Shown piece after piece: positions 1 through 64,000 of a stretch of DNA of 64,000 nucleotides. Made by a program: the position numbers and the translations under genes. The stretch covers positions 130,187 to 194,186 of the forward strand of contig JBGSNU010000025.1 in assembly GCA_041739415.1 (NCBI GenBank). Direction: 5' to 3'. The DNA comes from Bdellovibrionales bacterium. GTDB lineage: Bacteria; Bdellovibrionota; Bdellovibrionia; Bdellovibrionales; UBA1609. Positions within the stretch are counted from its first letter, which is position 1, and every line of letters begins with the position of its first letter. Below the pieces are notes generated by a model. The model was not told where the DNA came from. It worked only from the letters and a program-made list of their open reading frames with translations, and did not search any database.

Positions 1-884
1 GAAAGGTTTGCTAAAGTGGTGTACTGGTTGATCGCACTATCTGACATCTGGTACAGGCGGCTGCCCGGGCGCTCAGACTTTTGTAAACCGATCAGAGCAA
101 CAAAGCTCGTCATGGAAGGCGTAACATTCGCGCACATAACGCCTAACTTTTTCATCTCTTCGCGAGGATCCTCGAGCATAAGAGCCGTCACCTGGTTGTA
201 GATCGCCGGTGTGACCTTACCACTTTGGTAGTCTTTGATAAATTTGCGGGTCAATTCCAGGTCGGGTTGATTTAACAACAGTCGAATCCAATCGTCTACG
301 GTGTTGTCCTCCGCGCCGTTGATGCCGGCAGCCGCCACTTGCGTTTGCACAGTCCCTGAGGCACCAAAACTTGGACTTGGCTCCTGGGCTTCATCGTTGT
401 CGCTGGGGTTAGTCTCAGGTGTTTGTGAGTCTTCCATTTTCGCAACGGTTTTCTTTTTTCGTCGGTACTTTTTGCCAGTCACCGGATCTGTGAAATATTC
501 GTATTCATCATCCTCAGTCTTTTTTGCGAGGGACTTTTTCTTCCTTTTCTTCTGGTTCATACCCTCGCCACCCTTAGCTTTTGGGTTGAACTCAGTTGTG
601 TGCTCTTGATTGGCCTCGACAAATTTCTGTAGATTTTTTGCTAAGTCGGGGTTGAATTTCGTCGCTTTGATGGGCTGAGAGAATTTGGCCGACTGAGTGA
701 TAGCCAGCTTGGGTTCAACCGGCCCTGCACTATAGGGCGCAGTGAAGGCTGACAGGATCGACCCCGCACTTTGGTTCATGGCTCTTTGCAGAGACGGTGA
801 GGAGTTGTTTTTGATGGTTTCAAACAGCACTCCCACCATTAAGATGAGCGCGAGGATGCCAATTTTCCAGTCGAAATTAAACAT
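1..884 (-). CDS. hypothetical membrane-anchored protein, partial (C-terminus runs off the left edge)
   Basis: Absent from the ORF track because it has no stop inside the window. My reverse-strand translation from ATG 884-882 reads MFNFDWKIGILALILMVGVLFE... (N-terminal TM helix, then a Lys/Glu-rich linker). It stayed open in the roughly 280 nt I checked codon by codon (about 600-884); the rest was read less carefully. The + strand ORFs 16-201, 301-609 and 742-954 are antisense to it. Confidence 0.6.
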   Translation of the reverse strand, partial: MFNFDWKIGILALILMVGVLFETIKNNSSPSLQRAMNQSAGSILSAFTAPYSAGPVEPKLAITQSAKFSQPIKATKFNPDLAKNLQKFVEANQEHTTEFNPKAKGGEGMNQKKRKKKSLAKKTEDDEYEYFTDPVTGKKYRRKKKTVAKMEDSQTPETNPSDNDEAQEPSPSFGASGTVQTQVAAAGINGAEDNTVDDWIRLLLNQPDLELTRKFIKDYQSGKVTPAIYNQVTALMLEDPREEMKKLGVMCANVTPSMTSFVALIGLQKSERPGSRLYQMSDSAINQYTTLANL

Positions 885-1084
885 AGGCGTGTACTCCTAC
901 CTGAGTGTAAGGCAGCATTTGTGCCCAACCGCCACATCACCATTAACCTATTGAAATAACATGGGTATTTGACAGATTGGCGAGGGGCTTTGCCTGGGCG
1001 AGACTGTCGCAGCTTTAGACAGGTAGACAAGTCGTTAAATAAAACCTATTATTTTTAGGTAGTTAGACGACATCAAGGGATTAA

Positions 1085-1981
1085 ATGATGAGTGCCGCAG
1101 ATGGGACAAATTTATTGGCTGCAGCTAAGTTAGGGAAGTTCCAAGACTTTGCGAAGTTGCTCACATGGTTAGAGCGCAGCCCAGCTGAAGAGATTTTGCA
1201 GGTCGGTGAACTTTACGGCCCGAGGCGCGCCGCCTTTCGCCTAGGCATTACGGGCCCACCCGGAGCCGGAAAATCCACCTTGGTGGCAGCGCTTATTGAA
1301 AGCTACAGCCAGCTGGGGTTGCGCGTGGGCGTGATGGCGGTGGACCCCTCAAGCCCTTTCAGTCAGGGCGCGGTATTGGGCGATCGGATTCGCTACAAAG
1401 AACATTGGCTCAAATCAAATGTATTTATACGATCTCTTGGCACACGTGGAAGCCTTGGAGGGCTTAGTGGGGCAGCCTATTTTATGGCACGCGCCTTTGA
1501 TGTGTGTAGCTTTGATGTGCTGCTACTAGAGACGGTGGGTGTGGGCCAAACCGAGCTGGATGTTTTGCATGTGGCGGATCAAGTGTGTGTGGTGCTGGTG
1601 CCAGAGAGCGGCGACTCGATCCAAGCGATGAAGGCTGGGCTAATGGAAATCGCTAACGTGTTTGTAGTAAATAAGGGCGATAGACCTGGGGCAGATGCGT
1701 TGAAGCGCGAGATTGAGGCTTCGATTCACGATGCGTCGGCCCCCGAAGCGATTGAAGTCTTTAAATGCGTGGCAACGGATGCCGCGGGAGTGCCCGAGCT
1801 GATGCAGCATCTCGAGATCTTGAGAGGGCAATCTGCGAGTCTTGCCAACCGCACGGACCCAGTCCGATTGCGCTTCGAAGCGCGCGCCTATTTGCGCCGA
1901 CAGTGGGAGATGTCGCTCGATACGCGGTTGGCTGGTGTGCAGACGCCAGCGGATGTGCGACGTCTGCTCCTTAACGTTTAG
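1085..1981 (+). CDS. meaB: MeaB/ArgK-type G3E GTPase (methylmalonyl-CoA mutase-associated chaperone family)
   Basis: P-loop GPPGAGKST, ETVGVGQ switch motif and NKGD base-specificity motif. Length is 298 aa. Confidence 0.85.
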   Translation: MMSAADGTNLLAAAKLGKFQDFAKLLTWLERSPAEEILQVGELYGPRRAAFRLGITGPPGAGKSTLVAALIESYSQLGLRVGVMAVDPSSPFSQGAVLGDRIRYKEHWLKSNVFIRSLGTRGSLGGLSGAAYFMARAFDVCSFDVLLLETVGVGQTELDVLHVADQVCVVLVPESGDSIQAMKAGLMEIANVFVVNKGDRPGADALKREIEASIHDASAPEAIEVFKCVATDAAGVPELMQHLEILRGQSASLANRTDPVRLRFEARAYLRRQWEMSLDTRLAGVQTPADVRRLLLNV

Positions 1982-2651
1982 CGCGAATCACATACACCGT
2001 GCGACCCGTATGATCTTTAATGTGCATGGTTTGACCTGCATGAATGGTCAGGTGTCGCGCGCCCTCAGTCGAGTCATAGTGATGGTCGGGACGTGAGTGG
2101 TGGCCGCCTCCACCTGCGTGTGAAGGGCGATCGACTTGTGCACCAGGAGCTTCTCTGAGATCGATGACCAGGCCGTCGAGTCCGGCACCAAAGCCGCTTT
2201 CACCGTTCAGAGCGACATTGATGGTCAGGTTGCTTCGAGCCAAGCGCAGAGCGACGGTGGCGCCAACACCTTTAATGATGGCCACTGAGCCTTTGATGCC
2301 GGCGTAGCTCCCAAGCAATGAGCGGGGACCTGTGCTGAGACCCAAGCCTGTAGCTCCACCGGAGAGGTTGAACCCTGACACCTTTAAGCCAACGGATGGA
2401 CCGCGACCCTCGACGCGGACGGGGATCCGCTCCGTCGCTCCTGTCAGAAGATCGTAGCAGCGAATTTCACCCTGGCCTGAAATCCGCGTGAAGCCGATGC
2501 CTATCGCAACAGATTGACCCTTGGCTTGAAAGCTGAGGTTGCAATTGTAAATGAGCGACGACACACGCTCCTCCCGGGCGGAGGCTGATGCGGGAATAAG
2601 AAAAGTTGTGCTGATCAAGGGCAAAAGGATGCGTAGGCTCCAAGATTTCAT
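1971..2651 (-). CDS. secreted hypothetical protein with Gly/His-rich C-terminal tail
   Basis: N-terminal signal peptide (LLPLISTTFLIPASASA), Gly-rich beta-like core and a GGGGHHSRPDHHYD tail. Its 3' end overlaps the meaB stop by 11 nt, convergently. Confidence 0.55.
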   Translation of the reverse strand: MKSWSLRILLPLISTTFLIPASASAREERVSSLIYNCNLSFQAKGQSVAIGIGFTRISGQGEIRCYDLLTGATERIPVRVEGRGPSVGLKVSGFNLSGGATGLGLSTGPRSLLGSYAGIKGSVAIIKGVGATVALRLARSNLTINVALNGESGFGAGLDGLVIDLREAPGAQVDRPSHAGGGGHHSRPDHHYDSTEGARHLTIHAGQTMHIKDHTGRTVYVIRAKR

Positions 2652-2734
2652 AGGCTCACTCCACGGTTAATGCGTTGCACAATTATGCTGGCTGATAACG
2701 CATTGCAAGGTATTTTTGCAAATGATCTGGTCTC

Positions 2735-4984
2735 TTGGCCCCGTTTAACTGCCGACTGAATCTGCTAAGCTTAAAAAAACACGAGGTTTTTTTAATTTTT
2801 CGAGCGAGTAAAGTTCACTCCATTCAATTGGCTATTTTGTTCATGGTGGCCGGGTGCTGTGGGCTGCGGGCCTATGCTCAGCCCAAGGCCTCCGTCGCCT
2901 TGACTCTCAGTGGAGGAGTGTCGCTCGGCAGTTACCAGGCGGGGTACCTATACTATCTGACCGAGTTTTTAAAGCAGAATCCAGACACGCTTGAATTGAA
3001 GGTGCTGACGGGCGCCTCTGCGGGTGGACTAAATTCGTTTATCTCGATTTTGTCAGAGTGCTCTCGGCCAGTTCAAGACCCACAAGAGAGTTTATTTTGG
3101 CAGGTGTGGATCCCGTTGAGCATTGTGGACTTGGCCAGTGAGTCTCAGCCAAGGGCAGAGCCGACCTCGCTGTTCTCACGGCGGGCGTTTCGGACGGGTT
3201 TAGCGGAGATCGAGCGGCTGTGGGCCAAAGGTTTACCGCAGTCGTGTGATCGCCTGTTAGGCATCACGGTCGCACGCCTAAACCCAAGCGAGGAACCCTA
3301 CTTTACCGGGCTGACTCGGCAAGTGGAAAAGTTCACCCTTCGCGTGCGGGGCCGCGGCTTGGAGCGTCCTCCTCAGCTCGAAAACGTCAGGCTCCCCAGT
3401 CAAGGGGTGGGTCAGCCATTGCTGGCCTTAACCGGTGATGCAACGGATGACTTTGCCCGACTGAAAGATTTGCTCTATGCCGCGACGGCGTTGCCCCTAG
3501 CGTTTCCCTCCCAGCCGATTCCCCATTGTATGACCAATCCGGAGCTGCCTCGATGGAGTGGAGCGGATGCCGCTCATTGTGCGAGCGAAGAAATTCGACA
3601 CGATGAATTTATCGACGGCGGGATTTTAGACAACAAGCCCTTGGCTCTCGCTCACAGACTGACGCAAAAGTTAGGCGCCGCAAGTGCCACGCTATTTTTA
3701 TATTTTGATTTGAATTTACAAGGCTATCCCACCGAAGCGTATCCAGCAGCGACCAAAGAAAATCCACGCTTGCTCAGTCAGCTTGGCCAGACGATCGGCA
3801 ACACCCTGGGTGCGGCCCGTCGGCAGGAGTTGTTTCGCCTGATGGAAGAAGCGCCAGAACTTAAACGACAGATCTTGCCAACGTCCAATGACTATCCTCG
3901 AGCGGGCGAGGCCTTCTTTGGATTCTTTGGATTTTTTGACCGGCAGCTTCGTGAATTCGATTTTTACTTGGGCATGTACGAGGCCCGAGTTTTTATCGAG
4001 CGGCAACTGATGACTCGGGTTCGGGTGGATGAGCTCCCGCTCGACCCGCATTTGCGCTTTCCAGAAATCAATCAGCAAGGTGATGGTTGGGCTCCGTTTT
4101 ACTGCCTGCAGTCGCATCTGCAAAAATTGCCGACGTTAAGGGCGGCCTGTGCGCATCCCGCGTCTTTCGGGATAGAGGTGTTGCTGCAAACCTCGATGGA
4201 TCGTTTGCGGGCCCACTGTGAACGGGCGGGGCCAAAAGCGTCTAAATTTATCAGCTGTCGTCTGACAGACTCAGCGCAGATCTCAACTGAAATTTTACCA
4301 AAGGCTCAATTGAGTGAACGGAGTTTTGTTGCAGGCGAATCTGACCTGCGCCACAACCTGCGACTGCTGACCAACAACGGCTTTAAGTTTAAGGACTTGG
4401 GCCTCGATCAAGCCGGGAGTGCGGAGCAAATTTTAGTACGCCTAAAAACTCATTCAAGCCGGCTGTTGGATAGGGTGGTGAAACGTCAGCCCGCGGGCGA
4501 TCGATTGCTGCTCGGGTTAGTGCAGCAACCCCTGATCGACTTGTATGAATATGTGCCGACGGAACACTTTGGCTACTTTGTTTTGGGCAACAGTCTCGAG
4601 GTGGGCGGGAGTGTGATTGATCCCGATATCAAAAGCTTACCCGTTTGGCTGCGCCTCACTTACGGCCTGCAAGTGAAGGGCGTTGAGACGCTTCTCTCCT
4701 CTGGTCCGACGGAGCTGGCGGTTTCGCCTTTGCTGGGGCCAGAGGTTGAATGGTTAAGTCAAAGGTCTCGATTTATGCAACCGCGCCTAGCCCTGCGTTT
4801 TGGACATCAGTGGAGTCTTAGTTCCGATGATCATGCCAATGATAATGCCGATATTCACTCATCCGATTGGCTAGTCCAATTGACAGGTTCACTCACCTTA
4901 TTTGAACGCTTGCGAACTCAAGTGAGTTTTGAGCGTCAGGCTGATTCTTGGAATGTGCTGTTAGGCCTGGGACTGCAGTTTTAA
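2735..4984 (+). CDS. patatin-like phospholipase with long C-terminal beta-rich domain
   Basis: Patatin motifs are SGGVSLGSYQAG (oxyanion region), GASAGG (GxSxG nucleophile) and DGGILDN (catalytic Asp). A signal-like hydrophobic segment LAILFMVAGCCGLRAYA is present. The C-terminus ends in GLGLQF. The start codon is uncertain: TTG at 2735 is the longest ORF, and ATG at 2843 would remove the signal segment. Confidence 0.8.
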   Translation: MAPFNCRLNLLSLKKHEVFLIFRASKVHSIQLAILFMVAGCCGLRAYAQPKASVALTLSGGVSLGSYQAGYLYYLTEFLKQNPDTLELKVLTGASAGGLNSFISILSECSRPVQDPQESLFWQVWIPLSIVDLASESQPRAEPTSLFSRRAFRTGLAEIERLWAKGLPQSCDRLLGITVARLNPSEEPYFTGLTRQVEKFTLRVRGRGLERPPQLENVRLPSQGVGQPLLALTGDATDDFARLKDLLYAATALPLAFPSQPIPHCMTNPELPRWSGADAAHCASEEIRHDEFIDGGILDNKPLALAHRLTQKLGAASATLFLYFDLNLQGYPTEAYPAATKENPRLLSQLGQTIGNTLGAARRQELFRLMEEAPELKRQILPTSNDYPRAGEAFFGFFGFFDRQLREFDFYLGMYEARVFIERQLMTRVRVDELPLDPHLRFPEINQQGDGWAPFYCLQSHLQKLPTLRAACAHPASFGIEVLLQTSMDRLRAHCERAGPKASKFISCRLTDSAQISTEILPKAQLSERSFVAGESDLRHNLRLLTNNGFKFKDLGLDQAGSAEQILVRLKTHSSRLLDRVVKRQPAGDRLLLGLVQQPLIDLYEYVPTEHFGYFVLGNSLEVGGSVIDPDIKSLPVWLRLTYGLQVKGVETLLSSGPTELAVSPLLGPEVEWLSQRSRFMQPRLALRFGHQWSLSSDDHANDNADIHSSDWLVQLTGSLTLFERLRTQVSFERQADSWNVLLGLGLQF

Positions 4985-5027
4985 CTCAGTGGATATCTGT
5001 CTAAAAATCAGTGCCTGACGAAATTTT

Positions 5028-5297
5028 TTACGAAGCTTTCTTTAAGAGAAACTCTAAAAGAGCTTCTCTTATTAGCTTTTGGTATTTCGTATTCTCCTCT
5101 TTCGCCAGCTTTTTATAGCGACTTAAAAGGTCAGCATTCATTCTTAAAGTAATCGTTTTGTCTTTTGGTGCGAACTGGAACAACTCGCTAAATTGCTTCC
5201 ACTTCGTCGGATCGTCAAAAACGAAAGACATATCTCGATCCAAAGGGTCTTGGATTTCACTCTTTCTTTTTTTGGCTTGCGTCTTTTGCTTTTTCAT
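5028..5297 (-). CDS. brnA: BrnA-type antitoxin (ribbon-helix-helix)
   Basis: The C-terminal TITLRMNADLLSRYKKLAKEENTKYQKLIREALLEFL fits the BrnA/CopG pattern. It lies directly downstream of the BrnT-like gene. The start may instead be ATG at 5231 (MSFVFDD), which would avoid the 41-nt overlap. Confidence 0.7.
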   Translation of the reverse strand: MKKQKTQAKKRKSEIQDPLDRDMSFVFDDPTKWKQFSELFQFAPKDKTITLRMNADLLSRYKKLAKEENTKYQKLIREALLEFLLKKAS

Positions 5298-5586
5298 AAG
5301 CTTCTAACCTCTTTATTTCTTTTGCTTTGGCATATCTCGCACTAATTACCCGAAACTTTAAATTTTTGTCTTTCACCCGTAGTGTGAAAACGACGAATAA
5401 AAATCGGTCTTCAAAATAACCAAAAGCAATGTATCTCGGATCTTGGTCTGAATGAGTATCGTCTTTCATTAGGGTCGGCTTGCTCAGAAGAAAGTCTTCT
5501 ATCTGTGCCAGAGTTAGCCCGTGTTTTAGGCACTTTTCGCTGTTGATCGCCCAGCCCCTCCGGGGGCGGGCGTCCCCCATCCCCAA
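5257..5586 (-). CDS. brnT: BrnT-type toxin (DUF497 ribonuclease family)
   Basis: KCLKHGLTLAQIEDF... then FVVFTLR...FRVISARYAKAKEIK matches the BrnT pattern (KHGVsFeEa ... iRIISARkAtkkE). Confidence 0.75.
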   Translation of the reverse strand: MGMGDARPRRGWAINSEKCLKHGLTLAQIEDFLLSKPTLMKDDTHSDQDPRYIAFGYFEDRFLFVVFTLRVKDKNLKFRVISARYAKAKEIKRLEAYEKAKDASQKKKE

Positions 5587-5729
5587 ATGTAAATTGTGGT
5601 AGAGAGCGTAGAGGATCGACGATGTACTATAGAACGAACCATAGCGAGTGATCTGAGGTGCGGAGGCCAGGTTCGTTTTAACTCAATCTGGTCTTTGCTT
5701 GCCGGCCCAGGCCGCCGATGACTTTTCAT

Positions 5730-6419
5730 ATGAAACCTAACTCAATACTTTTTGTTTTACCGTTTTTGCTTATATCAAGTCAGGCTTTCGCACAGCTATC
5801 CGGTGCACCACGCATCCCCACCTCTGGCTTTGCTGGGCTACAGGGCAGTGTGGGCGTTGGATTTGTGGATTACAACATTCAATCCCCCCGGGCCGATCTA
5901 AAGATAGATCGAGGCATGATGTTGCATGGTTCGATTGAGCGGGGCTTCAACGTGCTTCACCTCTATCTGACCTTGGGCTTAAGTCACACGACGGCCGAGG
6001 GTGTGTCAAATTACAGCTACACGAATTTGTCTAGCAGCACGACCTTCTCTGCCACCGACGTGAAGTTCAAATCCTCAATCACGGACTTGAGCCTGGGAAT
6101 AAAACTCAAACTCATCGATAACTACTGGTTCCGACCTTACGTCGAGGGCGGCGGGCTGGGTGGTTACCATCAAATCAACTACACGTCGAAAACTGCCGAC
6201 TTGGCCGCACAAGGTTTAGATTACAAGACGAAAGACGTCGTTATGGGGACTGGATATTACGGCGAGGGCGGGATTGAGGCGATGTTCTCAGAGAAGTTTG
6301 GCGTGAAACTCGCTGCTCGACAGTCGGTCTACCAAACTAAAAAAATGGAAACTTTTGGAGATAAGCCTCTGCGGTTTACCACAGAGACCTATTATTTTTC
6401 AGCACTCTTTGGCTTCTAA
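5730..6419 (+). CDS. outer-membrane beta-barrel protein (OmpA-beta/OmpW-like porin family)
   Basis: Signal peptide MKPNSILFVLPFLLISSQAFA, alternating beta-strand pattern with Gly/Tyr-rich turns, and a C-terminal aromatic signature ALFGF. Start is taken at the internal ATG 5730; the track ORF starts at 5718. Confidence 0.6.
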   Translation: MKPNSILFVLPFLLISSQAFAQLSGAPRIPTSGFAGLQGSVGVGFVDYNIQSPRADLKIDRGMMLHGSIERGFNVLHLYLTLGLSHTTAEGVSNYSYTNLSSSTTFSATDVKFKSSITDLSLGIKLKLIDNYWFRPYVEGGGLGGYHQINYTSKTADLAAQGLDYKTKDVVMGTGYYGEGGIEAMFSEKFGVKLAARQSVYQTKKMETFGDKPLRFTTETYYFSALFGF

Positions 6420-6429
6420 GCTATTAGCT

Positions 6430-6786
6430 CTAGTTGTCTGAACCATCCGGCTTTCTCTCACAACGAAATGCGATATCCCACAACGGGCAACGTTGATCGC
6501 TCGTGCTTACGGTTAAGGCTTGGCGGACGACAGTCTCTCGTCCAACAAACGCCCGGCACACAGCCATTTGATCGATGCGTCGGGGAAAGTGAGCCGTGTT
6601 GAATTTGTAAGTGGCGCCATATTTAACGGCATCATGATTGACGATCGTGTTGCGCAACTCTTGGCAGGTGAGTGAACGCCATTCTCGTTTTGTGCAGTTG
6701 AAACCGTTCTTACAAGGATTTGCAGCCATTGCTGAACCAGCAGCAAGGAGCATTGAAAGTGTCGCAAAGATTTTTAGGATTTTCAT
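6430..6786 (-). CDS. small secreted Cys-rich hypothetical protein
   Basis: Signal peptide MKILKIFATLSMLLAAGSAMA from internal ATG 6786, with several Cys in the mature part. Convergent with the porin gene. Confidence 0.45.
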   Translation of the reverse strand: MKILKIFATLSMLLAAGSAMAANPCKNGFNCTKREWRSLTCQELRNTIVNHDAVKYGATYKFNTAHFPRRIDQMAVCRAFVGRETVVRQALTVSTSDQRCPLWDIAFRCERKPDGSDN

Positions 6787-6979
6787 AGGTGCCTCCACCA
6801 GGTTGATGTGTATTAGAGATATACCTCCGTGGACACGCACTTGCCTTGCACAAATGACTTTTGACTCGGGTCGATGCTCGCACGTATGGGAATTCCCATT
6901 CTGAGACGTCTCAGTTCATTCGCGACACGTTGCATAAAAATTGCTCTGAGCTGGATCTAGGACCTGATAGCCTGGAGTC

Positions 6980-7303
6980 ATGATCCAGTCGGCGACTGAA
7001 ATTGTTCGCATTCCCTCAACTGAGCCCGAGCGCCTAGAGCGTGAGTGGGACGGCGTTGGTGAGTCGGCGGCGACTTCCGACCTCACCGATGATCAGAGTC
7101 AGGATGCCCTCCGGCGCTTTGCCCGGTTTATTCACAAAGAAGTTCCCAAGGCGAAGACTGAGTCTCAGCCGTTGGTTCTGGTGCCGTCTGTAGGCTCCGG
7201 GTCACCTTCCCGAATCCCTCAGGGCCTCGCCGCGTATCGCTTTCAACTGGAGCAGGCCCTGACTGAGTCTCACATCGGCTCGATGCTCAATACATCAGTC
7301 TAA
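6980..7303 (+). CDS. hypothetical acidic protein (weakly supported)
   Basis: ORF only. The GGAG lies only 2 nt from the ATG, which is poor spacing. No recognisable motif. Confidence 0.25.
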   Translation: MIQSATEIVRIPSTEPERLEREWDGVGESAATSDLTDDQSQDALRRFARFIHKEVPKAKTESQPLVLVPSVGSGSPSRIPQGLAAYRFQLEQALTESHIGSMLNTSV

Positions 7304-7335
7304 ACATTTACTTAACGCATAATATAAAAAATAGC

Positions 7336-7362
7336 TAAAGTAATAACGCGCAGCGACGATAA
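7336..7362 (+). promoter_or_regulatory. sigma28 (FliA)-type promoter upstream of flagellin 1
   Basis: TAAA (7336-7339), 15-nt spacer, GACGATAA (7355-7362). This compares with consensus TAAA-N15-GCCGATAA, giving 7 of 8 in the -10 element. Confidence 0.6.
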
Positions 7363-7480
7363 GCTTGGTGACTGCTGAAGTGACTTAGGTTTAAAGGCGT
7401 ATCTGTGGGCGCCATCAACCTCAATCGGAATCCGTGGACGTGGGAGTCTAGGGAGACCGTTATGGGGAGGGGAGGCTCAC

Positions 7481-8314
7481 GTGGCGTTTCGTATCTCGTC
7501 GAATTCTACGGCCTTGTCGGCTGGTCGGTTCTTGGAAAGAGCCCAGCGACAGGTCGATAAATCACTCCAATCACTAGCCTCCGGCTCTCGCATCGTGCGA
7601 GCGGGGGATGATGCCGCGGGCTTCGCTATATCTGAGAGCCTCCGCGGGCAAATTGCAGGAACTAAACAAGCGAAATTTAATACAGAATCAGCTGTGGGGC
7701 TGGTGCAAACGGCAGAGGGCGGGCTGAACGAGCAGAACAATATTCTGGTGCGGCTGCGTGAGTTGGGCGTGCAAGCCGCATCAGATACGATCGGTGATCA
7801 AGAGCGCGAGTACCTCAATCAAGAGTTCGTCGGACTCGTTGAGGAATTTGATCGGATCGCCAAGACCACGCGCTACGGGGCAAAGGAGCTGCTGACGGGC
7901 TCGGGGCAAGAGTATGAGTTTCAGGTTGGAGCGTTTAAGGGGCCAGAGAATGTCATTAGTTTCACTTTAGATGCGAACACCACCAGCAGTGATGTCGGTG
8001 TGGATGGACTTGAAATCACCTCGAAGAGTGAGGCGCGCGACTCTTTGGCCTCCATCGATGAAGCCATTGCTCATGTCTCTGGCACTCGAGCCACCTTTGG
8101 GGCGATGCAAAGCCGCCTGCAGCACGCCTCTGACGCACTCTCTGTTCAAGGCGAAAACTTGACCATCGCTCGAAGCCACATTGTGGATGTGGATGCGGCA
8201 GAAGAGGTTTCGAAATTGGCGCAGGCGCAAATTCAGCAGCAAGCCGGCGCGTCTGTAATAGGACAGGCCAACGTTTCTGCAGCCAAGGCTCTTCGACTTC
8301 TCGATCCTTACTAG
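7481..8314 (+). CDS. fliC: flagellin (short, D0/D1-only type), paralog 1
   Basis: Flagellin N-domain LASGSRIVRAGDDAAGFAISESLRGQI and C-domain ATFGAMQSRLQHA...AGASVIGQANVSAAKALRLL. GTG start is preceded by GGAGGGGAGG. Confidence 0.9.
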   Translation: MAFRISSNSTALSAGRFLERAQRQVDKSLQSLASGSRIVRAGDDAAGFAISESLRGQIAGTKQAKFNTESAVGLVQTAEGGLNEQNNILVRLRELGVQAASDTIGDQEREYLNQEFVGLVEEFDRIAKTTRYGAKELLTGSGQEYEFQVGAFKGPENVISFTLDANTTSSDVGVDGLEITSKSEARDSLASIDEAIAHVSGTRATFGAMQSRLQHASDALSVQGENLTIARSHIVDVDAAEEVSKLAQAQIQQQAGASVIGQANVSAAKALRLLDPY

Positions 8315-8327
8315 ACTTAACGCACTA

Positions 8328-8370
8328 CGCTAGATCGCCATTTGGGGTCTAGCGCAAAAAAAAATTTTTC
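8328..8370 (+). terminator. hairpin after flagellin 1 (possible terminator)
   Basis: CGCTAGA (8328-8334) pairs with TCTAGCG (8348-8354), followed by CAAAAAAAAATTTTT. The U-tract is not directly adjacent to the stem. Confidence 0.35.
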
Positions 8371-8419
8371 CTCATCCCCGCCTAATTCCGCCTACTAGAC
8401 GCGCCGCGCACAGCCGCGA

Positions 8420-8453
8420 CCTAGACCAAAGGCTAAAGCTTCCTAGACCAAAG
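8420..8453. repeat. 12-nt direct repeat CCTAGACCAAAG x2 bracketing a sigma28 -35 element
   Basis: Exact copies at 8420-8431 and 8442-8453, offset by 22 nt. The TAAA at 8434-8437 lies between them. Confidence 0.8.
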
Positions 8454-8460
8454 CCGAGAA
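8434..8460 (+). promoter_or_regulatory. sigma28-type promoter in the gap upstream of flagellin 2
   Basis: TAAA (8434-8437), 15-nt spacer, GCCGAGAA (8453-8460), which is 7 of 8 to GCCGATAA. It lies about 250 nt upstream of the fliC start. Confidence 0.55.
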
Positions 8461-8546
8461 GTTCTATGAACACGTTGGAGCTTCTTTAAGCAAAAGTTCA
8501 CTTCAGCAGTCACTGGAACTGAACTTCACTTCAAGATCATCCAGAT

Positions 8547-8574
8547 CCCGAGGGACAGTCACCCCTCGGGTTTT
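8547..8574 (+). terminator. intrinsic-terminator-like hairpin inside the flagellin-2 upstream region
   Basis: Perfect 8-bp GC-rich stem CCCGAGGG (8547-8554) / CCCTCGGG (8563-8570), 8-nt loop, then TTTT (8571-8574). Confidence 0.5.
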
Positions 8575-8713
8575 GGTACCTCCAATAAGTTAACAAAATT
8601 TATTAACCCGACAGGGATAGTCCTGTTCATTTCGTCAGCGCGCATTCATGCGTCGTGGGCGAGTGGGATGGACAGTGGTTCTAGGACTGGGACCAGTGCT
8701 TTAGGAGGCAATC

Positions 8714-9541
8714 ATGGGCTTAAGGATCAATACAAACGTCGCGTCAATTGGGGCGCAACGAGTTCTGTCCAAACAACAGGCGCGAATGGAACATGCGCAG
8801 TTAGCTATGTCCTCAGGATCACGAATCGTTAAAGCGGCGGATGATGCGGCCGGCTTGGCGATCTCTGAAAACATCCGAGGTCAGATCTCAGGTATCAAGA
8901 TGGCGCGAAACAACGCCTACAACGCTCAGTCACTCATTCAGGTGTCTGAAGGTGGATTAAACGAAATTAGTAATATCATGATTCGCTTGCGTGAACTTGG
9001 AGTGCAAGCCGCTTCAGACACCGTTAGTGATGTTGAGCGAAGCTTCCTCGATCAAGAAGCGCAGCAGTTGGTGGCAGAGAGCGATCGAATTGCCCGCTCC
9101 ACGCGCTTTGGTAACAAAGCCCTGCTCGACGGTTCAGGCGAGGAGATGGAATATCACGTTGGACCCTTCGCCGATGAGGAAGAGAACGTAATTAAATACA
9201 GTGTCTCGGCTGATGCGACGACAGACACCCTTGGACTTTCAGGGCTCTCGATTGCCGACAAAGGGGGAGCACGATCCACGCTCGAAGCCGTCGATCAAGG
9301 GTTGGTGTTGATCGGTCAAATGCGCGCTGACTTCGGTGCGGTTCAGTCCCGACTGCAAACCACAACGAGCAACTTAGACATTCAGTATGAAAATTTATCT
9401 GCTGCAAAATCTAGAATTTCAGATGCAGATATCGCTTACGAGAGTGCCGAAATGACTTCTGCGAACATTCTGCAGCAGGCGTCAGTCGGTGTTTTGGCTC
9501 AGGCCAATCAAAACGGCGCCTCGGCACTGCGACTGATTTAA
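8714..9541 (+). CDS. fliC: flagellin, paralog 2
   Basis: MGLRINTNVASIGAQR...SSGSRIVKAADDAAGLAISE... and C-terminal ADFGAVQSRLQ...VGVLAQANQNGASALRLI. RBS is AGGAGG. Confidence 0.9.
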   Translation: MGLRINTNVASIGAQRVLSKQQARMEHAQLAMSSGSRIVKAADDAAGLAISENIRGQISGIKMARNNAYNAQSLIQVSEGGLNEISNIMIRLRELGVQAASDTVSDVERSFLDQEAQQLVAESDRIARSTRFGNKALLDGSGEEMEYHVGPFADEEENVIKYSVSADATTDTLGLSGLSIADKGGARSTLEAVDQGLVLIGQMRADFGAVQSRLQTTTSNLDIQYENLSAAKSRISDADIAYESAEMTSANILQQASVGVLAQANQNGASALRLI

Positions 9542-9614
9542 CGCTCAATTTTTTATTTTTTAAGGATTTTAAGGACCGTGTTTGCCCACAGACTCACACG
9601 ACTCCTTGAGCCCG

Positions 9615-9648
9615 CCCTGGGGATACCCACACGCCCCAGGGTTTTTTT
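9615..9648 (+). terminator. rho-independent terminator after flagellin 2
   Basis: 8-bp stem CCCTGGGG (9615-9622) / CCCCAGGG (9634-9641) followed by T7 (9642-9648). It sits between convergent genes. Confidence 0.7.
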
Positions 9649-11341
9649 AAAGGTCACGCAAGTGTCTTTGAGCTGCGACTTGGTCCCGGTTGAGTTCAAG
9701 CGCTCGCAGAAAATGGGCCCGCGCTTTCTCACGCTGACCTTGCCCTAGCGCTGCTTCACCCAGCCCCACATATCCTAAATCCATCAACGGATTCAACTCC
9801 ACCACACGCTGAAACATTCGCTCGGCTTCCACAAAACGGTTTGCGGCAAGAAGAAGAGATCCGGCATTGTAGCGGGCAAAGATGTTGTTTGCATCCGTTT
9901 GCAAGGAAGCCTGCAAATACTCGAGCGCCTTCGTTTGATCGTAGCCCGAAAAATCAGCCTGCATATACAGAAATCCCAATTTTGATTGTACAGCCGCCCG
10001 CGCGACTTCTAATTTGACTAGATCCTCGAGCATTGTTTGAGCCGCGGCATATTCTTTTTTCACAAAATAGTGAGTAATCAAATTGAATTTAGCCCTCAGG
10101 TTTCGTGAATCATTGGCTATTGACTCCTGCCAAAGCAATGGTGTTGAGGCATAGACTTGGGTGCGCTGGCTCGAAAGATAAAACTGAGTTGCAACGGCGA
10201 GGGCTGTCAGCAGTAGACTAAACGCTCGCACGGCAGCCGACCTGCAGTCTAAAAAAAGTCCGACCAAACCAATAAATATCGGTGCCGTTGCCAGATACGA
10301 GCGGCGCTCTACAAAGAGGTCCACCGTCGGAAAAACGGAGCTGGTGGGCAACAGACAAAGTAGAAAAAACAGCCAGGCCCAACTTAGCCTCGCCCGAACA
10401 TTCAACACGGCCAGGAGTGTGAGTGTAACAACTGCGACCCACGCCAGAGACCGTGCGATGGGGGATAATTCGGTCGGCACAATGTAATGATCAATCGACA
10501 TACCTTGGGGCCAAAAAATGAGACCAAAATATTTTAGGATCATCAGCCCCTGAGCACTTAAGTACGCGAGTGCAGGGAATGTTGAGCCCTTACCCTCGAG
10601 ATCACCCAATTCACCAAAAAGTAAAAATCGGCAGACAAGATAGATGGCCGTGATGGACAGCACCGGCGCATACAGCTGCACCCGTTGCCACCGGGTTAAC
10701 CGCTCGGTCCTGATGAGGTCACACAAGACTAGCAGTGGCAGCACAATGACGGCGCTTTGCTTTGCAGTCAGTGCCAGCACATAGGTGAGGCACGCGGCAA
10801 CAGTAGTGGAGCGACGGTTTTGCAGAAGCAGCAGCAGTGTCAACAGAACGAAGAACGTGGTTAAAATATCGCTCAACGCAAAGGCGTAGAGCACGGTGCC
10901 TGCAACCACCGGCGCGGACAAAAACAGCAGAGCCGCGACAAACGCACCGACAGTTTGCACGCCTAAACCAAGGTTGGCGTAAAGCCAAAGCGCGAGGAGT
11001 GCCACGAGGCTTGCGACTCCGGCGTGAAGTGTCGTGCTTAGAGTATGGATCGCTCGATGGGGCTCAGTCGTGGACTGAATAGCCATCCAATACACAATGT
11101 AGACGAGTGGTCGCGAGGGGTCATTACGCAAAAAAGTTCGGTCGTGACTGTATGAAAAAATAAAATTCTGTAGCGAGAACTCGGTGACACGTAGGTCAGG
11201 GTTCTCTTGAATTTTAGCGAGGTCATCTAACACGAAGGGATTGTCCCAGCCGGGGGAATACAGCACAACGGTCGAAAGCCAAAGGAGCGGGAGCAAGAGC
11301 AGCTTTCGCTTGTTAAACAAATTGAGTATATAAGTGGTCAC
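9647..11341 (-). CDS. multi-pass membrane protein with C-terminal TPR repeats (TMTC/PMT-like GT-C candidate)
   Basis: About 10 or more hydrophobic helices, an N-proximal GWDNPFVLDDLAKIQENPDL motif as in bacterial TMTC-like TPR proteins, and a C-terminal ~170 aa of TPR-like helices (AERMFQRVVELNP, AHFLRALELNRD). GTG start. Confidence 0.6.
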   Translation of the reverse strand: MTTYILNLFNKRKLLLLPLLWLSTVVLYSPGWDNPFVLDDLAKIQENPDLRVTEFSLQNFIFSYSHDRTFLRNDPSRPLVYIVYWMAIQSTTEPHRAIHTLSTTLHAGVASLVALLALWLYANLGLGVQTVGAFVAALLFLSAPVVAGTVLYAFALSDILTTFFVLLTLLLLLQNRRSTTVAACLTYVLALTAKQSAVIVLPLLVLCDLIRTERLTRWQRVQLYAPVLSITAIYLVCRFLLFGELGDLEGKGSTFPALAYLSAQGLMILKYFGLIFWPQGMSIDHYIVPTELSPIARSLAWVAVVTLTLLAVLNVRARLSWAWLFFLLCLLPTSSVFPTVDLFVERRSYLATAPIFIGLVGLFLDCRSAAVRAFSLLLTALAVATQFYLSSQRTQVYASTPLLWQESIANDSRNLRAKFNLITHYFVKKEYAAAQTMLEDLVKLEVARAAVQSKLGFLYMQADFSGYDQTKALEYLQASLQTDANNIFARYNAGSLLLAANRFVEAERMFQRVVELNPLMDLGYVGLGEAALGQGQREKARAHFLRALELNRDQVAAQRHLRDL

Positions 11342-11764
11342 ACCTTGAAGCTAGCAGGTGCAGTCTAGGTGGGCAACGCGTCTTACGTCTGGCCTAGGTC
11401 TATAGGCCTAAGGTCGATCTTTTGCGGACCTCAGCTTTATCGACAAATGAAATGCAATTGCTCGTCGAAAGTCTAGTTTCATACAGACGATGGTCCAGTT
11501 TGCCTCGACTCGACTTTAGTTCGCCCGGACCTCGCCGAAAGGTTTGCATGTGCAAGCGGTCGATGGGTTTCAGGTGAAGTGAGAAGTTTAGTGTGGAGTG
11601 ACTGCCCGCTAAATCTTCGTTCGCAACTTCACTCAGAGTTCTTCAATCGCTCCAACGTGTTCAAAAACCCAATGCCGCAAGGATGCGTGCGCTCTTCAAC
11701 CCTCTGAGTAGGTCAGAGACGTAAGAGTAGACTGATGGATCGGTTACTACAAAAGGAGGACCCT

Positions 11765-12598
11765 ATGGGCCTTAGAGTAACTACGAATCTCGCGTCGATT
11801 TCGGCGCAACGGACAATGGCTAGCTCGCAACGTGAAATCCAAAAGAGCTTTTCGCAGCTCTCGAGCGGCAGTCGAATTACCAAAGCCGCGGACGATGCTG
11901 CCGGGCTATCTATAAGTGAAACTTTGAAGTCCACCATCCGTGGCTACGGGCAGGCGCAACGAAACGCCAATGACGGTATCTCCATGGTGCAAGTGTCTGA
12001 AGGTGGTTTGGGAGAAATCTCCAATATTCTCACTCGAATGCGAGAGCTCGGCGTGCAAGCCGCATCGGATACAGTGGGAGATGTGGAACGTGGATTTATT
12101 GACAAAGAAGTTCAGCAGCTGAAGAACGAAATGCAACGTATTGCCAAGACGACTCGCTGGGGAGACCAAGCTTTGCTAGACGGCTCAGGCCAGGAGTACG
12201 CCTTTCAGGTGGATATCAACAACGATGACTTTAACGATCGAATTGCTTTTGATGCGGCTCAACAGGATGCGACGATCGACACGCTTGGGGTCGCAGGCTT
12301 TAACTTCTCGGAGAAGTCCGATGCACGAGAGGCACTTGAAGTGCTTGAATCGGCGCAACGTCAAGTCAACGGCTACCGTGCCAATCTCGGGGCCATTCAA
12401 AACCGATTGATCTCTACGACAGAAAACCTAGGTGTGGCCATCGAGAACTTCTCGTCTGCGAATTCAAGAGTACGAGACACCGATGTCGCTCAAAGCTCAG
12501 CCGAACTGGCGCGCAATAATATTTTGATGAACGCCTCTGTTGGAGTGTTGGCTCAGGCCAATCAACAGCCGGCTTCAGCGCTGCGCCTTATTGGTTAA
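11765..12598 (+). CDS. fliC: flagellin, paralog 3
   Basis: Start is taken at internal ATG 11765 (MGLRVTTNLAS), preceded by AAAGGAGGA. Flagellin N and C domains are present. Highly similar to paralog 4. Confidence 0.9.
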   Translation: MGLRVTTNLASISAQRTMASSQREIQKSFSQLSSGSRITKAADDAAGLSISETLKSTIRGYGQAQRNANDGISMVQVSEGGLGEISNILTRMRELGVQAASDTVGDVERGFIDKEVQQLKNEMQRIAKTTRWGDQALLDGSGQEYAFQVDINNDDFNDRIAFDAAQQDATIDTLGVAGFNFSEKSDAREALEVLESAQRQVNGYRANLGAIQNRLISTTENLGVAIENFSSANSRVRDTDVAQSSAELARNNILMNASVGVLAQANQQPASALRLIG

Positions 12599-12676
12599 CT
12601 TTATATAGAACTGAAATATAGAATTCAAAAATTGGAATTAGGGAGAGGGACTCCTTTCTCTCCCGGTACCAACCTA

Positions 12677-12710
12677 CCCGAGCGGACACATTCTGCTCGG
12701 GGTACTTTGC
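12677..12710 (+). terminator. hairpin after flagellin 3 (possible terminator)
   Basis: 7-bp stem CCCGAGC (12677-12683) / GCTCGGG (12695-12701) followed by a weak T-containing tail GTACTTTGC. A second hairpin GGGAGAG/CTCTCCC lies at 12641-12664. Confidence 0.35.
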
Positions 12711-12868
12711 GACTCGGTTCAACCTTGACCATGAGCGAGTCGCCAAAGGTCTGAAGGCCCTAGGTCCTAAGACTATCTTTAAGTCCTGATTCTCCGCTCT
12801 TTCGTCCTGAAAATACGGACGTTCATCTAGTTTCACCTCTCCCTTTGTCTAGTTCTACTAGACGCGAC

Positions 12869-12895
12869 TAAAGACAATCCCAGACTCGTCGATAG
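12869..12895 (+). promoter_or_regulatory. sigma28-type promoter upstream of flagellin 4
   Basis: TAAA (12869-12872), 15-nt spacer, GTCGATAG (12888-12895), which is 6 of 8 to GCCGATAA. Confidence 0.55.
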
Positions 12896-12932
12896 GTTGG
12901 GTGCCAGCACGACACGACAAAAGGAGTAATTC

Positions 12933-13769
12933 ATGGGAATGCGAATCACGACAAACTTGGCTTCGATCAATGCACAGCGCTCGATGGCGGGATCACAGCG
13001 CGATATCAACAAGAGCTATGCCCAGTTGTCGTCAGGGAGTCGCATCACCAAATCTGCAGACGATGCCGCCGGCCTCTCAATAAGTGAATCCCTCAAGTCC
13101 ACCATTCGCGGCTATGGCCAGGCTCAACGCAACGCCAATGACGGGATGTCCATGGTGCAAGTGGCAGAGGGTGGACTTGGTGAAATCTCCAACATCCTCA
13201 CTCGCCTGAGAGAACTCGGCGTGCAAGCCGCATCCGACACAGTCGGCGATGTCGAACGCGGATTTATCAACAAAGAGGTGCAACAGCTCAAGGCGGAATC
13301 AGAGCGGATTGCGCAGTCGACGCGGTATGGGAAAACCAATCTGTTGGATGGAACCGGCGGCGATTTTCAGTTTCAAGTGGATATCAACAACGATGATTTT
13401 AAAGATCGCATCGGATTTGACTCCTCAGAGATTCGAGCCACAACGGAGGACTTGAACATTGCTGCATTTGACTTCTCTGATAAAAACGACGCTCGGCAGG
13501 CGCTAGAGGTTTTAGAGGACTCGCAGCGCATGGTGAATGGCTATCGTGCGTCGCTCGGGGCGATTCAAAATCGGTTGATCTCGACGACTGAAAATCTTGG
13601 AGTGTCGATCGAAAATTTTTCTGCCGCGAACTCACGCATTCGTGACACTGACATTGCACAAAGTTCGGCCGAGCTCTCTCGAAACTCGATTTTGATGAGT
13701 GCGTCTGTGGGTGTGTTGGCGCAGGCCAACCAGCAGCCCGCAGCGGCCTTACGTTTGATCGGTGGTTAA
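12933..13769 (+). CDS. fliC: flagellin, paralog 4
   Basis: MGMRITTNLASINAQR...SSGSRITKSADDAAGLSISE... and C-terminal ASLGAIQNRLI...VGVLAQANQQPAAALRLIGG. RBS is AAAGGAG. Confidence 0.9.
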   Translation: MGMRITTNLASINAQRSMAGSQRDINKSYAQLSSGSRITKSADDAAGLSISESLKSTIRGYGQAQRNANDGMSMVQVAEGGLGEISNILTRLRELGVQAASDTVGDVERGFINKEVQQLKAESERIAQSTRYGKTNLLDGTGGDFQFQVDINNDDFKDRIGFDSSEIRATTEDLNIAAFDFSDKNDARQALEVLEDSQRMVNGYRASLGAIQNRLISTTENLGVSIENFSAANSRIRDTDIAQSSAELSRNSILMSASVGVLAQANQQPAAALRLIGG

Positions 13770-13791
13770 GGCGGTGTTAGTCTGAGGGTCG

Positions 13792-16278
13792 ATGCCAATA
13801 GATCGACCTGTATTGCCCATTGACTGTAGACTTGAGGAGATCGCTGCCCTCATTGCGCGCTCCTCTCGTGTGATCTTGACCGCGGCACCTGGCACGGGCA
13901 AGACCACGCGAATTCCCCCAGCACTGCTTTCGGTGATCCCCGGTAAAATTGCTGTTCTTCAGCCGCGGCGGCTGGCTGCTGTTGCCGCATGTGAGCGCGT
14001 GGCGCAAGAGCAGGGTTGGCGGGTGGGTCAAGAGGTGGGCTACCAAGTTCGCTTTGAATCCAAAATCACATCAGCCACTCGACTGGTTTACATGACCGAT
14101 GCGTTAATGCTCCGGCGCTGGGTAGAAGACCTAGAGCTGAGTCAGTTCTCGTTGATCATTATTGATGAGCTGCACGAGCGCAATTTGCAGCAGGACCTCT
14201 TGCTCGGAGCCATCAAAGAGTTGCAGGAGCTCGGCGCTCCGATAAAATTGCTGTTGATGTCTGCCACTTTGGAATCTCAGGAGCTGCTGAATTTCTTGCC
14301 TGGTGGTGAATGGATAGATGTGGCGGGCGTGAGCTATCCACTCACCGTTCGTCACAGTACCACACCCTTGTCGTTGCAAACGGACTTTGCCTTTATTGAG
14401 CGTATTGTTGGTGCAGTCACAACGGCTTGTGCGGAAACACGTGGCGACGTGCTGGTGTTTTTGCCTGGGGTCGGAGAGATTCGCCGAGTGCAAGAAAAAT
14501 TAGAGTCCAACCGTCTCACTCGCCCGGTGTACCCACTGCATGGAACACTGTCGTTAGCCGAACAAGCCCAAGTGTTGGCCCCAAGTGAGAAACCCCGAGT
14601 GATTTTGTCAACCAATGTGGCTGAGGCCTCCGTGACCGTGCAAGGAGTGGATTTTGTGATCGACTCAGGCATCGCGCGCGTCTCCAATGTAAACTTGACC
14701 TCTGGCTTTTCAACTTTAGAACTTAAGCGGATCTCTTTGTTCAACGCTCGCCAACGGTCAGGTCGTGCCGCGCGTGAGAAAGCCGGAACCTGCTGGCGAC
14801 TTTGGACATCGCATGAAGAGGCCACACAAATTGAGCAGCAAGTTCCCGAATGCATGCGGACGGACCTGAGTGCGGCGTTGTTGCTGCTCGCCCATTCGGG
14901 GCTAAATGACTTTGCCGCGTTTGCCTGGCTCAGTCGGCCACCGGGTCGCTTGCTGGATCTTGCCATTCAGTATTTGCGAAGTCTCGGTGCGCTGGGCGGG
15001 GACAATCGATTGACCCCCTTTGGGCAAAGGCTGTTGCGGTTTCCACTGCCCCCTCGGCTAGCAGCAATGCTGTGTCTGGGTTACGACCCCGAGCTTGCGG
15101 CACGGGTGGCGGCCATTTTAAACGAGCGTGACTTTTTGACGGCAACTTCTACCACGCTCGATCAATGTGATGTCACCTTGCGTTTGCAGACTTTGGTTGA
15201 AGTCGAAAGGCGCGAGCGAGTGCCGGGAGTGAAAGTGCAACTGGCCCACTCCATTTTGCAAACGGCAGAGCAATTGCGGCGTTTGGGGGGAGCGACCGCA
15301 GATACACCTCCGGCACACGCGCGGTCGCTGAAACGCATGCTGCTGCTGACACATGCCGATCGACTTTGTCGTCGGCGGGGGGAAAGTGCAAGAGGTTTGA
15401 TGGTAGGAGGTCGAGGCGTTAAGTTGAGTGCCGAGACCACGGTGACTGAGCGAGAGTTTTTTATAGCTCTACAAGGAGTTGATCTGCCCGGGCAGAATGA
15501 GACCACCGTGAATCTGGCGTGCGGTCTCAACAAGAGTGAAGTTTGTGAAATGTTGGCGGATCACATTCAAGTGAGTGAGAAAATAGAATTTATTGAGTCT
15601 AAGGCCGCTTTTTATTGCTCGCGCGTGCGCTCAGTTTTTGGACTAGCGATCGACGAGCCCACATTGACTCCAGCCCCGCCTGAGCAAGTGCGAGAGCAGC
15701 TGGCCGAACTCTTGCTACAAAAGTGGATGTGGTTGGTCGATAAAAATCTGGCTCTTAAGAGCTGGATGGCTCGATGGGAGCAAATGTGTCAGGTCTCTCC
15801 CGATCTAACGGCCCACTTTGGTGAAGTGCAAATTGCCCAGACCTTGCAAATGGCGGCGTTCGGCAAAACGAAAGTGAGCGAGGTTGTCGATTCCGACCTC
15901 ATGCAGTTTTTGCGGTTGAATGTGCCACCTGAGGTGCTGAGTGTGGTGGATCGAGAGGCACCCACCCATTTTGTTGCACCCACTGGGCATGCCCATGTGA
16001 TTCAGTACACCAGTCATGGGCCGTTTGTGGAGGTTCGTCTACAAGAACTATTTGGTTTAGATGCTAGTCCAAAGCTTCTTTTTGGGAGTGTCCCATTGAG
16101 GTTTCATCTCCTCGCACCGAACTTTCGCCCCGTGCAGGTGACCTCGGATCTCGCAGGATTTTGGACTGGCGCTTATGTAGACGTCAGAAAAGAGCTCCGG
16201 ACTCGCTATCCTAAGCACTCCTGGCCGGAGAACCCTGCAACTGCTAAACCCGAAGCCAAGGGGCGACGCCGGGTTTGA
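13792..16278 (+). CDS. hrpB: ATP-dependent DEAH-box RNA helicase HrpB
   Basis: Helicase motifs APGTGKTT, IIDELHER, MSATLE, TNVAEASVTV and QRSGRAAR. The ~828-aa length and long C-terminal domain are typical of HrpB. Confidence 0.8.
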   Translation: MPIDRPVLPIDCRLEEIAALIARSSRVILTAAPGTGKTTRIPPALLSVIPGKIAVLQPRRLAAVAACERVAQEQGWRVGQEVGYQVRFESKITSATRLVYMTDALMLRRWVEDLELSQFSLIIIDELHERNLQQDLLLGAIKELQELGAPIKLLLMSATLESQELLNFLPGGEWIDVAGVSYPLTVRHSTTPLSLQTDFAFIERIVGAVTTACAETRGDVLVFLPGVGEIRRVQEKLESNRLTRPVYPLHGTLSLAEQAQVLAPSEKPRVILSTNVAEASVTVQGVDFVIDSGIARVSNVNLTSGFSTLELKRISLFNARQRSGRAAREKAGTCWRLWTSHEEATQIEQQVPECMRTDLSAALLLLAHSGLNDFAAFAWLSRPPGRLLDLAIQYLRSLGALGGDNRLTPFGQRLLRFPLPPRLAAMLCLGYDPELAARVAAILNERDFLTATSTTLDQCDVTLRLQTLVEVERRERVPGVKVQLAHSILQTAEQLRRLGGATADTPPAHARSLKRMLLLTHADRLCRRRGESARGLMVGGRGVKLSAETTVTEREFFIALQGVDLPGQNETTVNLACGLNKSEVCEMLADHIQVSEKIEFIESKAAFYCSRVRSVFGLAIDEPTLTPAPPEQVREQLAELLLQKWMWLVDKNLALKSWMARWEQMCQVSPDLTAHFGEVQIAQTLQMAAFGKTKVSEVVDSDLMQFLRLNVPPEVLSVVDREAPTHFVAPTGHAHVIQYTSHGPFVEVRLQELFGLDASPKLLFGSVPLRFHLLAPNFRPVQVTSDLAGFWTGAYVDVRKELRTRYPKHSWPENPATAKPEAKGRRRV

Positions 16279-16293
16279 GACTTCAAATGAAAC

Positions 16294-17673
16294 TCATTGC
16301 GGGGTCGGTGGGCTTTGTAAGGTGGACTGTCGATGTTTGTAATATTGATAGTTTTTTTCGGGCAGACGGTATTCCACTTTATTTTTAACGAGGTCCGTGC
16401 AGACACTCAATTCCCCCTCGACACACAGAGCGTGTAACCGGCCCAAGTCGACTCGTGCGGCTGCAGGCGCGCGCTTGCTCGAGCTCGAGGCTTTGCCTGC
16501 GAACTTCTGGTGCGTGGAGTGAATGTTAAACCCGAATAGACTTGCTCCAAGCGTGACCACGGCAGCGCCCGCGACAAACCGCAGCTGCAACCATGCACCC
16601 AATTGCTTTTTAAGTTCAGACTCCATGCCATCGCCGAGGAACAGTGTGTGTATACCGTTTGTCGCCATTTGCCCATGCACTTTCAGCTGGGTTTGTGGTG
16701 CCTGTGTAGCGTCCGCTCGGAGCTCTTTGGCGATCGACACGAAGTCCGTCTCCAGTTTTGCAAATCCCGTTGCTTTCGCCACCTCGCCGGCTTGGCGAAA
16801 GGAGGACTTCGTAATGCTTTCGGCAAAAGCTGCCAGTCCGACCTGTTCAATTGAGGTGATCTCCGCGCGTCGTGTTGTGAGATCTCCGCTGGCATACATT
16901 GGCGAGCCAACTTCAATCCAGCTTTCCACCACACGATAGCTTTTGTCGCTCGGGGAGGGTGGGTAGTGTGGGATCAAAGAAAAAAACATACGGTCATAGA
17001 TGTAAACAAAGATCGTAAGGAAAAAAGCCGGCGAAAGCAGTGCGGTTCGGATGACACGTCGAATGATTCCCATAAAATGGCTGAGGAATCGAATGGGCGG
17101 CTTAAACTCCTTGCCCAAGAGATCATTCTTGAGTTCAGGAGAAGCGTCTTTCCAATATTTGACCTCGCGTTGGTGCAGATGGGTCTCTGCATGGGTCGGG
17201 TCAATTTTGACAACGCCAGTCTCGTCGACAAGGTAAAACGGCAAGCTGTGCACGCGTTTGGCAACCGTCTTCCAGCGCGAAGATTGTCCGTAAAAAAGTA
17301 GAAGGGGTCTGGCGTACTGAACCTCACAGGAGTAATAAACAACTTCTTTTTTATTTCGAATCAATTGCGTGGCACCGGCGGGCCAAGTAAAGCCTTGGAG
17401 TTCAACCAATCCTTGCGCGGCAGTGGCGGCCTTGGAACTTGGTGTATCTTCAATCTGTCGTATTCTGCGGTGCTGTTTGATGGCACGCCAGAAAATCGCC
17501 GCTCCGAAAAATAAGATGACGAGTGACATATGCACGGTAAACAACACTCCATGAGTTAGACATCGCGTGGGACTGTAGAGATGGTATCGGCATTTGGCGC
17601 CAGGCATCACCGAACCAAAGGTCGCGATTTCAAAAAAAAGCTTCAGTTTCTCACCTGAATCCGTCGATAGCAC
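16294..17673 (-). CDS. membrane protein with GIDE-like (MUL1-type) domain, function unknown
   Basis: A TM helix is followed by IEDTPSSKAATAAQGLVELQG, resembling the bacterial GIDE-family signature (DTPTSKI..AAQGYVEL.G). More TM segments occur mid-protein and near the C-terminus. The longest ORF (GTG 17673) leaves only 6 nt before the divergent flaG, so ATG at 17607 is a plausible true start. Confidence 0.45.
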   Translation of the reverse strand: MLSTDSGEKLKLFFEIATFGSVMPGAKCRYHLYSPTRCLTHGVLFTVHMSLVILFFGAAIFWRAIKQHRRIRQIEDTPSSKAATAAQGLVELQGFTWPAGATQLIRNKKEVVYYSCEVQYARPLLLFYGQSSRWKTVAKRVHSLPFYLVDETGVVKIDPTHAETHLHQREVKYWKDASPELKNDLLGKEFKPPIRFLSHFMGIIRRVIRTALLSPAFFLTIFVYIYDRMFFSLIPHYPPSPSDKSYRVVESWIEVGSPMYASGDLTTRRAEITSIEQVGLAAFAESITKSSFRQAGEVAKATGFAKLETDFVSIAKELRADATQAPQTQLKVHGQMATNGIHTLFLGDGMESELKKQLGAWLQLRFVAGAAVVTLGASLFGFNIHSTHQKFAGKASSSSKRAPAAARVDLGRLHALCVEGELSVCTDLVKNKVEYRLPEKNYQYYKHRQSTLQSPPTPQ

Positions 17674-17679
17674 TTACGT

Positions 17680-18048
17680 ATGAACATCAAAGGACTCTTG
17701 TCTAATCCCATTCTGCCAATCGAACCCAAAGCGCGGGTTGAGGGTGGATTGCGAACACAAACGAGTACTGATCGCGATGCCGATGGTCGGCACCAAGGGC
17801 AAGAAAAAGAGCAAAAGCACAGCCTGAGCCAACAGGAATTTGACGATTGCATGGTTGCACTTGAAGCCAACGCCGGACTTAAATCCAATGGCCTGGTGCT
17901 TAAGGTCGAGCGAGACGAGGGTGTTCGAGTCGTGTTGATACTCGATCCACAGGGCGGCATCGTCCGTCGTCTATCTGAGGCTCAACTCTGGACTGCCACT
18001 CGCGATAAAGACCGCAAGACCGGTAAGATTCTAGACAAAGCGATGTAG
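17680..18048 (+). CDS. flaG: FlaG-like flagellar protein
   Basis: 122 aa, located directly upstream of fliD-fliS. The C-terminal LVLKVERDEGVRVVLILDPQGGIVRRLSEAQL fits the FlaG pattern. Confidence 0.65.
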   Translation: MNIKGLLSNPILPIEPKARVEGGLRTQTSTDRDADGRHQGQEKEQKHSLSQQEFDDCMVALEANAGLKSNGLVLKVERDEGVRVVLILDPQGGIVRRLSEAQLWTATRDKDRKTGKILDKAM

Positions 18049-18108
18049 CCATTTTATTGACTCACGGTTCTACAGTTTCCATTGCCACAATGGAAGCTGG
18101 AGGAATGA

Positions 18109-19476
18109 ATGGCAATTTCGTTCGGTGGATTGGGCTCCGGTCTGCCACCAAATATTGTTGAGCAATTGATGGAAGCTGAGCGCATGCCGCTCAAGACTAT
18201 CGAGCGCAACAAAGGCAAGCAAGAGAATCGACTCAAGCTTGTACAAGAGCTTGAAACTAAGCTCACTGCCATCACGGGGACCATTGGCGCCCTCGCCTCT
18301 ACTCGCGGCTTCACAGACATGAAATTAAATTCTGGCGACACCAATGTGGTTCAAGGCGCAGTCGATCCAAACGCAGCCGTCAACGGCAGTTGGAACATTG
18401 AAGTGCTGGAGCTGGCGCAAAAAGCCGCAGCGATCACCAATGGATTTCCCGACAAAGATAAATCGCAGGTAGGGGTGGGATACTTTCGCTTCAAGACACC
18501 CGAGGGCAACAAAGAGGTCTACATCAACGGTGAAAACAACACACTCGAAGGTGTGATGAGTGCCATCAACCGCGCCGGCATTGGAGTCAAAGCCTCGATC
18601 ATGAATGACCGCCGCAATCCTGATGCTCCCTACAAGCTGATGATCACTGGTGAGAACCTGGGAGGAGACAACCAGATCTCCTATCCGACTTTGTACTTTC
18701 TCGATGGTGATCAAGATTTGTATTTTGATGAAGAGCGCGTGGCGAAAAACGGTCGAGTCAAAGTCGATGGCTTTGAATTTGAAATTGGAGATAACAAGGT
18801 CACAGATGTGATTCCAGGAGTCACGCTTGAGCTTAAACAAGCCAATCCTGGAAAGACTGTAAACATCAGCGTCAAAGAGGACCAAGAGGTCGTCTCCGGC
18901 AAGGTCAAATCTTTTGTCGATGGGATTAACGGAGTATTGAGTTTTATCCAGTCGCAAAATGCGATGACCAAAGATACCGATACCTCCTCGACTTTGGGTG
19001 GCGACAGTCTTCTGCGCAATACCGAAAATCGCTTGCGCTCCTTGATCCAAAATCCCCAGATGGGAGTTGGATCTACGGTCACTCGAGTATCTCAACTCGG
19101 CATCGTCTTTACTAGAAACGGGACAATTGAGTTTGACGAGAAGCGCTTCAATGAAACCTTGGCTCGGGATCCTCAGTCGGTGCAAAAGTTTTTAGCCGGA
19201 GATGGATTTTCCACCGGCTTCATTGCCAGCCTCAAGCGGGAGGTCAGCACGCTGATGAATTCAGCATTTGGTCCAGTGGCCGTACGCAAGCGATCGCTGC
19301 AAGACAAAATTGGTCAGATGAATCAACAGATTGAAAACAAAGAGCGGCAGCTGACAAAAAAAGAAGAGGTGCTGCGCAACAAGTTTGCTCGACTAGAGGA
19401 GACGATCAGTCGGATGAAAGGCCAGGCGGGTGCCGTCCAAGCTATGGGCATGGGTGGAGGACAAGGCATTGGCTAG
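18109..19476 (+). CDS. fliD: flagellar filament cap protein FliD
   Basis: N-terminal ISFGGLGSGLPPNIVEQLMEAERMPL, a coiled-coil C-terminus and the flaG-fliD-fliS context. Confidence 0.85.
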   Translation: MAISFGGLGSGLPPNIVEQLMEAERMPLKTIERNKGKQENRLKLVQELETKLTAITGTIGALASTRGFTDMKLNSGDTNVVQGAVDPNAAVNGSWNIEVLELAQKAAAITNGFPDKDKSQVGVGYFRFKTPEGNKEVYINGENNTLEGVMSAINRAGIGVKASIMNDRRNPDAPYKLMITGENLGGDNQISYPTLYFLDGDQDLYFDEERVAKNGRVKVDGFEFEIGDNKVTDVIPGVTLELKQANPGKTVNISVKEDQEVVSGKVKSFVDGINGVLSFIQSQNAMTKDTDTSSTLGGDSLLRNTENRLRSLIQNPQMGVGSTVTRVSQLGIVFTRNGTIEFDEKRFNETLARDPQSVQKFLAGDGFSTGFIASLKREVSTLMNSAFGPVAVRKRSLQDKIGQMNQQIENKERQLTKKEEVLRNKFARLEETISRMKGQAGAVQAMGMGGGQGIG

Positions 19477-19539
19477 ATAAAATTGGTTTTGTTAAAAATG
19501 TAGACATTATTTTTAAGTTCTAACAGCAGAATTCCGAGA

Positions 19540-19962
19540 ATGAGGCATATGAAGAACGGGCATTTAAAATACAAGCAGACCTCAGTACAGAGTGCGAGTC
19601 GAGAGAAGCTTCTCTTGCTTCTGTATGAAGGTGCCATTCGCTTTATGAAGCAGGCGCTGATAGCCATTGATAGCAAAGATATTGCCGGTCGCGGATTGAA
19701 CATTGGTCGCGCCTTCGACATCGTCAATGAGCTCAACAATACGCTGAATCACGAGGCCGGCCCAGAGATCGCTAAAAATCTTGAGCAGTTATACATCTTT
19801 ATTACGGAGCAACTCACCCAGTCGAACGCGACCGGGCAGAGAAAACCGCTAGAGGATGCGCTGAAGATTATGGAGACACTGTATGTGGGTTGGGTAGAGG
19901 CAATTGAGAAGATTAAGCGTGAAGAACTGTCAGTCAACAAGGCAAGCGTCGGTAAGGGCTAG
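19540..19962 (+). CDS. fliS: flagellin-specific chaperone FliS
   Basis: YKQTSVQSASREKLLLLLYEGAIRFMKQA and LYIFITEQL are FliS hallmarks. ATG at 19549 is an alternative start. Confidence 0.85.
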   Translation: MRHMKNGHLKYKQTSVQSASREKLLLLLYEGAIRFMKQALIAIDSKDIAGRGLNIGRAFDIVNELNNTLNHEAGPEIAKNLEQLYIFITEQLTQSNATGQRKPLEDALKIMETLYVGWVEAIEKIKREELSVNKASVGKG

Positions 19963-19970
19963 GAGGGCTC

Positions 19971-20396
19971 ATGGAAACTATATTAAATTTACTTAAGGAC
20001 AAGAACTACCATTTGGATAAATTTCGCCAACTCAACGAAACCGAGCTGTTGAATTTCAGCGAGGGAAATTTTGACAACCTCGAGTCATTTTATCAAGCGC
20101 GCGAAACTTTGCTCGATCTCATTCGCTGCATTGATCGATTGGTCGAGGCCGCATCGGCGGCACAGCCCGGCCCTTTGCCAGTTTTAGAGAGTGAAAAAAG
20201 GCAGCTGATTCAGTCGATGAGTGAGAAAAATGAACTGGTCACTCACATCCTCGGACTCGACCTGCAGATTCTGTCAGTTATTGAATTGGCAAAGTCGAAC
20301 ATCATCAAAGAACTTCGTCAGGTTCAAGGCGCCAAAAAGGCAGTTGGTGCCTATAAGTCTGGTGAGGCACCGAACAAACTCGATGAGAAAGTGTGA
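19971..20396 (+). CDS. hypothetical helical protein (possible FliT/FlgN-like chaperone, unproven)
   Basis: Strong RBS AGGAGGG, 141 aa, helical composition, and a position immediately after fliS. No diagnostic motif. Confidence 0.5.
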   Translation: METILNLLKDKNYHLDKFRQLNETELLNFSEGNFDNLESFYQARETLLDLIRCIDRLVEAASAAQPGPLPVLESEKRQLIQSMSEKNELVTHILGLDLQILSVIELAKSNIIKELRQVQGAKKAVGAYKSGEAPNKLDEKV

Positions 20397-20520
20397 CGAG
20401 ACTTTGACGCTGGACTGGTGATTCCGTCCCGACTTGCGTTGGGAAAATCAGGTAGGACAGAGTTTAAAGCCGTTTCAACTTTGGCACCACGGTTGCTCTG
20501 GTAAGTTCCAGGAGGCATCC

Positions 20521-21432
20521 GTGGAAGTCTTAAGACCCTTGTCGAGTCATCGACCTACAACTCAGCCAGTTGACATCTCACCGCCGAGTTCAATTCATCA
20601 GGGACCCCCAATTCAGCTTGAGTTGGAGGATCTTTACTGCATTTTGCAAATTTCTCCGCACGACAGTGTCATCGCTATGGAGTTGGCGCGCCAGCTGGTC
20701 GAGATGAACAGGCATGACGAAGCACTCAAAATTCTTCGCAGTGTGATCAAAATCGACTCTCGATTTGAGTCTGTTTACGCTCTGGCACAGGTCGAGTACG
20801 CTTTAGATCAACTGGATTCATCCCTCCAACACTTTCATGAAGCACTACTAATTGCTGGTGGTGAGCGGCCGGAGCTCTTTGAGATTTTCCGCACCATCGG
20901 CAATATTTTTGTGCGCCAGGGTGACCTCGAGACTGCCGAAGAAAATTACTTTAAGGCGCATCGATTGAAAATGGACTCAGATGTGGTTTGGGTGAATCTC
21001 GGCACTGTCATGATACATCGACAGAATTGGACAGAGGCGGTGGACCGCTTTCGTCGGGCTTTGGCAGTTAACCCAAGCAACGACAAGGCCTGGATCGGTC
21101 TTGCGATTGGCCACCGCATGTTAAGCGATGTGGAACTCGCATGGGGAAATTTAGAAGCCGCAGTTCAGCACAACCCACTGAACGACGTTGCCCTGGTTTT
21201 GGCCCTAGAGTGGGGCGCACAAGAGGGGCGAGAGTTTAGAGTTCTGGAGATGATTCGAACTTTTTTGATCAAGGGCGGTTGGAACGAAAAATTGAGCCTA
21301 GCCTTTTGTTGGCTGAGTTGGCGTCGTGGCGACCAAGATCTCGCACGCCTTGAGCTTGAACGGTTAACGGCTGTGAATCCTCAGAACCTCCGCGCACTGG
21401 AAATGTTAAGCGAAATGCGGGCGGTCTTGTGA
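20521..21432 (+). CDS. TPR-repeat protein
   Basis: Repeated TPR-like units (AEENYFKAHRLKMD, AVDRFRRALAVNPSNDKAW, LERLTAVNPQNLRAL). Start is taken at GTG 20521, which lies 6 nt after AGGAGG; the longest ORF starts at 20434. Confidence 0.7.
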   Translation: MEVLRPLSSHRPTTQPVDISPPSSIHQGPPIQLELEDLYCILQISPHDSVIAMELARQLVEMNRHDEALKILRSVIKIDSRFESVYALAQVEYALDQLDSSLQHFHEALLIAGGERPELFEIFRTIGNIFVRQGDLETAEENYFKAHRLKMDSDVVWVNLGTVMIHRQNWTEAVDRFRRALAVNPSNDKAWIGLAIGHRMLSDVELAWGNLEAAVQHNPLNDVALVLALEWGAQEGREFRVLEMIRTFLIKGGWNEKLSLAFCWLSWRRGDQDLARLELERLTAVNPQNLRALEMLSEMRAVL

Positions 21433-22046
21433 TTGAAAGAGTGCAGTCTCGCAGTGGAAAAGCGGTCATCAAAATAAACGGACGGCATTTGGCGTCGGTC
21501 GTAGAGCCGGTGCTAGAAGCGCGGGCCTGGCTTAGTCGGCGTCGTGAATTTTTAGATCGCGTAAAAACAGTTTTTGTTTTAGGAGCCGGATCTGGCTATC
21601 ACATTCACGAGTTGAGTCTCAATACAGCGGCTCGAATTTTGGTGATTGAGCGGAACTCCGAGTTGTGTGAAGCCGTAAAATCCATTCATCGATTTGATCG
21701 GAGCCGAATTCGCTTTTTGGAGCTAGATCGACCACGGGAATTGCGCGCCTGTGAAGATGTGCGCGTCGGCCTGTGCGGCAGCTTCGTAGTCTTGCAACAT
21801 GCGCCCTCGCAGGCCATGGACCCAGATTTTTATCGCGACTGTCTCGCCCTTCTCGTGGCACGCGATTGGGGAAATCTAAATTGGCAGTGGCAGCTGAACG
21901 GCTTTGCCCCGCTGGAGTCAGAGACTCGAATTCAGTCGCAACGAGACCCCCTGTCTTTGCTGGACCTTGAGCAAACGGAGCTCGTGCAAAATTCGGAAGA
22001 GCGCGAGCGAATGCTGATCAAAGCGTTGAGAGAGTTGTTAAAATGA
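21429..22046 (+). CDS. stand-alone Maf (motility accessory factor) N-terminal-like protein
   Basis: SRSGKAVIKINGRHLASVVEPVLEARAW...VFVLGAGSGYHIHEL resembles the N-terminal region of Maf/PseE-type flagellin glycosyltransferases (s..G.ptl.i.g..lhS.ydP..EA..w ... v.G.GlGyh..eL). Only 205 aa, with no DUF115 catalytic part. GTG start overlaps the upstream stop. Confidence 0.45.
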   Translation: MIERVQSRSGKAVIKINGRHLASVVEPVLEARAWLSRRREFLDRVKTVFVLGAGSGYHIHELSLNTAARILVIERNSELCEAVKSIHRFDRSRIRFLELDRPRELRACEDVRVGLCGSFVVLQHAPSQAMDPDFYRDCLALLVARDWGNLNWQWQLNGFAPLESETRIQSQRDPLSLLDLEQTELVQNSEERERMLIKALRELLK

Positions 22047-23671
22047 AAATCTTGGTGATGAGTCTTTTGCGGATGGGCGATTTTGTGCAGATTATCCCTG
22101 TTCTCAATGGTCTAAAAAGTCAGTTCGCTAAATGTGACATCGATGTGTTGGTGTACAAGTCCACGGCGAGTCTCCAGCCCATGCTGCCCTTGGTGAAACA
22201 CTGGCATGTACTCGATCGCGAGTTGCTGCAAACAGCCTTGGGTCGAGCCGATGTGCCGTTGCTCACTAGCTTTTCGCTCTTGAAAGAGCAGATGGATGAA
22301 ATCAACAGCCACAACTATGATTTAATTATAAATTTGACCCAAACCGTGCAGTCCGGCTGGTTGGCTGGCTACCTTGAGGCTGGTCGACGTTTGGGATTGG
22401 TCACGAATGCCGCTGGCCAATCGCAATTTCATTCTCCCTGGTTTCGCCATCTCAATGAAAATTTGCGACCGGGTTCACCGGATGTGTTTCACTATGCCGA
22501 TCTCTTTTTCTACGGCAGTGGCTTAACAGGTGCGAGTCGGCAATGGAGTTTGCGCGAAACTAGGCATGGCTACGCTGAGGTTATGGCTCTGAATTTGCCA
22601 CCTTCAAATCAGCGCATTGTCTTGCAGTGCCTCACTTCAGACGTCAAAAAAAATTGGTCAGAGGAAAACTGGGTGAGTTTGGTGCAGCGGCTGCGCAAGT
22701 TGCGGCCACACGCTCAGTTCGTGGCTCTGGGGTCACCACACGAGGCGCCAGCCATCGCCAAGACAATTGAACGAGCGGCGGGATGCGGAGTGGTTTTGTA
22801 TCCAGCCATTGTCTCCCTCGAGGGGGCCCATTCACTTTTGCTACGCACGCAGCTTCTGCTAACTGGCGATACGGGGATAAAGCATCTGGCGTTGGCCTCC
22901 AATGTAAAAATTGTCGAGTTGAGCCTTGGCTCCAGCGACCTTTATCGAACCGGTGCCTACGCTCCTGACTCTCTCATTTTGCGAGCGCAAACGGAGTGTG
23001 GACCTTGCCCCCATTCCTCGCCCTGCTCTCAGGTTGAACACACTTGTGGCAGTCAACTTAAGCCCGAGGTTGTGGCAGAGGCCACACATCTGCACTTGCA
23101 AGACGATTGGACCGCTTTGAGCGAACTGGCGCGGCAAAACACTCCTATGCAGTTGTTTAGAACGCGCGTGCTGAAGAGCGGATTTTGGTGGCCTCTGAAT
23201 TTGGCGGGAGTGCAGCGGCAACAAACAGTCCGGCAGCTGATCAACCAGGTCGGGTGGAAGCTGCAGCTGGGATTTAACGAAGTCAGTCCCCTGTTGGCGA
23301 TGGGCTCAGAGTCCCTAAGTTTGCGCCGAGAATTCGATTCCATTTTGCCTCAAGAAAGTGGAGCTGAGCTCCAGCAAGAGCTGCGTTTGCTCGAGTCCGA
23401 AGAAGAACTGGTCGAGACCCGAGCCTTTGAACTCCTAGAGACGGTCAACCGCCGCGCTCCGGCGCTTGGCCAGATTCAAGACTTTCTAAAGAGCCGCGGT
23501 GTTGCCACTTTGTCAAACGATTGGCTTGCAACTGCGCCGCCCGACACAACACAACTCGTGGTGAATATCGAAGGTCTGCGGCGGCTTCAGTCTGAACTTC
23601 TGAGCCAAGGCCGTCTGGCTCAACTCAAATCAAAATTAATTCGAAATTTGCGCACGCAAACGATGGAGTGA
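22043..23671 (+). CDS. GT9-family (heptosyltransferase-like) glycosyltransferase with ~200-aa C-terminal helical extension
   Basis: N-terminal MKILVMSLLRMGDFVQIIPVLNGLK, nucleotide-sugar motif LLTGDTGIKHLALA and a Cys cluster CGPCPHSSPCSQVEHTC. At 542 aa it compares with the ~330-350 aa typical of GT9. There is an ATGA overlap with the upstream gene. Confidence 0.75.
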   Translation: MKILVMSLLRMGDFVQIIPVLNGLKSQFAKCDIDVLVYKSTASLQPMLPLVKHWHVLDRELLQTALGRADVPLLTSFSLLKEQMDEINSHNYDLIINLTQTVQSGWLAGYLEAGRRLGLVTNAAGQSQFHSPWFRHLNENLRPGSPDVFHYADLFFYGSGLTGASRQWSLRETRHGYAEVMALNLPPSNQRIVLQCLTSDVKKNWSEENWVSLVQRLRKLRPHAQFVALGSPHEAPAIAKTIERAAGCGVVLYPAIVSLEGAHSLLLRTQLLLTGDTGIKHLALASNVKIVELSLGSSDLYRTGAYAPDSLILRAQTECGPCPHSSPCSQVEHTCGSQLKPEVVAEATHLHLQDDWTALSELARQNTPMQLFRTRVLKSGFWWPLNLAGVQRQQTVRQLINQVGWKLQLGFNEVSPLLAMGSESLSLRREFDSILPQESGAELQQELRLLESEEELVETRAFELLETVNRRAPALGQIQDFLKSRGVATLSNDWLATAPPDTTQLVVNIEGLRRLQSELLSQGRLAQLKSKLIRNLRTQTME

Positions 23672-23673
23672 AT

Positions 23674-23853
23674 ATGAGCAAAAACGAACAGAACTTAAAA
23701 AAGACTCTGGAGCGACTTGAAGCGTCCACTAAAAAAGTGATTGAGACGCGCGGCTATACAACAGATGCAAAGAATCTAAAAATTTTAGAGGAAATGATCC
23801 GGGAGCAATTGACCAATGCGAATACTCGTTCTGCAGCTCGCTCGATTCGGTGA
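23674..23853 (+). CDS. small helical hypothetical protein between the two GT9 genes
   Basis: ATG at 23674 lies 5 nt after GGAG. About 59 aa, charged and helical. Its end overlaps the next gene start by 38 nt. Confidence 0.35.
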   Translation: MSKNEQNLKKTLERLEASTKKVIETRGYTTDAKNLKILEEMIREQLTNANTRSAARSIR

Positions 23854-25504
23854 CATTTTTCAAACTTGGCCCACAATCAAGGCGTTAAGGCGGCAAAATC
23901 CTGCAGCGGAAGTGCATATTCTGGTGCGGGAGCGCTTTGCTTCAGCCATGGTGGGCCTTGAGGGTGTGCATGTGCATGTGCTCCCCACGGCTCAAATCCT
24001 AGGCCCGGTCCTCGCCAGCGGTGACACCGATGCAGCTCTCGCGCAGATGCAGCAAGTGATGGCTTCGCTTCGATTGACACCGTTCTCGCAGATCATAAAT
24101 CTTTCGTTTTCACCGCTCTCGAGCTATCTCACAGAGGCTTTAGCGGAGGAGACCACCAAGATCTCGGGATACACCAGGCACAGCGATGGCTATTTGGCGA
24201 TTCCCGATGAAACCAGTGCTTATTTTTATGCTCAAGTGGGTGTGGGCCGGTTCAATCGCTACCATGTGACCGAATTGTTTGCAGCCGTAGCTGGGGTGGA
24301 GTTGGCTGTCTCCGACTTCTCGATGGAGCGACCAATTCATACGGCCCGTCAGGGTGTGGTGGTGCATCTCGGAGCAAGTCAGCAGAGCAAGGCTTATCCA
24401 CCTGAAATGTGGATCGATGTTTTATGTCAACTGTTGAAACAAGCACCAGATCTGCGAATCACGCTCATCGGTAGTCTTGAGGACAGAGCTTTGGCCGCAA
24501 CCGTGTGTCGACAAGTGAACAACTCCATGTTGAAAAATCTAGTGGGGGAGACCCAGCTGCAAGAGCTGTTTGAGGTGATTGGACAGTCGCGCTTACTAAT
24601 AGGTGCTGACAGTGCACCAGTTCACATAGCAAGTTTAGTGCAAACTCCAGTTTTGAATCTCTCGTGTGCACAGGTCAATTTTTGGGAGACGGGCCCCTGC
24701 TCGGCGGATAGCCGCGTGCTGTATGCCGACGATCTTTCAGAAATTTCACCCAGTTGTGTGGCAGAAGAGACAGCTTGGATTTTAGCAGAGCAACCGTTGA
24801 CACAGGCGATCGCTCACCGCATGAAAACGCTCGTGCCTTACAGTGTGCATCAGCAGTTCAACGACGAATTCGAATGGCAGTTGATTCAGGCGCTGTATGT
24901 GAGCGGGGATTATCCCCAGCTGCAAACATCTGCAGATCAGTTGGCCATTCGACGACTGCATGAACTGACCGAGATGGCTCTCGAAGTTATGGCCCAGTGG
25001 CATGTGAAGGACGCGCGGGCGAGACACACTCAGACATTGGATCAAGTGGATACGCTCATCTTGCAAGTTGGCCACTGCGCTCCGGCGCTGCAGCCGTTGC
25101 TCGAATGGTTTCAGACGCAGCGGCTACGGCTCGGACCTGCGACACCTGAGCAAACACTCGAGAAAACTCAGCAGATATTCAACGAATTCAGTTTGATCAC
25201 ATCAATCTATTTGCCGGCAGAGAATCAAGCGGAGCTTTTACAAACGGCAATCAACCTTTGTTTAGAGTGTTCGGTTGAGTTGCGTGAGTACAACTTTGCT
25301 AAAATTGAGTCGCACTTTAACACTCTTGTGTCTTCGATTCACCAGTTGGCGAGCAGCTCGACCAATGTCCAACCCGAGAGTTCGTGGACAAAAGTTCTTG
25401 AGGGATTTAAACACAATATGGAGCAGCAAGATTACATTGCTCTCGCCGATTGCCTTGAATGGGAGTTGGCACCGTCACTTGAAGAGCGTGTACGGACGGG
25501 TTAA
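23816..25504 (+). CDS. second GT9-family glycosyltransferase with ~200-aa C-terminal helical extension
   Basis: N-terminal MRILVLQLARFGDIFQTWPTIKALRRQNP, motif LLIGADSAPVHIASL, 562 aa. Confidence 0.7.
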   Translation: MRILVLQLARFGDIFQTWPTIKALRRQNPAAEVHILVRERFASAMVGLEGVHVHVLPTAQILGPVLASGDTDAALAQMQQVMASLRLTPFSQIINLSFSPLSSYLTEALAEETTKISGYTRHSDGYLAIPDETSAYFYAQVGVGRFNRYHVTELFAAVAGVELAVSDFSMERPIHTARQGVVVHLGASQQSKAYPPEMWIDVLCQLLKQAPDLRITLIGSLEDRALAATVCRQVNNSMLKNLVGETQLQELFEVIGQSRLLIGADSAPVHIASLVQTPVLNLSCAQVNFWETGPCSADSRVLYADDLSEISPSCVAEETAWILAEQPLTQAIAHRMKTLVPYSVHQQFNDEFEWQLIQALYVSGDYPQLQTSADQLAIRRLHELTEMALEVMAQWHVKDARARHTQTLDQVDTLILQVGHCAPALQPLLEWFQTQRLRLGPATPEQTLEKTQQIFNEFSLITSIYLPAENQAELLQTAINLCLECSVELREYNFAKIESHFNTLVSSIHQLASSSTNVQPESSWTKVLEGFKHNMEQQDYIALADCLEWELAPSLEERVRTG

Positions 25505-25513
25505 CCTAAAGCG

Positions 25514-27415
25514 GTGCAACCGCAAGCTGTTCAACTTTTATCCCGGCGGATTCAAAACCCACCTCCCTGGTGGGAGAATCTTAAATTGGCCAGTGTCGAG
25601 GCGTTGCCAGGTGCACACTGGCTTGTTGGCTCCCAACTTCATCCGCAAGCCTCAGTGATCGTGGTACCCAGAGCCGAATTCGTAGACATGCGGCGAGAGG
25701 AATTTTCGCAGTCAAAGTCCTATGTCATTGTGGACGCGGCTTGGACCCCGCAATCGATCAAGCGAGCTTTAAGCTTTGTGCGCGGCGCTTTGCTTATGGA
25801 CTCAAGTCTAGACAACTCCGAACACCTGAAGGTTCTGCAAGTGGCTTTGGCTCGACAACATGAGCGAGAGCAGTACAGCGCCATGATGCAAGAGATGCGA
25901 ACTCAGAATAAACGTATTTTAGAGATGAACACCCAACTCGAGCAATTGGTGCTCGAGCGGACCAATACGGCGGGCGATAGTCGCAAAGCCAGTCAGCGAA
26001 ATGTCGCCCAAGTTCGAAGAATCATCGGCTTTATCAAGGAGATATCTAGCGTTCTGGAAATCAGAGATATGCTCCCCGTGATTCGTCGGGCCGTGAAAGA
26101 GTACCATCAGCTGCAGCCGCCGATTTTATTTGTGCCACATGGTGAGGGCTTCGGTGATTTTTACTATCTGCGTGGATCGCAAGTCATTCGTGCCAACAAA
26201 CGGGGCCGATGGGAATCGTCCCCTCGGATTCGAATCAACGATCCCGTCGATAGGCATTTTTTAGCGGATGCGCTCGGTCGACCCTTTGGCAAAGTTCTGC
26301 GTTTTCCGCTCCTGACGGGTCGGCACAAAATGGAGCCCGCACGCTCGCCCCTCTTGTTCTTTGAATTTGACCTCGGCGTTCATGCGATGGAAGAGCTCGT
26401 GTCGACTTTGAGTGAAACTCTGCAACCGGTGAGTTGGGCGCTCGACCGCTTGGTGTTGGAGCAAGAGTTAAAAAGCACGTCTCGCGATTGGGAGATGACC
26501 TTTGATGGGCTCTCTGAGCCGATTGCGATTCTAGATAAAGCGGGTAATATTTTGCGGGCGAATACCCATTGGCCAAAGGAATTCACGCAAGAGCTGCCGC
26601 CAGAAGGTGAGCAATTGCGGGTGCTCGATCAGCTGTTTGTAGTCGAGAAGTACCCCATTCAAATGGAACTGCAATTGGAGCCGATCTCATGGGTTGTTTA
26701 CTTACGTGATGAAACACGTTCGCAAAAACTCAAGAGCCATTCGGTGCATGTCGAGAAAATGTCGGCCATCGGTCAGCTGGCCGGTCACATTGCGCACGAG
26801 CTCAACAATCCACTCACTGGAATTCGCTCACTCACCCAAGTGCTGTTGACAGAAACCGCAGGGCAATTGCAGCAAGATCTAACCGAAGTGGAGAGAGCTG
26901 CGGGACGCTGCCAATCGATTATCACCAATCTGCTTGAATTCTCTAAAGGGGATTTGGATCACAAAGTGCAGGTTGTGGATTTGAACGAAATCACCATGCG
27001 GACTCTACCTTTTTTGAAATCTGCGACAGGGCGCTTTCGCAATGACATTCGACTGACCTCGCAGGAGCTGTGGGTTAAGGTCGAGCCCCAGCTCATGCAG
27101 CAGGTGATTTTTAATCTCATCAACAATGCGTGCCAAGCGATGTCTGAAGTTGGAGAACTGGTGGTGCAAACCGAGCAAACGGCAAAATGGGCCGTGCTCG
27201 AAGTCCGCGACACCGGCCCGGGTATTGACCGAGCCCTGCGGGAGAAAATATTTGAACCGTTTTTTACAACAAAAGTAGACGGTGAGGGCACTGGCTTGGG
27301 GCTGAGTCTGAGTCGAGATTTTGTGCGACAGTTTGGCGGAGAGCTCGAGTGTGAGAGCGAGCTGGGAATGGGCTCAGTCTTTCGAGTGCGTTTGCCGTTG
27401 GGAGTTGAGGCATGA
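25514..27415 (+). CDS. cytoplasmic sensor histidine kinase (coiled-coil + PAS-like + HisKA + HATPase)
   Basis: H-box GHIAHELNNPLTGI, N-box FNLINNACQA, and G-boxes RDTGPGI and GTGLGLSLS. A PAS-like segment is DWEMTFDGLSEPIAILDKAGNILRAN. No TM helix is seen. Confidence 0.85.
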   Translation: MQPQAVQLLSRRIQNPPPWWENLKLASVEALPGAHWLVGSQLHPQASVIVVPRAEFVDMRREEFSQSKSYVIVDAAWTPQSIKRALSFVRGALLMDSSLDNSEHLKVLQVALARQHEREQYSAMMQEMRTQNKRILEMNTQLEQLVLERTNTAGDSRKASQRNVAQVRRIIGFIKEISSVLEIRDMLPVIRRAVKEYHQLQPPILFVPHGEGFGDFYYLRGSQVIRANKRGRWESSPRIRINDPVDRHFLADALGRPFGKVLRFPLLTGRHKMEPARSPLLFFEFDLGVHAMEELVSTLSETLQPVSWALDRLVLEQELKSTSRDWEMTFDGLSEPIAILDKAGNILRANTHWPKEFTQELPPEGEQLRVLDQLFVVEKYPIQMELQLEPISWVVYLRDETRSQKLKSHSVHVEKMSAIGQLAGHIAHELNNPLTGIRSLTQVLLTETAGQLQQDLTEVERAAGRCQSIITNLLEFSKGDLDHKVQVVDLNEITMRTLPFLKSATGRFRNDIRLTSQELWVKVEPQLMQQVIFNLINNACQAMSEVGELVVQTEQTAKWAVLEVRDTGPGIDRALREKIFEPFFTTKVDGEGTGLGLSLSRDFVRQFGGELECESELGMGSVFRVRLPLGVEA

Positions 27416-27777
27416 AGATTTTGGTCGTTGATGATGAACCGTTGGTTCGATTGTCCTTGCGGCGTTCGTTAGAAAAGTCGGGTCACGATGTTCGAGTGGC
27501 TGAAGATGGCCAGTTCGGCCGCGAGATCTGGGACTCCTGGATGCCAGATTTGGTGTATCTAGATGTCTTAATGCCCAGGCTGTCTGGTCCAGATCTTCTC
27601 AAATTGCAGCGTGGGCACACGGCCGCATCCGGCAAAGTGATCTTGATGAGCGCTTTCACCGGTGAATATGATTTGAACAAGGCAAAGGCGTTGGGCGCCG
27701 ACCTGTTTGTGCTCAAACCCTTTGAAGATATTTTTGCTATTGTGAAGATGGGTGAGGATTTGGTGCATGCCCAATAA
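27412..27777 (+). CDS. single-domain (CheY-like) response regulator
   Basis: MKILVVDDEPL, phospho-acceptor context DLVYLDVLMP and FVLKPF. 121 aa with no output domain. ATGA overlap with the kinase gene. Confidence 0.85.
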   Translation: MKILVVDDEPLVRLSLRRSLEKSGHDVRVAEDGQFGREIWDSWMPDLVYLDVLMPRLSGPDLLKLQRGHTAASGKVILMSAFTGEYDLNKAKALGADLFVLKPFEDIFAIVKMGEDLVHAQ

Positions 27778-28132
27778 ATCGAATGGTCGCGCCATTAAAG
27801 TCAAAGTGAAACCCTATCCGTTTTCTGGCGAGCTTGAGCAAGCGGGGGCCAAATCGTCTATAAATATTCTTTATGTGTCCACTTTAGGTTTCGTAGCGGG
27901 TTTGGGCAGTCAGTTTGTCAAAGTCGGTGATCGCTATATGGTCTCATTCGTTTTGCCGACATTTGACCAAAGCATAATGTGCTCAGTTCGCGTGGTAAAA
28001 ACATATGACCGTTCACTTGAGAACTCGGCCCAAAAAGTAGAACGCATGGGCGAATTTCATTTTGAAAAATTGACCGATGAGCACAAGGCTCGTATTGTGT
28101 CGTTTATGGCGGCTATCGGCCAAACTAAGTGA
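27767..28132 (+). CDS. PilZ-like small beta-barrel protein with degenerate c-di-GMP motifs (tentative)
   Basis: The layout resembles PilZ: YVSTLGF sits where (D/N)xSxxG is expected, and the ending is VVKTYD...FHFEKLTDEHKARIVSFM. The RxxxR motif is not intact (GRAIKV). Start ATG 27767 lies 8 nt after TGAGGA. Confidence 0.35.
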   Translation: MPNKSNGRAIKVKVKPYPFSGELEQAGAKSSINILYVSTLGFVAGLGSQFVKVGDRYMVSFVLPTFDQSIMCSVRVVKTYDRSLENSAQKVERMGEFHFEKLTDEHKARIVSFMAAIGQTK

Positions 28133-28147
28133 GAAAATGGCCAACGT

Positions 28148-28696
28148 ATGCGAATCATTTCCGGAAAATTTAAAGGACGACGACTGGTCGAATTTGAGGC
28201 CGAAAATATTCGGCCCACTACAGATCGAGTCAAAGAAACGCTGTTTAACAAACTGATGGGTCGAATCGATGAGGCGCGCGTGCTGGATTTATTTTCTGGC
28301 ACCGGCAATCTCGCCATCGAATGTCTCTCTCGAGGCGCCCGCTGGGTGGATTTGGTTGAGAACCATAAAAAGAGTCTCGCGATCATCCGTGAAAATCTGC
28401 AGCTGCTCAAGCTCAATGACGGCTATAAGGTGCACGCGGTGGATGCGTTTAAGTACATTGAGGTGGGCGTGAGTGAGCCTTATGAGATCGTCTTGGCAGA
28501 CCCGCCCTTCACCAAAGCGTTGGCGCACGACCTCTGCACACAGATTGGCCGTAGCAATTTGTTAGGGCCAGAATCCATTTTTGTGATTGAATCCAGTGCA
28601 AAAGAGCGAGTGGATGAAGCCTACCCGGGGTTAAATCGCTTGGACAAAAGAGAGTTTGGTGATAAGTTTCTGCACTTCTTTCAGCAAGGAATCTGA
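28148..28696 (+). CDS. rsmD: 16S rRNA (guanine966-N2)-methyltransferase RsmD
   Basis: MRIISGKFKGRRL, RPTTDRVKETLFN, LDLFSGTGNLAIE and ADPPF. Confidence 0.85.
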   Translation: MRIISGKFKGRRLVEFEAENIRPTTDRVKETLFNKLMGRIDEARVLDLFSGTGNLAIECLSRGARWVDLVENHKKSLAIIRENLQLLKLNDGYKVHAVDAFKYIEVGVSEPYEIVLADPPFTKALAHDLCTQIGRSNLLGPESIFVIESSAKERVDEAYPGLNRLDKREFGDKFLHFFQQGI

Positions 28697-28698
28697 CC

Positions 28699-29175
28699 AT
28701 GGTAAAGGCGATTTATCCAGGTAGTTTCGACCCAGTGACCTTGGGTCATATGGATATCATCCGTCGCCTTTCGCCGCTATTTGATGAGTTTACGGTTGTT
28801 GTCGCCAACTCGAGCACTAAAAACTATCTCTTCTCACCGGAGCAGCGGCTTGAGTTGATCCGCGAGAACATCAAAGACCTCAAGGGTGTAACTCTGGATG
28901 TGTGCGAGGGACTGATTGCCGAGTACGCCGAGAAAGTCGGCGCGCGTGTGATTGTGCGCGGCCTTCGGGCTGTTGCTGATTTTGAACATGAGTTTGCCAT
29001 TTCTGGAGTGAATCGAACACTCAATCCGCAAGCTGAAACCATGCTTGTTTTTACCAATCCCGCCTACAGCTTTGTTGCTTCACGACTTGTAAAAGAAGTG
29101 GCACAGCATGGGGGAGAGTTGAGTCAATTGGTGCCCGCGAACGTGGCTGCCGCTTTAGTGAAGGAGCTGAGTTGA
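28699..29175 (+). CDS. coaD: phosphopantetheine adenylyltransferase
   Basis: AIYPGSFDPVTLGHMDII and the typical 158-aa length. Confidence 0.9.
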   Translation: MVKAIYPGSFDPVTLGHMDIIRRLSPLFDEFTVVVANSSTKNYLFSPEQRLELIRENIKDLKGVTLDVCEGLIAEYAEKVGARVIVRGLRAVADFEHEFAISGVNRTLNPQAETMLVFTNPAYSFVASRLVKEVAQHGGELSQLVPANVAAALVKELS

Positions 29176-30374
29176 TGCTGTCACGTAAAGGTCAAAGTTT
29201 AAAGCCTTCTCCCACTCTCGCCATTGCCGCCAAGGCCAAGGAACTGCAAGCGCAGGGGTTTAGTGTGATTTCACTCTCTGTGGGCGAGCCGGATTGGGAT
29301 ACTTTTCCCCACATCAAATCCGCGGGGATAGAAGCCATTCAGGCTGGACAGACAAAGTACGCTCCCAGCAATGGCACCCCGCAACTCCGCGCCGCAATTG
29401 CCAGTCAAACTCAAGCGTTCTTGGGCGTGGACTACAAGCCCAATGATGTGACTGTGTCGACGGGGGCAAAGTTTATTTTGTATTCGGCGTTGCAGATGCT
29501 GTGTGATCCGGGCGATGAGGTTTTGATTCCAGCTCCGTACTGGGTGAGTTATCCCACAATGGTCGAGCTGGTGGATGGAATTCCTGTCATCGTGGCCGCC
29601 GACGAGTCCAGCGAATTCAAAGTTCAAGCTTCGATCTTACAAAAGCACATCACGCCAAAGACAAAAATCTTGCTACTCAACAGCCCGAGTAATCCTACAG
29701 GACAAGTTTACACTCGGACTGAGCTGAAAGAAATCGCCGAAGTGCTTCGACAAAATCCAAAAATAGTTGTGATCAGTGATGATATTTACAATCAATTGGT
29801 ATTTACCGGCGATTCGATTGCGCCACACCTTTTGGAAGTGGCGCCGGATTTGAAAAACCGAGTTGTTGTGGTCAACGGAGTTTCAAAGACCTACTCCATG
29901 ACGGGTTGGCGTTTGGGTTGGGCGGTTGGACCTGAGCCTGTGATAAAGGCAATGTCCAATTATCAAAGCCAAACCACCAGTTGTGCCAGTCCCTTTACGC
30001 AAGCGGCCGCTCTGGCTGCGCTCCAAGGTGGCGACGCTGAGATCCTCCAGCACAACAAACAGCTCATCGCTCGGCGCGACCTCTTGGTCGAGGGCCTTAA
30101 CCATATCGCGGGCTGGAGGTCTGGTTTTCCACAAGGGGCCTTCTATGTGTGGGCCGATATTCGCGCATTGTTTGGAAAGAAATGGCATGGAAAGTTGATC
30201 CAAACATCTGGCGATGTGGCAACGGCCCTACTCGAGAGTCAAAAAGTGGCCGTCGTACCTGGGGGCGAAAGTGGCCTTGAGGGCTATTTGCGCTTGAGCT
30301 TTGCACTCGGCGAGTCTGATCTCCATGAGGCTATCAAGCGCATTCAAGCCTTTACCTTTGAGCTCGCCGAATAG
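29175..30374 (+). CDS. class I pyridoxal-phosphate aminotransferase (aspartate aminotransferase-like)
   Basis: NSPSNPTG and SKTYSMTGWRLGW (PLP lysine). ATG at 29175 overlaps the coaD stop, and AAGGAG lies 8 nt upstream. Confidence 0.85.
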   Translation: MLSRKGQSLKPSPTLAIAAKAKELQAQGFSVISLSVGEPDWDTFPHIKSAGIEAIQAGQTKYAPSNGTPQLRAAIASQTQAFLGVDYKPNDVTVSTGAKFILYSALQMLCDPGDEVLIPAPYWVSYPTMVELVDGIPVIVAADESSEFKVQASILQKHITPKTKILLLNSPSNPTGQVYTRTELKEIAEVLRQNPKIVVISDDIYNQLVFTGDSIAPHLLEVAPDLKNRVVVVNGVSKTYSMTGWRLGWAVGPEPVIKAMSNYQSQTTSCASPFTQAAALAALQGGDAEILQHNKQLIARRDLLVEGLNHIAGWRSGFPQGAFYVWADIRALFGKKWHGKLIQTSGDVATALLESQKVAVVPGGESGLEGYLRLSFALGESDLHEAIKRIQAFTFELAE

Positions 30375-30417
30375 ACTTTGGTCGTCTTGTGTCGCCTCCC
30401 TTAAGTCCGTAAAATAA

Positions 30418-31239
30418 ATGTTGAGGCCATTCTCCATGCAGGAGTTGGTCGGCAACGAGGGGGCTCTGGTGTCTATCTGGACTTTGTCTCAGGTGTTGAT
30501 AAATTTAATTTTTGCTGCCGGCTTTTTTGCGATGTGGTGGCGACTGAAGCGTCCCCCTCAAGATGATCCGCGTCTAAGTCGTGGCTTACAATTGCTCCAG
30601 ACAAAAATTACCGTGCTGGAGGATTTATCTGACCGCACCGAGGCCCAAGTGAAACAACTGAGCGGTCTGCTCGATCACAAAACGCGAATCGTGCAAAATA
30701 AAATTCTCGAAGCTGAACAGCAAATGCTGAAGATTGATCATTCCATGCACAAAAGCCTCGAGGTGGCTGAGATTTTTCAAGATAAAATTCCGCACCACGA
30801 AATTTTAGAACGGCAGCGCACGGCTGAATATGTGAAGGCCGCTCGCATGGCCCACTCCGGTCTCAGTGTGGATGCAATTGCCGAGAGTGTTCACCTGCCC
30901 CGAGAGCAAATTGAGCTGATCGCAAAATTTAATCGCGACCAATTGATGTTCGATGAGTCGGCCTTGCCCGCTTGGGCCAATCGCCCAACTGCAGAGTCAT
31001 CACCTCCAGTTGAGTCACCTGCTGGAGCACACCACGGAATGCTCAGTAGTTTGGATTTTTCAGATCAGCTCGAATCCACTAAGCCGGATATGACCCAAGT
31101 GACTAAAATTGAGGATGAGTTCAAACTTGCAGTACAAAGAGCCAAAGCCCAAGCCAACCCCCTGGTTCAGGCCCAAGAAGCTCAGTCTAAGCCCGTTGTG
31201 CGCAAAGTGATTTTTCCGAAGATTGAAAAGACGCAGTAG
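30418..31239 (+). CDS. hypothetical membrane-anchored coiled-coil protein (DUF2802-like C-terminal HTH-like segment, tentative)
   Basis: One TM helix (VLINLIFAAGFFAMWW), a coiled coil, then AARMAHSGLSVDAIAESVHLPREQIELIAKF. Confidence 0.5.
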   Translation: MLRPFSMQELVGNEGALVSIWTLSQVLINLIFAAGFFAMWWRLKRPPQDDPRLSRGLQLLQTKITVLEDLSDRTEAQVKQLSGLLDHKTRIVQNKILEAEQQMLKIDHSMHKSLEVAEIFQDKIPHHEILERQRTAEYVKAARMAHSGLSVDAIAESVHLPREQIELIAKFNRDQLMFDESALPAWANRPTAESSPPVESPAGAHHGMLSSLDFSDQLESTKPDMTQVTKIEDEFKLAVQRAKAQANPLVQAQEAQSKPVVRKVIFPKIEKTQ

Positions 31240-31242
31240 AAA

Positions 31243-31752
31243 TTATCTGGCGGAGTCTTTTATGAATCGACTCATATAGTAGCGCACTAAATAATCCAAA
31301 TTTATCGCATGATCGTTGTAGGTCCAGATAAGTTGACCAAAGGCGCCCCAGGTGGCTTTTAGGGCGTCGGACGGACCTGTTTCTTCTGACTTTGCCCCAG
31401 GTACATAGTTTGCGCCACTGCTGGAGTAGGAGACCGTCACCAAGCCGGGTTGTCGCAAACTAAAAATCAGTTTGTACCCATGGCGGAACAACATGAAGTC
31501 CGCCTGGGTTTTTGAAATGCCATAAATACGAACTTGCCCGAGGGTTGAGCCTTTGAGCTGATTGAAAGCCGCCGCCGCCTCAACAAAGGCGGCCTTGAGA
31601 TCACTGATAAAGTCGATGGTGGCTTCGTCAACTTGACGTTGCGGGTTGAACCCAGCCTCCATATCGACAACTCCAGCCTCTTCCATCTGTTGCTCGGCCA
31701 GGACCAGCTCTTTGATCCAATTGAGTTTTTCCATGGAATCTCCCCTCGACAC
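31243..31752 (-). CDS. hypothetical protein
   Basis: ORF directly downstream of ssb on the same strand. No recognisable motif. Confidence 0.5.
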   Translation of the reverse strand: MSRGDSMEKLNWIKELVLAEQQMEEAGVVDMEAGFNPQRQVDEATIDFISDLKAAFVEAAAAFNQLKGSTLGQVRIYGISKTQADFMLFRHGYKLIFSLRQPGLVTVSYSSSGANYVPGAKSEETGPSDALKATWGAFGQLIWTYNDHAINLDYLVRYYMSRFIKDSAR

Positions 31753-31760
31753 GCGCCACC

Positions 31761-32168
31761 TTAAGCAGGATGCGCCACAGCATTATGATTTCTTGCTGCT
31801 CCCGGATTGTCAAGACTCTCAGCTATCTTGGCTGAAGCGTTTCGCCCGGGGGAGTTGAGGAACTTTACTTCTCCCGCTTGAATGGCGGTGAAGAACTCAT
31901 TTTCTTGCGCGCCCTGCCAATGGGTGAGTGAACCCTCCACAAACACCAGTGCTCCTTTGCGTAAATGTAGAGCACATCGTTCGGCGGTATTGCCCCAGGT
32001 GAAGACAGAGTGCCACTCGGTTTTCTCCTCCCTCTTGTCCTCGGCACTCATCCAGCTGGTGCTTGTTGCCAAACGCAGCCGGCAATAGGGCTTGCCGGTC
32101 GACGAGACCTTGAGCTCTGGGTCTTGTCCCAAGTTCCCCATGAGAAATATTTTGTTTAAGCTTCGCAT
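31761..32168 (-). CDS. ssb: single-stranded DNA-binding protein (short, lacking canonical acidic tip)
   Basis: OB-fold pattern NKIFLMGNLGQDPELK...KTEWHSVFTWGNTAE...KGALVFVEGSL. The C-terminus is ...ARNHNAVAHPA rather than an acidic D-D-(I/L)-P-F type tip. Confidence 0.8.
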   Translation of the reverse strand: MRSLNKIFLMGNLGQDPELKVSSTGKPYCRLRLATSTSWMSAEDKREEKTEWHSVFTWGNTAERCALHLRKGALVFVEGSLTHWQGAQENEFFTAIQAGEVKFLNSPGRNASAKIAESLDNPGAARNHNAVAHPA

Positions 32169-32412
32169 TTTGACCTCCTAAAGGATTGTTTGCGGAGCGA
32201 ATGGTGCAAAGTGCCCACCTGTACCAATGAAACCTCAAAGCGCGGGGACCCAGGCTCCCGTCCGAGAATCACATGTTGCTAAGCACCAAGCATAGACAAA
32301 CGTTGATGAATTCTTAAAAACTGTGGTCTGTTTCAAATTCCGTTTGCAGATGATCGGTTGCAGTCGGATTTCAATAAGCGAAATACGATCCACTATCCGA
32401 AGGAGAATCATC

Positions 32413-32925
32413 ATGATCAATCGCGCCACCTTGTTTGTCCTAGCAGCAACCCTGATGCTGAGTGTTTCATGCGCCAGCAAAAAGAAAGCCGTTGAGCCTG
32501 TTGGCGGAGCTGAAGGCGGAAACATGGATGCCAATATCTCCAGCCAAGGCATCGGCGATGATTCCCCCGGCAGCGATAGCGGTAAAATTGTAGGGTTGAG
32601 CTCAATCAATTTTGATTACGACTCTTCCACATTGAGCAGTGAGTCTCGCCGTCAGTTGGCGGATAATGCTCAGTGGATCAAGTCCAATGCCAACACCACA
32701 GTGCAGATCGAAGGCCATTGCGACAATCGCGGTTCGGTTGAGTACAATTTGGCTTTGGGTGAGCGTCGGGCAAAGTCGGTCAAGACGTACCTCATGGGCC
32801 TTGGAATTGAATCCAAACGATTAACCATTATTAGCTATGGTGAAGAGAAGCCGCTTGTCGCGGGAGATTCAGAAGATGCGTACTCAAAAAACCGTCGAGC
32901 CAATTTTGTTCCGTTGGGCAACTAG
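32413..32925 (+). CDS. pal: peptidoglycan-associated lipoprotein Pal (OmpA-like)
   Basis: Start ATG 32413 follows AGGAG. Lipobox is LMLSVSC. The OmpA-like domain contains INFDYDSSTL...IEGHCDNRGSVEYNLALGERRA...NRRANFV. Confidence 0.85.
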   Translation: MINRATLFVLAATLMLSVSCASKKKAVEPVGGAEGGNMDANISSQGIGDDSPGSDSGKIVGLSSINFDYDSSTLSSESRRQLADNAQWIKSNANTTVQIEGHCDNRGSVEYNLALGERRAKSVKTYLMGLGIESKRLTIISYGEEKPLVAGDSEDAYSKNRRANFVPLGN

Positions 32926-33214
32926 TCTCCTTTTTCTTTCTGTGCTGGGAGGTTGTATCCTGGCACCCACCCCCTATGATGAATACAGTTTGGCTCGTGC
33001 GGCGATGACAGCGGCGCGCGAGGCCGACAGTGCCCAGTATGCTCCTGGTCTTTGGACCAAGGCGGATGAGGCGTATCGAACGGCGCAAAAAGCTTGGGAC
33101 AGTAGCGAGTTTGATGTGGCCCAAAAGTATTTTAAATTGTCGACGGAGTATGCTGAGCGAGCGGAGAATGTAACTCGTCTCAAGAAGTTTCAAACCGGAG
33201 GTGGCGTTCCATGA
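32876..33214 (+). CDS. DUF4398-like lipoprotein
   Basis: Lipobox is SVLGGC. The helical region AREADSAQYAPGLWTKADEAYRTAQKAW...AQKYFKLSTEYAERAE fits the DUF4398 pattern. The start is uncertain: ATG 32876 overlaps pal by 50 nt, and TTG 32906 is an alternative. Confidence 0.55.
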   Translation: MRTQKTVEPILFRWATSLLFLSVLGGCILAPTPYDEYSLARAAMTAAREADSAQYAPGLWTKADEAYRTAQKAWDSSEFDVAQKYFKLSTEYAERAENVTRLKKFQTGGGVP

Positions 33215-33906
33215 GAGCCCTTAATTTTATTTTACTGATCGCACTGACTTTGAATCTGAGTGGCTGTCTCAAAACTCGAGCTGAGCTCGAAGCACAAGAG
33301 TCCGGTGGGCAGCAGCAGCGGCAAACCACCACCCAACAGCGAGAGCAATACAAAGAGAAGGCTCCCGCAACGGCCTATCGTTTTGAAGAGTATGATGAAC
33401 GGATGCGAGACTTTGCCGGCAAGATTGAGGCTGTGGAGTCGCAAAATGCTCAGCTCTACAGTTTGATGAAGGCCGAGCGTGAAGCTGCGGCCAAAGACAA
33501 AGAGATGCAGGGGCAGAAGCTCAAAGCCTACGAAGAAGCTTTGCAAAAATCTGAAGCGGAACTGCAACAGCTCAATGCTCAAGTCGCTGAACTCAAAGCC
33601 AGCTCAACACCCCCGCCAAAGGCCGTCGGAGCGGCGCCCAGTAAGGCTGGCAAGTCCCCCTTTGATGAGGCCGAAGGACTATTCAGCAACAGACAGTGGC
33701 AAGAGGCGGTTGTTATGTATGAGAAGTACCGAGAGCAGTCTCCTAAAGGGAAGAGGTACAGCGAGGCCACTTATAAAATTGGCGTTTGCTTTCAAGAGTT
33801 AGGTTTGAAGGATGAAGCGAAGGCGTTTTTCGATGAGGTGAGTACCAAATTCCCAAAGTCCAAAGAGGCCAAAAAAGCCACGTTTCGCATGAAATCTCTC
33901 CGATGA
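33211..33906 (+). CDS. cpoB: Tol-Pal system protein YbgF/CpoB-like (coiled coil + TPR)
   Basis: Signal or lipoprotein-like N-terminus (LNLSGC), a long coiled coil, and C-terminal TPR-like AEGLFSNRQWQEAVVMYEKY...ATYKIGVCFQELG...AKAFFDEV. It is in pal context. Confidence 0.7.
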   Translation: MRALNFILLIALTLNLSGCLKTRAELEAQESGGQQQRQTTTQQREQYKEKAPATAYRFEEYDERMRDFAGKIEAVESQNAQLYSLMKAEREAAAKDKEMQGQKLKAYEEALQKSEAELQQLNAQVAELKASSTPPPKAVGAAPSKAGKSPFDEAEGLFSNRQWQEAVVMYEKYREQSPKGKRYSEATYKIGVCFQELGLKDEAKAFFDEVSTKFPKSKEAKKATFRMKSLR

Positions 33907-34937
33907 TTTTAGCCATCGAGACGAGCTGCGACGACACGTCCGTTGCCGTTCTCGATGCGCAGGGTGTAGTTTTGGCAATGCGCTCAGCCCACCAAGATGA
34001 CTCACATAGACCGTTTGGTGGAGTGGTGCCTGAGGTCGCTAGCCGACGTCACAGTGAAGTTCTGTTGCCAACCTTAGAGGCCACATTGGGCGAGGCGAGT
34101 GTCGATTGGCCGCAAATCAAGGGTCTAGCGGTGACCGCGCGGCCCGGACTGATCGGCTCATTGCTTGTGGGATTGGTGACTGCCAAGACATTAAGTTTAG
34201 TGCATGGGATTCCATTTGTTGGAGTGAATCATATCGAGGGGCATCTGGTTGCGGCCCTACTGCGTGACAAAACCTATGCGCCTCCACCGGGCTTTGACTT
34301 TCCTTACCTTGGCTTAGCCGTGAGTGGTGGGCACACCCATTTGTTTATTTGTGAGGCTCCTGGGCGCTACCGGCTGATCGGGCAAACTGTGGACGATGCC
34401 GCCGGTGAAGCCTTTGATAAATTTGCCAAGATGTTGCGCTTGGGCTTTCCGGGAGGAGTAGCTGTAGACCGGGCAGCTGCTGGCGGAGATGTGGCGGCTT
34501 TTCATTTTCCGAGAGCTATGCAGGGCGACTCTGGCTTTAATTTTAGCTTTTCAGGTTTGAAGACTGCGGCACAGCGGACACTCTCGGAACTGAGTGAAGA
34601 GCAACAGACAAACCGAAGGGCAGACCTATGTGCCAGCTACCAAGAGGCCATCGTCTCAGTGCTGGTGGATCGAATGGTTCGTGCCTCCAAACAGCACAAA
34701 ATAAAAAATTGGACCGTCACCGGTGGCGTCAGTGCCAACTCTAGACTGCGTTTGAGAATGGCAGAGGTCGCAGCCTCAGCGGGTGCCACTTTGGCTTTGC
34801 CGCCACTTCGATACTGCACGGACAACGCAGCGATGATTGGCTTGGCCGGCCTCTACCGTTTACAAGCCGGTGAAAGTGCGGGGCAGGAGTTGAGTCCGAG
34901 TGCGCGCTCGCTAGTGACAGACTGGACTCACACATGA
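33903..34937 (+). CDS. tsaD: tRNA N6-adenosine threonylcarbamoyltransferase TsaD
   Basis: ILAIETSCDDTSVAV, GVNHIEGH and TGGVSANSRLR. Confidence 0.9.
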   Translation: MILAIETSCDDTSVAVLDAQGVVLAMRSAHQDDSHRPFGGVVPEVASRRHSEVLLPTLEATLGEASVDWPQIKGLAVTARPGLIGSLLVGLVTAKTLSLVHGIPFVGVNHIEGHLVAALLRDKTYAPPPGFDFPYLGLAVSGGHTHLFICEAPGRYRLIGQTVDDAAGEAFDKFAKMLRLGFPGGVAVDRAAAGGDVAAFHFPRAMQGDSGFNFSFSGLKTAAQRTLSELSEEQQTNRRADLCASYQEAIVSVLVDRMVRASKQHKIKNWTVTGGVSANSRLRLRMAEVAASAGATLALPPLRYCTDNAAMIGLAGLYRLQAGESAGQELSPSARSLVTDWTHT

Positions 34938-35743
34938 GCGCGACTTTTGATTTGAAATTGCGATTGGCGCAGATGGGAATAGAGCCCAAAAAAGCCTTTG
35001 GCCAGAATTTTTTGATCAATGAATTTGTGATCAACAAAATTTTGCTGCAGGTGCAAGCCTATAAATATACAGATTTAGTTGAAATTGGTCCAGGTCTTGG
35101 TGCGCTAACCGAGCCGATGTTAAAACTGGGACTTCGACCTCGGTTAATTGAATTGGATCGAGACTTGGTCAAGTATTGGACCGAACGAGACATGCAGGTG
35201 GTTGCGGCCGACGCCTTGCAAATGGATTGGCAAACGCTTGAACTCCAAGCGAACGCCCTATTGGTGAGCAATTTGCCCTACCAGATTTCATCGTCGCTGG
35301 TGATTGAACGGTGTCTAGGGCCAGAGAATTTGCGTTACATGGTATTGATGTTTCAAAAAGAAGTCGCCCAACGGCTTATGGCTCAACCGAGGTCAAAGGA
35401 GTATGGGATGCTCTCGGTGATGGCGCAGCTGCATTTCAAAATGCACAAGGTGAGTGATGCCTCTCCTGGAGATTTTTTTCCACCACCAAAGGTGAGCAGC
35501 CGGGTTCTGGCCTTTGAGAGATTGCCACAGGTCGGGCTGGGACCACGCTTTTTGACCTTTGTGAAGCATGCCTTTGCCTTTCGCCGTAAGTTTTTGTTGA
35601 AAAACCTCCGCAGCGTGGTGGATAAATCTCGATTAGATTCGCTGGGTTCGGCCCTTGCAGAGTGTGGATTGTCAGCTCAGGTGCGGGCTGAGGAGTTGTC
35701 ACCGAACCAATTTGTAGAGCTGTATCGAAAGGTCGAGTTGTGA
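34934..35743 (+). CDS. rsmA: 16S rRNA dimethyladenosine transferase RsmA/KsgA
   Basis: PKKAFGQNFLINEFVINKI, EIGPGLGALT and SNLPYQISS. Confidence 0.9.
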   Translation: MSATFDLKLRLAQMGIEPKKAFGQNFLINEFVINKILLQVQAYKYTDLVEIGPGLGALTEPMLKLGLRPRLIELDRDLVKYWTERDMQVVAADALQMDWQTLELQANALLVSNLPYQISSSLVIERCLGPENLRYMVLMFQKEVAQRLMAQPRSKEYGMLSVMAQLHFKMHKVSDASPGDFFPPPKVSSRVLAFERLPQVGLGPRFLTFVKHAFAFRRKFLLKNLRSVVDKSRLDSLGSALAECGLSAQVRAEELSPNQFVELYRKVEL

Positions 35744-36192
35744 GTATCAAAATAATCACTGAAAACAAAAAGGCGCGCTTTGATTTCGAGATCATCGAGG
35801 TCTATGAGGCAGGGCTGGTTTTGGTCGGGAGTGAAGTGAAGTCGCTTAGGGACTCGCAAGTCTCACTCAAGGACTCCTACATCGCCTTTCGCGGGCATGA
35901 GGCCTTTTTGCAAAAGGCGCATATCAACGTGTACCAGGCATCGAGCTACAACAACCATGAGCCGGAGCGAGTGCGCAAACTGCTGTTGCACGAGCATGAA
36001 CTCACAAAAATTTTTGCGGCCATTACGGAAAAAGGCCTCACCTGCGTCCCACTCAAAATGTACTTCAAAAAAGGCCGAGTGAAGGTCGAGATTGCATTGG
36101 CGCGCGGAAAGAACCGTGGCGATAAACGTCAGGCCGTGAAATCGCGCGAAGCCGATCGCGAGATCCAAAGGACCATGCGCAAGTCGCGCTAA
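35740..36192 (+). CDS. smpB: SsrA-binding protein SmpB
   Basis: NKKARFDFEIIEVYEAGLVLVGSEVKSLR and KLLLHEHEL. 150 aa. Confidence 0.9.
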   Translation: MSIKIITENKKARFDFEIIEVYEAGLVLVGSEVKSLRDSQVSLKDSYIAFRGHEAFLQKAHINVYQASSYNNHEPERVRKLLLHEHELTKIFAAITEKGLTCVPLKMYFKKGRVKVEIALARGKNRGDKRQAVKSREADREIQRTMRKSR

Positions 36193-36274
36193 AAAAAATC
36201 CACTTCTCACATCGGTCCAATTGCAGTTACGCTTTAGGTGCAAGAGTAAGCATACCTTGGCGTGAGGAGCGACT

Positions 36275-36997
36275 GTGCGGTTGAGTCTACGGAATTCTAT
36301 TGTGTTTAGCCTGCCGTTAATTTTTGCAGTCGGCTGTGCCTCGCGCCGTTCAGACACAGCAGCAGACCGTCGACACATTCAACAGTCCCTAGCAGGTGAG
36401 GTTTCACTCAAGGCCGACCGCAGTCACCTCGACAGCTTGAGGCAAGAGATTCCAAAGGATCGCCAACAGGCAAACGATGAGCTCGCACTCTTCTTGCAAA
36501 TGTTATCTAGCACTAAAGACAAGCCAGAGACTTTGCGCACTCGCTTTGCGATGCTTTTGCAAAAACGTCGAACGGCCTTTCGCGGCAAGGTGCAAAAGCT
36601 AAGAGACGAGTTTCGGGATGGTGAGGCCAACCGGCGAGAGGAATTCACGCAAAAGCAACGCGAAGAGCGTGAGGCGCTTACGGAGAGGAAGCCCAAGTCC
36701 GATGAGCTGCGCCGATTCTTCACCGACGCTGAAAAATCGCGCCAAACGTTTTCAAGCGAGCAACGCCTGCGCCGGCAGTCGTTTGAAGAGGAGTTAAACG
36801 CTCAGTTGAAGGACTTCGAGTCGCATATGCGCGATCGAAACAGCGAATTCACCGAGCAAATGCGAATTTACACCAAGGCCTATCAGGAGCAGCAGGCGGA
36901 GCGTAAGAGTAAAAAGACCGTTGAGTTTGAAGGGCAACCGATTGACCTCAAGCCGCTGGACCAATCTCCCAGTCAAACATTGAGCACTGAAGATTAA
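36275..36997 (+). CDS. hypothetical lipoprotein, highly charged coiled coil
   Basis: Lipobox is IFAVGC. Arg/Glu/Lys-rich helical repeats. GTG start. Confidence 0.5.
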   Translation: MRLSLRNSIVFSLPLIFAVGCASRRSDTAADRRHIQQSLAGEVSLKADRSHLDSLRQEIPKDRQQANDELALFLQMLSSTKDKPETLRTRFAMLLQKRRTAFRGKVQKLRDEFRDGEANRREEFTQKQREEREALTERKPKSDELRRFFTDAEKSRQTFSSEQRLRRQSFEEELNAQLKDFESHMRDRNSEFTEQMRIYTKAYQEQQAERKSKKTVEFEGQPIDLKPLDQSPSQTLSTED

Positions 36998-37042
36998 CTG
37001 AAGACTACCAGTGGATTAAGAGAAGCCATACCTCAAGGGTGT

Positions 37043-37933
37043 CTACGCTCGCTTAGGTTTACTGGTGGACTTAGTCGCTGTCGCTTTGGGCGTACGCGAG
37101 GCGCGCTTCGTTTGGAACTTCGGCGCGCGACGAGAGGCACGTGGGCCGGTTTTTAGTTTTTTGAGTTCTTTGTCTTCGACCCTCTTGCGGAAGATTCTAG
37201 CGAGAGCTCCGGTGTCGAGAAAGGCGTACTCGCCCTTGTCGAGATTGCCCAGGGTCAGTTGACCAATGGCGACTCGCTTGAGCTTTTTCACATCAAAACC
37301 AATTTTATTGAACATGTGGCGAACTTGGCGGTTTTTGCCTTCGCCGATGACTATCTTAACCCAGCCATATTTGTCGGAGTCGCCCACTTTAGCGGTCTCC
37401 ACATGCCACGCCTTCACTCGGCCGCCCGGGATGGTGACGCCTCGGAGCAGCTTTTGCAACTGCACTTCAGACGGCTTGCCATCGAGCTTGGCCAAATAGG
37501 TCTTAGGAATCTCCTCTTTCGGATGCATCACCTTTTGGGCAAAATCCCCATCGTTGGTGAGGAGCAGAAGCCCTTCCGTGTCCCAATCCAAGCGACCCAC
37601 TGGAAACACGCGCACTGGCAGTTGCTCCATGTAAGTGGCAACGGTGGGTCGCCCCTCGGGATCATCCATAGTGGTGAGAACGTTCTCAGGTTTATTAAAG
37701 ATCACGTAGATTTTCTGGGTGGGAGGTTTAACCGTCTTGCCCTCAAAGACGACGCGGTCGACCCCTGGCTCGATTCGCACACCAAGCTCAAACACGGTTT
37801 TGCCGTTGACCTGAATTTGGCCCGAATTGATGAGTTCGTCGGCTTTGCGACGGCTGGCCAAACCGCATTCGGCTAGATATTTATTGAGTCGAATCAAGAT
37901 CTCGGTGGCCCGAGCGCCTTTGGGAGATGCCAT
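37043..37933 (-). CDS. rluB: 23S rRNA pseudouridine synthase RluB
   Basis: S4 domain LNKYLAECGLASRRKADELINSGQIQVNGK, catalytic GRLDWDTEGLLLLTNDG, and a basic C-terminal tail. Confidence 0.85.
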   Translation of the reverse strand: MASPKGARATEILIRLNKYLAECGLASRRKADELINSGQIQVNGKTVFELGVRIEPGVDRVVFEGKTVKPPTQKIYVIFNKPENVLTTMDDPEGRPTVATYMEQLPVRVFPVGRLDWDTEGLLLLTNDGDFAQKVMHPKEEIPKTYLAKLDGKPSEVQLQKLLRGVTIPGGRVKAWHVETAKVGDSDKYGWVKIVIGEGKNRQVRHMFNKIGFDVKKLKRVAIGQLTLGNLDKGEYAFLDTGALARIFRKRVEDKELKKLKTGPRASRRAPKFQTKRASRTPKATATKSTSKPKRA

Positions 37934-38852
37934 ATTCCAAATGGGTTATCAAAAGGCTCAGCAGTCTGTCATTGGGAAAAGCAGTTTTCAGGTAAACCCG
38001 CCCCCGATTTAGGGCACGCTCTGCAGTTGCTACATTGTCGGGGTGGGGATTGTTGAGCAACCGATTGGCTCGCTCCAGCTTTGTCACCAAGTCCTGGTAA
38101 TCTGGATCAGATTGCGGGTTGATGAAGTGCCGCTCGAGTCGTTTTAAGCTGGTAAAGAGATCTTGCGTGTCTTGCAATCGGGCTCGAATGAAGGTTTCAA
38201 ACTTTTGCATCATATACCCGCGCGTCACAAGGCCGTGCACGCCCTCGTGGTCCACATAAAAACAATGGGTGGTGAGCAGGCTGCCCTCGAGAATCTGTCG
38301 CACATTCGGCGCAAGTTCGTTGTCGACTGAGTAAAAGAGATGACTGACAGGCGACACCAAGCGGAGTTTAGCCCCCCAAACAAGAGCCATGCTGGGATAA
38401 ACTTTCACTTCAAGATTGCCCGTAGGGGACAAGAGCATCGCCATGATCTGTTGATCCGAAATTTTAATCATTCGAATTTGATCACCAGACTTTTGTCGAG
38501 CCGCGTGTTCGGATTCGACGAGCTCTTGCAAATCGTGAAAGCCCTTTAAGTGAATCAATTGCAACGTGTCTGGATGGCGCAGTTGAGCCCATGCGGCGGC
38601 TTCAGCTTCGGTGAGCATTTGTTTTATGAACTGGCTCACATCGGCTCGTACAGTCTCGCTCAGGGCTTGTGCTTCGTTTTGCCAATGATCGAATTGCAGA
38701 ATACGAGCATAGAACATTTGAATAATTGAAGGCGAAAAGGGGAGTGTCGGCTCCACCACGGACTTTAGAAAATTGTATAGCGCCAAGCGCGCTTGGTTTC
38801 GCTGTGGATCGAGCTTTAAAAGATACTGGGCGAATTGACTCACCGATGCCAT
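37881..38852 (-). CDS. hypothetical protein
   Basis: 323-aa ORF with no motif recognised. Its 3' end overlaps the rluB start by 53 nt. Confidence 0.5.
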   Translation of the reverse strand: MASVSQFAQYLLKLDPQRNQARLALYNFLKSVVEPTLPFSPSIIQMFYARILQFDHWQNEAQALSETVRADVSQFIKQMLTEAEAAAWAQLRHPDTLQLIHLKGFHDLQELVESEHAARQKSGDQIRMIKISDQQIMAMLLSPTGNLEVKVYPSMALVWGAKLRLVSPVSHLFYSVDNELAPNVRQILEGSLLTTHCFYVDHEGVHGLVTRGYMMQKFETFIRARLQDTQDLFTSLKRLERHFINPQSDPDYQDLVTKLERANRLLNNPHPDNVATAERALNRGRVYLKTAFPNDRLLSLLITHLEYGISQRRSGHRDLDSTQ

Positions 38853-38908
38853 ACTCTAACGATAGAGTGACCTTGGTGTCTTCGTCACTTGAAAAAGAGG
38901 ATTCAAGC

Positions 38909-39412
38909 ATGGCTCGTGAATTAAATCGTGAACTTTTCTCTCGGCCCCTTGGAAGCGACGGTGATTCTGGCCTCGCGCCCGTGCAACCGCAAGTCAAAGC
39001 CGAAGAGTTGCGCGTTTTGCACCTGCATATGGAGACGATGTCTCGCCGAATGAAAGAATTTGAGTCGCGAGTCGAGACGATGCACACCAAAGTCGACGAA
39101 GTTGTGGCCCAAAATCGCCAGCGCTTTGAACGGGTGCAGGGACATTTTCAGCGGCAGAATGAGATGTTGCAAATGTCGAACAGCGAGATGCACAACAAAA
39201 TTGCGCAAGTGGTGAGTCGCATGAATGAGCGCAAAGTCTCAGAAAATCTCATTAAAGAGATGGTGGATCGACATGGAGCTGTCGTGCAGGCATTTGAAGT
39301 TCGGTTGTCGCAGTTGCAAAAGGTGATGTCGGAGCAAGAGATGCAGCTCATGCATGCGCGCTCTGAACTCAAACAAGCTCTGCATGAACTGTCCCGTTTG
39401 AAGAAGCTCTAG
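38909..39412 (+). CDS. hypothetical coiled-coil protein
   Basis: Start is taken at ATG 38909, preceded by AAAGAGGA; the track ORF starts at 38726 inside the opposite-strand gene. Heptad-like helical sequence. Confidence 0.5.
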   Translation: MARELNRELFSRPLGSDGDSGLAPVQPQVKAEELRVLHLHMETMSRRMKEFESRVETMHTKVDEVVAQNRQRFERVQGHFQRQNEMLQMSNSEMHNKIAQVVSRMNERKVSENLIKEMVDRHGAVVQAFEVRLSQLQKVMSEQEMQLMHARSELKQALHELSRLKKL

Positions 39413-40206
39413 CGCTCGCGTTCAAAATAGTCGCGGATCATCTGACACATCTGTGAAAATTGATGTGAGCGACCAAAGAGTCCTATTTGCCGAAGGTGAT
39501 CGATCCGAACTTCTCCCGCGACCTCGCCGAATATTTGGGTCTCGCGCTCAATCAGTCCATCACTTAGTTCCGTGAAGTGTTTAAACATTGGGAGTCGGTG
39601 CAAGGTCCTGAGAGGCAAGCACCACTCGTTCGGTGGTGCGGCACAGACAATAGAACCCAAGCTGAGATGTGGAAACAGCTGCACCTCGTCCTCTCCAGTG
39701 AGTCTACCGGCCAAGGTTGAGGGCGTGTACTCCAGCAAAAATTCACGCCTTGTCTCGACGTCGTAGCCGAAGCTCCGCATGAGCCAGTAGGAGCGGGGAT
39801 CAAGCTGTCGGAGAGTGAGGCAAAGTTCGGCTAGTTTGGCGCCTCGGTGAGGTGTTGCAATGGTTAGCAAGCTCTTGATTTTACCGACTGAGGCGGTGTT
39901 TTGCCGCAGAAGTTGCCGCAAGACCAACCGCGCGATCAGTCCACCAGCCGAATGACCGAGAAAGTGCACAGGTGTGTCGGAGCTTTGCCAAGCTGGACTT
40001 TGTGCGAGTTGCTCTAGCGCCCGCTCAGACATTTGATTGAGAGAGCCAACGCCCATTCCCTCAATGGGATGAAAGACCAGACCCTCACGCCCGAGCTCAA
40101 GGCGAAGATGTTGAAACATTGGACCAAAGTTGAGTGGGCCCCACTGCACGTGATCTCGGCCGGCCGTGTTCAGGCCACGAAAGAAAAATACATGCTGCAA
40201 TCTCAT
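39409..40206 (-). CDS. alpha/beta-hydrolase (lipase/esterase-like)
   Basis: Nucleophile elbow GHSAGG (GxSxG) in an alpha/beta-fold-like context. Confidence 0.6.
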   Translation of the reverse strand: MRLQHVFFFRGLNTAGRDHVQWGPLNFGPMFQHLRLELGREGLVFHPIEGMGVGSLNQMSERALEQLAQSPAWQSSDTPVHFLGHSAGGLIARLVLRQLLRQNTASVGKIKSLLTIATPHRGAKLAELCLTLRQLDPRSYWLMRSFGYDVETRREFLLEYTPSTLAGRLTGEDEVQLFPHLSLGSIVCAAPPNEWCLPLRTLHRLPMFKHFTELSDGLIERETQIFGEVAGEVRIDHLRQIGLFGRSHQFSQMCQMIRDYFERER

Positions 40207-40294
40207 CTGCCGATTTTGAGTTGAGCTGCGACCGAAGTCTAGATGCTATTGAGTTTTAAACGCGTGATGCCGATCGAACACATGAGGTGGTGAT

Positions 40295-41155
40295 ATGGGT
40301 TTCGTCGGTATACTTGTCGTCATAATCGGAGTGTTTGGAGGCTACGTTCTTGCGGGCGGTCACCTCTACATCATTTGGCAGCCCTATGAATTCATGATCA
40401 TCTTTGGTGCTGCGTTTGGCGGGTATCTCATCGGTAACCCCATGTCGACAGTAAAAATGGGATTTTCAAAAGCCATACATGCATTGACTGGTAAAGGCGC
40501 CGGCAAAAAAGAATACACCGAGCTATTGCAGCTTCTTTTTCAATTGTTTCAGATCTTTCGCAAAGATGGCCCGCAGGCGGTCGAAAAACACATCGAAGAG
40601 CCAAACTCCTCTGAGATCTTCAAGGCCTATCCCTCTTTTTTAAAAAACCACCATGCCGTAGATTTTCTTTGCGACACGATGAAGATCACGTTGTCTGCCG
40701 ATCTCTCGCAATATGATGTGGATGATTTACTTGATCAAGACATCAAGGTTATGCACGAAGAAGAACACGCCGCCCAACATGCGGTTGCCAACGCCGGTGA
40801 TGGACTCCCAGGTCTGGGGATCGTGGCCGCGGTTTTGGGGATCGTGCATACGATGGGATACCTGGATCAAGGGGCGGAGAAGATCGGTCACCTTGTTGCC
40901 GTCGCTCTTATCGGAACCTTCGTGGGGGTTTTGGCCAACTACGGTTTCGTCGCGCCGATTGCATTGAAAATGAAAAACGATATCGATGTTGAAGGTCGGT
41001 ACCTATCAGTGATCAAAGCTGCACTCGTAGCATTGCAAAGAGGCGCCCCGCCGCTCGTTTGTGTAGAATTCGCACGCCGTTCAATTTATCCCACCGATCG
41101 CCCCACTTTTGAAGAGATGGATACGGCGACTAAAGAAGGCAAGAAGGCGGCATAA
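40295..41155 (+). CDS. motA: flagellar stator protein MotA
   Basis: Four-TM MotA/TolQ/ExbB architecture, a 286-aa length and an adjacent motB. Confidence 0.85.
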   Translation: MGFVGILVVIIGVFGGYVLAGGHLYIIWQPYEFMIIFGAAFGGYLIGNPMSTVKMGFSKAIHALTGKGAGKKEYTELLQLLFQLFQIFRKDGPQAVEKHIEEPNSSEIFKAYPSFLKNHHAVDFLCDTMKITLSADLSQYDVDDLLDQDIKVMHEEEHAAQHAVANAGDGLPGLGIVAAVLGIVHTMGYLDQGAEKIGHLVAVALIGTFVGVLANYGFVAPIALKMKNDIDVEGRYLSVIKAALVALQRGAPPLVCVEFARRSIYPTDRPTFEEMDTATKEGKKAA

Positions 41156-41157
41156 GC

Positions 41158-42051
41158 ATGGCAGAAAAAGCGCCTGTCATTGTCATAAAGAAAATCACCT
41201 ACGCCGGAGCCGGTGGACACGGTGGCTCTTGGAAGGTGGCCTTCGCGGATTTTATGACGGCGATGATGGCATTTTTTCTTTTGATGTGGCTGCTGAATCA
41301 AACGCCTGAGACGAAGAAGAATGTATCGGACTACTTCTCTACACCAAGTGTGATTGAATACAATTTTTCGAACTTCGGCGTTGAATTGACCCTAGAAAAA
41401 CTATTTTTGGACATCACCAATGAGCCGCTAAAGGTTTTGCAAGATTTCATGCAACCGATGGATTATACGCCCAATTTTTTAACAATGGGCTCAAAGAATA
41501 TTGTCATGGCGACGTTGACAGAAGAGCTGGGAGATTTTGCCTCGGGCTTTGAAATCTCGGGCGACACCATCGAAATGAAGTTTCCAGAGAGTAAGCTCTT
41601 TGTGGACGGCACGGCTCAACCTAGAGCTGAGTTCGCGACCATTATGGATCGCCTCAGCAAATTTTCAGCGGGCGTGCAAGATGCAGATATTTATGCAGAC
41701 TCTCGGCTCTATTTAAACAGCATCCCGGGGCAAAGTGCTCGGGTGGGAGAGCAGATTGCCGAAAAGCGGTTGGACCTCGTGCTGTCTCAAATCAATTTAA
41801 AACTTGAACACCAAAGTGTGGACCTGCATCAAAAGTCTGAGGCTGTGCCGGGCGTGCGGCGACAAGACGGTCGACCTGAAGAGGGATTTATTCGCATTCA
41901 GATCAAGCAAAAGGACTTAACCTCAGACGGCAAAAAACCGCGAAAATTTGAACGGGTGCTGGGCAAAGACAACGCCTCCATGGACGTTTACAATAATTTT
42001 GTGAACAAGCTCTCGACCTCCAAAGCCAAAAAACCAGTAGAGGCTCAGTAG
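41158..42051 (+). CDS. motB: flagellar stator protein MotB (divergent C-terminal domain)
   Basis: GGSWKVAFADFMTAMMAFFLLMWLL holds the conserved channel Asp and plug region. The C-terminal OmpA-like region is only weakly recognisable. Confidence 0.75.
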   Translation: MAEKAPVIVIKKITYAGAGGHGGSWKVAFADFMTAMMAFFLLMWLLNQTPETKKNVSDYFSTPSVIEYNFSNFGVELTLEKLFLDITNEPLKVLQDFMQPMDYTPNFLTMGSKNIVMATLTEELGDFASGFEISGDTIEMKFPESKLFVDGTAQPRAEFATIMDRLSKFSAGVQDADIYADSRLYLNSIPGQSARVGEQIAEKRLDLVLSQINLKLEHQSVDLHQKSEAVPGVRRQDGRPEEGFIRIQIKQKDLTSDGKKPRKFERVLGKDNASMDVYNNFVNKLSTSKAKKPVEAQ

Positions 42052-42109
42052 ACTCTACTGCCTTCGCATCTGTTGCTTATTGGGCTCAAGCTCGATACAT
42101 TGCTGGGCG

Positions 42110-42967
42110 ATGACCAACTTAAAAACTCTTTGGCAAGATGCCACTTTTATCGCCATTGATCTCGAGACGACGGGCAAGTACCCTCTAGACGCTGAAATTT
42201 GTGAAATGGCGGCGGTCAAGTGGCGAGCTGGGCAAATAGTCGATGAGTATCAAACTCTCATTCGACCAAAGATGCGCATGTCCAATGAGGTCATTGCGAT
42301 CCACCATATCACCAATGAAATGGTGGAAAATAGCCCGAGGCTCAATGAAAAGCTAACCGAGTTTCATCGGTTTATCAGTGACGGATTTATTATGGCTCAT
42401 CATGCCCCCTTTGATCTCGGATTTTTAACTTGGGAGTTTGAGCAGGCGTGCCTTTCTCTTCATCCCAATCCCGTGCTGTGCACAAGTTTATTGAGCCGGC
42501 ATTTGAATGCGAATGTCTCCAATCATAGATTGGCCACGTTGGCGGCCCATTTTAAAATCAATGCTGGAGCTGCACACCGGGCACTCGACGATGCAAAGAC
42601 CTGCTTGCAAGTCGGACTAAAGTACTTTGAGAAGATGGGGCCAGATGCAAAAATCTCCGACATTCTCTCCGTGCAGACAACAGCATTGCCATGGGCGCGC
42701 TTCTCGATCGAGGCGCTGATGGAGCGAAGTCACTTGCGAACATTGGTGCGTGCGCTCAGAGATAAGCTAGAGGTGACTATGACCTACGAGGCGGGCTCTC
42801 GCCCGGGCCAATCTCGACGAGTGTTTCCTTTGGGGTTAGTTCGCAATCCCGATGCCGATTATCTAGTGGCCACTGAGGGAAACAAAGAGGGCGACGACAC
42901 CAAGGCTAAACGGTACTTTTTGGACAAGGTGTCCGCAGTCAGTCTCTTTTCACAGGACTTGTTTTAG
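42110..42967 (+). CDS. DnaQ-like 3'-5' exonuclease with C-terminal WYL-like extension
   Basis: Exo motifs are FIAIDLETTG, HHAPFDLGFL and HRALDDA. The C-terminal ~90 aa (VTMTYEAGSRPGQSRRVFPLGLV...DYLVA...KRYFLDKV) resembles a WYL-type pattern. Confidence 0.75.
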   Translation: MTNLKTLWQDATFIAIDLETTGKYPLDAEICEMAAVKWRAGQIVDEYQTLIRPKMRMSNEVIAIHHITNEMVENSPRLNEKLTEFHRFISDGFIMAHHAPFDLGFLTWEFEQACLSLHPNPVLCTSLLSRHLNANVSNHRLATLAAHFKINAGAAHRALDDAKTCLQVGLKYFEKMGPDAKISDILSVQTTALPWARFSIEALMERSHLRTLVRALRDKLEVTMTYEAGSRPGQSRRVFPLGLVRNPDADYLVATEGNKEGDDTKAKRYFLDKVSAVSLFSQDLF

Positions 42968-43882
42968 CCGTTCAACTTCGGCCTTGTCTTTGGCAATCTC
43001 TCGCAAGACGGGTCGAAGGAGTTCCGCGAGCTCTTCGAGATGTTGAAAGTCATCGCCTTTGCGCAACTTCAGTTGCCGATCTTTGCCGCGAATCAGATCT
43101 AGAATAAAAGCTTCAAACGCGTAAACGGGGCCAGCGGTGCGATGCGAGAGCACGCGCCCAAGCATAAAAAGGGCAATCATAAATGCGGTCGAGATGATAA
43201 AATAGGTCAGCAAAAATGGGGTGAGAAAGCGAATCTCAGTCGATAACACCGGGCCGACCACAAGATCGTCGATCGTCACCTTGATATAGGTGTAGGCAAA
43301 GACTCCACTAATAACGGCGAAGCTCGCGCCAATTCCCACGATCGTAAAACAATATTTCAACTGATAGCTCGGATTGATCCACATGCTCCGTCTAGCATTG
43401 ACGTCGGGCCAGAGCAACGCGCCGTCGCGGATCAGGCCGTAAACAACTAATACATAGCCCACCCACTGAATGGCGTCAGCAAAGTTGAACGCTGGGGTCC
43501 ACATAGTGCGAGTTCCAAACAAGATGAAGTCGGTAACTTGACCATGTAAAATGCGGTCGGTCACATTGCCAAGAATGCCACCCAAAAGCAAAGACATGCC
43601 GATGCGGAGAGGAAAGTGCTTAGACGGCAGAAGATACTGAATGGCACCATAGATGAACGCCAAAAAGGCGCCGCCCGTGCTGAGCGAGACCACACGGAGA
43701 ATCGGGGGAAGATCTGAAAATGTACCAAGTATGGCTCCACGGTTGTGATGCAACACCAACCCGACGGGTCCATAGAATTGCAAATCACTGAGCACTCGGT
43801 TTGCCCAAACCTTCGTGGCTTGGTCCAGTGCCCAAGTGATCACGACCAATCCAATTATCAAAAGCCAATCGCGTTTTCTCAT
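42950..43882 (-). CDS. lspA: lipoprotein signal peptidase II fused to a C-terminal 2-TM/HAMP-like module
   Basis: LspA motifs are NRGAILG, GNVTDRI, VTDFI and FNFADA. An extra ~150 aa holds two TM helices and LSHRTAGPVYAFEAFILDL. Confidence 0.8.
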   Translation of the reverse strand: MRKRDWLLIIGLVVITWALDQATKVWANRVLSDLQFYGPVGLVLHHNRGAILGTFSDLPPILRVVSLSTGGAFLAFIYGAIQYLLPSKHFPLRIGMSLLLGGILGNVTDRILHGQVTDFILFGTRTMWTPAFNFADAIQWVGYVLVVYGLIRDGALLWPDVNARRSMWINPSYQLKYCFTIVGIGASFAVISGVFAYTYIKVTIDDLVVGPVLSTEIRFLTPFLLTYFIISTAFMIALFMLGRVLSHRTAGPVYAFEAFILDLIRGKDRQLKLRKGDDFQHLEELAELLRPVLREIAKDKAEVERLKQVL

Positions 43883-44035
43883 GTAAGAAGTATCGGCAAT
43901 TTCGCGTCGAAATCAGGGCTAGATTTGCGCGTGAGTTGGGCCATTGACCAGGCAGCTCCGAGCTCTTTGTTCATCGGCAAACTTTGATGCTATTGTTAGA
44001 GTGAAAAAAGACCTTTTGTCTTAAGGAGAAGCCTC

Positions 44036-45460
44036 TTGAGTATTCGCCGTAGCGCTCCACTGTTTGTGCCTCTCCTGTGGCTTTCTCTCTCGCACTTAAA
44101 TGGTGCGGCAGAATCAAAGTTGAGTCAGACTTTTGACCGGCTCATTGCACGCAGTGGCGTCGGTAAATCCGAGTTAGGACTTAAGGTCAGCACACTTGGC
44201 GAGAGTTCACTGCAGCACGCCTTCGATCTCAACAGTGATGTGCAAATGATTCCGGCTTCTGTCACAAAGATTGCCACGGCCTCGGCCGCGTTGCGCCGGC
44301 TCGGGCCAAGCTATAAAGTCCAGACGACATTGGTTTCAAGCGGAACGGTTGAGAATAAGGTGTTGCTTGGGAATCTTGTTTTGCGCGGCGCGGGCGATCC
44401 GGGTTTTGTCTCAGAGAGTCTATGGTTTTTAGTGAATGAGTTTAGCCGCAGTGGGGTTGAAAAAATTCAAGGCGATCTGCTCGTCGATGATTCGGCGTTT
44501 GATACGGTTCGATATGATCCAACGAGAGATCCAGGGCGCGTCGATCGAGCCTACGATTCGCCAGTCGGAGCCATGTCACTCAATTGGAATGCGATAAATA
44601 TCTACATTCGACCTGGCCCAAAGGTGGGTGCACCCTTGATCGTCCAGCTAGACCCAGCTAGAGATTACTACACGCTTAGTAACAAAACAAAAACAGTAGC
44701 AGGTTCTAAAAATTCTGTGCAGGTGTCGCGGGTCGGGAAGACCGTTCTGGTGCGAGGCGATCTGGGCAGTCAAGCCAGCGAGCTGGTCGTTTATAAAAAT
44801 GTGGACGACCCTGTGGATTGGGCTGGTCACAACTTGCAAGATTTTCTTAAGCAGCGCGGAATCGTCGTCACAGGCAAAGTAAAAAGTGGCCGAGCTCCCG
44901 CCAGTGCGAAGGTCCTGGCTCGAGTGGATTCAAAGCCCGTCGCTCTGGCCGTAGCGGACATGCTGAAGTTTTCGAACAACTTTGTGGCCGAGATGTTGAC
45001 TAAAATGATGGCCGTTCAAAATGGGAGTCAACCCGGTACCATGGAGGCGGGGATGGCGGTGGTGCAGAATCACCTCGTCAAAGACCTCAACCTTCGGCCA
45101 GCGGAGTTCAAAATTCTAAATCCCTCTGGACTAAGTCGCAACAATCGTCTTTCGGCTGAGGCACTGACGAATATCTTGATTCAGGCTCAGCGGAATTTTC
45201 CCACCTTTGCCGAGCTGCTGGCTGGACTCCCTTTGGCTGGACTAGATGGCACCCTTCGGCGCCGAATGAAATCTGCCGATACAGCAGGATGGATTCGGGC
45301 CAAGACGGGCAACCTAAATGGAGTTGTGTCACTGGCTGGAATTGCCGGAAGAAAAGATGGAAGCATAAGCGCATTTGCCTTCATCTTTAATGGTAAGGCG
45401 GCAAAGGCAGAAGCCGCACGTGGGCTGTTTGATCACATGGCTTCAGAGCTGGTGCAATGA
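44036..45460 (+). CDS. dacB: D-alanyl-D-alanine carboxypeptidase/endopeptidase (PBP4, S13 family)
   Basis: SxxK (PASVTKIAT), SxN (FSNNF) and KTG (RAKTGNL), with a signal peptide. TTG start follows AAGGAGAAG. Confidence 0.8.
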   Translation: MSIRRSAPLFVPLLWLSLSHLNGAAESKLSQTFDRLIARSGVGKSELGLKVSTLGESSLQHAFDLNSDVQMIPASVTKIATASAALRRLGPSYKVQTTLVSSGTVENKVLLGNLVLRGAGDPGFVSESLWFLVNEFSRSGVEKIQGDLLVDDSAFDTVRYDPTRDPGRVDRAYDSPVGAMSLNWNAINIYIRPGPKVGAPLIVQLDPARDYYTLSNKTKTVAGSKNSVQVSRVGKTVLVRGDLGSQASELVVYKNVDDPVDWAGHNLQDFLKQRGIVVTGKVKSGRAPASAKVLARVDSKPVALAVADMLKFSNNFVAEMLTKMMAVQNGSQPGTMEAGMAVVQNHLVKDLNLRPAEFKILNPSGLSRNNRLSAEALTNILIQAQRNFPTFAELLAGLPLAGLDGTLRRRMKSADTAGWIRAKTGNLNGVVSLAGIAGRKDGSISAFAFIFNGKAAKAEAARGLFDHMASELVQ

Positions 45461-46782
45461 CCAAGGTGAGAATGAAAATATTTTTAGGACTCGGATCATT
45501 GCTTTTGGCATTCGCTCTTTCATGGGCCTCCGCTAAGGACTCTCATTCTGTGCAGTTTCCGCGCACCTCTAAGCCATTGCCAGCTGAAGAGGTCATCAAA
45601 GAGGCCGAAGTCAAGACGGCCGTCGCTCCGCCCTCAGGTCCCACGTGGTCTGCGCCAAATTATTCCGATCAGCTGCACGCCGCAGCTTGGAGTAAAAGCG
45701 CCTTTGCTGTCCCCAAGGGGATGGAGGCGCGCGTGCAGTTTTGGAAAGACATTTACACCAAGTACACCTCGGATCAGGGAGTCTTACACGACAGTTTAAT
45801 TGTTTCATTGGTGTATGGCACGATCGACTTCACGGACATCATGCTGCGAACAGACCTCTCCCCGCGCGACAAAGAGCGGGCTCGTCGAGATCGCCTAACC
45901 GAAAAAAAGCAAGAGATCCAAGTGCGACTCCTACGTTTGCAAGAGACCACCGACCCAAGTTCGCTCCAGGGCGAGGATCGGCGACTGTGGGAGATGTTTG
46001 AGAAAGTGGACGGTGCAAACAAGTTTATTGAGGCTTCGCAAAAAGGTCGACTGCGCTTTCAATTGGGGCAGCGTTCACAATTTGCCGAGGGGATTCGTCA
46101 ATCGGGTCGCTATTTGCGGCAAATGGAAGAGATCTTTCGCCAAGAGGGGATGCCCATCGAGCTCACTCGCTTACCTTTTGTCGAGAGCTCCTTTAATTTA
46201 AATGCACGATCGAAGGTGGGTGCCTCAGGCGTGTGGCAATTTATGCGTGGATCGGCCCGCCCTTACATGCGTATGGACAGTTCCGCCGACGAACGCAATG
46301 ACCCTCTCCGCGCCACCCGATCGGCCGCAAAAAAACTGCGCACCAATTATCAAATGTTAAAGCTCTGGCCTTTGGCTGTGACCGGTTACAATCATGGTCC
46401 AAGTGGCGTGTTGCGGTTGACTCAAAATGTCGGCACCACGGACATTGTCGAGCTGTTGGACGTGCGACGGGGTCGATTCGGTTTTGCTTCTGCAAACTTT
46501 TATGCGAGCTTCTTGGCCGCGCTCGAGGTTGAACGAGAGGCCGATAAATATTTTGGTCTGATTGAAGTCTTGCCTGAGCTGCGAGGAGCCGAAATCCAGT
46601 TGCTCAAAAGTCAAAATGCCAAAGTTCTGTTGAAGTATTTTGATGGGGATTTAACTATGGCCAAGCAATTCAATCCCCACATCACCGCCGCTGTTTGGAG
46701 TGGGAGAATCCCGCTCAGCCCAAAACACATTTTGCGTGTGCCATTCGTGATCGAAGCGCAAGCGCGCAACGATCTCAATTAA
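45457..46782 (+). CDS. lytic murein transglycosylase (SLT domain, MltD-like without LysM)
   Basis: Signal peptide, and the SLT catalytic region FVESSFNLNARSKVGASGVWQFM. Confidence 0.7.
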   Translation: MTKVRMKIFLGLGSLLLAFALSWASAKDSHSVQFPRTSKPLPAEEVIKEAEVKTAVAPPSGPTWSAPNYSDQLHAAAWSKSAFAVPKGMEARVQFWKDIYTKYTSDQGVLHDSLIVSLVYGTIDFTDIMLRTDLSPRDKERARRDRLTEKKQEIQVRLLRLQETTDPSSLQGEDRRLWEMFEKVDGANKFIEASQKGRLRFQLGQRSQFAEGIRQSGRYLRQMEEIFRQEGMPIELTRLPFVESSFNLNARSKVGASGVWQFMRGSARPYMRMDSSADERNDPLRATRSAAKKLRTNYQMLKLWPLAVTGYNHGPSGVLRLTQNVGTTDIVELLDVRRGRFGFASANFYASFLAALEVEREADKYFGLIEVLPELRGAEIQLLKSQNAKVLLKYFDGDLTMAKQFNPHITAAVWSGRIPLSPKHILRVPFVIEAQARNDLN

Positions 46783-46791
46783 AATTGTAGG

Positions 46792-47322
46792 TTAGTTGAC
46801 ATTGGTGACCTGAGCCACATAAGGCAAGTTGCGAAAATATCCCTGATAATCCAGTCCGTAGCCGACCACAAAGTCATTGGGAATTTTAAAGCCAAAATAA
46901 TCGACGGTGCATTTTTCTTTTAAAGCCTCTGGCTTAAACAATAGAGCCGCCGACGCAATAGACTTTGGCTTGTGCACCTCGAGGTGCCGCTTAAGAAAGT
47001 TCATGGTCAGACCGGTGTCGACGATGTCCTCAACAATCAACACATGACGATCGCGAATGGACCGGCTGAGGTCTAGAGTCAGCTTAATTTCGCCAGAGGA
47101 GTGCATTCCGTCAGTGTAGGAGGACACGCCAATAAAATCGGTGGTCAAATCCACATCAATGGCACGAATCAGGTCGGCAAAAAACATAAACGAGCCTTTG
47201 AGCACACCTACAACCACCAGCTCCTTGCCGGCGTATTTTTCAGTGAGCGTTTTGCCTAGGGCCTCCACCCGGGTCTTTATTTCTTCGGCCGAGATAAGAG
47301 GAGCCAAACGTACATTTTCCAT
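46792..47322 (-). CDS. hpt: hypoxanthine phosphoribosyltransferase
   Basis: LVVVGVLKGSFMFFADL and PRPP motif VLIVEDIVDTGLT. Confidence 0.85.
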   Translation of the reverse strand: MENVRLAPLISAEEIKTRVEALGKTLTEKYAGKELVVVGVLKGSFMFFADLIRAIDVDLTTDFIGVSSYTDGMHSSGEIKLTLDLSRSIRDRHVLIVEDIVDTGLTMNFLKRHLEVHKPKSIASAALLFKPEALKEKCTVDYFGFKIPNDFVVGYGLDYQGYFRNLPYVAQVTNVN

Positions 47323-47333
47323 AGTTAAAACTC

Positions 47334-47963
47334 CTAGAGTTGCGACAAATTTAAAGGATGTGGTTCAGCTGTCAAGCGTCCCGAGCCAAGGTCTGGATCA
47401 AAATGGGTGCGACAGCGGGCTTCATAGGCCTCCGTCGATCCCACCAATATGTCCTCTTGGGCGGCAACTAGCCGCTGTGTTCGAGAGGCTGGCCCACCAC
47501 AAACCCGGCAAATGGCATGCTGCTTTCGCACCACTTCGGCAATGGCCATCAAATGGGGCATGGGGCCAAACGGTCGCCCGCGCCAGTCAGTGTCGAGGCC
47601 TGAAACGATAACCCGTCGGCCTGAATCCGCCAGTTGATTCGCAATGGTGATTAAATTATCCCCAAAAAATTGCCCTTCATCAATGGCAACTACGGCGTCT
47701 GCAGCCTCGATGTGCTCTAAGATTTCAGCGGCATCCTCAACCGGAATAGACTCGGTGTGGTTCTGATCGTGCGAGGTGACATTCTCGATCGAGTAACGGG
47801 AGTCGATTCTGGGCTTAAATGTTTTCACTTGGAGTTTGGCGATTCGGGCCCGTCGCACTTGCTTAATCAACTCTTCGGTTTTTCCGCTGAACATAGACCC
47901 TACGATCACTTCAATCCAACCTTGGCTAGATACCGGACTGGGGTGAACAAAAGTATCATTCAT
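47334..47963 (-). CDS. tdk: thymidine kinase
   Basis: P-loop [11 protein letters not shown] and Zn-ribbon CRVCGGPA. Start is taken at ATG 47963, preceded by GAGGAG. The 120-aa N-terminal extension of the track ORF is hydrophobic low-complexity and unlikely to be real. Confidence 0.85.
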
Positions 47964-48108
47964 TGGCGGCTCCTCTTGCAAACACAGGAGCCTTACAGAG
48001 TTCGCCAGATGAGGGAAGCAGAAAGCGCTTGATAGAGTGGTGCATAAGAACAAAACTAGAAGCCTGGCGAAGAATTGGACACAGAACCGAAAATCTAGGA
48101 GTTGCGAC

Positions 48109-48711
48109 GTGGCAAAAACCCCAAGTAAAAAGAAATCGCCCACAAAAGCTAAGGCTCGGCCTCCCGTGGCCGCTCGAAAAAACACTGCAGCAAAGCCCGT
48201 TGCAAAAAAAATAAGCAAACCGGTGGACTCCACGGCGAAGGTGCTAGAGGGTCGGTTGATCCCGGCGTTTTCAATTCTATCGACGGGTGGTAAAACTTTG
48301 CTTTCGAAAATGCTGCGAGGCAAATGGGTTGTGCTGTACTTCTATCCTCGCGATGCGACGCCGGGCTGCACGACGGAAGGGCATGATTTTACCCGCCTCC
48401 ACTCGCAATTCAAAAAGATGGGTTGTGACGTTTTTGGTGTCTCACGCGACTCCATTCGCTCGCATGAGAAATTTAAAGAAACCGAGAAGTATTCGATCGA
48501 TCTCTTGAGCGATGAGGACGAAGCCCTGTGCACCCTGTTTGGCGTGATTAAAATGAAGAACATGTACGGCAAGCAAGTGCGTGGCATCGAGCGATCTACA
48601 TTTCTTGTTGATCCAAGGGGACTGTTGATCAAGGAGTGGCGGGGCGTGAAAGTCCCGGGTCACGCTGATGAAGTCTTGAACGTCCTCCGCAGCCTCAAAG
48701 CGGCCGTCTGA
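48109..48711 (+). CDS. bcp: peroxiredoxin Bcp (PrxQ) with Lys/Ala/Pro-rich N-terminal tail
   Basis: Core motif is [19 protein letters not shown]. Start is taken at GTG 48109, 7 nt after AGGAG; the longest ORF starts at 48037. The N-terminal tail is [33 protein letters not shown]. Confidence 0.8.
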
Positions 48712-48748
48712 TCTCACAACTCACTCTCCCAGAGAAGAAAGAATCTCC

Positions 48749-49195
48749 ATGACTGCCACTCCGCCCGTAGCTGCTCCGACACTTGTTTCAGATATCATGC
48801 TCACAACAGTGATCTCAGTCGATCCAAGAATGCAACTCTGGCAGGTTGCCGAGCTGTTTGTGGGTAAGCAGATCAGCGGGGCACCGGTGATTGATGGGCA
48901 TGGCCGAGTGATCGCCATGATTGGCGAGGGTTTGCTTCTTCGTCTTGCCGCGCGGGAGGGCTTAGACGCCACTGTTGCTCACTGCTTGCCGGCGGACACA
49001 GGCGCGAATTCGGTGGTCACGATCAAGCCGCGCGACACCTTCACCGATGCCTATCGCATATTTTTAAAACCCAACATTCGCCGAATTCCAGTCACGGATG
49101 ACAATGGCAAATTGGTGGGAATGTTGACGCGAAGCCTGGTGCTGCGCATCTTTGTCGAAGCTCATTACGGTCGCGCTCTGCCAAAAAAATCTTAG
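48749..49195 (+). CDS. CBS-domain pair protein
   Basis: Two CBS-like units (DIMLTTVISVDP...GAPVIDGHGRVIAMIGEG and IRRIPVTDDNGKLVGMLTRS). Confidence 0.75.
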   Translation: MTATPPVAAPTLVSDIMLTTVISVDPRMQLWQVAELFVGKQISGAPVIDGHGRVIAMIGEGLLLRLAAREGLDATVAHCLPADTGANSVVTIKPRDTFTDAYRIFLKPNIRRIPVTDDNGKLVGMLTRSLVLRIFVEAHYGRALPKKS

Positions 49196-49222
49196 CTTGA
49201 GCAACGGGCTGTCTCGGGACAG

Positions 49223-51034
49223 TTAGCGGCTGGTGCCGGGAGCCGATTCGGGATTCAACAGCTGCGAGGCTCGTTTTGGCTCCAGCAGTGGCGCGGGCTT
49301 GGGGATGTTGCTGTGTAAAAGATCGCGGCCCAACTGCGCATCGCCTTTCGCGACTTCGAGGTCAAAACGCTCTCGGTCGCGCCGGCGGATGTCGGTGGTG
49401 ATGGCCTGAATTTCATCTTCAGGAACCTCGACAAAACGCAAAGCCTGTTGTCCCAACGCCATTGCGGACTCGAAGGTTTCACGCATTTGAAAATCGACAC
49501 CGTGAAGGACCAATTCACGGGCGTGAACGCGGTCAAAAGCGCGCGCTAATATTTTGACGTGAGGGAATTCACTCCGCAACAGCTCGACGATTTTGTTGCA
49601 GGTCACCTTCTGATCGACACAGATGGCAACTAAAGCTGTGTGTTGCGCACCTGAGGCTCGGAGCACATCGAGCCGAGCTCCGTCACCGTAGTATATCTTA
49701 AAGCCAAATTTGCTGGCGTTGCGAATGCGATCTGGATCTGCATCGATGATCGTAACGTCCATATCGCGCGCCAACATCAATTGGCTAACCACCTGACCAA
49801 AACGGCCAAAGCCAATGAGCAAGGCACACCCCTTGAGGTCTACGGCCTGTTCCAACCCCTCGGTGGACGCCGCTGTGGCTTGCAAGAGACGCTTTGTCAC
49901 AATTACTACGAGTGGAGTAAACACCATAGATAGAACAACAATCGCGGTCATCGTCGCATTGACTTCGGCACTGATCACATTCGCCTGTGCTGCCGCCGCA
50001 AAGAGTACAAATGCAAACTCACCACCTTGAGCCATTAAAACAGCTCGATCGAGTGCTTCTCGGTGGGCGGAACCCATCACTCGTGCCGAAAGATATATGC
50101 AAAGGGCTTTAATGAGCATCATGCCCAAGACACCCAACAAAATCATGGGTCCGTTGTTAAGCACGACGTTGAGATCTAACGACATCCCTACGCCCATAAA
50201 GAACAGGCCAAGTAAAATCCCGCGGAAGGGTTCAATGTCAGCTTCAATTTGATGGCGAAAGCTAGATTCAGCCAATAGAACTCCGGCGAGAAACGCCCCC
50301 ATCGCCATAGAGAGTCCGGTCATTTGCATCAGCAACGCCGACCCGAGCACCACTAAAAGTGCTGCGGCCGTGAGCACCTCTCGTGCCCGTGATTGCGCCA
50401 AAATACGAAACAGCGGATTGAGCAGCCACACTCCCGCCGCTAGGACTAGGGCGACCGAGCCCAACGCCATCGCTAGACTAGACCACTGTATTCCCCCACC
50501 ATCGCTCAGGGGCGAGAGAAGAGCCACGATTGCAAGCAGTGGCACAATCAGTAGATCTTCAAACAGCAAAATCGACACCATTTTTTGCCCATGCGGCAAG
50601 CCCACGTCGCCTCGCTCACTCAGCAGCTGCATAACGATGGCTGTCGAGGTGAGGACAAAGCCCATACTCGCTATAAAAGAAACCGTGAGAGCAAATCCAC
50701 AAGCTAGCCCAATGCACGTGAGCAAAAAGGTGCAGAGACTGATTTGCACACTCCCTAAACCAAAAATTTCTTTGCGCAGGCTCCAAAGGTGACTCGGCCG
50801 CATCTCTAGTCCTATGACAAACAGAAACATCACCACACCCAGTTCGGCGACATGCAAAATGGCCTCTGGTTTGGCAAACAGCTCTAAACCAAAAGGACCA
50901 ATAACCAAGCCGGCGGTGAGATAGCCGAGCACCGAGCCGAGGCCGAGACGGCGAAACAGGGGGACTGCGACAACGGCCGCACCCAGCAATGTGACAACAC
51001 GCAAAAGATCATGGGAGTTGGCTTCAATAGACAT
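49223..51034 (-). CDS. kefC: glutathione-regulated K+ efflux / CPA2 cation:proton antiporter with TrkA-N domain
   Basis: N-terminal LGAAVVAVPLFRRLGLGSVLGYL, a multi-TM Na_H exchanger region and the Rossmann motif IGFGRFGQVV. Confidence 0.85.
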   Translation of the reverse strand: MSIEANSHDLLRVVTLLGAAVVAVPLFRRLGLGSVLGYLTAGLVIGPFGLELFAKPEAILHVAELGVVMFLFVIGLEMRPSHLWSLRKEIFGLGSVQISLCTFLLTCIGLACGFALTVSFIASMGFVLTSTAIVMQLLSERGDVGLPHGQKMVSILLFEDLLIVPLLAIVALLSPLSDGGGIQWSSLAMALGSVALVLAAGVWLLNPLFRILAQSRAREVLTAAALLVVLGSALLMQMTGLSMAMGAFLAGVLLAESSFRHQIEADIEPFRGILLGLFFMGVGMSLDLNVVLNNGPMILLGVLGMMLIKALCIYLSARVMGSAHREALDRAVLMAQGGEFAFVLFAAAAQANVISAEVNATMTAIVVLSMVFTPLVVIVTKRLLQATAASTEGLEQAVDLKGCALLIGFGRFGQVVSQLMLARDMDVTIIDADPDRIRNASKFGFKIYYGDGARLDVLRASGAQHTALVAICVDQKVTCNKIVELLRSEFPHVKILARAFDRVHARELVLHGVDFQMRETFESAMALGQQALRFVEVPEDEIQAITTDIRRRDRERFDLEVAKGDAQLGRDLLHSNIPKPAPLLEPKRASQLLNPESAPGTSR

Positions 51035-51095
51035 GATGTAGGGAAGGTTAAACTAGTTTTGGAATTCAAGCACGTTGATAAATTTGATCGCTGAT

Positions 51096-52124
51096 TTACT
51101 CGCTCGGGGTCTCTGGCTTTTTTAGGCGCGGCTCCAACAGTGTAATCCAGTCCGACCCGTTGGCGCGAAAGGCCTCTGATAAAAAGACGGACCAGGGGCC
51201 ATCGCCGAGGCGACTGATAGATTCGTAGGCCGGGTTGCGATTTGTCGGCTCAAATAGAATCAATAGAGCCGACTTTTCAGTCAATTCCGCTCGGCCCGTG
51301 AGAGTCATCGTTGTCATGGTGCGAGCGGTTGGCTGGGGCACTCCGACGGGCTCCACTCCCGCCTCGACTTGCGGCTGTGGCAAAATCAAAGTGGACTCCC
51401 ATTTAAGGCCCACGCGATTTCCCTCGGCCTTGGTGACTTGAATATACATCCCAAACTGAAAGGCATCCGCTGGAGCCGTTGAAGCCTCAATATCGAGTTG
51501 TGAATTCACAGTGCTTGGTAGCAGACGTGAGGCCCCCAGGGGCAGAGAGGCCGCCCGTATGACCTCGCTCGCCTTTTCGCCTTCCACCCAATAGTACGCC
51601 CGCCCGCCGGTGCTCTCACCCACGCGCTCAGCATTTTGCAGCACCAGAGCCAATTGATCGCGCGGAACTTCCCATGAGGTGACTTCGACGTTTTGAATGA
51701 CCGGGCGAGGCGTATTTTCGTCTACTGGATCATTCACAATCTCGGATTCAGTCGCAACAGGGGGCGCTGCACTTTGAGCGAGAGGCACCGGGTCCTTGAC
51801 TTGGTTGAGCGCAGCTCGTTTTTCAGACTCAGCTTCCAAGTTCAACTCTTCGTTTGGGTCATTGGCATCGCGAGAGAGAAGGGGGATGCCGCGAAAAAGT
51901 TCAGTCACCTCACGGCCGACGAGGTCTCGTTGCGAGTAAATGATGTATCCCGTGGCGGCAATAATCAGAACGCCAAGCAGGACCAAATGCAGGGTGGGGT
52001 TTTGCAAAAGGCGCACGTAAAATGGTGGAGGTTTGGCAATATAGGTCTCAACATTCAAGCCGCAGCTTGCGCAATATTGATCCTTTGGTTGACTGAATCC
52101 ACAGCGTGGGCAATCCATCATCAT
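51096..52124 (-). CDS. hypothetical zinc-ribbon membrane protein
   Basis: N-terminal CPRCGFSQPKDQYCASCG (2 x CxxC), one TM helix, and an extracytoplasmic domain without a recognisable motif. Confidence 0.5.
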   Translation of the reverse strand: MMMDCPRCGFSQPKDQYCASCGLNVETYIAKPPPFYVRLLQNPTLHLVLLGVLIIAATGYIIYSQRDLVGREVTELFRGIPLLSRDANDPNEELNLEAESEKRAALNQVKDPVPLAQSAAPPVATESEIVNDPVDENTPRPVIQNVEVTSWEVPRDQLALVLQNAERVGESTGGRAYYWVEGEKASEVIRAASLPLGASRLLPSTVNSQLDIEASTAPADAFQFGMYIQVTKAEGNRVGLKWESTLILPQPQVEAGVEPVGVPQPTARTMTTMTLTGRAELTEKSALLILFEPTNRNPAYESISRLGDGPWSVFLSEAFRANGSDWITLLEPRLKKPETPSE

Positions 52125-52231
52125 ATACAGTTAAGTTAGGCGCAGATGGGTATTTCCACAAGACGTAATTTGGCATGAATTCTCATCTCATTCAGTTTAT
52201 ATTAGAAACTCAGCAAAGGTCGTGAATTCAA

Positions 52232-53128
52232 ATGCATAAACCTGTCTTAATGAATGAAGTTCTACAGTTCTCTAACAACCCGTTGCGCGGCGATAAGTCC
52301 CAGCCACTACAGATTCTCGATGGAACATTTGGTCGGGGAGGCCACGCACGCGCGCTGTTGCAAGAATTTCCGCAGGCGGTGTTGACCGCGCTAGATCAAG
52401 ATCTTGCGGCAGTTGAGTATGCAAGAACAGAGTTTTCAAGGGAGTTGGCAGATAAACGATTGTCGATACATCACTTTAATTTTCATGACATAAAGAACTT
52501 TCAACAGCGTCCCGCGAATGGGTTTGATCTTATCTTATTGGATCTTGGCGTCAGCTCGCCTCAACTCGATTCAGCCGAGCGTGGGTTTAGCTTTTATCAA
52601 GATGGCCCACTCGATATGCGGATGAATCAAGCCAGTGAAATGCGGGCCGCCGACATCGTTAACAACTGGACTGATGTCGAGTTGCTCGAACTTTTTCAGC
52701 GCTATGGTGAGGTGGCACGCCCACATCGGGTGGTTAGGGCCATTGTGCAAGATCGCAAAACTCAGCCCTACAAAACCACGCGCGAACTCGCGAGCTTAAT
52801 TGAGCGGGTGGAAGGTTGGCACAAAAAGGGGCATCATCCGGCCACACGATTTTTTCTGGCTCTGCGTATGGCCGTGAATCATGAGTTGTCTGGACTTGAG
52901 GCCTGTATTCCCGATATGCAGCGCCTGCTCTCTCCAACTGGCCGGTTAATTGTGATCACTTTTCACTCTCTTGAAGACCGCATCATAAAGTATGCTTTTA
53001 AAGAGGCTGTGGAGCTTGGATATCCCTTGACCAAAAAGGTGGTTATTCCTGCACGTGAGGAGATGGAGTCCAACCCCCGAGCTCGAAGTGCCAAGCTCAG
53101 AGTATTTCAACGGGAGAATCCTACATGA
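52232..53128 (+). CDS. rsmH: 16S rRNA (cytosine1402-N4)-methyltransferase RsmH/MraW
   Basis: HKPVLMNEVL, DGTFGRGGHA, DLGVSSPQLD and FHSLEDR. Confidence 0.9.
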   Translation: MHKPVLMNEVLQFSNNPLRGDKSQPLQILDGTFGRGGHARALLQEFPQAVLTALDQDLAAVEYARTEFSRELADKRLSIHHFNFHDIKNFQQRPANGFDLILLDLGVSSPQLDSAERGFSFYQDGPLDMRMNQASEMRAADIVNNWTDVELLELFQRYGEVARPHRVVRAIVQDRKTQPYKTTRELASLIERVEGWHKKGHHPATRFFLALRMAVNHELSGLEACIPDMQRLLSPTGRLIVITFHSLEDRIIKYAFKEAVELGYPLTKKVVIPAREEMESNPRARSAKLRVFQRENPT

Positions 53129-53424
53129 GTCGACTACGCGGCAGTGAATGTTTACCATTTGTCAGTGTTTTTTTATTAATAGCGACTTTATTTAGTTTGG
53201 TGTTGCTGAAGATGGAAGTTCGTCGCATGGGCTATTCAGTGCTGCGAGCCAGTCAAGAGGTGCGTAAGCTTCGAGACCATCAACGCATGATGAGTATGGA
53301 GTACGCCCATCTCACGCGACCTGAACAGATTCGAAAATATGCGATGTCTAAACTCACGCTGAACGACGCGCGCGATGGTCAAATTATCCAGCTCACTGGA
53401 CAAAAACTGGCACTGCCACAGTAG
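53125..53424 (+). CDS. ftsL: cell division protein FtsL
   Basis: 99 aa with a single TM helix followed by a coiled coil. It lies between rsmH and ftsI, with an ATGA overlap. Confidence 0.65.
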   Translation: MSRLRGSECLPFVSVFLLIATLFSLVLLKMEVRRMGYSVLRASQEVRKLRDHQRMMSMEYAHLTRPEQIRKYAMSKLTLNDARDGQIIQLTGQKLALPQ

Positions 53425-53429
53425 GGCCA

Positions 53430-55385
53430 ATGAAGAGTCGAATTCTCGTCCTGTTTTCACTTTTTTTGGTTCTTTGGGGTGCGTTGACTCTGCGAGCAGC
53501 CCGACTGCAAGTCTTTCCCGATGTGCGTTTGGAAAACCTCAAGCGCCGGCAATTTGAGACGTCCATTCAAATTCGCACACGTCGAGGCGCCATTTTGGAT
53601 CGCAATGGGCATGAATTGGCGGCGAGTGTTCCGTCCTATTCTCTTTTTGCGGATCCAAAGCTGATTCAAAATCACTGGGATGCAGCCAGTCGGTTGGCGA
53701 AAGTGCTAAAGGTGCCGAGTCGCTCCATCCGAAAGCGTCTAAAAGATAAGTCCAAACGATTTGTGTGGCTCCGGCGGCAAGTTCCGCAGTCGTTAAAGGA
53801 TACCATCTTACAATGGAAAGTGGCGGGGCTTGGCTTTATTGAAGAGCCAAAGCGAGTGTATCCCAATGGCAATTTGCTATCGCAGGTGATGGGACTGGTG
53901 GGCTCTGAGGGCAGTGGATTGGAAGGGCTCGAGCTGCAATTTGAGAAGCATTTGCAGGGTCAACTGAAACATATTTTATTGCCGAAAGATGCCCGTGGGC
54001 GTCCCCTTTTGCACGACGGTCGCTCGCTCACTGAGGTGCCCGACGGAGCCGATGTGCAGCTGACAATTGACCACGAGATGCAATTTCAAATGGAGCGCGA
54101 GTTAACCAAAGCCATCGCCCAGTTTGAGGCCATCGGCGCCACCGGAATTGTCATGGATGCACAGACTTCCGAGGTTCTCGCCATGGCCACAGTTCCAACC
54201 ATTAACCTAAACGACGGTTCGCATTTCTCGCATGAGTTGCGCCGCAACCGAGTGATAGCCGATGCATTTGAATCTGGCAGTGTGATGAAGTCCTTTGTGG
54301 TGGCCACGGCTCTGAAGGACGGTTTACTCAAGCCCAGCACTCGCTACTACTGTCACGGGGGTCGAGTCAAAATTGGTGGACACTGGATTCAAGAAGCCGA
54401 GAAAGATGAGAAATTCGAATGGCTCACGGCCAGTGAGATTTTGGCGTACTCGTCGAACGTGGGCACTGCGAAGATTGCCTTGGCCCTTGGCGATGCGCGC
54501 CTCGCCAGTGGTTTAGCCGATTTTGGCTTTGGTGCAAAATCTGGGTTGGAGTTGCCAGGTGAGGCCCGGGGAATCGTAAACCCCTTGCCCTGGCGCCCGC
54601 ATCTGTTGGCTAATATTTCCTTCGGGCATGGGATCGCTGTAACCTCACTCCAAGTTGCCAATGCCTATACAGCGATTGCCAATGGGGGCGTGTTGCGAAA
54701 GCCGATTCTGGTCAAGGCGATTCGACCCCACGGTGGAGCTGAGCCAATAGAGTTTCAGGCTGAGGACGTGCGGCGCATCCTCACCCCCTCGCAGGCCTCC
54801 ACCATGCGGTTGATGTTGGCGGGCGCCACCAGTGAAAAATCGACGGGAGCCAAAGCGCGAGTGCCCGGATATTTTGTGGCCGGCAAAACGGGGACAGCAC
54901 AAAAGGTCGATCCGATCAAGGGTGGGTATATAAAAAATGGATACATATCGAGCTTCGCTGGATTTCTCCCTGCCGACAATCCGCGCTACGTGATTTATGT
55001 GACCATTGACAGTCCACAAAATGGCTACTACGGCTCGCAGCTGGCAGCGCCTGTGTTTGCGCGAGTGGCCCAGTATTTGGTGCGGCGGGCGGGAGTGGCG
55101 CCAGCACAAATATCTCAATCCAATGTGATTGGGACCGAGGTGCGACGGAGTCGCTTGCAAGCGCAAGCCATTCGAGAGCTTAAGCGAATGAACTCCGATA
55201 CAGCGGCGAATGTGTTTCCAGACCTGCTCGGGCTGACTTTGCGTGAGGCCCTCCGCCGCATGGAAAATCGAGCGAACAAAGTGGATGTGCGCGGACATGG
55301 CGTGGTGGTGCGAACGGTTCCACAGGCCGGTACGCCGTCTTCTCCAAAGACTCGCGTCACTTTGGTTTTAGAAAATCCAGACTAA
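53430..55385 (+). CDS. ftsI: peptidoglycan D,D-transpeptidase FtsI (PBP3) with C-terminal PASTA-like domain
   Basis: SxxK (GSVMKSF), SxN (YSSNVG) and KTG (GKTGTAQ), with an N-terminal TM anchor. Confidence 0.85.
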   Translation: MKSRILVLFSLFLVLWGALTLRAARLQVFPDVRLENLKRRQFETSIQIRTRRGAILDRNGHELAASVPSYSLFADPKLIQNHWDAASRLAKVLKVPSRSIRKRLKDKSKRFVWLRRQVPQSLKDTILQWKVAGLGFIEEPKRVYPNGNLLSQVMGLVGSEGSGLEGLELQFEKHLQGQLKHILLPKDARGRPLLHDGRSLTEVPDGADVQLTIDHEMQFQMERELTKAIAQFEAIGATGIVMDAQTSEVLAMATVPTINLNDGSHFSHELRRNRVIADAFESGSVMKSFVVATALKDGLLKPSTRYYCHGGRVKIGGHWIQEAEKDEKFEWLTASEILAYSSNVGTAKIALALGDARLASGLADFGFGAKSGLELPGEARGIVNPLPWRPHLLANISFGHGIAVTSLQVANAYTAIANGGVLRKPILVKAIRPHGGAEPIEFQAEDVRRILTPSQASTMRLMLAGATSEKSTGAKARVPGYFVAGKTGTAQKVDPIKGGYIKNGYISSFAGFLPADNPRYVIYVTIDSPQNGYYGSQLAAPVFARVAQYLVRRAGVAPAQISQSNVIGTEVRRSRLQAQAIRELKRMNSDTAANVFPDLLGLTLREALRRMENRANKVDVRGHGVVVRTVPQAGTPSSPKTRVTLVLENPD

Positions 55386-55406
55386 GCTTTGGATAAATAG
55401 GAGCCG

Positions 55407-56918
55407 ATGAAAGTTGCCCAGTTGTTTTCTATTTTTAGCCAGCTGCAGTGGGGCGATGCTTCCGAGTTGGACGTGCTTCAACTGACTCAAGACTCACGAC
55501 GAGTGACTCCCGGCACAGTGTTTGTGGCGATCCGGGGGACGACGATTGATGGTCACGCGTATTTGTCAAAGGTGGTCGAACAAGGGGCGATAGCCTTAGT
55601 CGTTGAGGACTCGTCAAAGGTTCCTCAAGCCTTCAAAGGGGCAGTGGTCAAAGTTGAATCGACACGGTTGGCCTTGGACCGATTGGCGCAGCGTTTGAAC
55701 GGCAATCCCGCAGCAGGTTTGTTTTGCATCGGTGTAACTGGCACCAATGGCAAGACCACTGTGACCTATATGATCGAAAAGATTCTTGCCACATTCGGCT
55801 GGCCCACTGGAATTTTGGGTACGATTGATCACCACTTGGGCGACCAGTGCTGGCCAAGTTCGCTCACCACTCCAGACCCGTTGACGTTGCAAAGTCGCTT
55901 GCGGGATTTTGTCGACTTAGGCGCACAAGCCGCCGCCTTTGAAGTGTCCTCACACGCGCTGTCTCAGGCCCGGGTCGATAGTTTGCCCTTTGCTGTTGCA
56001 ATCTTCACCAACTTCACCCGGGATCATCTCGATTACCATCAGACGATGGAGGCGTATTTTCAGGCGAAGGAGCGCCTCTTCTTTGAACTCTTGGGGCAGA
56101 ACTCTCCGACTGCGGTCGCGATCTTAAACGGCGACGACCCCTGGGTGCGCAAGACCCGAGTGCGCGAGGGAGTGACGACCTGGTGGTTTGGCAAAGACGC
56201 TGAAGACTGTGAGTTTAAGTTTAAAGTCGTGAGCGAGAGCTTAATGCGATCCGTGTTTGACCTCAGCACACCATTTGGTGAGTGCCAAGTGACGCTTCCC
56301 GCGCCCGGAGCACACAACATTTACAATGCCGTCGCCGCCATTGCCGTGGGTTGTGCCTGTGGCGTATCGCTCGAGACCTCTAGCAAAGCCTTGGCTGCAT
56401 TTTATGGTGCCCCTGGCCGACTCGAGCAAGTGGTGAATGCAAGAGGTCTGTATATTTTTGTAGATTACGCGCACACGGATGATGCGCTACGCACCGTCGG
56501 CACGGCCCTGCGAGCCAGTCAGAAGTCTCTCGCTTCTCACACGCACTCGATGGGTCGAATTCTCACGGTGTTTGGTTGCGGAGGCGATCGCGACCGAGGC
56601 AAGCGACCACTGATGGCAAAAGCAGCCACTGAATTTTCAGATCTTGTCGTTTTGACTTCAGACAATCCACGCAGCGAAGACCCAAGGCAGATCCTGGCAG
56701 ACGTGCGCCGTGGAGTTCCGCTCGATTGGCACGGACAAGTGATTGAAGAGGTGGACCGGCGGAAAGCACTGTCGATTGCCTTGCAAACGGCGCGTGAAGG
56801 TGATGTGATTTTAATCGCCGGTAAGGGACATGAGGACTATCAAATTATTGGAGATCAGCGACTGAATTTTTCAGACAAACTCGTCGTTGAAGACCTATTG
56901 CGGGAGAAGCTAGCTTGA
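55407..56918 (+). CDS. murE: UDP-MurNAc-L-Ala-D-Glu:meso-DAP ligase MurE
   Basis: GVTGTNGKTT and the DNPRSEDP motif. Confidence 0.9.
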   Translation: MKVAQLFSIFSQLQWGDASELDVLQLTQDSRRVTPGTVFVAIRGTTIDGHAYLSKVVEQGAIALVVEDSSKVPQAFKGAVVKVESTRLALDRLAQRLNGNPAAGLFCIGVTGTNGKTTVTYMIEKILATFGWPTGILGTIDHHLGDQCWPSSLTTPDPLTLQSRLRDFVDLGAQAAAFEVSSHALSQARVDSLPFAVAIFTNFTRDHLDYHQTMEAYFQAKERLFFELLGQNSPTAVAILNGDDPWVRKTRVREGVTTWWFGKDAEDCEFKFKVVSESLMRSVFDLSTPFGECQVTLPAPGAHNIYNAVAAIAVGCACGVSLETSSKALAAFYGAPGRLEQVVNARGLYIFVDYAHTDDALRTVGTALRASQKSLASHTHSMGRILTVFGCGGDRDRGKRPLMAKAATEFSDLVVLTSDNPRSEDPRQILADVRRGVPLDWHGQVIEEVDRRKALSIALQTAREGDVILIAGKGHEDYQIIGDQRLNFSDKLVVEDLLREKLA

Positions 56919-58348
56919 GTGGTGGCGGAGAGACAATGGGCTGGACGTGCAGCCTACAAGATTTGGTGAGTGCCACTCAAGGTGCGCTCTTGTCGCAGCC
57001 ACACCTGGAGTTTAGTCGTGTCGGTACAGACTCTCGTCAGAGTCTCACCGGTCGCCTTTTTATTCCACTTAAGGGCGATAGTTTTGATGGTCATAATTTT
57101 GTTGAAGCCGCTATTGCTAAGGGAGCTCGGGTGATTCTGGTGCACGAGTGGCGAGCGGCGTGGGATCCACTCCTTAGCCAAGCGAGCTTTGTGAGGGTCG
57201 CGGATACTTTGCAAGGCTTGCAATCCTTCGCGCAGTTTTGGCGGCGGAAGATGGCCTTTAAAGTTTTGGCCGTGACGGGATCAAACGGCAAAACGTCGAC
57301 CAAAGAATTTACGCACACCCTAGTCGCTTCGCACATACCAGCCTTTGCCAGTCGAGGCAGTTTTAACAATCACTGGGGCGTTCCATTGTCCATCCTCGAG
57401 GCGGGGCGTGAGCATAAAATTTTAATTCTAGAGATGGGAATGAATCATAGCGGAGAGATTCAGCGCCTGTGTGAAATTGCCGAGCCCGATGTGGTCGCAG
57501 TGACAACTGTGGGGCGAGCCCATTTGGGTGAACTCGGATCGCAGCAAAAAGTCGCAGAGGCCAAAGAGGAGATTTATCTCACGGCACCAAAGGCGCTCCA
57601 CATTTTTAATATGGACAATGAATGGACCATGCGCATGCAGGCCCGCTCGCAATCGCAGCAAATCACCTTCTCATCTTTTCGGCCACAGGTCGACGTGCAC
57701 ATGCGCGCTCAACGTTTAAGTTGGGAAGGGCTGGATGTTGTCGGGCGGATCCAAAACGTCAAGGGGCAGACGTGGGTGCATGTCTTTGGCCGTCACAACA
57801 CAAACAATCTGATGTGCGCTTCGGCACTGGCGCTCGCTGCGGGATTGACCCCAGAGCAAGTTTGGAACGGGCTCGCCCGTATTCATGATTCGGCTTGGGG
57901 TCGCAATCAGTTGGTGAAGCTTACCAATGGCACGCGCGTGCTGTTTGATGGCTACAATGCCAATCCCGACAGCATGCAGGCCTTGCTGAAAAATCTGTAT
58001 GAGATGGACGTCGACGGCCGGAAGTTTTTAGTGATTGGAGATATGTTGGAGCTCGGAGAGTTCTCCGAGCAAGCGCACGAAGAGGCGGGTGAACGAGCCG
58101 GCGCCGTCGATTTCAAATCCATTTGGTACATTGGAAACTCAGCGAGTGCCTTCTTGCGTGGTTTAAAAAAGGCCGGCAGTTCAAGTGAGTTTTGTTCGAG
58201 CACAAAATTTGATCCAGCTATTTCTGCAAAAATGCTAGGGTCATTTTCAGCTGGGGACTTGGTGGCGGTGAAAGCCTCCCGCGGCACGCATTTAGAGGAT
58301 GTTGTGCTGAGTTGGCCGCTAGCTGAGCCACTAGGGACTAAGCCTTAA
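56915..58348 (+). CDS. murF: UDP-MurNAc-tripeptide:D-Ala-D-Ala ligase MurF
   Basis: AVTGSNGKTSTKE and dcw position. ATG at 56936 is an alternative start. Confidence 0.85.
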   Translation: MSGGGETMGWTCSLQDLVSATQGALLSQPHLEFSRVGTDSRQSLTGRLFIPLKGDSFDGHNFVEAAIAKGARVILVHEWRAAWDPLLSQASFVRVADTLQGLQSFAQFWRRKMAFKVLAVTGSNGKTSTKEFTHTLVASHIPAFASRGSFNNHWGVPLSILEAGREHKILILEMGMNHSGEIQRLCEIAEPDVVAVTTVGRAHLGELGSQQKVAEAKEEIYLTAPKALHIFNMDNEWTMRMQARSQSQQITFSSFRPQVDVHMRAQRLSWEGLDVVGRIQNVKGQTWVHVFGRHNTNNLMCASALALAAGLTPEQVWNGLARIHDSAWGRNQLVKLTNGTRVLFDGYNANPDSMQALLKNLYEMDVDGRKFLVIGDMLELGEFSEQAHEEAGERAGAVDFKSIWYIGNSASAFLRGLKKAGSSSEFCSSTKFDPAISAKMLGSFSAGDLVAVKASRGTHLEDVVLSWPLAEPLGTKP

Positions 58349-58367
58349 ATTTTAACGGGAGACATCT

Positions 58368-59444
58368 TTGATTTATCAACTTTTGTTTGAACAGGCTCAT
58401 CACTTCTCTGGGCTCAACGTTTTTCGCTACATCACCTTTCGCACATTCTTGTCATTTTTCACGGCCTTTCTAGTGTGTTGGGCGCTTGGGCCGTACTTCA
58501 TTCAGCATTTGCGCCGCAGGCATTTTGGACAGAGCATTCGCGATGATGGTCCGCAGTCTCACAAGAAAAAGCAGGGCACGCCGACGATGGGTGGTGGATT
58601 GATTCTGCTCGGAGTGGCAGTGCCAACTGTTTTGTGGATCGATATTCAGAGTGCTTTGGTGTGGGGAGTTCTAATTGTAATGTTTGGCTTTGGCTTGATT
58701 GGCTACTGGGATGACAGCCTAAAGGTCAGCAAGCGCAATCCAAAGGGAGTGTCTGGAAAGGTACGGCTCCTGGGTGAATTTTCGATTGCGGCGGGAGTCT
58801 TGGCCTACCTGATCTACTTTGGCCATATTCCGACAGCGGTGACCGTGCCGTTCTTTAAAGACGTCCATTGGGACATAGGCTGGTGGTATGTGGCGTTTGG
58901 CTCGCTCGTAGTGGTGGGCTGCGCCAATGCGGTGAATTTAACCGATGGGTTAGATGGTCTGGCTATTGTTCCAGTGATGATCTCGGCGGCGACATTGATG
59001 CTATTTGCCTATTTGGCAGGCCATGCGAGGATCTCTGAATATCTTGATATCCCTTATATACAAGGTGCGGGCGAGCTCTGCCCTTTGGCGGGGGCCGTCA
59101 TAGCGGCAGGAATGGGATTCCTCTGGTACAACTCTTATCCCGCTCAGGTCTTCATGGGCGATGTGGGCAGCCTCTCTCTGGGAGGTTTTTTGGGAATCGT
59201 GGCGGTCATTAGTCAAAATGAGCTTTTGTTGGTGGTATTGGGTGGCGTCTTCGTGGTAGAAGCGTTGTCCGTGATATCACAAGTCATTTCGTTTAAACTG
59301 ACAGGGCGCCGGATTTTTAAAATGGCACCTATACACCATCACTATGAACTTTTGGGACTCGATGAGACCAAAATCATCGTGCGCTTTTGGATCATTTCGA
59401 TCCTACTTGCTGTGTTGTCAGTTGCGACGCTGAAACTGCGCTAA
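58368..59444 (+). CDS. mraY: phospho-MurNAc-pentapeptide translocase MraY
   Basis: [23 protein letters not shown] and PIHHHYE. 10-TM layout. TTG start. Confidence 0.9.
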
Positions 59445-59463
59445 GTCGTAGAAAGAGGTTGCA

Positions 59464-60846
59464 ATGGAGCTGTCGGAACTCAAAGACAAACGTATCTTGA
59501 TTGTTGGATTGGCCAAGACGGGTGTTTCACTCGCTGCCTTTCTCTCCCGCAATGGTGCGGCCGTCACCATCAGCGACCACAAGTCTAAGGCTGAGCTCTC
59601 GGGTCACCTTGAAAAATTAGAAGGCATGAATGTCACGCTCGAGCTGGGAGGTCACACGCCGAAGACCTTTTTGAATCAAGATCTCATCGTTTTGAGTCCC
59701 GGCGTTCCACCTCATTTAAAGATTTTTGATTATGCTCGCAGCCAGGGTGTAAGCGTCACGGGTGAGCTGGAGTTTTGCGCGCAGTTTATTCCTGAGCCCA
59801 TTATCGCTGTCACTGGTACAAATGGCAAAACCACCACCACACATTTGATTCATACGTTCTTAGTGGAGAGCGGCGTGCGGTCTTGGATTGGTGGCAACAT
59901 TGGTGAGCCCCTGAGTGATTACTTGCTCAAAGGACAAAAAGCTGACGTGCTGATTGTCGAAGTTTCGAGCTTTATGCTGGAGCACGTGCAGAAGTTTGCA
60001 CCTAAAAATATCGTGTTTATGAATTTGGCAGAAAACCATCTCGATCGCTACCGCGCGATGGAAGAGTATGTAAATGCCAAACGCAAAGTGTTTTTAAACA
60101 CCAATCAAGGCACGACCAGCATCTTGAACGCGGATGACAATGCTGTAGTCGAGTTGGCGCGTGATCCAATGGTGCAGCGGGGCCGGATCTTTTACTTCTC
60201 TCGCAAGCCGTCGCTTGAGCCGCAGATTATGAATATCGGTGGTGCTGTCACAATCAAAAATCAAGTGCGAGTGCGCACCGGTCCTGAGATTGAGTACTAC
60301 TCCGTTGAAAATACCAAAATGCGGGGCAAGCACTCCCATGAAAATCTTATGGCCGCCATTTTGGCTGCGCGCGAGCACGGCGCCAAACACGAGGCCATTC
60401 AGCGCGTGATCGACACTTACAAAGGTATGCCCCACCGCTTAGAGTACGTGCGCAAGGTTGGCGGCGTTGAGTTCTACAACGATTCAAAGGCAACCAACGT
60501 CCACGCCGTGTTGCGGGCCTTGGACTCCTTCGAAGAGAACATCATTTTGATTATGGGTGGCAAAGAGACCAATCTCAACTATGTGCCGTTGCGGGATAAA
60601 ATTCAGCGCAAGGTGAAGACGTTGATTTTGGTGGGTGAGGCCAAAGAGCGCATCAACCGCGACATCGGTGATTACAGCGAAACATTTTTGATTGGTACTT
60701 TTGAAGAGGCCGTGTTGATCGCTTATCAAAAGTCTCGCATTGCCGACACTGTGCTGCTCTCGCCCGGCGCTTCGAGCTTCGATATGTTCGACAGCTATGT
60801 CGAGCGCGGCAATTACTTCAAAGAAATCATCAATAAGTTTAAATAG
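59464..60846 (+). CDS. murD: UDP-MurNAc-L-Ala:D-Glu ligase MurD
   Basis: N-terminal Rossmann motif VGLAKTGVS, and AVTGTNGKTTT. Confidence 0.9.
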   Translation: MELSELKDKRILIVGLAKTGVSLAAFLSRNGAAVTISDHKSKAELSGHLEKLEGMNVTLELGGHTPKTFLNQDLIVLSPGVPPHLKIFDYARSQGVSVTGELEFCAQFIPEPIIAVTGTNGKTTTTHLIHTFLVESGVRSWIGGNIGEPLSDYLLKGQKADVLIVEVSSFMLEHVQKFAPKNIVFMNLAENHLDRYRAMEEYVNAKRKVFLNTNQGTTSILNADDNAVVELARDPMVQRGRIFYFSRKPSLEPQIMNIGGAVTIKNQVRVRTGPEIEYYSVENTKMRGKHSHENLMAAILAAREHGAKHEAIQRVIDTYKGMPHRLEYVRKVGGVEFYNDSKATNVHAVLRALDSFEENIILIMGGKETNLNYVPLRDKIQRKVKTLILVGEAKERINRDIGDYSETFLIGTFEEAVLIAYQKSRIADTVLLSPGASSFDMFDSYVERGNYFKEIINKFK

Positions 60847-60851
60847 TGTCT

Positions 60852-60876
60852 GGTTCAAATCCTAGGCGGTGCACCA
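60852..60876 (+). other. tRNA 3'-end-like fragment (T-loop, 3' T-stem, 3' acceptor strand, discriminator, CCA)
   Basis: GG TTCAAAT CCTAG GCGGTGC A CCA has exactly the spacing of tRNA positions 52-76. No matching 5' half exists: the expected GCACCGC and CTAGG partners are absent upstream, which is the murD 3' end. Confidence 0.4.
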
Positions 60877-60920
60877 TGCAAAGCCCACTTGGACCCTAAA
60901 TCCTTGTCATCGTTGAAAAA

Positions 60921-60940
60921 CGCGCGTGGGTTCTCGCGCG
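60921..60940. terminator. GC hairpin between convergent murD and the serine-hydrolase gene
   Basis: CGCGCG (60921-60926) / CGCGCG (60935-60940) with an 8-nt loop. It is flanked by AAAAA on the left and CCGTTTGATT on the right. Confidence 0.4.
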
Positions 60941-61045
60941 CCGTTTGATTCTCGGAAAAGTTAAGGAGTGAATCTTGATCAATTGAGCGCGTCGAAAATT
61001 CGGAGCGCTTCAAACCTCAGTGATAGGTGACCACTTGGTATTGAG

Positions 61046-62752
61046 TCAATACGAGAGTCTCACTAGCTCTTTGACTTGCGCTACTACAACGCCAGTGACC
61101 TTGCCGGCGGAGTCAAACTTGAACTCCACACGCTCATTATTAAAGAGCAGATCTAGGACCTTTTCCAAGCGGAACACGCCGCTGTCAATATCTTCAGGGT
61201 AAAGTTTGAACTTCACTTTTTCATTCAATATAAAAAAGAGCGCGTAGGAGTTGTCTGGCAGTTGCTCTACAACAAAGGTTTTAACAGGCCCTGCAATTGA
61301 GTTATCTGCAAAATATCTCCCAGCGAACACCTCCAATTGCTCTTTGGTCACCTCTTGACCAATAGACTGTTGGAAATGAACCTTGGCCAGGCTTCCGCGG
61401 ATCTTTATAGCAACATCATCCAACAGAGCCTGCGCCTTATGGTCCATTTGCAAACTTTCGAGGTTTTGGACCTTGGCTACAATTGCGTCCCACATCATAA
61501 AAGCGGGGCTATCTGCAGAAGTGTTGGCCAAAATGACAACGCCGATCCCCTTGGCTGGATTGACAAGGAGAATTGTTTCAAATGCGTAACCAAAACCCGT
61601 GTGTCCAACCCAAAGGTTGTCTGACAGGTCCGTGTCCGCCGGCCGAAAACGCCAGAAAAAGCCATTTGCCATAATCCGAGACGGGGTCATCAGAGAGTTC
61701 TCGTCAGGTGGAGTGAGAATCAATTTTGCGGTTTCGGGAGAATGAAATATTTTATTTGAGCCCCGCGAGGAGTCGAGAACGGAGAGTAAAAGCTGTCGGC
61801 CAAATTTGGCTAAATCCACCGACGTGGTCGCCGCTCCGATCGAACCATCGTAACCACCTACATCGTATACATCCGGAATCAAAAGCGGGTCGCCATGCAA
61901 CTGTCGTGTGCCAAATCCAGTAACTAAGTGGGGATGCTGGGATGTGGAAAAGTTGTAGGCTGAATGGTTCATGCCCATCGGTCTGAAAACATTAAGCCTT
62001 ACATACTCAGGAAAGCTGAGTTTTTGTGGATTTAGGTCCTCTACGATACGAGCTAACAAATTCATCCCCAAATTGGAATACTTGATCGCTCCTTCGGTTG
62101 CTCCGGGCTCATAAATGAATTCAACCTTCAACAACCCAGGATTGAGCAACTCGGCGGATGGATAGGAGTGGTGATTGAGAGCCGAACTGTTCCAAAAAAC
62201 TCGTGCATCAGGAAGGTCCTTCGAAATTCCAGCCTGATGTTGGATCAGGTGTTTGACTTTGATCTTGCGCCACTTTTGCAATCGCTCCGGTGTTTCGCTA
62301 GCAAGTAAGAAATCAACAAACCGCACTCCCCTCAACTCCAAAATCGAAGCATCGAGGCCGAGTAAACCCTTCTCCAAAAGGTCAACAACTGCAGTTGTGG
62401 TGAAAAGCTTTGAGATGGAATCGATTCGAAATTGACTTTTGTCTGCTGTAATCGGCAGATTTGACAATAGGCTTTCACGTCCAAATGCGAACGAGCGCTG
62501 TGCCCCCGTCGAATCGAAGATTGTAACACTCACCCCAGACGCGTTCCCGGTTTCAAAAATTTTGGTTAATTCAGCCTTGATGTCGGCTAACGGAAGGCGA
62601 TCCAACGACGAGGCGCTCTGATTTGGGACCGCAGTCGACCTGAATAGCATTCCAACAGCCTGTCCTGAATCGGCTTGGCTCGATGTCGAAAGAGTAAAAG
62701 GCATAAACATAGAAAAGATGATCAATAAAAAAATCTGTGCGCGAGTTTTCAT
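61046..62752 (-). CDS. secreted class-C beta-lactamase-family serine hydrolase (AmpC/EstB/PBP-like) with extra C-terminal domain
   Basis: Signal peptide comes from internal ATG 62752 (MKTRAQIFLLIIFSMFMPFTLSTSSQA). Motifs are SxxK (DSISKLFT), YxN (KYSNLG) and HTG (VGHTGFG). About 170 extra C-terminal residues. Confidence 0.75.
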   Translation of the reverse strand: MKTRAQIFLLIIFSMFMPFTLSTSSQADSGQAVGMLFRSTAVPNQSASSLDRLPLADIKAELTKIFETGNASGVSVTIFDSTGAQRSFAFGRESLLSNLPITADKSQFRIDSISKLFTTTAVVDLLEKGLLGLDASILELRGVRFVDFLLASETPERLQKWRKIKVKHLIQHQAGISKDLPDARVFWNSSALNHHSYPSAELLNPGLLKVEFIYEPGATEGAIKYSNLGMNLLARIVEDLNPQKLSFPEYVRLNVFRPMGMNHSAYNFSTSQHPHLVTGFGTRQLHGDPLLIPDVYDVGGYDGSIGAATTSVDLAKFGRQLLLSVLDSSRGSNKIFHSPETAKLILTPPDENSLMTPSRIMANGFFWRFRPADTDLSDNLWVGHTGFGYAFETILLVNPAKGIGVVILANTSADSPAFMMWDAIVAKVQNLESLQMDHKAQALLDDVAIKIRGSLAKVHFQQSIGQEVTKEQLEVFAGRYFADNSIAGPVKTFVVEQLPDNSYALFFILNEKVKFKLYPEDIDSGVFRLEKVLDLLFNNERVEFKFDSAGKVTGVVVAQVKELVRLSY

Positions 62753-62966
62753 TTTCCGTTGTTCCCCATTATTGCTTTGTTCGAGCGGTCCGATAGCCAA
62801 ATCCCCCAAGGGGTAGATATGCTTAGAGGCTGTTCATGTCAATTAATAGGCTTCGATGCCCTTTGCAGAGGCGATTATCTCCTGACCAAGACTGGTTTGT
62901 TGTGCCTAGCTCTTTTCTGGTCGCACGAATAAGTACGGCGATCTCATTTCGTTCTTTCTATGAGCC

Positions 62967-63287
62967 TCAATCAGCCTTTTTTAGCTTTTCGAGATCTTTG
63001 GGCGTGAGTCGGTATTCTCGCCCAACCTTCTTAGGCTTAATGATGCCGTCCTCTATGCGACGCTGTAGTGTGCGCTCGGAGATACCAAGCATTGCGGCGG
63101 CGGCTTGCAAATTGAACCAGGGGTTGTCCATTTGTGATACGTCCACAATTTGGATCTCAGTCACGGAACCGTCTTTCGCATAGCCAACAAAGACGTTCGG
63201 CGCGATCTCCACGTCCCGAACCACTCCAGCGCCAGGCTTTATAACAAACGCTATGGCGTCGGCTTTCTTGTCATAAGAGAAGTTCAT
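62967..63287 (-). CDS. DUF2283-like domain fused to excisionase/MerR-type helix-turn-helix
   Basis: The N-terminal MNFSYDKKADAIAFVI...GYAKDGSVTEIQIVDVS follows the DUF2283 pattern. The C-terminal WFNLQAAAAMLGISERTLQRRIEDGIIKPKKVGREYRL follows the HTH_17/excisionase pattern. Confidence 0.6.
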   Translation of the reverse strand: MNFSYDKKADAIAFVIKPGAGVVRDVEIAPNVFVGYAKDGSVTEIQIVDVSQMDNPWFNLQAAAAMLGISERTLQRRIEDGIIKPKKVGREYRLTPKDLEKLKKAD

Positions 63288-63371
63288 TGTGGCCTCCAGT
63301 TAATCAATACCGTTTTAATTACAAGGTTCCTGAGATACTAGAAGAGGGGCATTTCGATCACGCTGGCCCAA

Positions 63372-64000
63372 TCAGTTGCCGGGGGCATTCTTCAAAGTGG
63401 GGTACGCGCCTATGTTCTCCTGCCAAACGTTAGTGAAGTCCCAAGTGGAAAATAGCGGGTTGGATTTATCGATCAAGTAGCCATGCGTGCGTGCGGTGCC
63501 GATCACATTGCACACGCCACCGCCGAATAAATTGGTGCAAGTTGCCGTGTCTAAATAGCTGTTGTTTGTAGCATTGTTGGATCCTATGACAGGGCCTACA
63601 CCGGTAGCGCTCGAGTTTCCTGTGACGTTGCCGGTGGAGAAATTGTTGTTTATCACGTTATAGTACTGCTCGCCGACTAGGCCGCCGGTATTGCCGCCGG
63701 TGCCTGTGATGTTGCCGGTGATATTGCCAGTAGCGTATGATCTGTTGATTGTAAGGCCATATCCAGTTAGGCCACCGACCGAGGTTGCGCCTGTTACCGA
63801 TCCAGTCGAATAACTGTCGTTGATTGTGCCACTCCAGCCGACGAGTCCCCCGCATCGATTATTGGTGCAAACGACATTTACGCTTGAACTGGCTCGATCG
63901 ACGCGACCAGTTTGAGCTCCAATAACTCCGCCGGTGTGTGCAAGGGTGACAAGCGCCCCGCCTGAGACTCTAAGGTCTGCAATTTCTGTAGATCTGCTTG
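63372..64000 (-). CDS. GLUG-motif repeat surface protein, partial (N-terminus beyond the right edge)
   Basis: My reverse-strand translation stays open from base 64000 through the track ORF 63372-63656. It shows repeated units ...GGLVGW..INDSYSTGSVTG..VGGLTGY..INRSYATGNITG..GGLVGE..NNFSTGNVTG. The listed 63658-63855 ORF is in the wrong frame. Confidence 0.65.
   Translation of the reverse strand, partial: SRSTEIADLRVSGGALVTLAHTGGVIGAQTGRVDRASSSVNVVCTNNRCGGLVGWSGTINDSYSTGSVTGATSVGGLTGYGLTINRSYATGNITGNITGTGGNTGGLVGEQYYNVINNNFSTGNVTGNSSATGVGPVIGSNNATNNSYLDTATCTNLFGGGVCNVIGTARTHGYLIDKSNPLFSTWDFTNVWQENIGAYPTLKNAPGN

Follow-up and report, generated by a model that had tools for sequence, protein, structure and literature searches.

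In many bacteria, a single flagellar filament contains several flagellins arranged in a set order. The antisense pairs CopA/CopT and IS10 RNA-OUT/RNA-IN combine a kissing loop with tail pairing, and the partners of each pair are cis encoded on opposite strands. mRNA leaders can also act in trans, as with the Listeria hly 5′ UTR and prsA2 mRNA or the SreA riboswitch and prfA (the SreA work is cited in PMC3627812). In Escherichia coli, FliA-driven sRNAs derived from flagellar UTRs (MotR, FliX, UhpU, and FlgO) pair with flagellar mRNAs and tune flagellum synthesis; this sigma28-dependent, UTR-derived set was reportedly described by Melamed et al. in 2023. Base pairing that links flagellin mRNAs was absent from the literature we searched.

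The closest described system is APsRNA3, from Bdellovibrio bacteriovorus HD100. In the list of Karunker et al. (2013), this RNA lies at 561,854 to 561,981 on the plus strand (128 nt), carries the entry "FliA promoter: yes," and reaches 14,726 RPKM in attack-phase cells, compared to 77 in growth phase (PMC3627812). The publication gives only its coordinates and a drawing of its fold and presents it as a free-standing sRNA, with no targets or function assigned (PMC3627812); no later mention of it was found in the literature searched. The HD100 flagellin genes Bd0604 and Bd0606 lie at 562,130 to 562,954 and 564,214 to 565,047, respectively (NC_005363). The coding region of fliC1 (Bd0604) reached 11,984 RPKM, so that APsRNA3 was 1.2 times as abundant, and the map of 140 attack-phase promoters does not list a separate 5′ end for Bd0604; for Bd0606 (fliC2, C-type), a start with a FliA motif was mapped at 564,050 (PMC3627812). 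The HD100 filament is built in the order FliC3, FliC5, FliC1 (large amount), FliC2 (small amount), and FliC6 (PMC2791853). A second point of comparison is the Bacillus subtilis hag leader, which is under the control of CsrA and FliW according to a passage in PMC13443453 that cites Yakhnin 2007 and Mukherjee 2011.

The window analyzed here, a 64-kb stretch of DNA from a member of the Bdellovibrionales, contains four flagellin genes, designated A (7481 to 8314), B (8714 to 9541), C (11766 to 12598), and D (12933 to 13769); the whole genome has seven. All features described below are on the plus strand. A sequence-only reading of the window had placed a flagellin start codon at 8714, and this ATG does open a 275-amino-acid flagellin (8714 to 9541) with Pfam Flagellin_N and Flagellin_C domains, preceded by the Shine-Dalgarno sequence AGGAGGC (8703 to 8716 including the ATG). 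Sequence comparison identifies flagellin B as the ortholog of B. bacteriovorus fliC1 and the module in its leader as the counterpart of the published APsRNA3 segment. The flagellin B leader is probably a dual-function 5′ UTR, the first part of which would pair with other flagellin mRNAs and the second part of which carries CsrA-type sites.

Transcription of flagellin B is predicted to start from a sigma28 (FliA)-type promoter at 8434 to 8460, with TAAA at 8434 to 8437, a 15-nt spacer, and GCCGAGAA at 8453 to 8460. The −10 element agrees with the sigma28 −10 sequence GCCGATAA at 7 of 8 positions and reads TCGATAAG in some relatives. The sequence-only reading had named this TAAA-N15-GCCGAGAA site, and it is the sole such site in the window: TAAA-N14-16-GCCGANAA matches once in 64 kb, compared to 0.11 matches expected from shuffled sequence. 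Its position before a late flagellar gene is conserved across the order, and the HD100 ortholog is the one marked "FliA promoter: yes"; the assignment to sigma28 holds. No second promoter had been seen between the hairpin discussed below and the start codon, and we likewise found no sigma70-like site there (8575 to 8713); the HD100 ortholog has no other listed 5′ end. From the 7-nt spacing between −10 and start at HD100 Bd0606 and from the reported APsRNA3 5′ end, the flagellin B transcript is predicted to begin at 8468 (range, 8468 to 8472), giving a 5′ UTR of about 246 nt (8468 to 8713) that is conserved from end to end. Two direct repeats, CCTAGACCAAAG (8420 to 8453; family D14 of the repeat search), bracket the −35 element, are conserved as CTrGACCwwrG in relatives, and are probably a DNA-level regulator site. 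Farther 5′, the motif ACTAGACGCG (8394 to 8403) is conserved in the alignment of relatives; it also occurs upstream of the flagellin D promoter (12857 to 12866) and has only 3 copies in the 3.35-Mb genome.

A 421-nt query covering 8300 to 8720 found matches in all 17 same-genus genomes sampled and in many from other families of the order. A 106-nt query (8415 to 8520) gave matches in 75 of the 161 genomes sampled from the order, representing 51 of 73 genera. The leader match precedes a B-type flagellin gene at every locus examined. Promoter, hairpin, and leader are conserved together in all 17 same-genus genomes and across the order, which exceeds chance. In the alignment, the sigma28 promoter with its CTAGACC repeats is followed by a near-invariant box1 (UGAACACGUUGGAGC), by box2 (UUCAGCAGUCAC) inside a small hairpin (HP1), by a long hairpin (HP2), and then by a CUCCAA tail, an A/U-rich linker, GGA hairpins, and the Shine-Dalgarno sequence. 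The linker (8587 to 8609) is single stranded and joins the 5′ module to the translation-control half. The sequence-only reading had left two options for the region upstream of the gene, an sRNA of roughly 100 nt or a structural element in a flagellin leader of ~250 nt, and the second is the better fit, as conservation of the leader continues down to the Shine-Dalgarno sequence. Rfam 15 gave no match at gathering score anywhere in the window and nothing relevant at an E value of ≤1 in 7300 to 11800. A covariance model of the 5′ module (R1) matched only inside the order, in 10 of 151 phylum genomes; families f14 to f33 gave no R1 matches in this search, in which sensitivity for absence is limited because the model also misses Bdellovibrio sensu stricto. 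A small open reading frame, ATGAACACGTTGGAGCTTCTTTAA (8466 to 8489; 7 codons plus stop), was rejected because it lacks a Shine-Dalgarno sequence and because indels in the linker after box1 are not multiples of three.

The perfect 8-bp GC-rich hairpin followed by TTTT that had been described at 8547 to 8574 is present: CCCGAGGG (8547 to 8554), the loop ACAGTCAC, CCCTCGGG (8563 to 8570), and TTTT (8571 to 8574). It is the strongest terminator-like match found by scanning 7000 to 14000. The stem, however, extends beyond 8 bp, reaching 14 pairs with one mismatch (8541 to 8554 with 8563 to 8576), and the T run therefore lies inside its 3′ arm. HP2 as defined here spans 8541 to 8576 and presents the 8-nt loop ACAGUCAC (8555 to 8562). 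Covariation analysis across related genomes, named earlier as a check for this gap, showed that all 14 stem pairs covary among 33 genomes. In these genomes 84.8% of cells were paired, compared to 41 to 56% when the partner was slid, and the observed value was reached by 0 of 500 shuffles; because hairpins entered the set only if 8 or more of their 14 flanking bases were complementary, the percentage of paired cells is biased upward. The stem is wholly different between lineages, while the loop, (N)CAGUCAC, is near-invariant, with one G-to-A change.

Could HP2 be a conditional intrinsic terminator, an attenuator controlling whether transcription proceeds into the flagellin gene? The GC-rich stem and four U's at 8547 to 8574 pass a simple terminator scan, and the hairpin sits within a long leader. 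We consider this reading very unlikely. The U tract is not conserved, being missing from many relatives, where the inner stem is followed by UUUGGAG, UCCGGAG, ACUGGAG, GGCGGAG, etc., which pair with upstream CUCCAAA, CUCCGGA, or similar sequences to give a helix of about 16 bp. In this window, too, the 8 perfect pairs are followed by UUUUGG, and the U's pair with upstream CCAAA as part of the longer stem; distant lineages have no U run, and their tails read GCCUCC, UGCGAG, AACUUAG, and similar. The invariant part is the loop and the tail is variable, a search for an alternative antiterminator helix found none, and read-through in HD100, judged from the RPKM values, is roughly 80%. A terminator or attenuator as the conserved function is accordingly unsupported. 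HP2 instead appears to be a loop-presenting (kissing) hairpin within an RNA module of ~115 nt, with no conserved terminator.

The same observations bear on the proposal that the main product is a free-standing sigma28-dependent sRNA of ~105 to 125 nt, ending by termination or processing right behind the hairpin, with the flagellin gene served only incidentally, by read-through. APsRNA3 entered the list of Karunker et al. after a filter had removed intergenic signals that ran on into the downstream gene (PMC3627812). The sequence printed for APsRNA3 corresponds to the 5′ module in the leader of Bd0604 (fliC1, B-type), from inside box1 to the CUCCAA tail, and in the present window UUUU directly follows the hairpin; moreover, a closed module fold followed by an A/U-rich linker makes a plausible RNase cleavage zone. 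The earlier suggestion of an sRNA of ~100 nt has some support in that the orthologous HD100 segment (~115 to 128 nt) has been called an attack-phase sRNA, but not in its terminator, which is not conserved. We regard the free-standing sRNA as doubtful: the U run is missing from many relatives, the leader is conserved down to the Shine-Dalgarno sequence, and APsRNA3 is only 1.2 times as abundant as the fliC1 coding region, for which no other 5′ end was mapped. Its 3′ end was estimated from coverage (PMC3627812) and falls in the A/U-rich linker, in the stretch equivalent to 8587 to 8609. Its reported 5′ end lies 4 to 5 nt inside box1; if this is the only start, the box1 duplex described below is shortened. 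We read APsRNA3 as a leader whose 5′ module may also accumulate after cleavage, and its listing is no proof of a terminated sRNA. It shares with the module here the FliA promoter of a B-type flagellin gene (fliC1 in HD100), box1, the hairpin with its displayed loop, and the CUCCAA tail; APsRNA3, which is specific to attack phase (PMC3627812), has no box2, and its loop reads CAAUCAC.

The dual-function leader that we favor is defined by its complementarity to the leaders of flagellins A and C. Box1 (UGAACACGUUGGAGCU; 8467 to 8482) is complementary to 11648 to 11663 in the flagellin C leader (anti-box1, GCUCCAACGUGUUCA), and a repeat search found 8467 to 8481 and 11649 to 11663 to be a perfect inverted match (15/15). 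Anti-box1 is found some 100 nt ahead of the flagellin C start codon and shortly before a CsrA-type hairpin (11676 to 11687). About 47 nt 5′ of anti-box1 is another hairpin (11586 to 11614), the loop of which, AGUGACUG (11597 to 11604), is complementary both to the HP2 loop and to box2. The conserved flagellin C promoter is CTTTAG-N14-GCCGAAAG (11514 to 11541); the start of HD100 Bd0606 was mapped at the equivalent promoter with a FliA motif, and the loop hairpin and anti-box1 of Bd0606 are therefore inside a real 5′ UTR. The geometry of the contact is collinear and antiparallel, with the 5′ tail and loop of B facing the loop and downstream single strand of C.

Box2 lies in HP1 (8494 to 8524; stem, 8496 to 8500 with 8520 to 8524). 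Its region from 8494 to 8515 is complementary to 7368 to 7389, with a perfect inverted match of 16/16 between 8498 to 8513 and 7368 to 7383. Since the partner stands immediately after the flagellin A sigma28-type promoter (TAAA-N15-GACGATAA; 7336 to 7362; conserved in A-type leaders), it is the 5′ end of the flagellin A mRNA; this tail, GUGACUGCUGAAGUGACUUAGG (7368 to 7389), is predicted to be unpaired in its own leader. At 0 mismatches, each box has exactly two copies in the 3.35-Mb genome, its own site and its partner, and box2 has a single 1-mismatch near-match, outside a flagellar context. A short-word BLAST search of 8467 to 8585 against the genome returned the two antisense matches as the top non-self matches, both in flagellin leaders. 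Other near-matches to the boxes (C4:11095, C17:71345, and C7:55245) have no flagellin gene or recognizable flagellar context nearby and were taken as chance. An exact 15-mer scan of genome contigs (596 Gb) returned mostly chance matches in unrelated phyla, the pattern being too short; a flagellin gene was nearby only in Bdellovibrionales and Pseudobdellovibrionaceae records.

RNAduplex, run on whole leaders, gave giant duplexes with z-scores near 0 to −2.4, and because these were nonspecific it was dropped in favor of covariation counts. Regions of 20 kb around the B leader were taken from 60 genomes, flagellin genes and boxes were located, and cognate pairs were tabulated. Box2 and the A 5′ end were paired in 87.9% of cells, compared to 24 to 43% when slid (21 genomes), and 13 of 22 pairs had changed on both sides (51 cells), a result reached by 0 of 500 shuffles. 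One such matched change sets this window (CACUUCAG with CUGAAGUG) apart from most relatives (CAUUUCAG with CUGAAAUG); others are CAAUUCAG with CUGAAUUG in genome L026 and CGUUUCAG with CUGAAACG in L028. In L040, the flank is wholly different and complementarity is retained. The A contact is not universal, as neither it nor box2 was seen in the Bdellovibrio sensu stricto leaders examined.

For box1 and the C leader, 84.5% of cells were paired, compared to 28 to 38% when slid, and 8 pairs had changed on both sides (29 genomes). In the core of this duplex (pairs 3 to 13), there were no unpaired cells, and every one-sided change converted GC to GU. L026, from the same genus as the window, has three compensatory pairs in box1 and anti-box1. 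In more than 30 genomes, C-type leaders carry AGUGACUG as a constant 8-nt loop on stems that vary between lineages, and the HP2 loop CAGUCAC is complementary to the C-leader loop GUGACUG. The two loops have changed together in two families: L176 (family f9) and three Bdellovibrio genomes, HD100 among them, have CAAUCAC in HP2 and GUGAUUG in the cognate C loop; L203, another Bdellovibrio genome, keeps CAGUCAC with GUGACUG, so that both loop states occur within one genus. All three trans contacts stay paired across genera through compensatory or G-U changes, and eight or more lineages show distinct compensatory changes; owing to the relatedness of the genomes, cell counts overstate the number of independent events, and box1 and the box2 core vary so little that some of the signal reflects invariance, not covariation. 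The complementarity to the putative targets is beyond chance, and in these alignments the putative regulator and its targets co-evolve. We infer that the pairing occurs in cells, where it would regulate translation or stability and couple the expression of the flagellin genes.

The boxes might alternatively be DNA elements, either sites of one regulator in both orientations or inverted repeats of a site-specific inversion switch around flagellin B. In the window the boxes are inverted repeats flanking 8467 to 11663, and other DNA motifs (the CTAGACC repeats and ACTAGACGCG) are present at these promoters. We nonetheless consider this explanation highly improbable. Every one-sided change in the core is compatible with G-U pairing, a property that matters only in RNA, and the flanks vary freely yet stay complementary. 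In L039, genes B and C are encoded on different strands, which makes the boxes direct repeats in DNA, still complementary as RNAs. Both the G-U pattern and these direct repeats therefore favor RNA pairing over a shared DNA site. The spacing between boxes ranges from about 1.3 kb upward, with several genomes having no partner gene in the 20-kb region examined, and the loop elements sit in RNA hairpins with stems that covary independently in B and C. Such independent covariation of unrelated stems also argues against gene conversion or other homogenization of an inverted duplication.

RNA pairing between leaders, as proposed here, resembles CopA/CopT and RNA-OUT/RNA-IN in joining a 7-nt loop-loop complementarity to a more extended duplex of single strands, in which one RNA pairs through its 5′ end with the loop and stem of the other. 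Unlike in those systems, the partners are at separate loci, and their complementarity would be kept only by selection. The flagellin leaders may provide a case from nature in which mRNAs from separate loci control each other by antisense-style kissing. As with hly and SreA, the 5′ UTR of a coding mRNA would double as a trans base-pairing regulator; the organisms, genes, and structures are different, and there is no homology. The E. coli sRNAs depend on Hfq, use short seeds, and have no sequence or structural relation to the module here, the proposed partners of which are paralogous flagellin leaders, with duplexes of 13 to 21 bp plus a loop-loop contact.

Within the flagellin B leader, a further helix may connect this pairing to translation. 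The 3′ half of box1, GUUGGAG (8474 to 8480), can pair with CUCCAAU (8580 to 8586) in the tail to form helix P1, which closes the module. Box1 and tail change together in several lineages (GAAG/CUUC, GGAAG/CUUCC, GGCGG/UCGCC, and GGGACA/UGUCCC). P1 was paired in 77.8% of cells, compared to 26 to 54% when slid; 9 cells carried double changes (reached by 1 of 500 shuffles), and 4 pairs had changed on both sides (reached by 39 of 500), so that covariation support for P1 is moderate. The tail (UACCUCCAAU; 8577 to 8586) has a second possible partner, since alifold on 12 same-genus leaders predicted that tail GCCUCC, which contains the anti-Shine-Dalgarno sequence CCUCC, pairs with GGAGGC of the Shine-Dalgarno sequence. 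In many lineages, the Shine-Dalgarno region reads GUUGGAGG, mimicking box1. These alternatives suggest a switch in which occupation of box1 in trans would leave the tail free to close the Shine-Dalgarno sequence.

We propose that the first ~115 nt of the leader (8468 to 8586) would fold as a separate module made of P1, HP1 with box2, and HP2 with the CAGUCAC loop. Box1 and the HP2 loop would pair with the single-stranded box and hairpin loop of the C leader as a kissing loop plus tail, and box2 would pair with the extreme 5′ end of the flagellin A mRNA. More speculatively, the C leader bound to box1 might open P1 and release the CCUCC tail, which would then sequester the Shine-Dalgarno sequence of B, and pairing between the 5′ ends of A and B might alter the decay of both. 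FasX-ska, in which a paired 5′ end is protected from decay, is a parallel for the latter. We lean, tentatively, toward translation switching through P1 and the anti-Shine-Dalgarno tail, or toward 5′-end protection, rather than toward co-degradation of the 16- to 21-bp duplexes by RNase III, itself a possible outcome. The combined effect could conceivably be a coupled output of flagellins that are neighbors in the filament.

FliC1 is followed by FliC2 in the HD100 filament, and the B-type and C-type partners are therefore filament neighbors. Leader pairing may help to set the order of flagellins in the filament. A co-evolving RNA contact between the leaders of consecutive filament flagellins would be a concrete mechanism for both order and amounts. 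In its most specific form, which we consider rather unlikely as a whole, an A-B-C leader relay would order the flagellins of the tapered Bdellovibrio-type filament, with the fliC2-type leader opening P1 and CCUCC stopping translation of the fliC1-type mRNA, so that the cell would pass from one flagellin to its successor. The locus also offers a candidate function and candidate targets for APsRNA3, an orphan sRNA since 2013, and adds an RNA element outside Rfam that spans an order of predatory bacteria.

The half of the leader downstream of the linker (8610 to 8713) looks like a CsrA/FliW-controlled flagellin leader, judging from its predicted sites. The CsrA SELEX consensus is ACARGGAUGU. A conserved CsrA-type GGA hairpin, GACAGGGAUAGUC (8610 to 8622), reads GACAGGGAU(A)GUC, and its version in relatives, GACAGGGAUGUC, is close to that consensus. 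The second CsrA-type site is the hairpin GGUUC-UAGGACUG-GGACC (8677 to 8694), which has a covarying stem in the alifold prediction and carries UAGGA in its loop; AGGAGG follows at the ribosome site (8703 to 8708). The arrangement is like that of the hag leader, a flagellin 5′ leader with a GGA hairpin and a GGA in the Shine-Dalgarno sequence, with the CsrA sites here being predicted; hag matches only this distal half and lacks anything equivalent to the 5′ pairing module. In a heterologous assay, the B. subtilis flagellin (hag) leader was repressed by CsrA from B. bacteriovorus (PMC13443453). Both csrA (PF02599, 90.6 bits) and fliW (PF02623, 126.3 bits) are present on the same contig as the leader, about 15 kb upstream of it and ~6.5 kb before the start of the window.

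The flagellin gene at 8714-9541 (flagellin B), which the sequence-only reading had labeled fliC2, is in fact the ortholog of Bdellovibrio bacteriovorus fliC1 (Bd0604), with 63% identity. Among the B. bacteriovorus flagellins, fliC2 (Bd0606) is instead the nearest relative of flagellins C (11766-12598) and D (12933-13769). In B. bacteriovorus HD100, the published RNA APsRNA4 maps to 562,984-563,081, directly 3′ of the fliC1 stop codon, and because of this position it is probably a piece of the 3′ UTR belonging to that B-type flagellin transcript.

The flagellin promoters of the window and those of its relatives alike carry CTAGACC/GGTCTAG-type repeats together with the motif ACTAGACGCG. These elements were located at 8394-8453, at 12857-12866, and upstream of flagellin C (11360-11520); the Bdellovibrio form consists of numerous TGGTCTAG/CTGGACC copies. 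They look like sites for a DNA-binding regulator.

In A-type leaders (7400-7495), the conserved element GUCUGUGGGCGC pairs with GGUGCUCACGUGGC, within which the GUG start codon lies, and this long-range helix would conceal the start codon of A-type genes. A CUGUGGGCG motif in the flagellin B leader (8653-8661) resembles the A-leader pairing element. At the other end of flagellin A, 14 nt past the stop codon, a hairpin formed by CGCTAGATC and GGTCTAGCG is followed by C-A9-T5 (8328-8369). The A transcript likely terminates here, and the B promoter is therefore likely to be independent.

Three more flagellin genes lie elsewhere in the same genome (C13:62368, C33:13248, and C33:17201). Their leaders are unrelated, contain CsrA-like AAGGAC hairpins and lack all of the boxes through which the flagellin B leader is complementary to the A and C leaders. 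In C-type leaders, a CsrA-like CGCAAGGAUGCG hairpin is conserved (within 11676-11725), and a hairpin at 11700-11723 has an invariant loop, GAGUAGGU, on a covarying stem. The csrA gene itself adjoins fliW near the flagellin cluster; the pair occupies contig C49:123553-124288 and precedes the beginning of the window by about 6.5 kb.

Follow-up and report, generated by a model that had tools for sequence, protein, structure and literature searches.

Gene order downstream of fliS

The window, i.e., the whole analysed stretch of 64,000 nucleotides, comes from a predatory-type bacterium of the Bdellovibrionales and contains a co-directional array of flagellar genes, which continues through fliS into a series of tightly packed ORFs. 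The features considered here are the following:

17680..18048, + strand: flaG-like gene, first of the co-directional flagellar array
18109..19476, + strand: fliD (filament cap), from orthologues and tblastn synteny
19540..19962, + strand: fliS (flagellin export chaperone), PF02561 122.6 bits, TIGR00208 84.7 bits
19971..20396, + strand: ORF1, 141 aa, FliT/FlgN-like export-chaperone candidate, from profile matches
20434..21432, + strand: TPR protein, 332 aa, TTG start, cytoplasmic, candidate substrate or partner adaptor
21429..22046, + strand: ORF3, 205 aa, stand-alone Maf-N-terminal-like protein, from family-level PF20157 and AF2 fold
22043..23671, + strand: GT9-1, 542 aa, GT-B glycosyltransferase, from PF01075, WaaC alignment and AF2 model
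23668..23853, + strand: ORF5, conserved helical protein, 61 aa here, 57-67 aa across loci
23816..25504, + strand: GT9-2, 562 aa, second GT9 glycosyltransferase with helical C-terminal extension, from PF01075
25300..25504 (approximate), + strand: C-terminal segment of GT9-2, derived from a ~205-aa helical gene, from hhalign and gene-order comparison
25514..27415, + strand: soluble histidine kinase, Pfam HisKA and HATPase_c
27412..27777, + strand: single-domain response regulator, orthologues carry PF00072
27752..28132, + strand: weak PilZ-like ORF, sub-threshold PilZ E=0.016

An earlier sequence-only reading had placed six tightly packed ORFs after fliS, and ORF listing confirmed their coordinates, on the same strand as fliD and fliS and 3' of both. 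The flaG-like protein gave a weak NCBIfam FlaG match (E=0.057), its orthologue in locus L086 a weak PF03646 FlaG match, and its place before fliD is kept in 48 loci. Orthologues of fliD in loci L001 and L002 bear PF02465 and PF07195, and both profile scores of fliS exceed their cutoffs. ORF1, which starts 8 nt past the fliS end, had been counted with the modification genes and is instead a FliT/FlgN-like chaperone candidate: the window protein matched Pfam FliT below threshold (E=6.5e-4), and at E<=0.01 its orthologues matched FliT in 30/33 and FlgN in 13/33 cases. It is therefore grouped here with fliD-fliS-fliT and not with the glycosyltransferase module.

The synteny survey called for by that reading showed fliS directly 5' of the module in 56 of 57 informative species-level Bdellovibrionales genomes, followed by the conserved order TPR, Maf-N-like, GT9-1, small ORF, GT9-2, histidine kinase and response regulator. 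GT9-2 was found downstream in 68/69, and no recognisable LPS-core genes stood beside the module among the fetched loci. The six-ORF boundary was thus drawn too narrowly, since the conserved unit also takes in the soluble kinase and the response regulator (58/58). The kinase is 3' of the module in all 58 informative loci, including L055, the one genome that lacks fliDS and has TPR, ORF3, GT9-1, helical ORF and kinase genes apart from them.

Overlapping junctions are a persistent property of the module. The TPR gene and ORF3 share 4 nt in the window (21429-21432), and the start of ORF3 is overlapped in 44 of 63 loci. ORF3 and GT9-1 also share 4 nt (22043-22046); this overlap occurs in 58/59 loci and measures 4 nt in 55. 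A third overlap, previously located at 23669-23676, in fact covers the 4 nt at 23668-23671 between GT9-1 and ORF5 (the same 4 nt in 32/42 loci), and ORF5 in turn overlaps GT9-2 by 38 nt (23816-23853; the same 38 nt in 33/39 loci). ORF5, put earlier at about 59 aa, was rightly recognised as a small helical ORF, and it is translationally coupled to both GT9 genes. Detected in 43-44 loci, it conserves T27, G29, Y30, E46 and Q47. The response regulator gene overlaps the kinase gene, as in 41 of 58 loci. Each module gene has dozens to hundreds of homologues and is under purifying selection; the module ORFs are real genes, with order-wide synteny and translational coupling.

Synteny of the downstream housekeeping genes rsmD, coaD and an aminotransferase equals that of the module, so conserved adjacency alone is not proof of shared function. 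The genes could be unrelated to flagella and build some other cytoplasmic glycoconjugate, their adjacency being inherited order in a stable chromosome region, and the module apart from fliDS in L055 agrees with this. We consider it improbable, as intergenic gaps are small from fliS on, overlaps are kept despite only ~30% between-genome identity, no terminator-like site above chance was found in the fliS-to-module interval, and Maf-N-like and FliT-like proteins lie within the block. In addition, Bd0613 and Bd0615 of Bdellovibrio bacteriovorus HD100, positional orthologues of ORF1 and ORF3, respectively, were detected as proteins and share the abundance cluster of FliS, rising at 4-5 h; according to the paper with these data, flagellar proteins increase at 4-5 h, as progeny build new flagella. 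The HD100 orthologues of the GT9 genes lie between bd0615 and bd0620.

Adaptor candidates and two GT9 enzymes

Profile-HMM searches, proposed earlier as a check, gave clear matches for the GT9 and TPR assignments and a family-level match for the Maf-N-like one. No signal peptide or membrane segment was seen in the module proteins when inspected by eye. The TPR protein, whose start codon (TTG) is uncertain, matched several TPR Pfam models above threshold. The ORF3 window protein scored 21.1 bits against Maf_flag10_N (threshold 23.5), over residues 36-79 only; within its family, 33 of 52 diverse members match PF20157 (Maf_flag10_N) at E<=0.01. Its AF2 model (pLDDT 84) has a 4-stranded Rossmann core with spermidine synthase and COMT as the nearest folds, and thus the predicted fold is a degenerate, methyltransferase-like Rossmann, in agreement with the published Maf N-domain (PMC11339370). 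Conserved in the family are GxGxG, H58, an acidic residue ending beta2 and a C-terminal LRELVK. ORF3 belongs to a stand-alone family with a remote relationship to the N-terminal domain of Maf.

Glyco_transf_9 (PF01075) was matched with 72.9 bits by GT9-1 and 58.1 bits by GT9-2 (gathering score 22), at only 23% identity between the two enzymes. As had been noticed from sequence, both retain the family N-terminus (MKILVMSLLRMGD in GT9-1, MRILVLQLARFGD in GT9-2) and the donor motif, GDTGIKHLA and ADSAPVHIA, respectively. When GT9-1 was aligned to E. coli WaaC, D13, K202/203, E234 and D276-T-G-x-K-H were all in place, and its catalytic and donor residues are at least 90% conserved among 79 orthologues; its donor site is HepI-like. 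GT9-2 shows the same level of conservation (at least 90%, among 71 orthologues) at D13, K192, D265-S266 and W-E-T-G-P (290-294). Such conservation in both enzymes argues for real sugar transfer.

The extra length claimed for both enzymes was borne out, with about 190-220 residues past the GT9 domain in each. The AF2 model of GT9-1 (pLDDT 88.7, pTM 0.88) packs a helical domain on the GT-B core, the C-terminal extension being confidently modelled as a beta-hairpin and helical bundle. Part of the GT9-2 excess has another origin. In 40 loci a separate ~205-aa helical ORF lies between GT9-2 and the kinase, and in 21 loci, including the window, a long GT9-2 is directly 5' of the kinase; by hhalign, the last ~80 residues of GT9-2 align with the C-terminal half of the separate ORF (probability 93.8%, E=1.8e-7). 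Sequence comparison thus indicates that the extra length is partly a lineage-specific gene fusion. The helical tails showed no detectable similarity to any solved structure, Maf included, and no match to known flagellin-binding or Maf C-terminal domains.

Proposed glycosylation of flagellar proteins and other explanations

Gene reality, domain identities and conserved catalytic residues are established here. From these we infer acceptor, donor and subunit interactions, and at a probability of roughly 0.4 we favour a Bdellovibrionales-specific module, embedded in the flagellar operon, that would glycosylate flagellar proteins in the cytoplasm from an ADP-heptose-like donor. The module would be produced along with FliD, FliS and FliT, all late flagellar proteins. 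The TPR and Maf-N-like proteins would act as adaptor subunits, partnered by the two catalytically competent GT9 (GT-B) enzymes with their helical C-terminal domains, and GT9-2 may additionally work with ORF5 and with a helical partner, fused or separate. Before the acceptor leaves the cell by flagellar type III export, its Ser/Thr residues would receive an ADP-heptose-like sugar; the acceptor would be a flagellar structural protein, most likely the multiple ~277-aa flagellins. This step may be linked to regulation through the soluble kinase and response regulator encoded next to the module.

The TPR and Maf-N-like partners resemble parts of known flagellin glycosylation systems and count for this reading, whereas the L055 module apart from fliDS and the unmatched helical tails count against it. 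A Pfam scan of nearly all window ORFs of at least 110 aa found no nucleotide-sugar synthesis genes, as the sequence-only reading had stated, and use of a housekeeping donor, which it suggested, agrees with HD100, where the reported ADP-heptose enzymes (synthase and epimerase; Bd0720, Bd3536) are encoded away from the module. The 274-282 aa flagellins of B. bacteriovorus 109J run at 29-31 kDa as discrete 2D-gel spots, so any flagellin glycan must be small. No report of glycosylation of any Bdellovibrio flagellin was found among the papers searched.

A serious competitor, in our judgement the less probable one, is that the substrate of the GT9 pair is the LPS core, or some other glycolipid of the envelope, modified while flagella are being assembled. 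Expressed together with late flagellar genes, the pair would then enrich the growing sheath in a distinct glycoform, with targeting by timing and not by location. Foldseek placed 3TOV, WaaC and WaaF on top for GT9-1, and the catalytic domain has its closest counterparts, by sequence as well as fold, in heptosyltransferases I and II and in a Veillonella GT9 (Foldseek E about 1e-14 to LPS HepI/HepII; WaaC phmmer E=6.6e-9). The protein heptosyltransferase TibC was matched more weakly than the LPS enzymes (Foldseek E about 4e-6) and not at all in sequence at E<=0.01, which counts against protein glycosylation. GT9-1 holds a conserved CxxC...C...C cluster, and many LPS-type GT9 enzymes carry such a cluster. 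Published Bdellovibrio flagellin gels, where no large mass shift is seen, also agree with modification of the envelope. However, both enzymes score far under the NCBIfam HepI/II/III equivalog cutoffs (73.6 vs 185.3 and similar) and have ~200 extra residues each, and other annotated GT9 heptosyltransferases, Bd1504 and Bd2366, sit elsewhere in the HD100 genome; the low scores and separate HD100 genes argue that GT9-1 and GT9-2 are not housekeeping LPS enzymes. Furthermore, the WaaC basic patch R60/R63/K64, which we take to be the Kdo-binding residues, is absent from GT9-1 (G67, D70 and V71 are aligned there), and protein-directed systems typically have partners such as the cytoplasmic TPR protein, the Maf-N-like protein and FliT/FliS. 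Bdellovibrio-like predators, where examined, have sheathed flagella, and for B. bacteriovorus a difference between LPS of the sheath and bulk LPS has been reported, but it lies in fatty acids and not in sugars (review PMC7175336).

The module may also glycosylate, or just bind, a non-filament protein in a regulatory circuit with the adjacent kinase and response regulator, the flagellar linkage then reflecting control of either a motile-to-growth switch or the expression of late flagellar genes. GmaR in Listeria, both glycosyltransferase and anti-repressor, would be a possible model for such a circuit. No neighbours are more constant than the kinase and regulator (58/58), which stay with TPR, ORF3 and GT9-1 in L055, where fliDS is absent. 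The kinase is also without a membrane segment, its HisKA and HATPase_c domains being preceded by a ~390-aa N-terminal region of unknown type. The weak PilZ-like ORF comes next; found in only 33 loci, it is a doubtful module member. We regard the circuit as unlikely, since both GT9s keep full, strongly conserved catalytic and donor-binding residues and the kinase is tied to them by adjacency alone.

Comparison with known systems

WaaC (HepI) and WaaF (HepII) of CAZy GT9, the best sequence and fold matches, share with the module enzymes the GT-B fold, the M-K/R-I-L-V...G-D N-terminus, catalytic Asp13 and the donor-site Lys, Glu and D-T-G-x-x-H. In contrast to them, the module enzymes are sub-equivalog, carry their extra C-terminal residues as a helical bundle, and have their genes beside those of TPR and Maf-N-like partners within a flagellar operon, not in an LPS core locus. 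TibC/Aah (BAHT family) are GT9-related cytoplasmic enzymes transferring heptose from ADP-heptose to protein Ser/Thr, and the Cys4 metal site of TibC has a possible counterpart in the Cys cluster of GT9-1. Unlike their loci, the module has no nearby autotransporter substrate gene, its accessory proteins differ, and the GT9-1 fold is much nearer WaaC.

Maf/PseE nonulosonic-acid transferases are likewise cytoplasmic, flagellin-modifying and encoded in flagellar loci, and ORF3 has its closest family in the degenerate Rossmann domain at their N-terminus. Their C-terminal domain is all-helical, and no similarity of the helical GT9 tails to it was detected. The module differs in lacking the catalytic MAF_flag10 domain, so that catalysis would fall to GT9, in having the N-domain-like part as a separate polypeptide, and in the absence of CMP-sugar pathway genes nearby. 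FlmG (Caulobacter) and GmaR are fusions of a protein-binding TPR part and a catalytic GT-B part, with several small flagellins as targets; in FlmG, flagellins are bound by the TPR domain (PMC7591256). Unlike these fusions, the module has its TPR part, a candidate flagellin binder, as a separate protein, and employs the GT9 family, with two enzymes and extra small subunits.

The module had earlier been called a system of a type not described, which is too strong. Enterobacterial flag-2 loci contain GT9 genes in a variable region with predicted flagellin glycosylation (PMC6993521), and FliC of ETEC H10407 is reported to carry heptose on Ser/Thr, as found by MS (PMC5000012), neither with an enzyme-substrate demonstration. 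If the favoured reading is true, the module would be a new variant, with partial precedents both for GT9 in flagellar loci and for flagellin heptosylation. The flag-2 GT9s are likened to the module by GT9 family and locus, and have no reported TPR, Maf-N-like or helical-tail architecture; their genes are variable cargo, whereas the module is an order-wide conserved operon.

Gene order and linkage to the flagellar genes

The six ORFs which the sequence-only reading had described downstream of flaG-fliD-fliS were all recovered in our ORF listing. The genes of the region are as follows.

17680-18048, + strand, flaG-like gene, upstream of the module
18109-19476, + strand, fliD, upstream of the module
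19540-19962, + strand, fliS (PF02561, 122.6 bits)
19971-20396, + strand, ORF1, 141 aa, start 8 nt past fliS
20434-21432, + strand, TPR protein, 332 aa, with an uncertain TTG start
21429-22046, + strand, ORF3, 205 aa
22043-23671, + strand, GT9-1, 542 aa
23668-23853, + strand, ORF5, 61 aa
23816-25504, + strand, GT9-2, 562 aa
25514-27415, + strand, soluble histidine kinase, co-directional, downstream of GT9-2
27412-27777, + strand, response regulator, co-directional, after the kinase
27752-28132, + strand, weak PilZ-like ORF, after the response regulator
30418-31239, DUF2802 protein gene, a few genes past the PilZ-like ORF

The reading frames overlap by 4 nt at TPR/ORF3, ORF3/GT9-1, and GT9-1/ORF5, and by 38 nt at ORF5/GT9-2. 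Further along, the co-directional array comprises rsmD, coaD, an aminotransferase gene, and the gene of the DUF2802 protein. Four flagellin genes, encoding approximately 277 aa each, are located upstream of the module, and motAB downstream. The Pfam scans of window ORFs gave no nucleotide-sugar synthesis gene, in agreement with the sequence-only reading. Base composition was uniform over the region and thus gave no sign of a recent island. Scans for promoters and terminators returned counts not above those of shuffled controls.

With one genome per species, a pattern scan gave 135 GT9-1 relatives, the best 80 of which originated from assemblies of Bdellovibrionales, Pseudobdellovibrionaceae, Bdellovibrionaceae or Oligoflexia, with the exception of two MAGs bearing only the label "Proteobacteria bacterium". 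The window organism belongs to the same group, and its closest GT9-1 relatives are only ~50% identical. Linkage was counted by tblastn of all window proteins onto the GT9-1 loci of relatives.

Table. Linkage and reading-frame overlaps at GT9-1 loci of related genomes
fliS upstream of GT9-1: 56/57 informative loci
GT9-2 downstream of GT9-1: 68/69 loci
Histidine kinase downstream: 58/58 loci
ORF3/GT9-1 overlap: 58/59 loci, 4 nt in 55
TPR/ORF3 overlap: 44/63 loci
GT9-1/ORF5 4-nt overlap: 32/42 loci
ORF5/GT9-2 38-nt overlap: 33/39 loci

The expectation that orthologues keep their place beside fliS/fliD was borne out by the fliS counts. At ~30% protein identity, coupling as tight as this points to a complex whose proteins are translated together. 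The downstream genes rsmD, coaD and the aminotransferase gene are equally syntenic, which is a caveat on adjacency as evidence. Such synteny would suit also mere inherited adjacency of the module to the flagellar genes; with the overlapping frames set beside it, we consider this explanation very unlikely. The exception to the linkage was L055 (1-12303), a locus of the MAG "Proteobacteria bacterium BJ13", in which TPR, ORF3, GT9-1, helical ORF and kinase were kept and fliD/fliS, ORF5 and GT9-2 were missing nearby. The module of L055 is surrounded by genes of PilZ proteins, a response regulator-PilZ fusion, and RadA-like and ExoD proteins. In another locus, L070 (1442-6536) of a Bdellovibrionaceae MAG, an insert of ~5 kb between the FliT-like and the TPR genes splits the module from fliDST.

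The GT9 enzymes and their C-terminal tails

Both long proteins are members of GT9, the family to which they had been assigned earlier, with Pfam PF01075 scores of 72.9 bits for GT9-1 and 58.1 bits for GT9-2 (gathering score 22). Enzymes of this family transfer heptose, or GlcNAc, from nucleotide sugars. They share 23% identity, confined to the catalytic domain. Residues 1-316 of GT9-1 align to E. coli WaaC (E=6.6e-9), and the alignment keeps the catalytic D13, the phosphate-binding Lys K202/203 (TSDVKKNW), the P-H-E glutamate E234, and D276-T-G-I-K-H. In 79 orthologues from related genomes, conservation of the catalytic and donor residues of GT9-1 is 90% or higher, and the same holds for D13, K192, and D265-S266 of GT9-2 in 71 orthologues, so that both enzymes look active as far as sequence can tell. 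A regulatory role of the module tied to the kinase and response regulator, which the constant presence of the kinase gene would suit, appears improbable to us beside this conservation.

In the AlphaFold (AF2) model of GT9-1 (pLDDT 88.7, pTM 0.88), the GT-B core extends to approximately residue 352; a beta-hairpin follows, and residues 392-541 form a helical bundle. The top Foldseek matches to its GT-B fold were the Veillonella GT9 (3TOV), WaaC and WaaF, with E-values of ~1e-13 to 1e-14. Despite this likeness, on their scores neither enzyme is a HepI, HepII or HepIII equivalog: against TIGR02193, TIGR02195, and TIGR02201 (cutoffs 185.3, 134.6, and 170.2, respectively) GT9-1 reached 73.6, 44.1, and 51.4 bits and GT9-2 67.7, 45.5, and 64.8 bits, all below cutoff. 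In addition, LPS heptosyltransferases are single-domain proteins of ~320-350 aa, whereas the module enzymes, at 542 and 562 aa, have an additional helical domain at the C-terminus. Membership in the TibC/Aah (BAHT) group was rejected as well, since there was no TibC sequence match at E<=0.01 and TibC ranked 36th in the same Foldseek search, far behind the LPS GT9 enzymes (E ~4e-6, vs 2e-14 for 3TOV and WaaC). The TibC/Aah type has an iron-finger Cys4 motif and forms a dodecameric ring; GT9-1 carries a cluster of four cysteines, C319, C322, C328, and C335 (CxxC...C...C), each kept in 74/79 orthologues, while GT9-2 has none. Nor did the Pfam scans of window ORFs give an autotransporter gene, the substrate partner of a BAHT.

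Both proteins had been called over-long. For GT9-2 this holds in so far as the protein of 562 aa has an extra tail, but a part of the length comes from a lineage-specific fusion. In 40 loci GT9-2 is ~485 aa long and is followed by a separate helical ORF of ~205 aa and then by the kinase, while in 21 loci, the window among them, it comprises 540-590 aa and the kinase gene follows directly. A profile comparison matched the final ~80 residues of the long GT9-2 to the C-terminal half of the separate helical ORF (probability 93.8%, E=1.8e-7), and on this match the window GT9-2 is a partial fusion, with the following segment derived from the helical gene.

25300-25504 (approximate), + strand, helical-gene-derived segment of GT9-2; the helical gene stands alone in 40 related genomes, e.g., L004, L019, and L022

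The separate helical protein has conserved E38, C49, N54, E63, D174, and E177, and gave no match in Pfam or PDB. A precomputed label, DUF8042, on the separate ORF of L004 was not reproduced in profile searches. The tail of GT9-1 is variable too, as the protein is only 384-421 aa long in some Bdellovibrio genomes. We rejected homology of the GT9 tails to FliS/FliT (hhalign against FliS and ORF1, probability <1%), as well as to the Maf C-domain or any Pfam/PDB family, for which the profile searches returned only designed helical bundles and noise. Foldseek found no solved structure covering the helical domain of GT9-1. A likeness between the tails of GT9-1 and long GT9-2 (hhalign 91.6%) was absent with the short GT9-2 tail and with the separate ORF, and is possibly an artefact of helical composition.

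ORF1, the TPR protein and ORF3

The 141-aa ORF1, which the sequence-only reading had counted into the modification module, was removed from it. Matches at E<=0.01 were obtained to FliT for 30 of 33 orthologues and to FlgN for 13, and ORF1 was accordingly assigned, as a putative FliT/FlgN-like chaperone, to a fliD-fliS-fliT unit; the window protein scored 20.9 bits with the FliT HMM (gathering score 29.5), and all orthologue matches were likewise below the gathering score. ORF5 is a conserved small protein. None of the six proteins matched the catalytic domain MAF_flag10 (PF01973), and the system is therefore not a Maf. It resembles both FlmG and Maf in its logic, i.e., a protein-binding part combined with a glycosyltransferase in a flagellar locus. 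In the FlmG type, a flagellin-binding TPR region is joined to a GT-B domain, whereas here the TPR and GT-B parts are both present but split over separate polypeptides.

ORF3 belongs to a family of stand-alone proteins of ~205 aa, for which 1136 matches at E<=0.001 were obtained in 1.84 billion representative proteins. The best 150 were nearly all ~190-235 aa long, with the exception of a few short fragments; four of four members traced to contigs were found in the same gene context. The earlier assignment as Maf-N-like stands at the family level, since 33 of 52 diverse members match Maf_flag10_N (PF20157) at E<=0.01 (best 2.7e-7), but the window protein itself remained below the threshold (21.1 vs 23.5 bits). 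Matches to methyltransferase families were far fewer among the members. In the model of ORF3 (pLDDT 84), a beta-hairpin at the N-terminus precedes a Rossmann core of four strands with GxGxG and an acidic residue closing strand 2; by fold it comes closest to spermidine synthase and catechol O-methyltransferase. The Maf N-terminal domain has been described in matching terms, as a degenerate Rossmann fold of four strands in which methyltransferase motifs are weak and to which no function is assigned (PMC11339370). The solved structure of Maf was absent from the sequence and fold match lists. A complete SAM methyltransferase was rejected, because the model lacks the usual strands 5-7; ORF3 could nonetheless bind adenine nucleotides. 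Conservation in the family is highest over the final ~30 residues (DLEQTELVQNSEERERML.KALRELVK), which were modelled at low confidence. Here the terminal LRELVK is invariant and preceded by an acidic helix, which together look like a partner-docking element, possibly for the TPR protein.

Evidence from Bdellovibrio bacteriovorus and proposed function

In the studied relative B. bacteriovorus HD100, fliD and fliS have been named bd0611 and bd0612 (PMC9140294), and the life-cycle proteome labels FliS as Bd0611 and the kinase as Bd0620 (PMC12546842). The accession run between FliS and the DUF2802 protein matches the gene order of the window, and by position only Bd0613 would thus correspond to ORF1 and Bd0615 to ORF3. 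FliS, Bd0613, Bd0615, and the DUF2802 protein Bd0627 share one abundance cluster in this proteome; Bd0613 rises at 4-5 h, and flagellar proteins increase from 4 h, when the progeny build new flagella (PMC12546842). The place of Bd0627 in the cluster hints at a flagellum-related block past the housekeeping genes rsmD-coaD. No literature text was found on Bd0613-Bd0619.

The tables of this proteome also list GT9 heptosyltransferases of HD100 outside the locus, Bd1504 (with the annotation HepII) and Bd2366, as well as ADP-heptose synthase Bd0720 and epimerase Bd3536 (PMC12546842). The flagellar-linked pair is thus extra to the housekeeping set and a donor is available, at least in HD100, which disfavours the module pair as the sole LPS heptosyltransferases of the organism. 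Flagellins of strain 109J, 274-282 aa long, run at 29-31 kDa as discrete spots on 2D gels (PMC2791853), and this counts against heavy glycosylation. None of the papers searched reported glycosylated flagellins in Bdellovibrio. The missing visible mass shift, together with the LPS-like catalytic domain, speaks for a modification of LPS or of a sheath glycolipid, timed with flagellum assembly; next to the additional GT9 genes of HD100 and the sub-cutoff heptosyltransferase scores we regard it as rather unlikely, though as a serious alternative.

The best-supported reading, to which we give a probability of roughly two in five, is a cytoplasmic module glycosylating a flagellar protein. Within it, the TPR protein would take the part of substrate adaptor that the TPR domain has in FlmG (PMC7591256), the Maf-N-like ORF3 would be a subunit of GT9-1, and the pair of GT9 enzymes would attach one or a few ADP-heptose-type sugars prior to export. 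The earlier suggestion of a type not described goes too far, as partial precedents exist: for GT9 genes of the flag-2 loci of enterobacteria, glycosylation of flagellin has been predicted (PMC6993521), and heptosylated FliC has been reported in ETEC (PMC5000012). A bolder version is offered tentatively, as possible rather than probable: an undescribed heptosylation machine of Bdellovibrionales for flagellin or another flagellar protein, in which GT9 replaces the Maf catalytic core, the Maf-like N-domain and the substrate-binding TPR part each form a subunit of their own, and the whole is firmly tied to its own soluble kinase and response regulator reporting the state of modification or assembly.

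Known flagellin glycosyltransferases are of Maf, FlmG, and GT2/GT4 types. If the flagellins are glycosylated, a GT9 enzyme, probably using ADP-heptose, would be a fourth type, the orphan Maf N-terminal domain would gain a testable role as detachable subunit, and predatory bacteria, which are under development as living antibiotics, would turn out to carry a hidden modification in their sheathed flagella. If LPS is modified during sheath growth, the module would give a first genetic handle on the difference in composition between sheath and outer membrane. Either outcome is directly testable in HD100, which is genetically tractable.

Around the flagellin genes of the window, sigma-28-like promoter matches TAAA-N15-GACGATAA and TAAA-N15-GTCGATAG were located at 7336-7362 and 12869-12895, upstream of the first and fourth gene, respectively. 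Another GTCGATAG box (sigma-28-like -10) lies near 17660, ~10 nt ahead of the annotated flaG ATG and too close for interpretation; this proximity suggests a wrongly placed start, either that of flaG or that of the opposing ORF at 17673. The flagellin genes are separated from flaG-fliD by genes of a HrpB-type DEAH helicase (13792-16278, - strand) and a GIDE-like membrane protein (16294-17673, - strand), the helicase keeping its position in the closest relatives, e.g., L002, L005, and L027. Between the two flagellin gene pairs, at 9647-11341 (- strand), is encoded a 564-aa protein with C-terminal TPR repeats, the second TPR protein with flagellar linkage in the window, and a similar gene of 561 aa adjoins the flagellins in L002 and L003.
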